From: Armatimonadota bacterium
GTDB lineage: Bacteria; Armatimonadota; Abditibacteriia; CG2-30-59-28
Length of the DNA: 32,323 nucleotides
Assembly (NCBI GenBank): GCA_016199605.1
Contig: JACQGJ010000274.1
Span: 1 to 32,323 of the forward strand
Direction of reading: 5' to 3'
In this document: piece by piece, positions 1 through 32,323 of the stretch
Position numbering within the stretch: position 1 is the stretch's first letter
How the letters are laid out: each line of letters opens with the position of its first letter
The notes under the pieces: generated by a model
What the model saw: only the letters and a program-made list of their open reading frames with translations
Told to the model about the DNA's origin: nothing
Databases searched by the model: none
Made by a program: the position numbers and the translations under genes

Positions 1-266
1 ACGTGTGGGCGTATCGTTTCGAGAGACCGCAAGGCCCCGTCTGGGTGGTGTGGAACGAAGATGGGTCCCTGCATCTGCCGGGGAGACCCGCGACGAAAGT
101 CTGGGTGCGGCTGCCCTGGCAGGCCGCCGGCGCTCAGATCACTGACACACCTACCTTACCCGGGCAATCTCTGCCCGAGAGGATCAGCCAGTCCACGAGG
201 GAACACACCTTGAGTGTGGCCCTGGGCGCGACACCTGTGTTTATCGAGGAGGCCGGCGCCAAGTAA
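1..266 (+). CDS. Partial CDS (5' end off-window): C-terminal tail of a glycoside-hydrolase-like protein, apparent paralogue of the 16155-17561 product
   Basis: The frame is open from the window edge (ORF 3..266). The tail ..VWVVWNEDGS...VALGATPVFIEE follows the same pattern as the C-terminus of the GH at 16155-17561 (..VAVLWSDTGGS...LKVGSSPIYVEQ). This rests on by-eye similarity only. Confidence 0.4.
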   Translation, partial: VWAYRFERPQGPVWVVWNEDGSLHLPGRPATKVWVRLPWQAAGAQITDTPTLPGQSLPERISQSTREHTLSVALGATPVFIEEAGAK

Positions 267-445
267 GCAGTGTCCAGGGGTAAGCTTTCGATCCCAATGA
301 GCATGGCAATGATTTCGAATGGAGGAGAGAAATGGCCAAGAGTCAACAAAGATATTATGTCAAACCACCCAAACCGCCCAAACCCAAGGCGCCCGAGTCT
401 GTGAAGATGGAGTTGGAGAGGAAAGCAGGCGAGTGACTCGAGTCG

Positions 446-745
446 GTGCTGAAACCGAGGCACCTTGCGGCCCCACCCCAAGATGCATGCTTTAACTACG
501 TTGTAGACCTCTACTTCTCCTGGCATGGCAATTGCTTATACTTCTGTTCGAAGTATGCCTGTCCAGGGCCCAACGCGATCTCTCCCTTCTTCGAAACGAA
601 GTTTGCACGCCTGGAGTACGTTGGCGACAACCGTTTTGCGCTTTCCTACATGCGTCACACGGGAAAGTGGTGGGAGGTTCACCCACGGCTATCCATGGAT
701 GACTGTCTGGCAGCCGTCAGAGAGGACCCTTTGTTCTGGCCGTAG
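446..745 (+). CDS. Small conserved hypothetical protein; the same frame continues upstream to ATG 332 across an in-frame TGA (434-436), so possibly a disrupted gene
   Basis: GTG-initiated 99-aa ORF with a conserved-looking core (FNYVVDLYFSWHGNCLYFCSKYACPGPNAISPFFETKFARLEYVG..MRHTGKWWEV..DDCLAAVREDPLFWP). Upstream in the same frame: ATG 332 MAKSQQRYYVKPPKPPKPKAPESVKMELERKAGE-TGA-LESVLKPRH. I cannot name the family with confidence. Confidence 0.45.
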   Translation: MLKPRHLAAPPQDACFNYVVDLYFSWHGNCLYFCSKYACPGPNAISPFFETKFARLEYVGDNRFALSYMRHTGKWWEVHPRLSMDDCLAAVREDPLFWP

Positions 746-1133
746 GAGCCACCACCGGAACGCCTGAGGAGCCTTACGCCTAAAGACAGTTCTGACGGAT
801 TAGGGAGGAATAGAACAGGACGCGGACATCTCCAGTCGGATAAGGTTTGCTCGCCCGGCAAAGTGCTGCGGCAGCGCACCCCGAGAGCACACCTCGCTTA
901 TGGTTTCACATCAGATTCCTCACTGTCTGAATGCCCTTCGGCGCTTCTCTCCGATTTCCGGCCGATGGCGGCAAATACCGACTGTGAGACGCGTTCGATA
1001 GTGAGAACCCCGCAAGGTCGGTCTGCGCACCCCTTCTCGTCCCAGAGAGAGGAGGCCTTCGCTGCCACAACAATGGTCCGGGGGTAACCCGGGCAGGGCT
1101 CACCAGCGAAGATGCGATCGAGTCTGCAGTTCG

Positions 1134-1163
1134 TTGACGCGCTTCATAAACGGATGATATACT
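1134..1163 (+). promoter_or_regulatory. Sigma70-like promoter candidate upstream of the EPS export gene
   Basis: TTGACG (1134-1139), an 18-nt spacer, then TGaTATACT (extended -10 TG at 1155-1156, -10 hexamer at 1158-1163). This sits in a ~630-nt non-coding stretch and would give a ~230-nt leader before ATG 1394. Confidence 0.3.
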
Positions 1164-1393
1164 GACTCACGATGTTAGCAGATCCAGGGCTTCCATCCCC
1201 GGAGTGATCGTATCCGGGAATGAGTGCGGGAACCCTTTCCGGAGAAGAGAATAAGGGAAGGGGAACACAGGTTGGGACGGACCCATCCGTCCGGACTTGG
1301 GCGGCGCTTCCCTCCCGCGAACCGAGCGACCGAATCCGGTCTGGGCCCGGTCAGTTCCGTTCGGAGCCGTTTGGACAGGATAGAACTCACCTG

Positions 1394-2863
1394 ATGAACC
1401 AAAGAAAACGATGCCTGCGTACACAGCCGATGCCCCTTCCCAAGCTAACCCGTTTTAGCAGCACTACCTTCTTGCTCCTCGGTGTGTTCTTCGGAGCTTC
1501 GATCCCGTGTCTTGCCCAAGTGCCTCCCACCTACCTTTCGGCCGGAGACACCTTGGAAGTGGTTGTCTACCGCGAACCCGACCTCTCTCGGAACTACACC
1601 GTCAGTCCTGAAGGGAAAATCACCTTTCCGCTGGTTGGCGAGATCACAGCGCAGGGAATGGATGTCGAGCAGTTGACGGCGGAACTGACCCGCAAGTATT
1701 CCCGCTACTTCCGCAATCCCCAGATCGTCGTGAACTTCGGAAAGATGACCTGGAACAAAGTCTACGTGAGCGGGCAAGTGCATCACCCGGGGGCCTTCAC
1801 CTGGTCGAAGGGCTTGAAGCTGACGGCCTATCTCGGGGCAGCGGGAGGAGTCACTCAGGGAGCCCGGCTGCAAGGGGCTGTCATCCGCCGGGAGGAAGGC
1901 GGCCAGGTCCGACGTATACCGGTTGATCTGAGGAAAGTCCTGTTGGACGGTGACTCGAGTCAGAACCTCGAGTTGCAGCCGGGCGACACGCTTTTCGTCC
2001 CCTACGGGTCCGACAAAGTATACCTGAGCGGCGAGGTTAAGAACCCCGGCGCCTACGACTATATTGACGGAATGCGGTTAGCGGAGGCCTTGGGACTGGC
2101 GGGAGGACCGCTTCACACCTCCGACCTCACCCAGGTCCGGATTACGCGACCTGGGAGCAGCGGATCCGAGACCATCACGGTCAATCTGGAAGAGGCGAAC
2201 AAGCGGGGAGATCCATCGAAGGACCCTCCCCTGTCCCCGGGAGATGTGATATTTATCCCCGAAGCTCCCAAAGTGTACGTCGTGGGCGAAGTACAAAGGC
2301 CGGGCGCTTTTGACCATCAAGAAGGCTTTCGGGTTCGGCACTATGTAGCTCTCGCGGGCGGTCCGACAAATCTTGGCGAGACCCGGAAAGCCACTCTGAC
2401 CACCATGCAGGACGGCTTGCCGGTTACGCGGACCTTTGATCTGCAAAGCGTGCTGGAGAACGCCGCGAGCGACCAGAACTTCGGTGTGAACGTCGGAGAC
2501 TCCATTTATATCCCTCGGAAGACGGACCGCGTTTACGTTTCCGGTGAAGTCGTCAAGCCGGGCGACTATGAGACCCGTCAAGGGTTTCGGATCACCGACT
2601 ATGTAGGACTTGCAGGCGGCGTGACAACCTATGCAAACTCGAGGGAGACACTGATCATCCGATCAATCAACGGGAAAAGCCAGCAAACGAAGGTTGATCT
2701 ACTGAGACTGTTGAAGGGCCAAGACCCTGAGAAGAACATCGTTCTGGGTCCTGGAGATATGGTGGTGGTGTCGGGACGGTTCATTGCCCATCGCATCCAG
2801 GATTACGGACCAGTGGGTTCTATCGTCACATCGTTGGCCCTCCTGCTGAGGGTGTTCTTCTGA
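1394..2863 (+). CDS. Outer-membrane polysaccharide export protein (OPX/Wza family) with one Poly_export domain and four SLBB repeats
   Basis: Signal-like N-terminus (FSSTTFLLLGVFFGASIPCLAQ). Poly_export-type segment YLSAGDTLEVVVYREPDLSRNYTVSPEGKITFPLVGEITAQGM. Four repeats of KVYVSGQVHHPGAF / KVYLSGEVKNPGAY / KVYVVGEVQRPGAF / RVYVSGEVVKPGDY, each followed by a ..LAGG.. segment, and a hydrophobic C-terminal helix. The start is set at ATG 1394 (alternative ATG 1430), because the ORF-track start at 1220 adds a non-homologous Arg/Gly/Ser-rich extension. Confidence 0.85.
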   Translation: MNQRKRCLRTQPMPLPKLTRFSSTTFLLLGVFFGASIPCLAQVPPTYLSAGDTLEVVVYREPDLSRNYTVSPEGKITFPLVGEITAQGMDVEQLTAELTRKYSRYFRNPQIVVNFGKMTWNKVYVSGQVHHPGAFTWSKGLKLTAYLGAAGGVTQGARLQGAVIRREEGGQVRRIPVDLRKVLLDGDSSQNLELQPGDTLFVPYGSDKVYLSGEVKNPGAYDYIDGMRLAEALGLAGGPLHTSDLTQVRITRPGSSGSETITVNLEEANKRGDPSKDPPLSPGDVIFIPEAPKVYVVGEVQRPGAFDHQEGFRVRHYVALAGGPTNLGETRKATLTTMQDGLPVTRTFDLQSVLENAASDQNFGVNVGDSIYIPRKTDRVYVSGEVVKPGDYETRQGFRITDYVGLAGGVTTYANSRETLIIRSINGKSQQTKVDLLRLLKGQDPEKNIVLGPGDMVVVSGRFIAHRIQDYGPVGSIVTSLALLLRVFF

Positions 2864-2999
2864 GAGTGTCTGTGAAAAGGAGCTTGGGGCGAGTTCATGC
2901 GCTCGGATACACGAGGATTACCTCCTGGGAGTTGATGAACCCACTTCGCCGGGATCGCTGCGATTTGCACTGAAGCCGACTGGCGATGGTATCCCGCGG

Positions 3000-4466
3000 T
3001 TACACCGCTTCGGCGATCCAACTTTCACCTTCCGGACGGCGGTCTCCCTGCAGAAGCGAGCGGAGATTATTGCGATCCCTCTGAGTGACAGGGCGGAGGA
3101 CAACCGCACCGGTTAGATAGGTGAGCAGGGCCGCAGGAGCTGCAATCCAGAGCGCACGTCCCTCCAGGAAGTGTAGGGTAACTGCCATCAAACCGGAGAG
3201 TATGACCGGCTTGGTCAAGACCCGAATCAGGTTCAAGGGCCTCAATTCCCGGGAGACGACATAGTAGGCAAAGGTGCAGAAAACCGCCTCACCTGCGAGA
3301 GTGCCGAAGCAGGCCCCCCTGGCGCCGAGCGAAGGAATCATTACGAAGTCGGCCAGAGTGTTTACGACGACGCATGCGAAAAGACAGCGGGAAGCCCAAA
3401 CTTGTCGCCCGATGGCGACAAGAGTGAAGACGAGGAGAGTGCTGGGGAGCATGGTCGCGATGGGGAAGCTCAGCCACCGAAGCAGTGACGCCGAAGCTGA
3501 AAATCTTGGACCCAGGACCAGGTGAGTGAGGGCTGGGGCTTCCATATAGACGAAAGTGGCCAAGGGAAGGCTGACAAGCAGGAACAGCTTGAGCATCTGC
3601 TCGTACAACGCGGAGAGGTTTTCGCGGGACCCAGTGGCTAACCTCGACATGACCGGGAAAAGAGCTCGCATGACGAGGGACGCAAGGGGAACCATCTGCT
3701 GGACGAGTCGGTACGCGCCGTTGTAGAGTCCTACCTCGGTGGGCGAACGGAAAGCGGCGAGAATGAAGGTGTCGATCCGAAAGTAAGCCTCCTTCAGGAT
3801 GGTGGTAAGACCCACGGGAATCGATTCCCGTATCAGATAGAGCCACTCACCCACGTCCGGTACGAAGGAAGGGCGACAGAACCTGCGACAGGCCATCCAG
3901 AAACCCACTTGGGCTGCGAGGAAGCTGGTGAAAGCTGTGGCGCCGAAGATTCCTGGTATCCCCCAGTCGAGGCGAATGGCGAGAAGGGTTGCCAACAGCG
4001 TGGTGAGTCCGTTAAACGTGGTCAGGAAAGTCTGGAACTCCGTGCGTTCATAGGCCAGGAAAACGTTCTGGCTGAGCTCGACAGACAACTGGGCCATGCT
4101 CCAGGCAACAGCCAGGTAGAGACTGAGAGCGAAGCTTCCCGGCAAGTGCCAAATCCTGACTGCAAGGAGGCTCACCAGGAAGATGAAACCGCCAAGCAGA
4201 GATCGGGTGATGAGCGCGTGCCCAAGGAAGCGGGCGCCGCGTTCACGGTCGCGGGCGATCTCTCGAACAAGGATGATTCCCATCCCGCTGGAGGGGATGG
4301 ACATGGCAAACTGCACCAGTCCGAGGATCAAGGAGTAATGCCCGAACCGGTGAACGCCCAGATAGCGGCTGATGCTGGCAATGAGAAGGAACGATACAGC
4401 CACCATCAACGCCCTTGAGCACAAGAGAAAGGCCAGATTGCGAAGGATTCGTTTGCCAGTGCCCAC
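3000..4466 (-). CDS. Wzx-type polysaccharide flippase (MOP/polysaccharide biosynthesis protein family)
   Basis: Polytopic membrane protein of ~488 aa with a typical N-terminus KRILRNLAFLL..SFLLIASISRYLG..FGHYSL and 12 or more hydrophobic segments. The start is proposed at GTG 4466, preceded by GGAGG. The ORF track extends to TTG 4532. Confidence 0.8.
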   Translation of the reverse strand: MGTGKRILRNLAFLLCSRALMVAVSFLLIASISRYLGVHRFGHYSLILGLVQFAMSIPSSGMGIILVREIARDRERGARFLGHALITRSLLGGFIFLVSLLAVRIWHLPGSFALSLYLAVAWSMAQLSVELSQNVFLAYERTEFQTFLTTFNGLTTLLATLLAIRLDWGIPGIFGATAFTSFLAAQVGFWMACRRFCRPSFVPDVGEWLYLIRESIPVGLTTILKEAYFRIDTFILAAFRSPTEVGLYNGAYRLVQQMVPLASLVMRALFPVMSRLATGSRENLSALYEQMLKLFLLVSLPLATFVYMEAPALTHLVLGPRFSASASLLRWLSFPIATMLPSTLLVFTLVAIGRQVWASRCLFACVVVNTLADFVMIPSLGARGACFGTLAGEAVFCTFAYYVVSRELRPLNLIRVLTKPVILSGLMAVTLHFLEGRALWIAAPAALLTYLTGAVVLRPVTQRDRNNLRSLLQGDRRPEGESWIAEAV

Positions 4467-4573
4467 GTACCCCTCCGGGGAGGATTCCTGAGTATGGTCA
4501 GGTGTGACAAGTATAACACACAGGTGGAGCAAGCCTGAAAAAGAGGGAGAGACCGGTCCGAACCGGCGTCCAA

Positions 4574-6109
4574 ATGATGATTGATCAGAAGCCTGACAAC
4601 AGAGAGATTCTGTTTTCTGTCCTGCGCACTTTTTACAGACGTCGCCGCACCTTCTGGACCGTCTGTCTCACCATGTTCGCCCTCATCTGTGCGGCTGTCT
4701 ATATCATCACGCCGAAGTACCAGGCCCAAGCCACCCTCTACGTTGCCTTGGAGCAGCCCACCGAATCGCTGTTCCCCGACCAAAAACCGCCAGGTTCGGG
4801 AGCAGTCTCCAGTCAGAACTCCACCGCCATTCTGAACTCTCTCATCAATGTTCTCCAGAGTAAGGGCATTGCCGGAGACATGGTCAGGCAGTTCCACCTC
4901 GATCGGGAACTCCCCCCAAAGAATCTCAGGGAGCGCATCCACCAGTTCGGCAAAGACGCCTTCACAGGGTGCCTTCGTGTTTGCGGCATCAAGAAGAAGA
5001 AGGATCTGTTTCTGGACGCAGTGGAGGATTTTCAGGACGACTGCGCGGCGGAAGTCAATGAAGGCACCGAGGTGATCGTACTCTCAGTCCAACATGAGGA
5101 CGCGGAAACGGCTCGCGACATCTGCAATGCGATGGCCCAGGATTTCATGCGGACGGTGATCCGTCAGGGACAATCAGACTTCAAGGCCGACAGCGCCTCC
5201 TTTCACCTGCAACTGGAAGCAGCAAAGGCCCGGCTGATGGGATCGGACTCGGCCCTGCGTCAGTTCAAAGAGAAACAAGGCATTGTCGATCTGTCTTACG
5301 AGCAGCAGACGGCGGTGTCGCGTCTGGACAGCATGCTCAATGACCTCCGGTCTTCCGAAGCCTCGCTGAAACAGAACCAGGCTTCTCTTGACGTGAACCG
5401 GCAGCAATTAAAGTCGCAGCCCGTGCGGATCCTGACCTCCAAGACGATCGAGAACAACCCCCAGGTTCTGGCATTGAAGAACGTGCTGTCCGATCAGGAG
5501 AATCGATTAGCCGGGCTGCGGGTGGACTATACCGACGAACATCCGGATGTCGTCAAACTCGAGGAACAAATCAAGGACACTCAGGACCGCCTGCACTCGG
5601 AAGTATCTCGTCTCCTGACGAAGGAGAGCCACGATCTCAATCCTGAATACACAACGCTGTTGGACCGCGTCGCCAAGTCAGAGTCGGAAATCCTGGGGAT
5701 GAAGGCGCGAACGGCCGCGCTGAGTCAGGGACTCGGTCGTTTCCAGAAACAGATCAAATCCCTCGCGGCGAAGGACCAGGTCCTCACACACCTGAAACGC
5801 GAGCAGGACCTCGCTGAATCCCTCTATCACATTCTGGACTTGAAGGCTCGACAATTCAAAGTCCTTCAGCATGTGAATATCCCGCCGGTTCGGTTGCGGA
5901 TCGTTGACCAGGCGGTGGTTCCTGATTTCTTCAGCATTACCACACCTCCGATGCTGCTGGTGATCCCTCTTACTCCGATCATCAGCGTGCTGGTCGCTCT
6001 GTGCTTCATCTTTATGCTTGAGTATTTTGATACGAGTCTACGGTACCCGGCTGAGGTCGAACGTCTCCTGGGAGTTCCGGTAATCCAGTCCATTCCACGG
6101 CTCAGGTGA
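4574..6109 (+). CDS. Polysaccharide co-polymerase (Wzz/GumC-like PCP, chain-length determinant) lacking a fused kinase domain
   Basis: N-terminal Wzz-type TM segment (FWTVCLTMFALICAAVYIITPKYQAQATLYV). Long coiled-coil-like middle region rich in Q/E/L/K. C-terminal second TM with the G-rich/GNVR-type end (VVPDFFSITTPP..VLVALCFIFMLEYFDTSLRYPAEVERLLGVPVIQSIP). Confidence 0.85.
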   Translation: MMIDQKPDNREILFSVLRTFYRRRRTFWTVCLTMFALICAAVYIITPKYQAQATLYVALEQPTESLFPDQKPPGSGAVSSQNSTAILNSLINVLQSKGIAGDMVRQFHLDRELPPKNLRERIHQFGKDAFTGCLRVCGIKKKKDLFLDAVEDFQDDCAAEVNEGTEVIVLSVQHEDAETARDICNAMAQDFMRTVIRQGQSDFKADSASFHLQLEAAKARLMGSDSALRQFKEKQGIVDLSYEQQTAVSRLDSMLNDLRSSEASLKQNQASLDVNRQQLKSQPVRILTSKTIENNPQVLALKNVLSDQENRLAGLRVDYTDEHPDVVKLEEQIKDTQDRLHSEVSRLLTKESHDLNPEYTTLLDRVAKSESEILGMKARTAALSQGLGRFQKQIKSLAAKDQVLTHLKREQDLAESLYHILDLKARQFKVLQHVNIPPVRLRIVDQAVVPDFFSITTPPMLLVIPLTPIISVLVALCFIFMLEYFDTSLRYPAEVERLLGVPVIQSIPRLR

Positions 6110-6187
6110 GGAGCTTCCCTGATTCGTACCGTTCCGGGCTTGCCGTGGTATCCGGAGCAAGACCATCATTTCAACGAGAATCACCCA

Positions 6188-6871
6188 ATGAGCAAACCGA
6201 TATTATTCGGCAGTAGGAAGAGCATGGCAAAGCGTTCTCTGGAGGTTGCCGAAGAGTGTTTCCGGTCGGTCCGCGATCGCTTGTACCTCGCACCGAGTGC
6301 GGAAAATCGCGGGCCACAAACGATGCTGCTGACCGGAGCGGGCGCGGGAGACGGCACCAGCACTGCGGCTGTCGGGTTAGCCAAGAGCTTGGCCGCGCTG
6401 AATGGGAAGAAGACGGTGTTGGTCGACGCCAATCTCTGGGCCCCCACGATCCATGATTCGCTCTCCCTCAATCGAATGCCCGGGCTAACGGATGTCCTGA
6501 CGAACGCGAGCTCGACAACGGACGCGGTCCAGCTTTCGGGGTCGCTGTCAGTTCTGGCTGCGGGAAGTCACCATGCTGATCCAGTTGTCCCTTTGACTGG
6601 AATTCCTCTATCAGAACTGATTGAGGAACTGAAGGAGATCTTCGATTATCTCGTGATCGACTCCCCCCCCGTCCTTCACTGCGTGGGGGCTCAGATGCTG
6701 GCGCCCTACGTCGATTGCGTTCTGCTCGTCATCGAGTCGGACAAGACGCGGTTGCAGGCGGCGCAGAAGGCGCGAGACACAATCCAACGAGCGGGGGCCA
6801 CGGTCTGCGGGGTCCTGCTAAACCGGTACTCGTCACACGTTCCAGGATGGTTGATGCGACCTGATGTCTAA
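6188..6871 (+). CDS. BY-kinase-like (CpsD/CapB-type) P-loop ATPase with degenerate Walker A and A' motifs
   Basis: Position directly after the PCP gene. P-loop region LLTGAGAGDGTSTAAVGLAKSLA (6335-6364), VLVDANLWAP, and Walker B-like YLVIDSPPV. The start is set at ATG 6188; the ORF track starts at TTG 6140. Confidence 0.7.
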   Translation: MSKPILFGSRKSMAKRSLEVAEECFRSVRDRLYLAPSAENRGPQTMLLTGAGAGDGTSTAAVGLAKSLAALNGKKTVLVDANLWAPTIHDSLSLNRMPGLTDVLTNASSTTDAVQLSGSLSVLAAGSHHADPVVPLTGIPLSELIEELKEIFDYLVIDSPPVLHCVGAQMLAPYVDCVLLVIESDKTRLQAAQKARDTIQRAGATVCGVLLNRYSSHVPGWLMRPDV

Positions 6872-7420
6872 GGGCTGCGGAGTTCGGCTGATCTCGGGGA
6901 GACATAAGCAATGAAAGCCCCACTGGGCCGAACGGGCGTCGTGCGCAGGAAGGCCGCCTCGGTGTAAAAGCCGTCTGTACCGGCACTGGTCACTCATCTG
7001 TATGATCCAGTGACGCGTCCGGCATTCCTTCCAGAGCCAGGCAAGTTCTCCATCTACGATCAGTTCGTTCTCAAGGGACACAGGGGAGAGAGCGAGGCAC
7101 GCGGCATTTGGTGCTCTAATGCTGCATCAACCGGCGACTCTGTTGGGGTGGAAAAAGGGATACACGTGTTGTTGAGCCAAAGCGTTCCGGACTTTTTAGA
7201 CTCTCTATAGGAGAGCCTCATACCTTGGACCTACGCGCCATGTGACTGGTCACGACCGCCATCGTTCTGGGGTTCGCCTCTCACTGTTATGAATCTGCGG
7301 AAAGGGATAGCCGCGAGCGATTGTCACCATCTGCAAAAATGAAGGCGGGACGCAAGTGGGTGTTGCGCCATTTCTTCAAATAAGGGGTCGCGTAGTGAGT
7401 GGAAACGGCGGGGGCTCGGG

Positions 7421-8251
7421 ATGACAGGGCTGAGGAGCTTACCTGCTTATGCGGCAACGGCTTTCCACTGGGTCACTCAGGCAATGTGGCTGCCAGGAAT
7501 CCCCATCCTGACGTATCATTCAATAGACGACGAAGGGGGCCCTGAATCGATCCGGATGGATTGCTTTTCCGCGCAAATGGAGTACTTGAAGGAGAATGGA
7601 TTTCGATCCATCCCCTTGTCCGAACTAAGGAACCTGACCACGGAGGACCGATCGAGCGACCGTCTTTTTTGCGTGACCTTTGACGATGGCTACCAGAACC
7701 TCCTGGCTTCCGGAGTTCCTCTGTTGTGGGAACATGGCTTCCAGGCAACCGTGTTTGCCGTCTCCAATGGTTGGGGCGAGTTGGCTGGATGGGAACGTCA
7801 GCGCTCTTCGGCCGGGCATCGCTTGATGACCGAGCAGGAACTATGCGAGGTCTCCCAGGCGGGAATCGAGATCGGGGCCCATACATGCAGCCATCCTTTT
7901 TTGACTCGCATACACCTGGAATCTGTCAGGCGAGAGATACGAGCATCCAAAGACAAGCTGGAACAAATCCTTGGCAAACGGGTGCATCACTTCGCGTATC
8001 CGTATGGTGCCTGGGATCAGAGAATCCGGGATCTGTGCGCCGAGGCAGGCTTCGAAATGGCTTTCACCACCGAACAGAGGAAGGCTCGTGGGAACGAAGA
8101 TCCGTGGGTTGTGCCTCGAGTCGGTGTCAACCGCATGCCCGTGGGGAACAGACGTCTGGCCCTCAACTCGTTACGCGCCTGCCTGTCCGGGACGGTTGGC
8201 TATTATGTGACACTGAGGCGTCTCGTCCGATTGAACTGTACCAAGCGTTGA
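7421..8251 (+). CDS. Polysaccharide deacetylase (CE4 / NodB homology domain)
   Basis: ILTYHSI, the TFDDG motif (CVTFDDGYQNL), the H-x-x-x-H motif (HTCSHPFL) and FAYPYG are all present in canonical order. Confidence 0.85.
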   Translation: MTGLRSLPAYAATAFHWVTQAMWLPGIPILTYHSIDDEGGPESIRMDCFSAQMEYLKENGFRSIPLSELRNLTTEDRSSDRLFCVTFDDGYQNLLASGVPLLWEHGFQATVFAVSNGWGELAGWERQRSSAGHRLMTEQELCEVSQAGIEIGAHTCSHPFLTRIHLESVRREIRASKDKLEQILGKRVHHFAYPYGAWDQRIRDLCAEAGFEMAFTTEQRKARGNEDPWVVPRVGVNRMPVGNRRLALNSLRACLSGTVGYYVTLRRLVRLNCTKR

Positions 8252-8320
8252 CCTACTGCCCTTTCCTTGAGGAAAGGGCGTGGAACGATTCGGTCTGGGC
8301 CCCGTTTGTGAGACTCGCCT

Positions 8321-9478
8321 ATGTCAGTTCAAGTGCCAAGAGTGATGCACGTCTTGGGAGGAGAAGCCCAGTCGGGGATAGGGCTGCACGTTCTGTCCCT
8401 GCTGCGTTGTATGAAACTACAGGGAGTCGAGTCCCAAGCCGCCTTCCTTCAGGACAACAGTCTCCTTCGGAGGGCACGGGAAGAAGGTCTCCCCGTGATT
8501 GAAACGTACCGACGAAGTCGATACGATGTGGGCGTCATTCTCCGACTGGCAAGGCTGCTGAAACAGGAAAAGGTGGACCTCGTCCATACTCACGCGACGA
8601 GTGGAAGCTTCTATGGTCGATACGCCGCGCGTCTTGCCCGAGTGCCCGGCATTGTAACCACGGTCCATGCCTTCTCCTGGGAGGTCTTGCGCAATAACCG
8701 AAGGCTCAACTGGTTGACCTATCTATCTACCCATCACAGTTTGGCGGTCCATCGTCGCATCGATCGAGTCGTCGCTGTCTCTTCCGGTGTGAAGCAAGAG
8801 CTTGTGCGCAACGGTCTCTGCGAGGCGAAAATCAGCGTGATTCCATGTGGCTTGGATTGGAGGGAACTGAACGACGATTCGGCGGATAGGAGTGCTTTGA
8901 GGGCTTCGATGGGTTGTCCCGAAAAGACCTTCTTGGTTGGGTTGGTGGGCCGAATAGTGCGACTCAAGAATCCAGAGCTTTTCATCCACATCGGAGAGAG
9001 GTTGGTTCGAGAGGGGCACGACTCCTATTTCGTGCTCATCGGCGACGGACGATTGCGGGAGGAGTTGGAAGAGAAGGTTCGTTCCTCCGGATTCGCGCAT
9101 CGCATTTTGTTTACCGGATGGCGACATGATGCCAAGCAGTTGATCAACGCTCTCGACGTGTTGGTGGTTTGTTCATCGACAGAAACCGGTCCTTTGAGCG
9201 CGATTGAAGCAATGGCCTGCGGAGTTCCCGTTGTGACATCTCCGGTAGGCATGATGCCGGACTTGATCGAATCGGGAGAAAATGGCTACATGGTCGATGC
9301 TCCCTCAGAAGAAGGTTTTGTGGCAGCGTTGAGAAACCTGGCCGAGCACCCCGAGATTTCTTCCAGAATGGGGGAGCTTGCCCGTGCAACAGTCAGAAAG
9401 GGGTTCGATTTGGACAAGACCTCACAGTCTTTGGCTGAGCTATACCGGGAGATCCTCCGCTCCAAGGCTATCGCTTAG
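8321..9478 (+). CDS. Glycosyltransferase, GT4 family (GT-B fold)
   Basis: N-terminus RVMHVLGG..SGIGLHVLSL, VHTHA, and a C-terminal lobe LVGLVGRIVRLKNPELFI..GDG..SSTETGPLSAIEAMACGVPVVTSPVGMMPDLIESGENGYMV. Confidence 0.85.
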   Translation: MSVQVPRVMHVLGGEAQSGIGLHVLSLLRCMKLQGVESQAAFLQDNSLLRRAREEGLPVIETYRRSRYDVGVILRLARLLKQEKVDLVHTHATSGSFYGRYAARLARVPGIVTTVHAFSWEVLRNNRRLNWLTYLSTHHSLAVHRRIDRVVAVSSGVKQELVRNGLCEAKISVIPCGLDWRELNDDSADRSALRASMGCPEKTFLVGLVGRIVRLKNPELFIHIGERLVREGHDSYFVLIGDGRLREELEEKVRSSGFAHRILFTGWRHDAKQLINALDVLVVCSSTETGPLSAIEAMACGVPVVTSPVGMMPDLIESGENGYMVDAPSEEGFVAALRNLAEHPEISSRMGELARATVRKGFDLDKTSQSLAELYREILRSKAIA

Positions 9479-9502
9479 AGGGAAGACACTTGGGCAGCGA
9501 AG

Positions 9503-9913
9503 GTGGTCTCCAAAGTGGGGGACCTTGACGCTTGGGAACAACTTTGGGCAGCGCTCTGGGATCTGCCCCAACAATCTTCGCTTTACACAACCCCATAGTG
9601 GGTCCGCACTTGGTGGGAGAATTTCGGAAGCAAGCGACGACTCCGAGTAATGTTCGCGACTGACGGGGGAAACTTGCAGCTCGTCGCGCTGTTGGTACTA
9701 TCGAAGTACCGAGTGGCCCCCCTTGCTTTTCAGGTTGCCGAATTCCTCGGAGCTCGGTTGTTCGGAACCCTCCATTCGGGGGACGCGGATTTCCCCGAGC
9801 AGCCAACACAAGAGGCAATCACGCACCTGCTGGATCGATGGAGTATCGCCAACTCCTCCCTCATTTCCTGCCCACGGGAAACGGAAGAATACATTGCCAG
9901 GAGAATCCAATAG
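9503..9913 (+). pseudogene. Remnant of a CelD/BioF2-like (Acetyltransf_6-type) GNAT protein: N-terminal part only, with an in-frame TAG at 9596-9598
   Basis: A single frame reads (V)VSKVGDLDAWEQLWAALWDLPQQSSLYTTP-TAG-WVRTWWENFGSKRRLRVMFATDGGNLQLVALLVLSKYRVAPLAFQVAEFLGARLFGTLHSGDADFPEQ. This has the characteristic N-terminal pattern of CelD-like acyltransferases (W..LW...p..s.f.t.eW...Ww..fg....l.v..). It ends after ~137 codons, whereas family members are ~350-400 aa. No ATG start is present. Confidence 0.45.
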
Positions 9914-10039
9914 GAAGCAACCGTTGGGCCAGACGATGGGAACGACAAGTCCGTCTGTAACGAGGTGCAGAAAAATGATGCTCCTAATCGGGGATCAGGC
10001 TTCGTTGCACGTTCGGTTAGAATGTGATAGTTTCTACGT

Positions 10040-11116
10040 ATGTCTGCAAAATCAAAGGTTAGACGCTGCACTCAGTGTGTTCTTCCTGAGCAGTATCCCG
10101 AAATCAGGTTTGACGAATACGGCGTATGCCACCTATGTCGGGCCTACAAGCCGCCACCCGTCAAGGGCGAAGCGGAGTTGAGGAAAATTGTCTCCTCGAA
10201 GAAGGGGCAGAAGTACGATTGTATCGTCGCTCTGAGCGGCGGGAGGGACAGTACGTTTGTCATCTGGTACGTCACAAAGGTACTGCAGTTGAGGACGATC
10301 GCGGCCACTTACGACAACGGCTTTCGTCATCCTCTCGCACTCGAGAACGCCCGCGAAGCGTGCCGCCGCACTGGCGCCGAATTGGCTGAAGTGCGGTCAA
10401 AGGACAACCTCAATGCGCGCATCGCGTCTGCTGCGGTGCAATCCGGCATCCCTTTCGGTCCGGGAGCCTGCCTCCACTTCTGCTGTTATCACTGTTACAA
10501 CGGGGGATTGTCCTTCCTGTACACGATAGTCGACCAGTTCAAGATCCCTTTCATTTTCTGGGGAGACGCATACGTGGAACTCCAGTCGTTCTTGCCCGTT
10601 AAGAGAAAATTCATAGGGTACAAGAAGCCTTTTCAGCACCTGTTCTCATCGCGCTGGTTGAGTTTTCTCAAGATGTTACGACTCATCTCCGCCCAGCGGA
10701 ACGAGTCGAGACCCCCCGGCAACTCGCCTTTCTCCCTGAAGTTCCCCAGACTGAAAGGCCCCTATACCCGGGAGCTGCATCTCTACGACTACATCGAATG
10801 GGACCGGAACAGAATCAAAACGGTGATCTCCGAAGAACTTGGGTGGCAGAAACCGCCTGAAACACTCTCGTCCTGGCGGTTCGATTGTCGGCTGCATGAA
10901 TTGGTGAACTATTGCCACAAGAAAGCCGTCGGCTTCAACCACGGCATTGACGGTCTTGCCAACATGGTGCGTGCCGGCAAGATGACCCGGGACGAAGCCA
11001 TGGACCTGATTGACCAGGGGTACGATTCTGACGAATGGACCGAAGAGGTTGATGATCTCGCGCGCAATAAGCTCAAGTTGACCGATTCCGACATCAGAAC
11101 AATGAAATCTTGGTGA
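10040..11116 (+). CDS. N-acetyl sugar amidotransferase homologue (PP-loop ATP pyrophosphatase; WbuX/PseA/WbpG-like)
   Basis: N-terminal zinc-ribbon-like CTQCVLP...CHLC. PP-loop SGGRDS at 10235-10252 preceded by YDCIVAL. The length (~358 aa) and layout are typical of the family. There is an extra Cys cluster CLHFCCYHC at 10469-10495. Confidence 0.75.
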   Translation: MSAKSKVRRCTQCVLPEQYPEIRFDEYGVCHLCRAYKPPPVKGEAELRKIVSSKKGQKYDCIVALSGGRDSTFVIWYVTKVLQLRTIAATYDNGFRHPLALENAREACRRTGAELAEVRSKDNLNARIASAAVQSGIPFGPGACLHFCCYHCYNGGLSFLYTIVDQFKIPFIFWGDAYVELQSFLPVKRKFIGYKKPFQHLFSSRWLSFLKMLRLISAQRNESRPPGNSPFSLKFPRLKGPYTRELHLYDYIEWDRNRIKTVISEELGWQKPPETLSSWRFDCRLHELVNYCHKKAVGFNHGIDGLANMVRAGKMTRDEAMDLIDQGYDSDEWTEEVDDLARNKLKLTDSDIRTMKSW

Positions 11117-11120
11117 AGTT

Positions 11121-11501
11121 ATGCTGCTCGATGGAAGTACAGGATGCTGCGGTGTGGATTGGGGGCCTCGTCCGGTCTCGCTCTATCGGGTCTTTACGCG
11201 AGCCACCCCTTACGTCTTACTGTTTATCATGGCGTATCCGATGCTCGCCCTCCTCGGCAGGATGGGACCGCCCGCCCGACTGCTGGCCGAGAGGCTTAAC
11301 GAGGGATTCCGCAAGAGCATGGAGATGATCGAGCGCTCTCAAATCCTACCGAAGCAGAAATGCCTCATCAGTGGCAGGCTGTTTGTGCTCTCTCCCCCCC
11401 TTGCCGGGCTGTTTTTCAGGGCCTTTAACCTGGTCGTGCTGGTTCTGATGTGGGTTGCTACTGCTGCCGTTGCGGGTCTGGCCTGCACACTCGTACTGTG
11501 A
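11121..11501 (+). CDS. Hypothetical small membrane protein (126 aa)
   Basis: It fills the gap between two tightly packed genes, starting 4 nt after the upstream stop and ending 34 nt before the next start. It has two or three hydrophobic segments (YVLLFIMAYPMLALLG; FVLSPPLAGLFFRAFNLVVLVLMWVATAAVAGLACTLVL). I recognise no family. Confidence 0.35.
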   Translation: MLLDGSTGCCGVDWGPRPVSLYRVFTRATPYVLLFIMAYPMLALLGRMGPPARLLAERLNEGFRKSMEMIERSQILPKQKCLISGRLFVLSPPLAGLFFRAFNLVVLVLMWVATAAVAGLACTLVL

Positions 11502-11535
11502 GGGCCCCTATGCGTCGAAGTAAAGGACCGTTCCA

Positions 11536-12759
11536 ATGGGCCTCAACGTAGCCCGAATACGAGAAGACTTCCCGTGTCTCTGCCAGGACGGAGCCGGGCG
11601 GGCCCCCGTTTATCTCGACAACGCATGCATGACTCTAAAACCGACGCAAGTGCTGGACGCTATGATGGAGTACTACACCAAGCATCCGTCCTGCCACAAA
11701 AGAGCGATGCACCGTTTCGGAGTGATGACTACAAAGAAATACGCGCGCGCGAGAAGTGTTGTTAAGGAGTATCTGAACGCCCCCAAAGATTCTGAGGTCG
11801 TCTTCACTCGGAACACGACTGAGAGTATCAACCTCGTGGCGAACTCCCTTGACTTGGCAGAAGGGAGTATCGTGCTGATCTCTGATGCCGAGCACAATTC
11901 GAACCTCCTTCCCTGGGTGTTCCTGTGTCAGAGAAGCGGACTGCTTCTCCGGACTTTCCCCGTCCGTCCCGACGGCCCTTTTGAGGGCCTGCAGGAATAT
12001 CGCGAGTGGCTCGAGACCGGAAAGGTGAAACTGGTGAGCACGTTTCACACATCCAACGTGACGGGGGTCACGCTTCCGATCAGGGAAATGGTCTCCTTGG
12101 CTCACCATCACGGCGCCATGTTTTTCCTGGACGCAGCACAGGGGCTCCCTCACCAGCCGATTGACGTGCGTGCTCCGGACGCCGACTTCGTCGCCTTCTC
12201 GTTCCACAAGGCCTTTGGTCCCACGGGTATGGGGGCCCTGTACGGTAAGACGCGGCGACTCGTAGAGCTTCGGCCTTTCCTGGTGGGCGGCGACACCATT
12301 GAGGACGCGGATTACGGTTCCTGCACCTTGTCGCCCATCCCCGAGAGATTCGAGGCAGGTTTGCAGAATTACGCTGGCGTGATCGGTAGCGCTGCAGCGC
12401 TTGAGTATCTCGCGAACGTGGGCATCGCCAATGTCGAACGGCACGAACGCGAACTCAATGAGTTCATCACAGAAGAATTGGCGAAACTCCCAAAGGTCAG
12501 GATCTTGGGGCCGCCGGACGCGGCTTCGAGAAGCTCCATCCTCAGTTTCATTGTGGAGGGGCTGGATTCGGGCGAACTGTCCATTCTGCTGGACAAATCA
12601 GCGAACGTGATGACGCGCAGCGGTGTGCATTGTTGTCATGCCTGGTTTCACAAGTATGACCTGCCTCCATCTCTTCGCGTGTCACTGTCCATCTACAACA
12701 CGCTTGATGAAGCGGAATTACTGGTGCGTACTCTGCACTCCATTGTCAAGCACTTTTGA
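11536..12759 (+). CDS. Cysteine desulfurase-like aminotransferase class V (SufS/CsdA group)
   Basis: VYLDNACMTLKP, RNTTESINLV, SDAEHNSNLLPW, HTSNVTGVTLPIREMVSLAHHHGAMFFLDAAQ, PLP-lysine motif FSFHKAFGPTGMGALYGK (Lys codon 12207-12209), and active-site loop RSGVHCCH (Cys codons 12630-12635). Confidence 0.8.
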   Translation: MGLNVARIREDFPCLCQDGAGRAPVYLDNACMTLKPTQVLDAMMEYYTKHPSCHKRAMHRFGVMTTKKYARARSVVKEYLNAPKDSEVVFTRNTTESINLVANSLDLAEGSIVLISDAEHNSNLLPWVFLCQRSGLLLRTFPVRPDGPFEGLQEYREWLETGKVKLVSTFHTSNVTGVTLPIREMVSLAHHHGAMFFLDAAQGLPHQPIDVRAPDADFVAFSFHKAFGPTGMGALYGKTRRLVELRPFLVGGDTIEDADYGSCTLSPIPERFEAGLQNYAGVIGSAAALEYLANVGIANVERHERELNEFITEELAKLPKVRILGPPDAASRSSILSFIVEGLDSGELSILLDKSANVMTRSGVHCCHAWFHKYDLPPSLRVSLSIYNTLDEAELLVRTLHSIVKHF

Positions 12760-12900
12760 CCGGCTGCAAACGGATCGTCGCAGGCAAGACCTCGTCCCCC
12801 TTGAAACGCGGGTGGAGATCACTCGTTAAGAAATTGATATCAGAGCATCGATCCTCCGAGGGACTCGAAGCGCCGCCCCATAGATTCAGGAAATCGCAGT

Positions 12901-14592
12901 ATGGAAAATCGGAAGATTCTCATCATCGGACTGGATGGGGCGACCTTGGACTTGATCCTGCCCTGGGCGAGGGAAGGCAAGCTCCCGACCCTTGCGAACC
13001 TCATGGACCGGGGCGTTTGGGGCAACTTGCGCTCCACGATTCACGCGCTCACGCCGCAGGCTTGGTCTTCCTTCATGACCGGCAAGAACGCGGGGAAGCA
13101 TGGAGTCTTTGACTTCACGGAACTGAAGCCCGGCACCTACGAGATTCAGTTTATCAATGGCAGTCACCGGCAAGGGGAGTCTTTCTTTCAGATTTTGGGA
13201 AGGGCGGGATTCCCCGTGGGTGTCGTCAATGTGCCCTTTACTTATCCGCCCGAGAGGGTCAATGGGTTCATGATCGCCGGCTTTGATGCGCCGTCTTTGG
13301 ATGACACCATCTCCTGGCCACCGGAGGTCATCAGGGAAGTTATGCAGGAGATTGGAGCCTACTACCACCGCGGCACTTTTCCGCTGGGCACCACGCCGGG
13401 CACCTTCAAGGTAACGAACATCGACCCGGTGATCCAGAACCGGACAGCAGTCGCGACTTACTTGATGCGGAAATATCCCTGGGATGTCTTCATGACCGTG
13501 TTCAATGAGACGGACCATGTCCAGCACTTCTTCTGGAAGGAGATGGAGGGGAAGGGACCGCTTGGGGACCGGTTTAAGGATGTGATCTTGCACACATACC
13601 AGAAAATCGATGAGGCGGTCGGGGCCTTGCTCACCCATGTCGGAAAGGACTGCACGGTGCTCATCATGTCCGACCACGGCGCCGGTCCGCTGAGGAAGAC
13701 GGTATGTCTGAATCGGTGGCTTCGTGACATGGGGTATCTCAAGTACAAGTCCGAAGGCGCGGAGGGCGGCAGGGAACGAGGGCTCAAAGAGTTGCGGTAT
13801 CGGCTTGTTCGGGGGCTGCGTCGAGCTTCCAAGCGGTATCTACCCAACTCAGTGAAGGCCCGACTCCGTCCGATGGTCTCTGACTTAGTCGAGAAGCGTG
13901 ATACTTACTTGCTGTCAAACCAGGTGGACTGGTCCCAGACGCGAGCCTATGCCTTCGGGATCTATGGCAACATTTACCTTAACATTCAGGGACGGGACCG
14001 CGAAGGAATCGTGGCTCCGGGCGATGAGCAGGAAGCCTTGGTCCGAGAGATCACAGGCAAACTGATGGAGCTCAAAGACCCGGAAACGGGGGAACCCGTG
14101 GTTGAACGAGTGTACCGCAGGGAAGAGCTTTACAGCGGTCCCCACACGAGCAAGGCCGCGGATCTGATCGTGATGTTTGAAGACTACGCTTACTTCACCG
14201 AACAGAGCTTCCGTGATTCGGAATCTTCGCTTTTCGGGGATATGCTCATTCAGGACTGTTCCGACTATCCTTTGACCGGAATCCATCGGCTGGAGGGTCT
14301 GTTCATGGCGGCGGGGCCGGGAATCAAACGTGGGCTTAGAATCCCTGAGGCCAGCCTGCTGGATTTGGCGCCGACGATTCTGCATATCATGGGACTCCCC
14401 GTTCCTGAGGACATGGACGGATCCGTCCTTCGGTCCATCTTCGAAGAGGGCAGCGATCTGGAGAGGCGGCCTGTGATGTACGAGAAACCTTCGGCCACCG
14501 ACGACGGTGATGATCGGTCGCTGCGACCTTACTCGGAAGAAGAATCCCAGGAGATGTACGACCACCTCAAAGGTCTGGGCTATGTGAGCTAA
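12901..14592 (+). CDS. Alkaline-phosphatase-superfamily protein (type I phosphodiesterase/nucleotide pyrophosphatase-like), paralogue 1
   Basis: Metal-site pattern ILIIGLDGAT (Asp codon 12934-12936). Nucleophile region ALTPQAWSSFMTGKNAGKHGVFDF, then LIMSDHGAG and GIHRLEG. C-terminal tail YSEEESQEMYDHLKGLGYVS. It aligns end to end with 19019-20773 and 20780-22525. There is no room for a signal peptide. Confidence 0.8.
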   Translation: MENRKILIIGLDGATLDLILPWAREGKLPTLANLMDRGVWGNLRSTIHALTPQAWSSFMTGKNAGKHGVFDFTELKPGTYEIQFINGSHRQGESFFQILGRAGFPVGVVNVPFTYPPERVNGFMIAGFDAPSLDDTISWPPEVIREVMQEIGAYYHRGTFPLGTTPGTFKVTNIDPVIQNRTAVATYLMRKYPWDVFMTVFNETDHVQHFFWKEMEGKGPLGDRFKDVILHTYQKIDEAVGALLTHVGKDCTVLIMSDHGAGPLRKTVCLNRWLRDMGYLKYKSEGAEGGRERGLKELRYRLVRGLRRASKRYLPNSVKARLRPMVSDLVEKRDTYLLSNQVDWSQTRAYAFGIYGNIYLNIQGRDREGIVAPGDEQEALVREITGKLMELKDPETGEPVVERVYRREELYSGPHTSKAADLIVMFEDYAYFTEQSFRDSESSLFGDMLIQDCSDYPLTGIHRLEGLFMAAGPGIKRGLRIPEASLLDLAPTILHIMGLPVPEDMDGSVLRSIFEEGSDLERRPVMYEKPSATDDGDDRSLRPYSEEESQEMYDHLKGLGYVS

Positions 14593-14610
14593 TGTGAAAG
14601 CAGATAATCA

Positions 14611-16131
14611 ATGAGCACGATGTCCGCTACGCAGTGCAATCCCTATGCTGGCAACGCTCGGCGTCTGGTGTGGCTCTACCTGCCCCTGATTGTCCTGGGC
14701 TGCACCTACGCCTATGGGTTTGCCGCATATCCCCCTTACGCAGTCATGGCCCTCGTTGGGTTGCTGGCTCTGGTGCCGGTCTTGCTGCGGACGGATCTTG
14801 TCGTTGTGAGTCTGTTCTTTCTAATCCTTATGGGGAGGCTGCAGTACATCGATGCCGGGGGGCAGTTAACCGTATCGAAAATCGTGGTGGCCTTGGTGGG
14901 GGTCATCTGGCTCGGCAAGATGATCATCACGCGCGATGGCAGTCCCTTACGTCAAGCAATGGCAAGCCCGGTTTCCATCTGTCTGTATCTATTTCTGATC
15001 GTCAGTTTCATCAGTTTCATAAACGTAACGCCGAAGGCTCTCACTTACTCTGTGAGGTATTACATGCGCGGTATATTCCTGCTGATGATGTACTGGCTGA
15101 TGGTTCATTATATCCGAACTTCCACACGCTTCAAGCAAGCCATGGCCCTGATGGTGATCGCCGGAGTCCTGGTCTGTTTCATGGGTTTCTATGAAGTCAA
15201 GACACACAAGTCGATCGCAACGTTAGTCGGGCGGAATACGACCTTGATCTCTGGCGGGGACGCGGGACTTGAGACCTCAATCCGAACGGGTCCTACCGCC
15301 AATGTCACTGGCATCGACGTGCAGTCCGCGATGTCGAAAGCGACGGGGGCCCAATGGGCTCGTCCGATGACCACCTTCGTGGATTCCAACCACATGGCCC
15401 TTTCCCTCGTGGGAATCCTCGGGTACACGATCGCGCTCTTCCTGATTGCGGGATCGAAGAGGATGCGCGGTTGGTTGGCAATGGCCATGCTGGTCATGAT
15501 CCCGAACATTCTCTGTACCGGATCGCGCACGGGGTTGGCTTGTATGCTCCTATTGATTCTGCTGCTAATTGCCATGTCCAAGCTGCGAGGCAAAATCCCG
15601 ATCGGGATCACGTTCCTGGCTGTGGCTGCGTGCGTCATGCTGCTCTTTCCCGACACGATGAAGCAGTTCCGGAAGGGGGTCACGACCGATGATCCTCGCT
15701 CCGGACTCTGGCACATGGCGTTGTCCATGGTTAGGGAACACCCACTGGTCGGCGTGGGGCCCGGAAACTTCGTCTACAGGTATATGGAGTATCGATTACC
15801 CTACAAAGCGCCCAAGGCGTATATGGTCCGTTTCACTGCGGGATCTCGGTATATGACTGTCCTCGCAGAGAACGGGATATTCGGCTTGCTGGCCTGGCTG
15901 GCGTTGATGTTTTCCAGCATCTATGTCTTCTACCGTTACAGCCGATATGCTCCCACTCAGGAATGGCGAGACATCTCCAAGTGCCTGTTCGCAGTCACGA
16001 TCTGCTACGCACTCATGGCAGTTGTGCACGACTTCCAGTACGACCAGAGCTTGTGGGAACTATTCGTATTTGCAACCGTCTTACCAGCCGTTACGGCCGA
16101 GGCTGAGAAGCTTCCCGAAGCCCAATCTTGA
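14611..16131 (+). CDS. O-antigen ligase / Wzy-like polysaccharide polymerase (Wzy_C family)
   Basis: Polytopic membrane protein with ~10-12 TM segments. It has the typical segment CTGSRTGLACMLLLILLLIAM, a large loop, and HPLVGVGPGNFVY. Confidence 0.75.
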   Translation: MSTMSATQCNPYAGNARRLVWLYLPLIVLGCTYAYGFAAYPPYAVMALVGLLALVPVLLRTDLVVVSLFFLILMGRLQYIDAGGQLTVSKIVVALVGVIWLGKMIITRDGSPLRQAMASPVSICLYLFLIVSFISFINVTPKALTYSVRYYMRGIFLLMMYWLMVHYIRTSTRFKQAMALMVIAGVLVCFMGFYEVKTHKSIATLVGRNTTLISGGDAGLETSIRTGPTANVTGIDVQSAMSKATGAQWARPMTTFVDSNHMALSLVGILGYTIALFLIAGSKRMRGWLAMAMLVMIPNILCTGSRTGLACMLLLILLLIAMSKLRGKIPIGITFLAVAACVMLLFPDTMKQFRKGVTTDDPRSGLWHMALSMVREHPLVGVGPGNFVYRYMEYRLPYKAPKAYMVRFTAGSRYMTVLAENGIFGLLAWLALMFSSIYVFYRYSRYAPTQEWRDISKCLFAVTICYALMAVVHDFQYDQSLWELFVFATVLPAVTAEAEKLPEAQS

Positions 16132-16154
16132 TGGGACCATGAGGTGACAACAGA

Positions 16155-17561
16155 ATGAAATCATTGCACAAATCACACGCCGTCAGGTTTGCCGCGCTGG
16201 CCATTGCAGCGCTCATGACTCTTGTGGGAGTATCGGAATTGGTGAAAGGAAGACTCCTGTCTGCAGAGGCGAGAGGTTCCGAGGGCCATTCATCAGTCGC
16301 TCTGCCAGTTCTAACCTCCTCCGGAAAGGCCTCTCCCTTCGGTCTGATGGGACTGGACCGTCCTGAGGAAGCGATGCCTTACATCAAGGATCTTGGATTT
16401 GGTTGGCTACGACTCGCACAAGTTGATTGGGGCCGCTTCGAACCGACTCCAGCGCAATACCAGTGGGGGATGGGAGATCGTTTTGTGGCCTTGGTCAAGC
16501 GGGAGGTTCCGCGTGTTCAACTCCTGGGTACCATTCGTGCCATTAACCCCTGGGCTGTTCCTCAGGAAAACCACGCAGAAATGCTTTCTCGCGCTGCCGG
16601 CAAACCCGAGAATCTTAAGGACTACTATCGCTTCGTATACCAGCTCGTTAAGCACTTTTCCCCTGACATCAACTACTGGCAGATCGAGAACGAGATGGAG
16701 ACGCTACCGATGTGGAAAGATGACGCCGGGGCCTACCTTGAGCTTCTGAAAACAGGTTACCGGGCCGCGAAAGACGCCAACCCAAGTTGCGTCATAATCC
16801 TCGGCGGCTTCACCGACAGAACCATTAACATGCACCTCGGGAAAGTCCATCCTTCGGATGAGGTCGTCGGAGACTGGAGCCCCTTGACACAGAAACAACG
16901 CCTTGAAAGATCGGCCAAGTTTGCGCAAACGGTTCTCGACAAGGGAAGTGCCTACTTCGATATCGTTGATCTACACGCGTACGGGCCCTACACCGAGATC
17001 CCCGAGCTGGTTCAATGGCTCAAGAATGCCATGAAGCGCAATGGCTATCAGAAGCCGATTTGGGCGACAGAGATCAGCGGCCCCACGGAGAAGTATAGTG
17101 AACAGAGGCAGGCTGAGGAAGCAGTGAAGAGGACGATTCTCGCTCTCTCCGAAGGGGTGGAAAAGGTTTTCTGGTTTAGCCTCTTTGACGCGAACACGAA
17201 GCAGGAGAGATTCCGGAAGCTGGGTCTCACGACCCGGGATATGCGGAAGAAACCGGCATACTTTACGTACCGATATATGACCCACCACTTGGACGGCTGC
17301 CGTTTCGTTCAGAAACTGAAGGTGGGACCGGGGGTTCGGGCGTTCCTCTTTCGAAGCGTCAGCGAGGGGGAGAAAGGGGCCCCTGGAAGGAGGGTGGCCG
17401 TCCTGTGGAGTGATACTGGGGGCAGTGTGCAAATCCCTGTCATGGGTAAGAAAGTGACTGTTACAGACTCTGTGGGGAAAGTCCTTGAGACTGCCCCTGC
17501 AAACGCTACAAAGATAGCGCTCAAAGTAGGATCCAGCCCAATCTATGTCGAACAGAAATGA
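16155..17561 (+). CDS. Secreted clan GH-A (TIM-barrel) glycoside hydrolase, PslG/GH5/GH39-like EPS hydrolase candidate
   Basis: Signal peptide (FAALAIAALMTLVGV). Acid/base motif YWQIENEME (Asn-Glu codons 16689-16694). Nucleophile motif PIWATEISGP (Glu codon 17070-17072). C-terminal beta-sandwich-like tail. The exact GH family is not assignable by eye. Confidence 0.7.
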   Translation: MKSLHKSHAVRFAALAIAALMTLVGVSELVKGRLLSAEARGSEGHSSVALPVLTSSGKASPFGLMGLDRPEEAMPYIKDLGFGWLRLAQVDWGRFEPTPAQYQWGMGDRFVALVKREVPRVQLLGTIRAINPWAVPQENHAEMLSRAAGKPENLKDYYRFVYQLVKHFSPDINYWQIENEMETLPMWKDDAGAYLELLKTGYRAAKDANPSCVIILGGFTDRTINMHLGKVHPSDEVVGDWSPLTQKQRLERSAKFAQTVLDKGSAYFDIVDLHAYGPYTEIPELVQWLKNAMKRNGYQKPIWATEISGPTEKYSEQRQAEEAVKRTILALSEGVEKVFWFSLFDANTKQERFRKLGLTTRDMRKKPAYFTYRYMTHHLDGCRFVQKLKVGPGVRAFLFRSVSEGEKGAPGRRVAVLWSDTGGSVQIPVMGKKVTVTDSVGKVLETAPANATKIALKVGSSPIYVEQK

Positions 17562-17691
17562 CTCCTGGGGGAACCCCAGAACTGCCCCACATCCCCGATC
17601 AGTGTTGGACTTCCTACTGTTTTATTGCTCGTAATCTCGGCGCCGACAGTTCTGCAGGCAAACCTGATATCGGGGCAGGAGTTGACGCTAC

Positions 17692-17904
17692 ATGTTCGAA
17701 CGTTTGTTGGGTGACAGGAAAGACAGCATCGGTTCACGTGCGACGGTTCTGTGCAGCGACCGCCACGACAGGTACAGCATTGCATTGGAGAGCGACCGCG
17801 TGCAGGTTTTCGAATGGGGAGGACGAAAAGTCCTGATTGAGACAGGAGAACGCAAGGTCACGCTGGACCTCGGCCCGAGACCGGTGTTTCTGGTGGAACT
17901 CTAA
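17692..17904 (+). CDS. 70-aa ORF resembling only the C-terminal tail module of the neighbouring GH (orphan module or gene remnant)
   Basis: ..RATVLCSDRHDRYSIALESDRVQVFEWGGRKVLIETGERKVTLDLGPRPVFLVEL parallels ..RVAVLWSDTGGSVQIPVMGKKVTVTDSVGKVLET..KIALKVGSSPIYVEQ. Its TAA stop is 2 nt before ATG 17907 of the next gene. Confidence 0.3.
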   Translation: MFERLLGDRKDSIGSRATVLCSDRHDRYSIALESDRVQVFEWGGRKVLIETGERKVTLDLGPRPVFLVEL

Positions 17905-17906
17905 GC

Positions 17907-18995
17907 ATGTACCGACACTCCGACTCTCTGACATATCGGCATTTACAGCCCGACGACGTCGGTCCCTGCTCCCGGTTGCTTTCCAGCATCTTCGGCTCCT
18001 CTGTCTCCGCAGAAGACCTTTTCTGGAAATCCTTCCAGAACCCCAACAACGCTTCGCACGCGTGGGTGGGGCTGAGTGACGGTGAGATCGTCGGTCTGCT
18101 GAACGTGATCCCCCGGCGAATCCAGGTCGGCTCCCATCGCGGCCTGGCTTTCGAGGCGACGGATGTCGTCGTGAAACCTCTCCATCGCGCTCAAGGGGTA
18201 CTCGTCATCAAGGAGATGACTCGCCTGATGTCAGAGGAGGTCAGTAGCAGAGGCGACACTCTGTTGCTTTACGGTGTGCCTAACCGCTTGTTCTACCCCT
18301 ACTCCAAGAAGTTCCTCCGTTACCAGTCTGTGATGGCGGTGCCCCAACTCGCGCTTGTTCTCAACCCGGCGGCGCCGCTGCTGCGGCGCATACCGGGGTC
18401 GAGGAAGCTGTGTCGCGGGTCGGGGTTGTGTCGCATACCGATTGCCCGCGCCGTCACCTTCGGCATGACCCGGAGAACCGACCTCGAGGTTGTCCACCTC
18501 AACCGGTTTGGCGCGGACTGTGACGCTCTATGGGAGGCATCAGCGGATCAGTTTGACATCATCATCCAACGGACCTCGGAGCAGCTCAACTGGCGTTTTG
18601 TTCAGCGTCCATCGAGAGAATACCGGATCGTGAGCGTTCGAGATTCGAGCGCCTTGAGAGGATATGCGGTACTCGGCTTCACCCAGGATGCCTCACTCCG
18701 CAAAGCATACGTCGCTGACTTCTTTACGGCGCCCAACGACCAACAGGCTGCCCGACTGCTGATTCGGAGCGCAGTTCTCATCTGCGCCCGTGGTGGTGCC
18801 GACGTGGTGACCTGTTGGGCTCAACCCGGCTCTCCCTTCTATGGGCTGTGGCGAAGAGGCGGTTTCTTGCCGAATCCCCAGTCCAGGCATTTAGTCACCC
18901 GTGCCTTTGACCTGGACGCAATACCGGGCGAAGCTGAGAGACTATTTCAGCCGCGTCGATGGTACGTTACCCACAGCGAGCATGACATTTATTAA
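17907..18995 (+). CDS. GNAT-family acyltransferase, two-lobed (362 aa)
   Basis: N-terminal lobe with AWVGLSDGEIVGLLNVIP..FEATDVVVKPLHRAQGVLVIKEM (an R-x-x-G-x-type acyl-CoA motif). The second lobe looks GNAT-like (LRGYAVLGF..AYVADFF..AARLLIRSAV..GADVVTCW). Confidence 0.65.
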   Translation: MYRHSDSLTYRHLQPDDVGPCSRLLSSIFGSSVSAEDLFWKSFQNPNNASHAWVGLSDGEIVGLLNVIPRRIQVGSHRGLAFEATDVVVKPLHRAQGVLVIKEMTRLMSEEVSSRGDTLLLYGVPNRLFYPYSKKFLRYQSVMAVPQLALVLNPAAPLLRRIPGSRKLCRGSGLCRIPIARAVTFGMTRRTDLEVVHLNRFGADCDALWEASADQFDIIIQRTSEQLNWRFVQRPSREYRIVSVRDSSALRGYAVLGFTQDASLRKAYVADFFTAPNDQQAARLLIRSAVLICARGGADVVTCWAQPGSPFYGLWRRGGFLPNPQSRHLVTRAFDLDAIPGEAERLFQPRRWYVTHSEHDIY

Positions 18996-19018
18996 CTCGA
19001 GAATACAGGTTTGCAGGT

Positions 19019-20773
19019 ATGGATCAATCAACCAAACGTCGCATGGTCATCATTGGAGTAGATGGGGCCACGTTCGATCTGATCAAGCCCTGGGTTGCGG
19101 AGGGCAAGCTGCCCACCTTTGCGCGCATGCTGCGGGAGGGCACTCATGCACCTTTGAGGTCCGTCATCAGTCAACGTAGTGCCGCCGCCTGGACCTCCTT
19201 CGCCACTGGCAAGAATCCCGGGAAGCATGGGATCTACGATTTCTGGCATCGGGTCCCCCACAGCTACGCGATTCGTTTCATCAACGGCAGCGCCCGGATC
19301 GGCAAGGCGGTTTGGGACTATGTCAGCGACGAGTGCGGGCGCGCCATCGTCATGAACGTCCCGATGACCTACCCGGCCAAGCCGGTGAACGGGATACTGA
19401 TCTCCGGCATGGATGCCCCGGGAATCGACAGCGCAAGCTTCAGTTATCCCCCGGAGGCAATCGATGAATTGCTTAAGGCTAACGGCGGATACGTAATCGA
19501 GCCGGGAGTCACCAGTCTTTGCATCGCTGGGAAGTATGGCGAGGCGATTTCCGCTATGAAGCAGGCAGCGGAACTTCGCTATCTGGCTGCCAGGCACTTG
19601 ATGGAGAATCACCCTTGGGACCTGTTCATCGTCGTCTTTAGGGAGACGGATCCCATTCAGCATACCTTCTGGAAGTTCATGGATTCCACCCACCCTGACC
19701 ACGATCCTGAGTTGGCAGCGTTATACGGAGAAGCGATCTTCGAGGTTTACGATCAACTGGATCGTCTCATCGGACAACTCATTGACAAGGTTCCCTCCGG
19801 TGTGCCCGTTCTGGTTCTCTCGGATCATGGCTTCGGAATCAACCAGGGCGGGAATGAGCATTTGCCTGCGTGGCTGGAGGGCAGGGGCTTGATGCGATTC
19901 ACAACCGCGGAGGCGGGGCGTCGTTTCGGACAATTTGGGGGCTTCCTGCAGACGCTGGTTGTGCACGGGATCTCCGCCCTCTTTGACCAGGTCCATCGCC
20001 GGACGAGCCGAAAGACCAAAGAAAGGCTCAGTCGATGGTTCCCTCAGGTACGTGAAAAAGTGCAAGCGCATCTAACCCTTGGAGGCGTCGACTGGTCCAC
20101 GACGCTTGCCTTCGCGGACGGAGCACGAGAGAACATCTGGATCAACCTGAAAGGACGCGAGCCGGAAGGCATCGTCGAGCCGGGCGAGGATTACGATGCG
20201 TTGGTATCCAGAATTGCCAAGGAACTTTTGGTGATGACAGATATCAAAACAGGAGAACCTGTTGTCGAAGCCGTTCACCGAGGGACTGAGGTCTATCATG
20301 GGGACTACCTGGACCAGGCCGCCGACCTGATTATTCAGTGGAAGGAGCATACCGTAATCTCCGGACTGGCGTCACCCGACGAGGATCCAAAGGGAAGGCG
20401 GAGTCACCGAAGAGTATGCTATCTGCCCGGGGAAGAGGCACGGCACATCAGCGGATATCATCGGTTGCACGGGATTCTCATCGCCGTGGGTGAAGGGATA
20501 AAACGTGGAACCCATGTTCCAGAAGCGGAGATCGTAGACATTGCTCCGACGATTCTGCACATGATGGGACTTGGGGTCCCGGAGGATATGGATGGGAGAA
20601 TTCTCACGGAAATCCTTCTCGACGAAACGCAGGCCGTCACGGTGAGAAGGGGGACCAATGGAATCGCAGAGGCAGGCGCTGAGCCGGCCTTAACGCAAGG
20701 CGAGGAGGAGGTCTACTCGGAGGAAGATGCAGCGAAAATCGCTGAGCGTCTGAAGGGATTGGGATATCTGTAG
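19019..20773 (+). CDS. Alkaline-phosphatase-superfamily protein (phosphodiesterase/nucleotide pyrophosphatase-like), paralogue 2
   Basis: MVIIGVDGATFDLIKPWVAEGKLPTF, SQRSAAAWTSFATGKNPGKHGIYDF, VLVLSDHGFG, SGYHRLHG, and tail YSEEDAAKIAERLKGLGYL. Confidence 0.8.
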   Translation: MDQSTKRRMVIIGVDGATFDLIKPWVAEGKLPTFARMLREGTHAPLRSVISQRSAAAWTSFATGKNPGKHGIYDFWHRVPHSYAIRFINGSARIGKAVWDYVSDECGRAIVMNVPMTYPAKPVNGILISGMDAPGIDSASFSYPPEAIDELLKANGGYVIEPGVTSLCIAGKYGEAISAMKQAAELRYLAARHLMENHPWDLFIVVFRETDPIQHTFWKFMDSTHPDHDPELAALYGEAIFEVYDQLDRLIGQLIDKVPSGVPVLVLSDHGFGINQGGNEHLPAWLEGRGLMRFTTAEAGRRFGQFGGFLQTLVVHGISALFDQVHRRTSRKTKERLSRWFPQVREKVQAHLTLGGVDWSTTLAFADGARENIWINLKGREPEGIVEPGEDYDALVSRIAKELLVMTDIKTGEPVVEAVHRGTEVYHGDYLDQAADLIIQWKEHTVISGLASPDEDPKGRRSHRRVCYLPGEEARHISGYHRLHGILIAVGEGIKRGTHVPEAEIVDIAPTILHMMGLGVPEDMDGRILTEILLDETQAVTVRRGTNGIAEAGAEPALTQGEEEVYSEEDAAKIAERLKGLGYL

Positions 20774-20779
20774 CCTATT

Positions 20780-22525
20780 ATGAGCAACCACGGAGATTCA
20801 GCCAACGGCAAGCGACGGCTGTTTGTATTTGGGATAGACGGGGCGACCTTCGACCTGATCAAACCTTGGGCCGCGGAGGGGAAGCTTCCTACGTTTGAGC
20901 GTCTCCTCGCGAGAGGCGCCCACGCTCCCGTTCGTTCGACTCCCAACCAACGTAGCGCGTCGGCCTGGGCCTCGCTCGTAACCGGCAAGAATCCCGGGAA
21001 ACACGGCATCCTCGAGTTCTGGGATCGGTTGTCGAACTCCTACGAGATCCAGTTCACCAACGGAAGCTGGAGGGACGGGAAGTCTCTGTGGGAATTGATG
21101 AATGACACAGGTCGCCAGACGACAGTGATCAATGTGCCCATGACCTACCCGGCGCGTCCCTTGAACGGGGTGTTGATCGCTGGAATCGACTCCCCGGGAA
21201 TCGACAGCGATGGTTTCTGCTATCCTCCCGGAGTGATCAAGGAGATACTGCAAAGGAATGGGAACTACATCCTGGAGCCCGGGGTCGCCACCCTTGCGCT
21301 CACGGGCCGCGAAGGAGAAGTCTGGGATCTCGTCCGAGAATGTACAGTTCTTCGCAAGAAGGCAGCGGATTACCTGATGGACAGTTGTCCGTGGGATTTT
21401 TTCATGGTTATCTATCGCGCAGCGGATGCCGTACAGCATTTTTTCTGGAAGCATATCGATCCGAAACACCCGCGGTATTGCAGAGAAGAGGCGGAGAAGT
21501 ATGGAGATGTGATTCTGAAGCTTTACCAGCAACTGGACGAGCTTCTCGCCGACACCCTTCTCCAGATCGACGAGGATACGACGCTTGTGGTCGTGTCGGA
21601 TCACGGCTTTGGACACAATCAGGGAGCTAATGCGCACTTGTACAACTGGTTGGAGGACCTGGGATTGATGGCGTTCCTGGACGAAAGTCACAGGGGAGGC
21701 TTCGGGAATCGGCTTCGGTCGATCTGCTTGCGGAGCCTTGCCGGAGTATATCGACAGATACAGCGACACACGGATCGGCGCATGAAAGAAAGGCTTTGGA
21801 GGCTGTTCCCGGGGCTCAGAAACAAAGTGCAATCCAAGCTCTGGTACGCGGAGATCGATTGGTCCAGAACCCGGGTCTACTCTGACATCGCCCGGGAAAG
21901 CCTGTGGGTGAATCTGAGGGGGCGTGAGCCGCGGGGGATCGTGGAGCCAGGTCAAGAATCTGAAGAGATCCTCAAGTTTGTGGAGGATCAACTGATGGCT
22001 TGCACCGATCCCCTGAGCGGGGAGAAAGTTGTGGAGCAGGTACATCGCAAGGAGGAACTGTACCACGGACCGTACGTCTGTCGAGCCCCGGACTTGAATA
22101 TCGAATGGAGACCCGACGTTTACATCGGCGGTATGGTTTCGCCGGCGTGTCGATCACGAAGCGACCGCGACCGTTCCGGTGGATCGGTTGCACGAAAGCC
22201 AGCCGAGAAGTTCCTGATTACCTCAGGGCAACATCGACCTCACGGAATCTTCCTTGCCTATGGCAAGGACATCCAACCGGGGTGTCGTCAGAACGAACTC
22301 AACATTGTGGATGTGGCTCCCACGCTGCTTCATCTGATGGGGATCCCGATCCCAGATGATATGGATGGCATCGTCGCGACGGACATCGTCAGCCCGACGG
22401 CAGAATTGGGGCCGCCTCAGTACGTTCCTGCGAGTTCCTTTGACAGTCCCGGTGAGTCCTCCCACTACTCTGAGGATGAGTCTGGCGTGGTGGAAGACCG
22501 ATTGCGAGGGTTGGGGTATCTGTAA
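20780..22525 (+). CDS. Alkaline-phosphatase-superfamily protein (phosphodiesterase/nucleotide pyrophosphatase-like), paralogue 3
   Basis: LFVFGIDGATFDLIKPWAAEGKLPTF, NQRSASAWASLVTGKNPGKHGILEF, LVVVSDHGFG, SGQHRPHG, and tail YSEDESGVVEDRLRGLGYL. It starts 6 nt after the paralogue 2 stop. Confidence 0.8.
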   Translation: MSNHGDSANGKRRLFVFGIDGATFDLIKPWAAEGKLPTFERLLARGAHAPVRSTPNQRSASAWASLVTGKNPGKHGILEFWDRLSNSYEIQFTNGSWRDGKSLWELMNDTGRQTTVINVPMTYPARPLNGVLIAGIDSPGIDSDGFCYPPGVIKEILQRNGNYILEPGVATLALTGREGEVWDLVRECTVLRKKAADYLMDSCPWDFFMVIYRAADAVQHFFWKHIDPKHPRYCREEAEKYGDVILKLYQQLDELLADTLLQIDEDTTLVVVSDHGFGHNQGANAHLYNWLEDLGLMAFLDESHRGGFGNRLRSICLRSLAGVYRQIQRHTDRRMKERLWRLFPGLRNKVQSKLWYAEIDWSRTRVYSDIARESLWVNLRGREPRGIVEPGQESEEILKFVEDQLMACTDPLSGEKVVEQVHRKEELYHGPYVCRAPDLNIEWRPDVYIGGMVSPACRSRSDRDRSGGSVARKPAEKFLITSGQHRPHGIFLAYGKDIQPGCRQNELNIVDVAPTLLHLMGIPIPDDMDGIVATDIVSPTAELGPPQYVPASSFDSPGESSHYSEDESGVVEDRLRGLGYL

Positions 22526-22529
22526 AGGG

Positions 22530-23708
22530 ATGGGACCTTCGGAACGTGTAGTCATGCTGTTCTCCAATTCGTTCGAGCCGTTCCAGGGCCGTTACCATCG
22601 GGTCTATAACGAAGCGAGGGTCCTGATCACTCACGGGTTTCATGTCACCCTGCTCGCCTGGGACCGTGGCTTGCACTGCAAGCCCATAGAAACAGTCGAC
22701 GGGATTGAGGTTCGACGGTTTCGACTGAAAGCGGGTGAAAAGACCGGACCACGGTTGCTGCCAAAGCTATTGCTTTACTGGCTTTGGATCTTGCGGGACC
22801 TGGGGAGGGAACCGTGCGAAGTGCTGCACCTTCACAACATTGACGTGCTCCCCCTGGGTGTGTTCGTTAAGTGGACCCGCAAAGCCGTGGTCCTTCTCGA
22901 TGTCTGCGAGCCGGATTACTACACGTTGTGGGACGACCGACTGACTCCCTTGGTAAGGATGATCGCCGCGATGGAACGAGGCCTGTCACGACGAGTGGAC
23001 GCGGTGCTCGTCCACAATCGCTACCAAGTCCGCAAGTACAATGCCTGGGGCATCGGGACCCTTGAGCAAGTGGGGAGTTACCCCACCTCGTCCATGATCC
23101 AAGCCAAGCCGAGACCTGGGGGTGAAGAGGTTCGGACAATTACGTTCGGGACCGTTGGAACCTTCTTCCACAACTCCGGCGGTGAAGAAACGATAGCCGC
23201 CTTCGGTGAGTTGGCCTCCAGGCACGATCAAGTACGGCTCCTGCTCGCAGGTCGTGTCATGGAATACTACCGGGAACATTTTGAGGACCTCCTTCGTCCA
23301 TTGGGTGACAGAGTCGAGGCAACCGGAGCGTTCGATTCGGCGAGGATTCCTGAGATGTACCAGAGAATTGACGTCTCGGTGATGGTTTGCAGACGGGATC
23401 GCTGGTACCGCAACATCACCCCAACCAAGTTCTTCGACTCGCTCGCCAACGGTGTACCGGTGATTGCCTCTGATATCGGAGGGTTGGGTGAGCTTATCTC
23501 TGAGATCGGATGCGGAATCGTTGTCGATGAGACAAGAACCTCCCAAATCGCCGGAGCTATGGAATATATGATTGAGCACCCCATTGAACGGGCGGCAATG
23601 GGAGAGCGGGCTCTGGCCGCAGCGCGAACGCAATACAACTTCGAGAAGTCGGGACAGCGTCTCCTCAAAGTTTACCGGTCCCTGACCGGCGTCAGCAGTA
23701 GTAGTTAG
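22530..23708 (+). CDS. Glycosyltransferase, GT4 family (WbuB-like subgroup)
   Basis: VVMLFSNSFEPFQGRYHRVYNEARVLITHGFHVTLLAWDR. The C-terminal lobe has TPTKFFDSLANGVPVIASDIGGLGELI instead of the classical E-x7-E. The start is set at ATG 22530, 4 nt after the upstream stop. The ORF-track start at 22356 overlaps the preceding gene. Confidence 0.8.
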   Translation: MGPSERVVMLFSNSFEPFQGRYHRVYNEARVLITHGFHVTLLAWDRGLHCKPIETVDGIEVRRFRLKAGEKTGPRLLPKLLLYWLWILRDLGREPCEVLHLHNIDVLPLGVFVKWTRKAVVLLDVCEPDYYTLWDDRLTPLVRMIAAMERGLSRRVDAVLVHNRYQVRKYNAWGIGTLEQVGSYPTSSMIQAKPRPGGEEVRTITFGTVGTFFHNSGGEETIAAFGELASRHDQVRLLLAGRVMEYYREHFEDLLRPLGDRVEATGAFDSARIPEMYQRIDVSVMVCRRDRWYRNITPTKFFDSLANGVPVIASDIGGLGELISEIGCGIVVDETRTSQIAGAMEYMIEHPIERAAMGERALAAARTQYNFEKSGQRLLKVYRSLTGVSSSS

Positions 23709-23765
23709 TCATATCTCATCGACAACCGCATCGCGATGACCTTAACGGGTGGTACCGAATAAATC

Positions 23766-24488
23766 ATGGAAGAACTCCGAAGCAGTCACGTCACAGCAAT
23801 ACCGAGAGAGCGATATGAGGAGAATCGCGGCACACTCCAGCTTGCAGACCACGCGCTCCCGGTTTATAGGACCGAGGGTCTCTATGCACGATGGATCAAG
23901 CGGGCTTTCGACATCGCTGGGTCCCTTGTGCTGATTGTCCTGGTCAGCCCGGTTCTGCTGATCGTGGCCCTGGGTGTAAAGCTCACCTCGAAAGGTCCCG
24001 TGCTATTTCTCCAGGAGCGCGTCGGAAAAGGCGGAAGACTCTTCAGTTTCGTTAAATTCCGGTCGATGCATGTGAACCAGGAGGAGTTCCCGGTCAACGA
24101 GACAGTCAAGGACATGGCGGAGCACGGGCTACTGTTCAAGGTCGAAGACGATCCGCGTGTGACTCCCTTTGGCCGGATCATCCGCAAGACGTCGGTTGAT
24201 GAATTGCCTCAGCTCTTCAATGTTCTCCTGGGAGATATGAGTTTTGTGGGTCCCCGACCGTTGGTTGATTTCATGTTCATCAGGCATCCCGAAGAGAAGG
24301 AAATCCGATGTCTGGTTCGTCCCGGGATCACGGGTTTCTGGCAAGTATTTGCCCGGTCTGACAGCACCGCGCTTCACCAGATGCTGGAATATGACGTGCG
24401 CTATGTAGAGAAAGTATCCTTGTGGACTGACCTGAAGCTGATGCTGCTGACCATCCCTGCAGTGATCTCGTGCCGCGGCGCGAAGTAG
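23766..24488 (+). CDS. Initiating phosphoglycosyl transferase (bacterial sugar transferase family, small WbaP/EpsL-like PGT)
   Basis: KRAFDIAGSLVLIVLVSPVLLIVALGVKLTSKGPVLFLQERVGKGGRLFSFVKFRSM, DPRVTPFGRIIRKTSVDELPQLFNVLLGDMSFVGPRP. Confidence 0.85.
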   Translation: MEELRSSHVTAIPRERYEENRGTLQLADHALPVYRTEGLYARWIKRAFDIAGSLVLIVLVSPVLLIVALGVKLTSKGPVLFLQERVGKGGRLFSFVKFRSMHVNQEEFPVNETVKDMAEHGLLFKVEDDPRVTPFGRIIRKTSVDELPQLFNVLLGDMSFVGPRPLVDFMFIRHPEEKEIRCLVRPGITGFWQVFARSDSTALHQMLEYDVRYVEKVSLWTDLKLMLLTIPAVISCRGAK

Positions 24489-24595
24489 GTTGTCGGAGGA
24501 TCACACGAGGGAATCCCTACCCAAGCTGCCGCGAACGAACTTGGTGTAACACCCCCATAGGACACGACGTCTCCCCCGGTGTGGTCACCCGACTT

Positions 24596-25762
24596 CTATG
24601 TTCGTTGGTCCGACCCTTCACGGCCGGTTGACCAAGTGCGCATCCTCAACCCTCCCAGATACCGCACCAAAGCCCAGAAGGCAGATAGATTGATTAGAGT
24701 TAGGAAGAAGGGCGTTGACAGCAGCTTGTGTCTCGCTGCACCTCGCCGGGATTCCAGGTATCCTGCCAGCGCGAACACATAAAACACCAACTGGGCGGCC
24801 ACGACTGTGCGATAGAAGGGACCGGAGAGGGCGAGACTGGCTGAGCTGATCAGGAGCAAGACCCCGGACAGTCCAACAAGCCAGCGAGCGACTTTGCGCG
24901 ACCAGACGTGAACAGCGAATATGGGATGTCGGGTGATGTTCAGGAACCTGCCCATGCGCCCCGCCATAGTGAATCCTCGCACGGTATTGCGGAAGTGCAT
25001 CTTGAACTCAGCAGCCACGGCTTCGTGGGATTCCTCGACGAACACAGCTTCCGGATCGTAGAGTGTCCGGTATCCCGAGTTGACCACATGGAGCGACCAC
25101 ACCTGGTCGAATTCAAGCTCTCCAGGGAGAGGCAGGAACAAGTCTCGGCGAATGGCCGTCATCGCCCCCAGAGTGAAGGCGGTTGAATGGACCGAAGATT
25201 CCGCAAGACGGAGGGCGTTCTCGTACCGCCAATACAGGCCCTGCCCTCTCGAGATTTGGCTCTCTGCGGCGCGCAGCACCCGTCTTCCACTCACACAACC
25301 GACGGAGGTGTCCGCAAAGCCGCGGACGAGTTTCTTCAAGGACTCCTTCTCAAAGAACGAATTGGCGTCAGTGATCACGATGATGTCGCCCGTGCATTGG
25401 TTGACCGCGTGACTTAATCCGCCGATCTTGCCAAGCTGCTGTTCGTTCCTTTTCAACTCAACTCGCGGGGCAAACTCGCGGACGATCTCCTCCGTGCGGT
25501 CTGTTGATCTATCGGAGACAACAAGGATCTGGAGTCTGTCCGCGGGATAGTCGAGGCCGCAGCTATTCTCGAGCTTCTGTCGAATAACTCCCTCTTCATT
25601 GAACGCCGGGATCAGCAGGCTCAATGCGGGTTCTACGTCTTCCTGTCGGACAGGGCGAGTTTTGAGGCACCGCGCCAGGAGGAGCACGCACGGATACAGG
25701 AAGTAAGCATAGGCTATCAGAAAAAGGGACAGCCAGAACAGGACTACAAGGCAAGTCATCAA
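24596..25762 (-). CDS. Membrane-embedded family 2 glycosyltransferase (N-terminal TM, GT-A domain, C-terminal TM bundle)
   Basis: LSLLIPAFNEEGVI, ILVVSDRSTDRT, DIIVITDANSFF, GCVSGR, GLYWRYE, GAMTAIRRDLF, flanked by hydrophobic helices at both ends. Confidence 0.8.
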   Translation of the reverse strand: MMTCLVVLFWLSLFLIAYAYFLYPCVLLLARCLKTRPVRQEDVEPALSLLIPAFNEEGVIRQKLENSCGLDYPADRLQILVVSDRSTDRTEEIVREFAPRVELKRNEQQLGKIGGLSHAVNQCTGDIIVITDANSFFEKESLKKLVRGFADTSVGCVSGRRVLRAAESQISRGQGLYWRYENALRLAESSVHSTAFTLGAMTAIRRDLFLPLPGELEFDQVWSLHVVNSGYRTLYDPEAVFVEESHEAVAAEFKMHFRNTVRGFTMAGRMGRFLNITRHPIFAVHVWSRKVARWLVGLSGVLLLISSASLALSGPFYRTVVAAQLVFYVFALAGYLESRRGAARHKLLSTPFFLTLINLSAFWALVRYLGGLRMRTWSTGREGSDQRT

Positions 25763-25831
25763 CGGTAGATGGATCTCCCTGGAAGGGCAGGCTCGTGTTC
25801 AGAGGAGGCAAGAGACATAGGCAAAGTCAAG

Positions 25832-26842
25832 TCAGTTCATCGACGCGGAGGGGCCGTGTTCCTTAAGTGCAGGGTCTTCCAGCGTCCCATTGGCGTCGAG
25901 GGCGTCGATGAAAGAATAGACGAGATCGCGGTCAAACTGAATCCCGGCACAACGTTTCAATTCCAGCAAGGCCGTCGCCTGCGGCAGGGCTTTCCGGTAG
26001 GGGCGGTCCGCAGTCATCGCGTCGTAGGCGTCGGCGATGCCCAGGATGCGGTCGTGCAGAGAGATCTGCTCAGCGGTCAACCCCTCCGGGTATCCCGTCC
26101 CGTCCAGCCGTTCATGGTGATGGTGAGCACCAGTGATCAAGAGATCGAGACCGTCAACTCGCTTGAGGATATCGACGCCGATCATCACATGCTGCTTCAT
26201 CCGGGTGAACTCGTCCATGGTGAGCCGGTCTGGCTTGTTCAGTATGCGTTCTTCGATGCCGATTTTTCCCACGTCGTGCATAAGCCCTTTGAAGCGGATC
26301 AGGGCGACCTCTTCGGGTGGCAAACCGAGTTGCTTGGCAATCAGCACCGAGTAAGCTGAAACATTCCCGCTGTGATCATGCGTGTAGTGGTCCTTTGCGT
26401 CAATGGCGCGGGCGAGAGCCGCTATGGTGTCCATCTCATATCTTCGCACCCGGTGCAGTATACGCTGGTATTCCATGGACGCGATCGAAGTTACCAGACC
26501 GACGAAAAGCAGAATCGCAGTACGGATGGACAGCATCTGTACCAACTCATCGGGGGAAGTAGCGATCAAGTTCGTCCTCAGGCACAACACAACCGCGTAA
26601 CATGCGAGGCAAATGATCGTGCTGACGATGGCTCCACGAACTCGCCACCGATAGCCGGAAGCAACGATCGGGACGAAATAAAGGTTAACAAGAAGGTTCG
26701 CCATGTCCGGCATAAAGAAAAGCGCCACCGTCACGATCGTCACGCTGAGGACAAACACCCCAGTCATGCGATGTTCAGACATGCGAGTTTCCCTGGTCGT
26801 TACATCAGGGTTCCATAAAGCACCAAGGTGTTCTTCGTTCAT
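25832..26842 (-). CDS. Membrane-anchored HD-GYP domain protein (putative c-di-GMP phosphodiesterase)
   Basis: About four N-terminal TM helices, then HYTHDHSGNV, LMHDVGKIGI and HHHERLDGTGYPEGL (HD and HHExxDGxGYP motifs), then ADAYDAMTADRPYR. An alternative start is the ATG at 26782. Confidence 0.85.
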   Translation of the reverse strand: MNEEHLGALWNPDVTTRETRMSEHRMTGVFVLSVTIVTVALFFMPDMANLLVNLYFVPIVASGYRWRVRGAIVSTIICLACYAVVLCLRTNLIATSPDELVQMLSIRTAILLFVGLVTSIASMEYQRILHRVRRYEMDTIAALARAIDAKDHYTHDHSGNVSAYSVLIAKQLGLPPEEVALIRFKGLMHDVGKIGIEERILNKPDRLTMDEFTRMKQHVMIGVDILKRVDGLDLLITGAHHHHERLDGTGYPEGLTAEQISLHDRILGIADAYDAMTADRPYRKALPQATALLELKRCAGIQFDRDLVYSFIDALDANGTLEDPALKEHGPSASMN

Positions 26843-26959
26843 ATTAGGCAGACCTATCCATGGGCATCAGTCATGTGAAAGCACACCAAGCTGCCCCGGT
26901 TATGCCACAATCGAAGGCAAAATGCAGGCCTCACGCTGAATCCAAACGTTGTGCTTGCA

Positions 26960-29900
26960 TCAACGCTGTCCAAACTTGTTCGTGATCTCCGAGGGAGTCG
27001 AGACACCGATCAACCCGATCAGCTTTAACTGAAGCTCGGTTTGCGAATGGGGGGGTATCCTAAGTCCCTCGCTGCTCGACCCAATCCCGGGCTCGAAGGA
27101 GTAAACTCCTTGCCTGGTGTCTACAGTTAAGATCACTTCCCCCGCAGAGACAGGCAGCACAACGACCAACGCCGTCTTGGTCACCGAGTCAAAAGACGCC
27201 ACGAAAGGACTGTTCAAACGCAACGTCTGGCTTTGGGGCGCCTTCGGGATCGTGTCAGGATCCATGTAGTCCTGGGCCACGTGGCTCGCGGTGGGAATCA
27301 CGATCCGGTCGCGCCACGGATTTCCCCGATCTTCACTGGCCGAGAACCCTATACCCGGATCGATGCGAGCACTCCACGGAAAGGAAAGCTCGGAATCCGT
27401 CTGGTTACTGAAGACATAGCGGATCATGAGAGCGTTGTCCCCCTTCCTCAAGGTCATGCTCCGGCGCAGTTTCAACCGCCCTCCCAGCAGAAGCTGACGC
27501 GCTTCCAGGGCCACTTGAGAGACGGATTGCTCCGTGACAACCAGATTCCAGTTCTCAAGCGAGGTCAGTCCAAACCGCTTTCCGCCCTCCACATAACCGC
27601 CAAGATCATGCCATTCTCTGGGGTCCTGATTGTCGAGCACCGCGTCTGGGTGCGGTTGGTGCAGGAGCGGGATCTCGGCTACTTTGAGTTGGACGATCCT
27701 CGCTCCCTGTCTCCAAATGATCGCTTCGATGACACCGTTGCTGAGACGGAATCCCCATTTCTTCAGAAAAACCCCAGCCTCAGCTTTACACGAGACCCCG
27801 CGCGGGTCTTGTCGAGGTGCAAGTCGCTGCAGCGCGTTCTGTCCACTCTTGGCAAGATCGGTCTCTCCACGCTCCAGGTGTCGTTTGACGAGCGCCTTCA
27901 GCGCGAGATAAAGGGGATTCGCCGTGGTCGGAGACGCGGGTGATACTCCGAGTGGATTGCCAGGTTTCGATGGGACTGGCTTGAGAACCGCACGCGAAAG
28001 AACCGGCTTCGCGACTGTGGCCGCTCGACCAGCAGGTTGGCGAGCCAGGGACGTGTTTGACGCCTCGCGAGGGGCCGAGACTCTGTCACCGGCGGCTCTC
28101 GTTTCAGAGTCCTCGTTTGGCAAACCCGTGGTAGAGTCTGTGCGAGCACCGGACCTGGGTACCGCAGGTTTGTCCGAGGTAGCTTTGAGCACAGTGAGAG
28201 TTCTCGTCGCCGACGCAACATGCCCTCCCTTGGAGGCTTCAATGGTGATACGGTTGATGCCAGGTAACGGGTAGACTTTTGCCTTGAACCTCCCCCGTGA
28301 GTCCGTGCTGATGGGTTGTCCCGCAACTCTCACTGTCGATCCGGGAGTGGCAACTCCTTCGACAGTCTGTCCCTCGTTGGACGCGGAAACCGTAGCAAAG
28401 TCCGACGGGTTCGTCCGGACCAGCAACACTGGTTCCTTCTGCGAGAGGGACTCGATCTCCTCCGCCACACGCGCTCTCAGTCGCAACAGTTTGTCCGGAT
28501 CCCGAGTGAAGTGCGTCATGTCCTGCACGGCCAGTGAACAGAGCTCGCGGACTCGTGACCGGTCGAACGACTCGTCGGTTGACCCCAATCTCCTGGCGGC
28601 GTCGTGAATGGACCCGGCGAGAAGGTTGAGGTACTCCAGGTCCTCAAGACCCTCACGCAACAATTCGAGACGGAGAGAACTCACCGGCCCTTCCCGCGGT
28701 TTGACGCTTGAGGAAGCCGTGGCGCGGATAGTGGGATAAACCAGGAACTCGGAACCATTGCCTCCTTCCGTCATTGGCAAAGACCAGATATCCTGGGCCT
28801 GTCTGGTTTTCGTTGAGGCGCTCAAGCGTGAATTCAGAGAGACACAATCGAGGAACAAACCATCGATGTGGTAGAAGCAAGCCATCCACGGGAGAAGGCG
28901 GTGTTCGATCCCTTCCTCATCGATGAGGAGGTGAGGGAAACGGGAGCCACCGGTGAGCCGCCACCAGACTTCCCTTCCCGTTGTCTGGAGTTGTCGGGCA
29001 GTTCTCGCCTCGAACTCCTCAGGGCTTGGGGCCCACACGTCGACTCGGTCCAGGAGCCTGGCGAGGGGAGAAGAGAGAACCAGAACTCTGGCGCCTGGCA
29101 GCTTCGTCTTCATTCGTTCTATCGCGAGCTTCACCATCGATCGTCCCTCTTCCTGGGTTTCCCCGGGCAGGCAGAACGTCACGCGCCGATCAAGGTCCTT
29201 TGACTGCGACAACTGGCCGAGAAGCGCTACATTGGAATCGCGACTGATCTCGGAGAGACTTAAAGGAAAGTAGAGCCGCCGAAAGCGAGGATCCCTCAGG
29301 TACAGCCCTGCTTCAGGGGAGTCGATGGGCGCCGGAATCCCCGTGGGAATAAGTCTTCTGTTGGCGAGGAACAGGAAGTACTGGCCCATCAGACGCCTGT
29401 GGGGTTCACTCCCTACCTCGACCCCGTGACCGAAGCCGACTTCCTGCGGGGAGAGACCGCTGACGACCGGAAAGCTCGGGGGGGAGGGGAGGAGAAAAGG
29501 CCGCACGAGGAGACGTATTGGCAGTGTCTCAGCGACCTCGCCGCCTACTACCAAGTGTACGGCCCCACTGTAGGCTCCCGGCAGGACTTCCTCCGGCACC
29601 CTCACCGTCACCCAGAAGGGTTGGTTTCCATTCACTGCCTCGAGATCCACGGGCCGGGTGTGGGGGAGCAGGGGGTCCGGCCAGGAGAGTGGTTCTTCCA
29701 ACCCGGAGGATCTCATGCGGATCGGTACGTGACCTACCTCGTAAATCTCGACGGAATCTCTGGAGATGAGGCCTTTGCCAGAGGCCTGGATGAAATCCAT
29801 GACTTTGATCCGGACGGCTTTCACATCCACAGTTGGAGTCAAGACGATCTGGAACGATTCCCATTCATTGCGCGCGGAGGTCAAGCTGATCTCCCGAACC

Positions 29901-30043
29901 GGGCTTGCAGGCGCTTTCGTGTCACGGAATACTTTCACCGCAGTGGGTGCGGTCCAGAGAGTAATCTGGGAAGCAGGCAAGGAGCCGCCGAGTCCAATCA
30001 GGACCAGCATCAGCCAGGGCCGCCAGAAACGCAGTTGAATCAC
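26960..30043 (-). CDS. Large secreted multidomain protein: GH123/DUF4091-like putative glycoside hydrolase, Ig-like domain, Pro/Ser/Ala-rich linker, and an unassigned ~300-aa C-terminal domain
   Basis: From GTG 30043: MIQLRFWRPWLMLVLIGLGGSLPASQ (signal peptide). Then the DUF4091-family pattern (TAVKVFRD..SARNEWESFQIVL..WPDPLLP..QPFWVTVRVPEEVLPGAYSG..LLVRPFLLP ... LLIDEEGIEHRLLPW..GGNGSEFLVYP..SSLRLELLREGLEDLEYLNLL). The ORF-track start at 30223 would overlap rsmE by 155 nt, so I reject it. Confidence 0.7.
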   Translation of the reverse strand: MIQLRFWRPWLMLVLIGLGGSLPASQITLWTAPTAVKVFRDTKAPASPVREISLTSARNEWESFQIVLTPTVDVKAVRIKVMDFIQASGKGLISRDSVEIYEVGHVPIRMRSSGLEEPLSWPDPLLPHTRPVDLEAVNGNQPFWVTVRVPEEVLPGAYSGAVHLVVGGEVAETLPIRLLVRPFLLPSPPSFPVVSGLSPQEVGFGHGVEVGSEPHRRLMGQYFLFLANRRLIPTGIPAPIDSPEAGLYLRDPRFRRLYFPLSLSEISRDSNVALLGQLSQSKDLDRRVTFCLPGETQEEGRSMVKLAIERMKTKLPGARVLVLSSPLARLLDRVDVWAPSPEEFEARTARQLQTTGREVWWRLTGGSRFPHLLIDEEGIEHRLLPWMACFYHIDGLFLDCVSLNSRLSASTKTRQAQDIWSLPMTEGGNGSEFLVYPTIRATASSSVKPREGPVSSLRLELLREGLEDLEYLNLLAGSIHDAARRLGSTDESFDRSRVRELCSLAVQDMTHFTRDPDKLLRLRARVAEEIESLSQKEPVLLVRTNPSDFATVSASNEGQTVEGVATPGSTVRVAGQPISTDSRGRFKAKVYPLPGINRITIEASKGGHVASATRTLTVLKATSDKPAVPRSGARTDSTTGLPNEDSETRAAGDRVSAPREASNTSLARQPAGRAATVAKPVLSRAVLKPVPSKPGNPLGVSPASPTTANPLYLALKALVKRHLERGETDLAKSGQNALQRLAPRQDPRGVSCKAEAGVFLKKWGFRLSNGVIEAIIWRQGARIVQLKVAEIPLLHQPHPDAVLDNQDPREWHDLGGYVEGGKRFGLTSLENWNLVVTEQSVSQVALEARQLLLGGRLKLRRSMTLRKGDNALMIRYVFSNQTDSELSFPWSARIDPGIGFSASEDRGNPWRDRIVIPTASHVAQDYMDPDTIPKAPQSQTLRLNSPFVASFDSVTKTALVVVLPVSAGEVILTVDTRQGVYSFEPGIGSSSEGLRIPPHSQTELQLKLIGLIGVSTPSEITNKFGQR

Positions 30044-30068
30044 ATTCACCTCGGAAAGTATCGTAATC

Positions 30069-30872
30069 CTACAAGTCGCCAAAGGCGTAAAACAGGATCC
30101 CCGCCACAACAAGCGCCACGGTTTCCGTTCGGAGGATGCGGGGCCCCAGCGAAACAGGCATATACCCATGGCTCTGCGCGATTCCCACCTCGTCAAAAGT
30201 GAGACCTCCTTCAGGCCCGACAAACAAGGCGGCGTTACCCAATCCCGGTGTACCCTCGGCGGCGCCGAGCGCTTCCCTCAGAGGAGTCATCGCGCCTTCA
30301 TACAACAGTATCCGCAGAGATGCCTCTGGAACTGCGCCGACGGCCTCGGCGAAAGCCATCGCAGGAAGCACCGCCATGACTGAACCACGACCAGACTGTT
30401 CGGTAGCCTGTATGGAAATCTTTTGCCACCGCTCTCTCCTGGCAACAGATTCCGCGAGGCCCGCACGCGGGACCGATCTCTCGGTCATCACAGGGATCAG
30501 GTTTGACACGCCGAGTTCGGCGGACTTCTGGATGATGAGGTCCATTTTCCGGCCTTTCGGCATTCCCTGGAGGACCGTCAGTTCCAGCTTCGGATCCGTC
30601 TCGACGCATCGGGTGGCGTGAAAGCGTCCTGAGACCTCTTCGCGTGAAACGCTTTCTGCAATCACTTCATATTCCGTGCCGCGTTCATCGACGACCTCAA
30701 AGCTTTCTCCGGGTTTCAGGCGCAGCACTCGTGAGAGCCGCCTCGCTTGCTCTCCCCTGATGCGGAGGACGCGATCCGCTGACGGTGGCTCTGAGCCTCC
30801 GACTCCAGGGCTGTTGCCCTCAAGCTGATGGGAGGGAAGGTAGATGCGTGGCAAAGCCGACCCACTCCTCAT
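30069..30872 (-). CDS. rsmE: 16S rRNA (uracil1498-N3)-methyltransferase RsmE
   Basis: RVLRLKPGESFEVVDERGTEYEV, LTVLQGMPKGRKMDLIIQKSAELGV, TERSV, RERWQKISIQATEQSGR, LFVGPEGGLTFDEV, VSLGPRILRTETVAL. ATG 30872 overlaps the prmA 3' end by 53 nt. The TTG at 30854 (MPRIYLP) is an alternative start. Confidence 0.85.
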   Translation of the reverse strand: MRSGSALPRIYLPSHQLEGNSPGVGGSEPPSADRVLRIRGEQARRLSRVLRLKPGESFEVVDERGTEYEVIAESVSREEVSGRFHATRCVETDPKLELTVLQGMPKGRKMDLIIQKSAELGVSNLIPVMTERSVPRAGLAESVARRERWQKISIQATEQSGRGSVMAVLPAMAFAEAVGAVPEASLRILLYEGAMTPLREALGAAEGTPGLGNAALFVGPEGGLTFDEVGIAQSHGYMPVSLGPRILRTETVALVVAGILFYAFGDL

Positions 30873-31824
30873 CCTCAAGCATGGTGTGCAGCACGAATCC
30901 TGCTTCACCAAGAGCAGCAACCAGTTCACCCTTGTGTGATAGGGAAACGCCCGACCCGATAAAGAGCCCTTTCGGGACTAACAGCCGGTGGAGGTTGCCC
31001 AGCACACACAGGATTTGCGGTGTGGTCAGATTCGCTACCACGATGTCATAGCATCCCTTTTCCACGGTCTTGAGATCGCCCTGGATCACCTCAATCGGGT
31101 GAACGGTGCCGGAATCGAGACCAGCCGGTACCTCTGCGCCGAACGCTCCGCCCCTGTTCCGTTTGATGTTCTCCAAAGTGGCCTCGATCGCCAGAGGATC
31201 GTTGTCGATCGCTACAACATGGCCCGCGCCCAGCTTGGAGGCGGCAATCGAGAGCAGACCGCTTCCCGTTCCCAGGTCAATGATGGACTGCCCGGGTTTG
31301 ACGTGCCGCTCCAGCAACTCAAGGCAGAAACGAGTCGTCGAGTGGTGTCCCGTGCCGAAAGCCATACCTGGATCCAAGACCAGGATGATGCGATTGTCGC
31401 TCCCGTTGAGCGAAGCCTCTGGGTCCTTCGAGTACCACGAAGGTTGGATCACAAACCGCGTGCCTACTTCGATGGGTGTGAAGAACAGCTTCCAGTTCTC
31501 CGCCCAGTCGACGGCCGCCATGCCCGTAGTTCTCAGGGAACCGGCCTCAAGACCTGCCAGGTGCTGAGAAGCCCCGTCCAAGCTTCTTTCGAGTGCGGAA
31601 AGCCCCGCGTCCCCGGTCGCATCCCGGGGAAAGTACCCAGACACGATGGAGCCTCCTTCGTCCTCCTCAATCACCGTGCCAGCGCACCCAGCCTCGATGA
31701 ACAACTGAGAAACGACATCAACTGTCTCGGTGGCGACATGGACGGAGGCCTGGCGCCACGCCTCTGTTTGCCTCTTCTTCTGTGTGACCACACACCCCTC
31801 GGATGGTTGAAATTGCTGTTTCAT
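30820..31824 (-). CDS. prmA: Ribosomal protein L11 methyltransferase PrmA
   Basis: WAENWKLFFTPIEVGTRFVIQPSW, LDPGMAFGTGHHSTTRFCLELL, IDLGTGSGLLSIAASKLGA, YDIVVANL, FIGSGV. The start is uncertain: ATG 31824, GTG 31791/31788, or TTG 31851. Confidence 0.85.
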   Translation of the reverse strand: MKQQFQPSEGCVVTQKKRQTEAWRQASVHVATETVDVVSQLFIEAGCAGTVIEEDEGGSIVSGYFPRDATGDAGLSALERSLDGASQHLAGLEAGSLRTTGMAAVDWAENWKLFFTPIEVGTRFVIQPSWYSKDPEASLNGSDNRIILVLDPGMAFGTGHHSTTRFCLELLERHVKPGQSIIDLGTGSGLLSIAASKLGAGHVVAIDNDPLAIEATLENIKRNRGGAFGAEVPAGLDSGTVHPIEVIQGDLKTVEKGCYDIVVANLTTPQILCVLGNLHRLLVPKGLFIGSGVSLSHKGELVAALGEAGFVLHTMLEDEEWVGFATHLPSLPSA

Positions 31825-31880
31825 TCTATGGGAACATTGCGGATTTGGCAAGGCGAATCGTCCCCCATGTCAACGCAATT

Positions 31881-31919
31881 TAGAAATGTCCGGTATTGTG
31901 CAAGATAGAAATGTCTGGT
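31881..31919. repeat. Two 14-nt direct repeats TAGAAATGTC(C/T)GGT spaced 25 nt start to start, in an AT-rich island upstream of prmA
   Basis: Copies at 31881-31894 and 31906-31919 match at 13 of 14 positions. The local AT-richness contrasts with the GC-rich surroundings. On the minus strand a TTGACA hexamer (31873-31868) lies just downstream of them. Confidence 0.5.
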
Positions 31920-31941
31920 TTAGTCTTTTGGTAAGAACACA

Positions 31942-31997
31942 GCATGGAGGGGGCTGCCGGAGCGAAGCGTAGCGAGCGACGGCAGCCCCCTCCATGC
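31942..31997. repeat. Perfect 18-bp inverted repeat (hairpin) with a 20-nt loop
   Basis: GCATGGAGGGGGCTGCCG (31942-31959), loop GAGCGAAGCGTAGCGAGCGA, then CGGCAGCCCCCTCCATGC (31980-31997). I verified the complement base by base. No T-tract follows on either strand. Confidence 0.8.
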
Positions 31998-32029
31998 GGG
32001 CGCTCGTCTCAAGGTTCCCCTTGGTCTCT

Positions 32030-32141
32030 GACCGTTGGCAAGGAGCTCTCAGCGGTGTCGCCGTGCGAAGCCCTCGGTACTTCGCACGCAGCGACACCGC
32101 CCCCCGCCCGAGGTACCGCGTGACTCTCCTTGCCAACGGTC
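32030..32141. repeat. Nested inverted-repeat element: 16-bp perfect outer stem enclosing a 10+8-bp inner hairpin (~112 nt)
   Basis: Outer stem GACCGTTGGCAAGGAG (32030-32045) pairs with CTCCTTGCCAACGGTC (32126-32141). Inner stems GCGGTGTCGC (32052-32061) with GCGACACCGC (32091-32100), and GTGCGAAG (32063-32070) with CTTCGCAC (32080-32087). The apical loop is 9 nt. Confidence 0.75.
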
Positions 32142-32323
32142 CTCCCTGGCGTGGGAGGTCTTGGTCTTGAGAGAGTAAAGCCCCGACTCGTCGAAGTTCA
32201 CCGACTCGCAATTGCGTCCCCTCCCTGCTGCACTCCGGCGCGTGCCGGCGTCCTCCGGGAAGGACGCCGCGCAGGCCGACGCCACGGATGATCTGCAGCC
32301 GGAGTCACCCCCGTGGCACGACG

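Follow-up and report, generated by a model that had tools for sequence, protein, structure and literature searches.

The characterised NASATs convert acetamido groups on sugars to acetamidino groups, with nitrogen derived from ammonia. Members of this family (WbuX, WbpG and LpNASAT, structure 8wex) are encoded in glycan loci and combine an SGGxDS PP-loop with an N-terminal CxxC...CxxC ribbon. The motif CxxC-Xn-[GN]xCxxC has been defined for NASAT, and the equivalent motif holds zinc in LpNASAT (PMC10607449). A different PP-loop enzyme, YcfA, forms the thioamide of 6-thioguanine together with a class-V PLP partner, YcfC; L-cysteine is added to the adenylated carbonyl and a C-S lyase step follows, i.e. 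without a persulfide, YcfC lacks a catalytic persulfide-forming cysteine, and selenocysteine is also accepted (PMC12494993). In TtuA, TtcA, NcsA and the [4Fe-4S] type of LarE, which act on tRNA or on a nicotinic acid cofactor precursor, the PP-loop is followed by a CxxC about 80 residues on and by a third, distant cysteine, and a genetic partner of the IscS/SufS type mobilises sulfur from cysteine.

Here we describe a locus that has features in common with each of these systems. In the window, i.e. the whole stretch of 32,323 nucleotides that was analysed, a gene for a small membrane protein lies between those for a WbuX/NASAT-like PP-loop enzyme and a SufS-like cysteine desulfurase. Our tentative interpretation, which we regard as plausible rather than probable, is that the trio is an ATP-dependent module that exchanges oxygen for sulfur, forming a thioamide on an N-acylated amino sugar within the repeat unit of the polysaccharide. 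The original prediction of a thio modification is partly supported by the results that follow.

Organization of the locus

The trio consists of three co-directional genes on the + strand at 10040-12759: a homologue of the WbuX/NASAT-family PP-loop ATP pyrophosphatases (10040-11116, 358 residues), a membrane protein of an uncharacterised family (11121-11501, 126 residues) and a SufS-like type II cysteine desulfurase from a clade of its own (11536-12759, 407 residues). The ORFs are exactly as first described, and every motif lies at its predicted position; the motif coordinates below are all on the same strand. The internal gaps are 4 nt, between the stop of the PP-loop gene and the start of the small ORF, and 34 nt. 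Upstream, the trio is separated from a GT4 gene by 561 bp (9479-10039), which is the probable start of a transcription unit. Within this gap we found no ORF with a family match, no Rfam hit and no sigma-70-like promoter match, and tblastn revealed no remnant there of the methyltransferase that precedes WbuX-like orthologues.

The surroundings are those of a Wzx/Wzy-type polysaccharide locus, with genes for Wza, Wzx, Wzz, a kinase, a deacetylase, glycosyltransferases, Wzy and an initiating transferase. The window contains no Suf/Isc-type partner (SufE/SufU acceptor or SufBCD scaffold) and no selenium-related gene. It also contains no HisH/HisF-like gene, as had been pointed out; this absence is uninformative, as the homologues in 80 genomes have no such gene among their 121 neighbours either.

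The PP-loop enzyme and its cysteine triad

HMM searches gave both of the families that had been proposed by eye, WbuX-like and SufS-type, with both scores below the curated cut-offs. For the PP-loop enzyme the match to TIGR03573 (WbuX) has an E-value of 4.6e-42 and a score of 144.7 bits, short of the cut-off of 203.2 bits; its homologues P0093 and P0105 clear this cut-off with 351 and 338 bits, respectively. The AF2 model (pLDDT 93.3) has the Legionella NASAT structure 8wex as its best Foldseek match (E 8.6e-13, TM 0.68), and the profile of the PP-loop enzyme alignment (A1) also matches 8wex (E 8.3e-17). The window protein itself is only 16-17% identical to 8wex. The tetracysteine ribbon C10-T-Q-C13, C30-H-L-C33 (10067-10138) is invariant in A1 and kept in 108-111 of the 114 homologues, and its cysteines, with G28-V-C30, conform to the NASAT motif. 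In the SGGRDS PP-loop (residues 66-71, 10235-10252), G67, G68, R69, D70 and S71 are invariant in A1. By analogy with its family, the window enzyme would be expected to adenylate the amide carbonyl of an N-acetyl sugar.

The next Foldseek matches after 8wex are the [4Fe-4S] enzymes TtuA, NcsA and LarE, and YcfA. For TtuA, NcsA and LarE the E-values are 3.6e-5 to 3e-4, with TM scores of only 0.3-0.4, and the sequence match to TtuA covers the N-terminal region only (E 0.005). The window enzyme shares with these proteins the arrangement of a CxxC and a third, remote cysteine, which lie at +83/+86 and +217 counted from the PP-loop serine. The first two belong to a cluster, C144-x3-C148-C149-x2-C152 (10469-10495), in which C149/C152 form the conserved CxxC, placed in the AF2 model at the N terminus of helix 150-167; the third is Cys283 (10886-10888).

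This additional cluster had been singled out as distinctive, but it reduces to a triad common to the family. Cys149, Cys152 and Cys283 are each cysteine in 106 of the 114 homologues (93%), the same number (8/114) lack it at all three positions, with Asp replacing Cys283, and proteins that clear the TIGR03573 cut-off also have the triad. The triad is thus neither special to the window gene nor a marker of sulfur chemistry. Of the cysteines in the cluster, Cys144 and Cys148 alone are specific to the lineage, and Cys148 is restricted in A1 to the window protein and P0002, from contig L169 (see below). LpNASAT, in contrast to the window enzyme, has no cysteine at the triad positions in the profile alignment with 8wex. 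The ligand at Cys149/Cys152/Cys283 may be an Fe-S cluster, like that of TtuA, TtcA, NcsA and some LarE proteins, or could be zinc. Whichever applies, the trio offers a handle for studying the function of this widely conserved NASAT-family triad.

The SufS-like desulfurase and the Cys-Cys-Gly membrane protein

The SufS-like protein matches Aminotran_5 (1.4e-108) and TIGR01979 (SufS; 2.5e-121, 405.3 bits against a curated cut-off of 475.1), and solved SufS/CsdA structures match it over its full length (E 1e-83 to 1e-65). It has the motifs EHNSNLLPW, FSFHK, with the PLP lysine Lys225 (12208-12210), and RSGVHCCH, with Cys366-Cys367 (12631-12636). The PLP lysine and the catalytic cysteine Cys366 are invariant in the 88 clade members examined, and the conserved His120, Arg361 and Arg381 are kept in essentially all of them. 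Unlike in SufS/CsdA, so are two clade-specific cysteines, Cys31 (one gap) and Cys53, and the loop reads HCCH; Cys367 is specific to a PP-loop-linked subclade that includes the window protein.

By these comparisons, the SufS-like protein is part of a separate, dedicated clade. Its constant neighbour is a two-helix membrane domain, in contrast to the adjacent SufE, SufU or SufBCD of the SufS/CsdA systems; when the 135 immediate neighbours of clade members are grouped by family, the 25 commonest families include no Suf/Isc scaffold or carrier. It had been asked whether the desulfurase might simply be a housekeeping enzyme; the score below the SufS cut-off and the lack of Suf/Isc genes among these neighbours argue against such a role. 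For several proteins of the clade the source annotation reads cysteine desulfurase/selenocysteine lyase.

The small ORF matches no Pfam or NCBIfam model. A search of 1.84 billion representatives, however, gave a family of 96 clusters of about 120 residues, 67 of them at E<1e-10, and, judged by this conservation, the ORF is a real gene of a rare uncharacterised family. Its C9-C10-G11 motif (11145-11153) is, as CC(G), nearly universal in the family, and Cys81 (11361-11363) is also conserved. Hydropathy indicates two hydrophobic helices; the AF2 model (pLDDT 70.6) has helices at 21-45, 50-72, 77-90 and 92-125. According to the predicted topology, the N-terminal Cys-Cys-Gly tail may lie outside the cytoplasm.

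The cassette in other loci

The nearest relatives of the SufS-like protein (47-61% identity) have a homologue of the small ORF immediately upstream in loci L085, L087, L090, L100, L121, L170, L171 and L172, and the stop codon of the one gene often overlaps the start codon of the next. A PP-loop ATPase stands before the pair at every locus whose contig includes some or all of the upstream gene: the window and eight others (L085, L087, L090, L100, L121, L169, L170 and L172; in L090 only the C terminus of the PP-loop protein is on the contig). The pairing of PP-loop enzyme and desulfurase proposed for the window is hence no one-off, and the exact trio, in the same gene order, recurs in a second contig, L169, with a WbuX-like enzyme that is 72% identical to that of the window. 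The trio is known from these two contigs, possibly from related environments.

In the other seven of the eight loci the partner is a YcfA homologue of roughly 283 residues. This cassette-linked family (A6) matches YcfA (PDB 9kq6) with an E-value of 1.4e-14 and has a CxxC at +85/+88 and a cysteine at +212 from the PP-loop serine, whereas YcfA itself lacks the CxxC in the alignment. The window enzyme is NASAT-like rather than YcfA-like, and hhalign aligns it with A6 over the PP-loop only (probability 64%). In the loci examined, the small protein and the SufS-like protein thus form a conserved cassette preceded by a PP-loop enzyme, with the partner drawn, by sequence family, from two different groups. 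The PP-loop linkage follows the phylogeny of the desulfurases, in which the 12 SufS-like proteins linked to a PP-loop gene, that of the window among them, form a monophyletic group.

The original prediction had appealed to the combination of PP-loop enzyme and desulfurase as the standard logic for replacing an activated oxygen by sulfur. The occurrence of homologues of YcfA, one of the examples it gave, as the usual partners speaks for this logic, and the window system shares with YcfA-YcfC the use of a PP-loop adenylating enzyme and a class-V PLP enzyme for exchange of a carbonyl oxygen for sulfur from cysteine; on the other hand, the YcfA-YcfC precedent is persulfide-free, so that the logic does not carry over directly.

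Discussion

In the mechanism that we propose, the WbuX/NASAT-like enzyme would adenylate the amide carbonyl of an N-acetyl sugar, while sulfur from L-cysteine would be taken up as a persulfide on Cys366 of the SufS-like enzyme. The membrane-anchored Cys-Cys-Gly protein would relay this sulfur at the inner membrane face, where lipid-linked repeat units are built, and the Cys149/Cys152/Cys283 site would present it, possibly via an Fe-S cluster, to the activated carbonyl, with displacement of AMP giving a thioacetamido sugar. Such a scheme would entail physical coupling of the three proteins, and we infer, purely, that a thio sugar is the product. It would differ from the TtuA, TtcA, NcsA and LarE systems both in its presumed substrate, a sugar N-acyl group, and in its putative relay, a novel membrane protein in place of TusA, TtuB or SufE. 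The dedicated clade, the conserved pair, its PP-loop linkage, the recurrence of the trio, the fold neighbours and the spacing argue for a sulfur module. Against it speak the usual occurrence of WbuX-like genes without a desulfurase nearby, the methyltransferase beside several orthologues, the wide distribution of the triad, the alignment of the two PP-loop families over the PP-loop alone, the predicted topology of the Cys-Cys-Gly tail and the small number of contigs, two, that have the trio. Thioamides are seldom met among natural products, and a limited literature search found no natural thioacetamido or thioamide polysaccharide.

The first alternative is that the WbuX-like enzyme makes an amidine from ammonia, and that the cassette only builds or repairs an Fe-S cluster on the triad or on another enzyme. 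Homologues of the PP-loop enzyme give this some weight. Co-occurrence of WbuX-like and SufS genes elsewhere, which was to be looked for, is rare: a SufS gene lies within 10 kb of none of 80 genomic homologues (0/80), and no desulfurase is near the nearest orthologues (48-63% identity) at seven distinct loci, so that the window enzyme differs from these relatives in being followed by a desulfurase cassette. The WbuX-like clade usually appears to work without a dedicated desulfurase, and its members share the triad for the most part. Several orthologues have an adjacent methyltransferase, which would fit N-methyl-acetimidoyl groups, hence nitrogen chemistry, and the fold neighbours include PP-loop enzymes of the [4Fe-4S] type. 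Against this, a private desulfurase that matures a single enzyme without a scaffold would be unusual, and no scaffold family is found among the neighbours; further, the cassette is usually found with a homologue of an enzyme that forms thioamides. No NASAT is known to hold an Fe-S cluster, the only one with a solved structure having zinc at its N-terminal site and lacking the triad. We judge Fe-S upkeep with amidine formation to be unlikely, though less so than the other alternatives.

A slightly less probable alternative, also unlikely in our view, is that the pair has no coupling to the PP-loop enzyme and works on its own, as a membrane-associated module for sulfur or thiol-redox chemistry that happens to lie inside a polysaccharide locus. 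Most clade members are consistent with this: about 60 relatives outside the PP-loop-linked group precede a membrane-anchored DsbA-like fusion instead, and only two of these have a PP-loop gene within 6 kb, neither of them adjacent. The near absence of desulfurase neighbours from WbuX-like homologues points the same way. The window pair, however, falls within the monophyletic subclade that has the N-terminal Cys-Cys-Gly extension and in which a PP-loop gene always lies directly upstream. That the pair should have come by chance to stand beside such a gene both in the window, at a spacing of 4 nt, and in the lineage of L169 is itself unlikely.

The same product might also arise by the YcfA-YcfC route, in which free L-cysteine would be added to the adenylated carbonyl and the PLP enzyme would act as a C-S lyase. 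For small-molecule thioamidation of that type, the one system characterised has been shown to work in this way (PMC12494993), and the usual cassette partner is a YcfA homologue. We nevertheless regard it as improbable, as YcfC has no catalytic cysteine whereas Cys366 is invariant in the 88 clade members, YcfA is without the CxxC of the cassette-linked PP-loop proteins, and the conserved Cys-Cys-Gly membrane protein, an extra component relative to YcfA-YcfC, would be left without a role. Finally, that the PLP enzyme uses selenium or another substrate (as a selenocysteine lyase or an ammonia-releasing beta-lyase) and feeds the PP-loop enzyme a non-sulfur nucleophile is very improbable: SufS/CsdB-type enzymes also use selenocysteine, some clade members carry the lyase annotation and YcfA-YcfC takes selenocysteine (PMC12494993), but the window has no selenium-related gene and the sequences give this idea no specific support.

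Returning to sulfur insertion, a broader version, which we consider rather doubtful, is that the Cys-Cys-Gly and SufS-like proteins are a portable sulfur-donor cassette that is plugged into unrelated PP-loop adenylating enzymes, NASAT-like in the window and YcfA-like elsewhere, and makes thioamide sugars of exopolysaccharides. If this is correct, the modification would be the first of a new class in glycans, and the membrane-bound sulfur relays would form a new protein family; a dedicated enzymatic route to thioamides would give glycobiology a new modification and a tool for making thio-sugars. Whatever the product may be, a rare family without annotation, that of the Cys-Cys-Gly membrane protein with its SufS-like partner, is defined by this analysis, and its strict association with PP-loop enzymes suggests a testable function for roughly a hundred protein clusters and also for the YcfA-like operons. 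The latter adjoin SxtI/J/K-like carbamoylation genes.

Results

The window is a polysaccharide locus of the Wzx/Wzy type. Within it, three forward-strand genes encode a PP-loop enzyme resembling WbuX and other N-acetyl sugar amidotransferases (NASATs) (ORF1, 10040-11116, 358 aa), a small membrane protein (ORF2, 11121-11501, 126 aa) and a SufS-like desulfurase (ORF3, 11536-12759, 407 aa). The three ORFs of the original prediction were reproduced as described there, and every motif that it quoted was found in its place. The genes of the trio are separated by 4 nt and 34 nt and follow a 561-bp non-coding stretch; promoter/terminator and Rfam scans around them gave no signal exceeding background. 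On one side lie genes for Wza (1220-2863), Wzx (3000-4532, reverse strand), Wzz with a kinase (4574-6871), a deacetylase (7421-8251) and a GT4 glycosyltransferase (8321-9478), and on the other those for a type I phosphodiesterase-family protein (12901-14592), Wzy (14611-16131), a glycoside hydrolase-like protein (16155-17561) and a GNAT protein (17907-18995), followed by two further phosphodiesterase-family genes, a second GT4, the initiating sugar transferase (23766-24488) and a GT2. The three phosphodiesterase-family proteins (12901-14592, 19019-20773 and 20780-22525; 563-584 aa) are type I phosphodiesterase/nucleotide pyrophosphatase paralogues of the alkaline-phosphatase superfamily, with homologues in the orthologous loci L084, L173, L010, L037 and L043, and might act in the polysaccharide pathway by transferring or removing a phospho substituent. 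The GT4 ORF listed at 22356-23708 runs 170 nt into the preceding gene (20780-22525); its translation probably begins at a codon further downstream.

ORF1 belongs to the NASAT/WbuX family as a divergent member, matching the WbuX model TIGR03573 with an E value of 4.6e-42 and a score of 144.7 bits, which is under the curated cut-off of 203.2; its sole Pfam match, to QueC, is sub-threshold. An AlphaFold model built with 25 relatives as input (pLDDT 93.3) has as its top structural match the Legionella NASAT, LpNASAT (PDB 8wex; E 8.6e-13, TM 0.68), below which rank the [4Fe-4S]-dependent sulfur insertases TtuA, NcsA and LarE, and YcfA. The four-cysteine ribbon at the N terminus is the counterpart of the LpNASAT zinc site (PMC10607449). 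Cys149, Cys152 and Cys283 appear to constitute one site, which may bind zinc or an Fe-S cluster, since each of the three positions is cysteine in 106 of 114 aligned homologues and substituted in 8. This triad is also present in homologues well above the TIGR03573 cut-off (P0093, 351 bits; P0105, 338 bits), and profile alignment did not find it in 8wex, the sole solved NASAT. The extra cysteine cluster noted in the original prediction thus exists but is not peculiar to ORF1, in which only Cys144 and Cys148 are lineage-specific; the vicinal Cys-Cys pair created by Cys148 is confined to the window protein and a relative with 72% identity.

A scan for ORF1 homologues that took a single genome from each species gave 80 loci, and tblastn detected no SufS-like gene within 10 kb of any of them. 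The nearest orthologues (48-63% identity; L002, L004, L081-L084 and L173-L175) lie in polysaccharide loci much like that of the window, with Wzy, deacetylase, phosphodiesterase-family and GNAT genes, but all of these loci lack counterparts of ORF2 and ORF3. Genes directly beside the 80 homologues encode sugar dehydratases and epimerases, flippases, glycosyltransferases and methyltransferases; the 25 commonest neighbour families contain no HisH/HisF and no class-V enzymes. The window is thus not unusual in having no glutaminase partner, and the absence of HisH/HisF was dropped as a sign of sulfur chemistry. Several of the closest orthologues have a methyltransferase directly upstream. SAM-dependent methyltransferase genes occupy this position at L001 795-1631, L004 7429-8226, L081-L083 9161-9979 and L084 9165-10004, the last overlapping the start codon of the orthologue; tblastn found no methyltransferase remnant in the 561-bp gap of the window. 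L084 additionally carries, about 6 kb 3' of its WbuX-like gene, a PAPS-reductase-family gene of the PP-loop superfamily (17008-17832) that adjoins another phosphodiesterase-family gene and has no counterpart in the window.

The trio recurs with a WbuX-like enzyme in one further contig, L169, and is known from these two contigs only. The L169 WbuX-like protein is the 72% relative of ORF1 and has the same C-x3-CC-x2-C cluster. Behind it lies an ORF2 homologue with the stretches ...AGCCGADF... and ...QKQKCAISGRLF..., after which the N-terminal residues of a SufS-like protein, GLNIGRIRQDFPCL, are encoded. In L169 no ATG, GTG or TTG lies 5' of the Cys-Cys-Gly motif of the small ORF (1390-1500), which is in frame with the WbuX-like gene with only a TGA stop between them; the corresponding genes of the window do not share a frame. 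Possible causes of the L169 arrangement are a non-standard start codon, a fault in the assembly or readthrough of the stop. Another contig, L088, has a SufS-like gene (96% identical) and small ORF (89% identical), and ends upstream of them.

ORF2 matched no curated family model, its profile gave no meaningful match in the PDB, and its AF2 model is of moderate confidence only. A homologue (29-38% identical) directly precedes the nearest SufS-like relatives of ORF3 (57-61% identity) in L085, L087 and L170, sharing with ORF2 M1, C9, C10, G11, P77, C81 and an SP-L-G--F--FN block. A word-indexed search recovered six relatives only, and the family became visible through an exhaustive HMM search, in which it comprises just 96 clusters among 1.84 billion representative proteins, nearly all of about 120 aa and almost universally with an N-terminal Cys-Cys(-Gly). 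A metagenome scan with the ORF2 motif gave no confirmed locus.

ORF3 is, by sequence, a full-length type II cysteine desulfurase homologue (Aminotran_5, 1.4e-108; solved SufS/CsdA structures, E 1e-83 to 1e-65), scoring 405.3 bits against the SufS model, under the cut-off of 475.1. The 80 closest SufS-like loci from a metagenome scan with the SufS-like alignment were subjected to HMM screening, and among them we distinguish two types. In type A (L085, L087, L090, L100, L121, L170, L171 and L172) an operon encodes a 66-81-aa membrane protein, a PP-loop ATPase of about 283 aa (SGGTDS), the Cys-Cys-Gly protein and the SufS-like enzyme, with slight variation in gene order and frequent start/stop overlaps. 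In type B (about 60 loci, many from groundwater; e.g. L145 585-2732 and L094 10001-12184 within L091-L168) the SufS-like gene is followed by one for a protein of about 315 aa, and no PP-loop gene is adjacent. The N-terminal two-helix membrane domain of this protein shows distant homology to the last 90 residues of ORF2 (by jackhmmer; first-pass HMM matches 4e-6 and 3e-4), and its C-terminal part is a DsbA/thioredoxin-like domain. The membrane domain has conserved D-C...P-C cysteines and the fused domain a CxxC. Among 135 immediate neighbours of members of the SufS-like clade, 42 are DsbA/Thioredoxin_4 proteins, and Suf/Isc families do not figure in the top 25.

In a neighbour-joining tree (n=88), the 12 type-A SufS-like sequences, including that of the window, form a clade without any type-B member. 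All 88 proteins share Lys225, Cys366, His120, Arg361, Arg381 and, as a clade-specific residue, Cys53; Cys31 is present in 87, the remaining one having a gap there; Cys367, the second cysteine of the HCCH loop, is specific to type A. A vicinal Cys-Cys occurs in all three trio proteins, at 10481-10486 (ORF1), 11145-11150 (ORF2) and 12631-12636 (ORF3): the C148-C149 pair is limited to the two desulfurase-linked PP-loop proteins, C9-C10 is family-wide, and in C366-C367 the second cysteine is confined to the PP-loop-linked subclade. The type-A operons of L087, L100, L121, L170, L171 and L172 adjoin genes from one recurring set, namely DUF5989 (SxtK-like), SxtJ, an SxtI-like carbamoyltransferase, GDSL/SGNH hydrolases and radical SAM enzymes, each locus having part of it.

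The type-A PP-loop family matches YcfA of Erwinia amylovora (PDB 9kq6; E 1.4e-14), which, acting with YcfC, puts sulfur in place of the C6 carbonyl oxygen of guanine nucleotides; YcfA adenylates the carbonyl and then adds L-cysteine directly, and the cysteine adduct is cut by YcfC, which is a class-V PLP enzyme but has no catalytic cysteine (PMC12494993). The cassette-linked homologues have a CxxC at +85/+88 and a cysteine at +212 from the PP-loop serine, whereas YcfA does not. The spacing in ORF1, +83/+86 and +217, is a near match that is suggestive, as a parallel for which homology is not demonstrated, since profile comparison of the two families aligns only the PP-loop.

Discussion

A PP-loop gene lies directly 5' of the type-A cassette wherever the upstream gene is at least partly present, i.e. 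in eight other loci and in the window. Because these genes are always so placed and come from two unrelated families, functional coupling of ORF1 with ORFs 2 and 3 is likely. If they are coupled, sulfur insertion into an activated substrate is the most natural reading, since the PP-loop enzyme that usually accompanies the cassette is similar to a thioamide synthase, ORF3 has retained the cysteine for persulfide formation, and sulfur insertases come next after NASAT in fold similarity to ORF1. Our best explanation, which we put at somewhat below an even chance, is that the trio would act on an N-acyl sugar of the polysaccharide to give a thioacetamido sugar; a membrane-anchored relay would fit a substrate built on undecaprenyl phosphate.

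Against a thioacetamido product stand the normal lack of a desulfurase in the WbuX-like clade and the family-wide occurrence of the triad, and the methyltransferase beside the orthologues hints at nitrogen chemistry. These observations accord with ordinary amidine formation by ORF1 accompanied by Fe-S upkeep, a rather unlikely alternative. Slightly less probable is that ORFs 2 and 3 are an independent membrane sulfur/redox module: the type-B loci, with their DsbA/thioredoxin-like domains and no PP-loop gene, resemble such a module, and the recurrence of PP-loop genes beside type-A cassettes speaks for coupling. The thioacetamido sugar could also arise by a cysteine-adduct route in the style of YcfA/YcfC, with an identical product; the likeness of the type-A partner to YcfA is consistent with this, YcfC differs from ORF3 in having no catalytic cysteine, and we regard the route as improbable. 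Incorporation of selenium or another nucleophile is very improbable.

Systems in which a PP-loop enzyme and a desulfurase insert sulfur are already known. The seemingly new elements are the apparent recruitment of such a system to a NASAT-like sugar enzyme within a polysaccharide locus, the Cys-Cys-Gly membrane protein family and the distinct SufS-like clade; a limited literature search found no description of natural thioacetamido polysaccharides or of the type-A operon. The thiol-disulfide protein of the type-B loci is probably extracytoplasmic, and we know of no explanation for the coupling of a desulfurase to a membrane-anchored protein of this kind. At the edge of the polysaccharide locus in the window, the reverse strand encodes a protein with MASE1 and HD_5 (HD-GYP-like) domains (25832-26842), a candidate for cyclic-di-GMP-linked control of the cluster.

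Follow-up and report, generated by a model that had tools for sequence, protein, structure and literature searches.

Three diverged paralogues of the COG3379 branch of the NPP/AlkP superfamily in an Armatimonadota glycan locus

Genes and gene order

The window, the whole 32,323-nucleotide stretch of Armatimonadota DNA analysed here, carries three complete, full-length open reading frames of one protein family, all on the forward strand, as are the other features described below. Paralogue 1 (P0001, 563 amino acids, 12901-14592) belongs to the COG3379 branch within the NPP/AlkP superfamily and is of the Thr type; paralogue 2 (P0002, 584 amino acids, 19019-20773) and paralogue 3 (P0003, 581 amino acids, 20780-22525) are of the Ser type. 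The latter two are separated by 6 nt (TAG-cctatt-ATG) and align end to end with 46-47% identity (E=3e-178); paralogue 1 aligns with both, again end to end, at 39% identity (E=2e-115). The tandem pair and its alignment with 12901-14592 given in the preliminary description are thus borne out, and the N-termini and C-terminal tails quoted there (YSEEESQEMYDHLKGLGYVS, YSEEDAAKIAERLKGLGYL and YSEDESGVVEDRLRGLGYL) match the sequence as printed. All three proteins score far above the gathering cutoff of PF01663 (Phosphodiest), with 143.6, 117.7 and 139.5 bits for paralogues 1, 2 and 3 against a cutoff of 23. More distantly related (30% identity) is a fourth paralogue, ending in ...RLRGLGYW, on another contig of the genome (G000:C21).

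Paralogue 1 sits between a SufS-like gene and a Wzy-like gene, the latter coding for a Wzy/O-antigen-ligase-like polymerase (PF04932, 14611-16131) and lying 18 nt downstream. Paralogue 2 is preceded at 23 nt by a GNAT-domain gene (PF13527, 17907-18995). Paralogue 3 is followed by a GT4 glycosyltransferase gene (22530-23708), whose likely start, ATG 22530, is in frame with the open reading frame 22356-23708 and 4 nt past the paralogue 3 stop, and then by the gene for the priming enzyme, a polyprenyl-phosphate glycosyl-1-phosphate transferase (Bac_transf, 23766-24488; PF02397, 214 bits; TIGR03025, 268 bits, below the cutoff of 295.55). The successive gaps of 23, 6 and 4 nt from the GNAT gene to GT4 represent tight operon spacing, and no promoter or terminator signal above chance was found at these junctions.

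Active site, basic insertion and C-terminal tail

The nucleophiles were placed by alignment at Thr51 in paralogue 1 (codon 13051-13053; T-P-Q-A-W....T-G), Ser54 in paralogue 2 (19178-19180; S-A-A-A-W....T-G) and Ser59 in paralogue 3 (20954-20956; S-A-S-A-W....T-G), Thr51 corresponding in the alignment both to the formylglycine of sulfatases and to the Thr of the NPP signature. HMMER comparison with solved structures returned no close structure for the family; it placed the nucleophile in exactly the column of the formylglycine Cys in a sulfatase of solved structure (9bb9/9bes), and the T-G at +9/+10 stayed in register. The two-metal ligands comprise an Asp on strand 1 (D12, D15 and D20 in paralogues 1, 2 and 3), an Asp-x3-His pair (D205-H209, D211-H215, D216-H220), an Asp-His pair (D258-H259, D269-H270, D274-H275) and a C-terminal His (H462, H481, H485), a set invariant in the three proteins and in the family. 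Among 542 homologues, the Asp-His pair is present in all 542 and the final His in 541, and the nucleophile is Ser in 330, Thr in 212 and never another residue. The difference between Ser and Thr remarked on in the preliminary description is therefore real and falls on the nucleophile itself, but it is a family-wide trait with both residues common and not a peculiarity of this locus. All 34 family-invariant columns, which include every metal ligand, are kept by the three paralogues, and the loss of catalytic residues or decay that had been considered for one or more copies is not seen, ligands and nucleophile being retained in each.

AlphaFold2 (AF2) models have a pLDDT of 91.2 for paralogue 1 and 88.9 for paralogue 2. 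The fold is NPP-like (Foldseek probability 1.00, E ~1e-13 to ENPP1, Xac NPP, ENPP5 and ENPP6), the best matches of the paralogue 2 model being ENPP1, Xac NPP and ENPP6 at 12-13% identity; TM-scores reach 0.67 when normalised to the target and 0.42-0.49 when normalised to the query. No signal peptide or transmembrane (TM) segment was detected in paralogues 1-3, the maximum 19-residue hydropathy (1.29-1.35) being below the TM threshold; the first metal ligand, an Asp, comes as early as residue 12-20. In a single related locus (L050), the enzyme domain is fused to Wzx, following the K/R-rich Wzx end through a Pro/Ser-rich linker. The position of the first Asp, the hydropathy maxima and the layout of this fusion together indicate a cytoplasmic location.

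Behind the Asp-His motif each protein contains a basic helical insertion: residues 263-342 in paralogue 1 (13687-13926; 80 amino acids, 21 K+R vs 8 D+E), 274-357 in paralogue 2 (19838-20089; 84 amino acids, 13 vs 6) and 279-359 in paralogue 3 (21614-21856; 81 amino acids, 14 vs 7). In the AF2 model of paralogue 1, helices span residues 290-341 (pLDDT 61-80). The Arg-rich insertion after SDHGFG ascribed earlier to paralogues 2 and 3 is present in both; it is not special to them, as paralogue 1 carries the most basic of the three and the insertion occurs across the family, with a median length of 76 amino acids and a net charge of +9 within an otherwise acidic protein.

The proteins end in an acidic linker leading to a near-invariant amphipathic motif, Y-[ST]-x-[ED]-[ED]-x3-[IV]-x2-R-L-[RK]-x-[LM]-G-Y-Φ-(E/D)-COOH. 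The tail of paralogue 1 (14530-14589) is modelled by AF2 as a helix at residues 546-558 (pLDDT 76-83), and that of paralogue 2 (20714-20770) as a helix at 568-580 (pLDDT 58-61) behind a linker of pLDDT 44-52; the tail of paralogue 3 (22466-22522) was read from the sequence. In separate counts the tail is carried by 121/121, 117/120 and 509/542 homologues, and by 229/248 with a position-specific profile; its G and Y (G582, Y583) are invariant, on a par with the catalytic residues. Tailed homologues span more than 12 bacterial and archaeal phyla, the tail being kept amid quite different neighbouring genes, and short tailless copies adjoin tailed ones in some loci. The motif was not found in other protein families of the same genome or in other proteins of the locus, and covariation analysis (MI-APC) gave no signal between tail and core. 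Judged from these sequence comparisons, the tail belongs to the family at large as its generic C-terminus and is not locus-specific. The proposal that it docks onto GNAT, GT4 or Wzy is not supported: the motif ends 509 of the 542 homologues, in more than 12 phyla and irrespective of gene neighbours, with no apparent dependence on a partner. Instead, the conserved helix of the tail may dock onto the enzyme itself, whether in cis, from one protomer to another or from one paralogue to another.

Family distribution and phylogeny

The family, labelled in databases 'predicted AlkP superfamily phosphohydrolase/phosphomutase' (COG3379 type), forms no fewer than 10,800 clusters when grouped at 50% identity, and homologues with the JGI label match at E values of 1e-140 to 1e-260. 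Its hallmarks, namely a length of ~540-590 amino acids, absence of TM segments, a TGxNPGKHG motif, the basic insertion and the LGY tail, are all found in paralogues 1-3. No characterised member was found in a literature search.

The context of 80 related loci from more than 12 phyla is almost always one of glycan assembly, with GT4, GT2, Wzx, Wzy, deacetylases and acyltransferases. GT4 is the commonest neighbour outside the family (10/72 downstream, 7/68 upstream), and no neighbour family occurs in more than ~15-25% of loci; these tallies take in orthologous loci, so the counts are not independent. Radical-SAM/SPASM genes lie upstream in 4/68 loci. In 9 loci of the Chthoniobacterales type, a GHMP sugar kinase gene stands between two copies, an association equally compatible with a role on soluble sugar phosphates and with a lipid-linked one. 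Besides the Wzx fusion, a singleton 1104-amino-acid natural fusion joins a tailless Thr-type domain to a tailed Ser-type domain.

The preliminary description had called for a survey of copy number in such loci and for dating of the duplication by a tree. At least two copies occur in 32 of the 80 related loci (40%), in 14 of which they are adjacent, and ~60% of loci have one copy within ±10 kb. The genome itself has four copies, and two related genomes have at least seven each. Clustered copies being so frequent, a paralogue set like this one is usual for the family and is not, as had been proposed, the most conspicuous non-canonical content of the locus. The copies of one locus usually come from different deep clades, in other phyla as well, and, in rough counts, multi-copy loci are mixed in 10 cases, Thr/Thr in 13 and Ser/Ser in 4.

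In the tree, paralogue 1 falls in a distant clade, grouped with Thermodesulfobacteriota copies (SH-aLRT 95-100). Orthologues of paralogue 2 (57-63% identity) are found in an Armatimonadota genome of the same family and in metagenome contigs; they stand alone and are in every case followed by GT4 and a GT2/Bac_transf gene; a module of enzyme, GT4 and (GT2)Bac_transf is conserved around them. Paralogue 3 is the fast-evolving sister of this orthologue group (SH-like 98, SH-aLRT 99; branch length 0.66-0.75 vs 0.29-0.31 for paralogue 2), and its split predates the divergence of paralogue 2 from its orthologues in the same-family genome. No relative of paralogue 3 above 47% identity, and no orthologue elsewhere, was found among 5.8 billion proteins. 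The split between paralogues 2 and 3 is thus old, and the pair may have arisen by a lineage-specific tandem duplication within an 'enzyme-GT4-priming transferase' module.

Proposed role and comparison with known systems

The explanation we favour, with a probability of roughly 0.55, is that paralogues 1-3 are intact proteins that diverged long ago within a single, very large NPP/AlkP branch, and most likely non-redundant, membrane-proximal cytoplasmic enzymes that act on phosphodiester or pyrophosphate bonds of glycan intermediates. Anchored peripherally by the basic insertion, they would work on the cytoplasmic side of the membrane and form or cleave such a bond in a glycan precursor; candidate substrates are donors activated with NDP or CDP, or else the repeat unit on undecaprenyl diphosphate prior to flipping by Wzx. 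Substrate or position would differ from one paralogue to the next, so that none would be redundant. The preliminary description had read the three retained copies as distinct in substrate or as a hetero-oligomer, not as redundant. Its observations are confirmed and its interpretation is supported in part: the copies are neither recent nor decaying, as the 34 invariant columns and the deep clades indicate, whereas the locus-specific tail and the conspicuous set have fallen away. Long-term retention of distinct paralogues, possibly physically associated, is plausible given that deep-clade copies are co-located in other phyla and that a two-domain fusion exists.

Three other readings are each possible and clearly less probable. 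Soluble enzymes that supply precursors (phosphatases or phosphomutases of sugar phosphates, or nucleotide-sugar pyrophosphatases), without contact with lipid-linked intermediates, would suit cytoplasmic proteins lacking TM segments whose nearest folds are nucleotide pyrophosphatases, and also the database name, the cytoplasmic phosphomutases of the AlkP superfamily and the interposed GHMP kinases. This is doubtful in view of NCBIfam mutase and phosphatase models far under their cutoffs (14.5-23.5 vs 330-862 bits), of usual neighbours that are transferases, flippases and polymerases instead of nucleotide-sugar synthesis genes, and of the conserved, strongly basic amphipathic insertion and the Wzx fusion, both of which point to the membrane. 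An obligate hetero-oligomer, in which the paralogues form one multi-subunit enzyme and the tail is an arm swapped between protomers, is similarly unlikely. Deep clades do co-occur in several phyla (e.g. L010, L011, L082, L037/38/43, L017/19/50), and both the 1104-amino-acid fusion and the tailless copies beside tailed ones would agree with it; against this, most loci have a single copy nearby, the orthologues of paralogue 2 are solitary, Ser/Thr pairing follows no rule, the fusion occurs once, and active sites are complete in all copies, so that none resembles a scaffolding pseudo-enzyme. More tentatively than the favoured reading, the COG3379-type family might carry out an unrecognised cytoplasmic step of Wzx/Wzy glycan assembly, through tail-joined, insertion-tethered assemblies of paralogues. 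Before flipping, the undecaprenyl-diphosphate-linked unit could either receive a phosphodiester-linked substituent or undergo a proofreading cleavage; the LGY helix would join the paralogues, the basic insertion would tether the assembly to the inner leaflet, and the three copies would install or check three features of one repeat unit.

That the tail recruits the three enzymes to GNAT, GT4 or Wzy partners, in a paralogue set special to the EPS locus, is improbable. In its favour, the tail has the typical make-up of a partner-binding motif, being short, amphipathic and helical, attached by a flexible acidic linker and modelled by AF2 at low to moderate confidence, and GT4 is the leading neighbour; but the same tail in ~94% of homologues regardless of neighbours, the lack of any dominant neighbour family and the absence of a matching motif from other locus or genome proteins argue against it. 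Decay or redundancy of at least one copy, to which the long, orthologue-free branch of paralogue 3 might point, is scarcely credible for full-length proteins with ligands, nucleophile and tail G-Y intact and with 39-47% mutual identity, which implies long retention.

For the locus, the outcome is deflationary: tail, insertion, Ser/Thr difference and multi-copy layout are ordinary family traits, and the window is one more three-copy example, without a unique handle on the reaction. The family itself is noteworthy, with more than 10,000 clusters in bacteria and archaea and a C-terminal motif conserved like an active site. Knowing its reaction would allow thousands of polysaccharide loci to be annotated, and a cytoplasmic step that phospho-modifies lipid-linked sugars or controls their quality might come to light.

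Among known systems, paralogues 1-3 share with the NPPs (PF01663; Xanthomonas NPP 2gsn/7mw8, ENPP1 4gtw, ENPP6 5egh) the Pfam family, the α/β core, the two-metal ligand set (Asp, Asp..His, Asp-His, His) and a nucleophile at a helix start with T-G at +9/+10. Unlike these, they are cytoplasmic, without signal peptide or anchor, and only 12-13% identical; the COG3379-type family has Ser for Thr in ~60% of members, Trp for His at +4, and as extras the TGxNPGKHG motif, the ~80-amino-acid basic insertion, a β-rich subdomain and the acidic LGY tail. LtaS, EptA/MCR-1, OpgB and GacH are membrane-anchored phospho-substituent transferases of the cell envelope within the AlkP superfamily. Like the present family they have a Thr or Ser nucleophile, which in them forms a covalent phospho-intermediate; they decorate glycans or lipids with phosphodiester-linked groups from genes in envelope-glycan loci, and possess N-terminal TM domains and an extracytoplasmic catalytic domain of the sulfatase type (PF00884). 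Identity with this group is ruled out by the lack of a segment reaching the TM threshold, the catalytic Asp within the first 20 residues and the PF01663 type. Type I sulfatases, with their anSME maturases, have the formylglycine Cys in the nucleophile column and T-G in register, and the radical-SAM/SPASM genes upstream in 4/68 loci offer a further parallel, but the sulfatase motif is C/S-x-P/A-x-R where the family has S/T-x-x-x-W, and the sulfatase Asp-Asn stands against the family's Asp-His; PF00884 was accordingly rejected (17-22.5 bits, under the cutoff of 25, with a Trp at +4 and an Asp-His site). Finally, cofactor-independent phosphoglycerate mutase (iPGM) and phosphopentomutase, to which the label 'phosphomutase' alludes, are likewise cytoplasmic two-metal enzymes with a Ser/Thr phospho-enzyme (predicted for the present family), but have other inserted domains and gave only short C-terminal matches of 14-15 bits; the NCBIfam equivalogs rejected on score were iPGM, phosphopentomutase, PhnA and PafA.

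Organization of the locus and history of the three copies

The three paralogues are members of a family known by sequence, the uncharacterised COG3379-type branch of the NPP/AlkP superfamily (PF01663), and the features that the preliminary description found conspicuous in them are the norm in this family. Paralogue 1 (12901-14592, 563 aa), paralogue 2 (19019-20773, 584 aa) and paralogue 3 (20780-22525, 581 aa) are present as described there, share 39-47% identity over their full length, and each match PF01663 far above threshold. A profile run against 1.84 billion cluster representatives gave 10,833 matches at E≤1e-30, a number that rises to 21,327 when the threshold is relaxed to E≤1e-10.

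The polysaccharide locus lies on the plus strand, with the exception of Wzx on the minus strand. Its genes encode, in order, a Wza-like exporter, Wzx, a Wzz-like protein, a short BY-kinase-like ATPase, a NodB-type deacetylase, a GT4, a WbuX-like amidotransferase, a small ORF, a SufS-like protein, paralogue 1, a Wzy-like polymerase, a glycoside hydrolase, a GNAT, paralogue 2, paralogue 3, a second GT4 and a Bac_transf priming transferase. A gap of 23 nt lies between the GNAT gene and paralogue 2, and one of 6 nt between paralogues 2 and 3. The downstream GT4, as listed (22356-23708), overlaps paralogue 3 by 170 nt; its start is most likely the in-frame ATG at 22530, 4 nt past the paralogue 3 stop. 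Promoter and terminator scans of 12000-25000 gave nothing above chance, and an operon is therefore the simplest reading of the gene run.

The paralogue set had been regarded as the conspicuous content of this locus; a multi-copy layout is, however, usual in the family. Of 80 genomic loci, each taken with ±10 kb flanks, 32 contain two or more family genes; copies are directly adjacent in 14 loci, and clustered copies are nearly always co-directional. The family is present in only 8 of 41 related genomes, and carriers often possess many copies: four in the genome under study (a MAG, 72% complete) and at least seven in each of the related genomes G001 and G025. The fourth copy in the MAG, on contig C21 (G000:C21:7924-9711, equivalent to L004:1396-3183), shows 30% identity; in it G-x-D-G is replaced by A-x-D-A, and the N of the TGxNPGKHG motif by L.

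Phylogenetic trees were built with FastTree from 166 sequences and with IQ-TREE (LG+C20) from 45, and the two agree. Paralogue 3 is sister to a group formed by paralogue 2, P0004, P0006 and the G001 orthologue (SH-like 98, SH-aLRT 99), while paralogue 1 falls in a distant clade with copies from Thermodesulfobacteriota (support 95-100). Orthologues of paralogue 2 are 57-63% identical to it, and their loci hold a single copy followed by a GT4 and a GT2/Bac_transf gene. No relative of paralogue 3 closer than 47% identity was found in a collection of 5.8 billion proteins. The sister position of paralogue 3, the single-copy orthologue loci and this lack of closer relatives together indicate that the tandem arose by an old duplication inside a conserved enzyme-GT4-priming-transferase module and, as far as sampled, was retained only in the window locus. 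In other phyla, too, the copies that share a locus belong to different deep clades (L010, L011, L082, L037/38/43 and L017/19/50). This pattern argues for long-standing functional differentiation of the copies rather than redundancy, in agreement with the preliminary description.

C-terminal tail and basic insertion

The acidic C-terminal tail had been interpreted as a docking or oligomerisation peptide; it is the generic end of the family, being found in 509 of 542 homologues whose neighbouring genes differ, an outcome that the preliminary description had itself named as refuting its reading. In the first homologue set, every one of the 121 proteins finishes with L-x-x-[LM]-G-Y plus one or two residues, and 96 of them show the narrower form L-[RKQ]-x-L-G-Y. 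The tail is also found in 116+2 of 118 paralogue-2-like homologues, in 117 of 120 paralogue-1-like homologues, and in 129 of 138 library representatives, the remainder being mostly variants. Its profile is Y(79%)-[ST]-x-[ED]-[ED]-x3-[IV]-x2-R(89%)-L(100%)-[RK]-x-[LM]-G(100%)-Y(100%)-[ILV]-[EDG], and in the alignment of 121 sequences its G and Y show no variation, equalling the metal ligands in conservation. Carriers belong to Chloroflexota, Verrucomicrobiota, Planctomycetota, Thermodesulfobacteriota, Armatimonadota, Acidobacteriota, Actinomycetota, several candidate phyla and two archaeal lineages. A cultivable carrier of the family is the planctomycete Maioricimonas rarisocia, with a protein (P0052) of 42% identity. 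The divergent C21 copy (30% identity) still terminates in RLRGLGYW, although its Y-S-x-E-E part is gone. The possibility that the motif is common to other proteins of the pathway was rejected by a scan of the MAG for C-terminal L-x-x-[LM]-G-Y in all 8,525 stop-to-stop frames that are 150 aa or longer. Apart from the four family members, only two unrelated ORFs (C465, C629) gave convincing look-alikes, two further matches were weaker, and no other protein family among these frames ends with the motif.

The tail resembles a docking helix: hydrophobic positions spaced i/i+4/i+7 precede G-Y-Φ, and the linker that carries them is acidic and poorly predicted. AlphaFold2 gives this helix a pLDDT of 58-61 in paralogue 2 versus 76-83 in paralogue 1 (residues 546-558). 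Covariation between tail and core columns (mutual information with APC, 507 sequences, Neff 345) reached a top score of 0.10, below the 0.19 that marks the global 99.9th percentile; with tail anchors that do not vary, the measure is uninformative here.

The basic helical insertion after SDHG, described initially as an Arg-rich trait of paralogues 2 and 3, is also family-wide, and among the three proteins it is most basic in paralogue 1. Its median length in the family is 76 aa and its median net charge +9. Of the tailed members, 98% have an insertion charge of +4 or more, and outside the insertion the protein is acidic (median -13). None of the three paralogues has a TM-grade hydrophobic segment, the first metal ligand lies no more than 20 residues from the start in each, and all three are predicted to be cytoplasmic. 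A conserved basic amphipathic insertion in a cytoplasmic enzyme of a glycan locus would most simply be a peripheral membrane anchor.

Short copies of 450-506 aa, forming about two or three clades, lack the tail as well as most of the insertion. The insertion is short and uncharged in 14 of 33 tailless sequences versus 2 of 509 tailed ones. This joint loss hints that the two elements may work together, but it is suggestive only, as the events are few and exceptions exist. The tailless form occurs in Chthoniobacterales (L020-L042), in related Armatimonadota genomes (L094, L099, L100), and in L086 and L024. Chthoniobacterales show a conserved order of tailless copy, GHMP kinase, tailed copy and small hexapeptide-repeat protein.

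Gene neighbourhoods, fusions and putative role

The dominant immediate neighbours in the 80 loci are GT4, GT2, Wzx and Wzy-like proteins, NodB deacetylases, hexapeptide acyltransferases, PMT_2/GT-C enzymes, LPG_synthase_TM, GHMP kinases and methyltransferases. Two natural fusions were found. The first, in Candidatus Amarolinea aalborgensis (L050:1424-4792, NZ_UETR01000001.1), is a single ORF of 1122 aa that joins a Wzx flippase (PF01943) to a complete tailed family domain, with a juxtamembrane stretch rich in K/R and a Pro/Ser-repeat linker between the two. In its sister loci L017 and L019, members of the same clade directly follow a separate Wzx gene. The second, on a Logan contig of SRR22388302 (L101:8001-11315), is a protein of 1104 aa that combines a Thr-type tailless domain with a Ser-type tailed domain. 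This fusion forms a singleton cluster, is preceded by a third, single family copy and Wzx, and has no tail motif in any other frame at its junction. One contig of the same-family genome G001 (C305, L091) carries two successive cassettes of Wzz, BY-kinase-like, Wzy and family-enzyme genes, the first followed by a glycoside hydrolase similar to that at 16155-17561. Paralogue 1 is adjacent to Wzy, an arrangement seen again on that contig and also in L082 and L010.

Neighbour context and fusions support a cytoplasmic, membrane-proximal role tied to the assembly of lipid-linked repeat units. Judged by NPP chemistry, the enzymes would catalyse cleavage of, or transfer at, a phosphodiester or pyrophosphate bond; candidate substrates are donors activated with NDP or CDP, glycans linked to undecaprenyl diphosphate, and sugar phosphates. 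An association between paralogues is possible. Literature searches turned up nothing on the COG3379-type branch. The family as a whole is a reasonable biochemical target, and the window locus itself is of moderate to low interest.

Catalytic site and comparison with sulfatases and NPPs

All three paralogues keep the NPP-type ligands, namely the Asp in G-x-D-G-A-T, Asp-x3-His, S-D-H-G and the late His of G-x-H-R. When a profile of the three was aligned with PDB sequences, their Ser/Thr column coincided with the formylglycine Cys of sulfatase 9bb9 (X in 9bes), with the downstream T-G in register. The assignment of Thr51 in paralogue 1 versus Ser54 and Ser59 in paralogues 2 and 3 as nucleophiles is therefore correct. 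Of 542 family sequences, 330 have Ser and 212 have Thr at this position, which is mostly Ser in paralogue-2-like and mostly Thr in paralogue-1-like homologue sets. The difference is thus a subfamily trait and no peculiarity of the window locus. Pairing of a Ser-type with a Thr-type copy is not a rule for clustered copies, as some loci are mixed and others are Thr/Thr or Ser/Ser.

The Ser nucleophile and radical-SAM/SPASM neighbours prompted a reading of these proteins as sulfatases served by an anSME. In 4 of 68 related loci (alignment A4) a family member is immediately preceded by radical-SAM and SPASM genes, an adjacency resembling anSME/sulfatase pairs; such genes are few among immediate neighbours in the 80 loci. 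The family, however, lacks the sulfatase C/S-x-P-x-R signature, having Trp instead of Arg at +4. It retains Asp-His in 542 of 542 sequences (and the last His in 541), and PF00884 scores fall below the cutoff. The sulfatase reading was rejected.

The relationship to NPPs is borne out by the predicted fold. AlphaFold2 models built on 121-sequence alignments reached pLDDT 91.2 and pTM 0.92 for paralogue 1, and 88.9 and 0.91 for paralogue 2. The top Foldseek matches in the PDB are all NPPs (ENPP1, snake-venom PDE, autotaxin, Xac NPP and ENPP5/6), with E about 1e-13 and identity of 11-14%, and no closer solved relative was found among PDB sequences. Compared with these NPPs, the proteins described here add a helical insertion of about 80 aa after SDHG (pLDDT 61-80) and a C-terminal extension.
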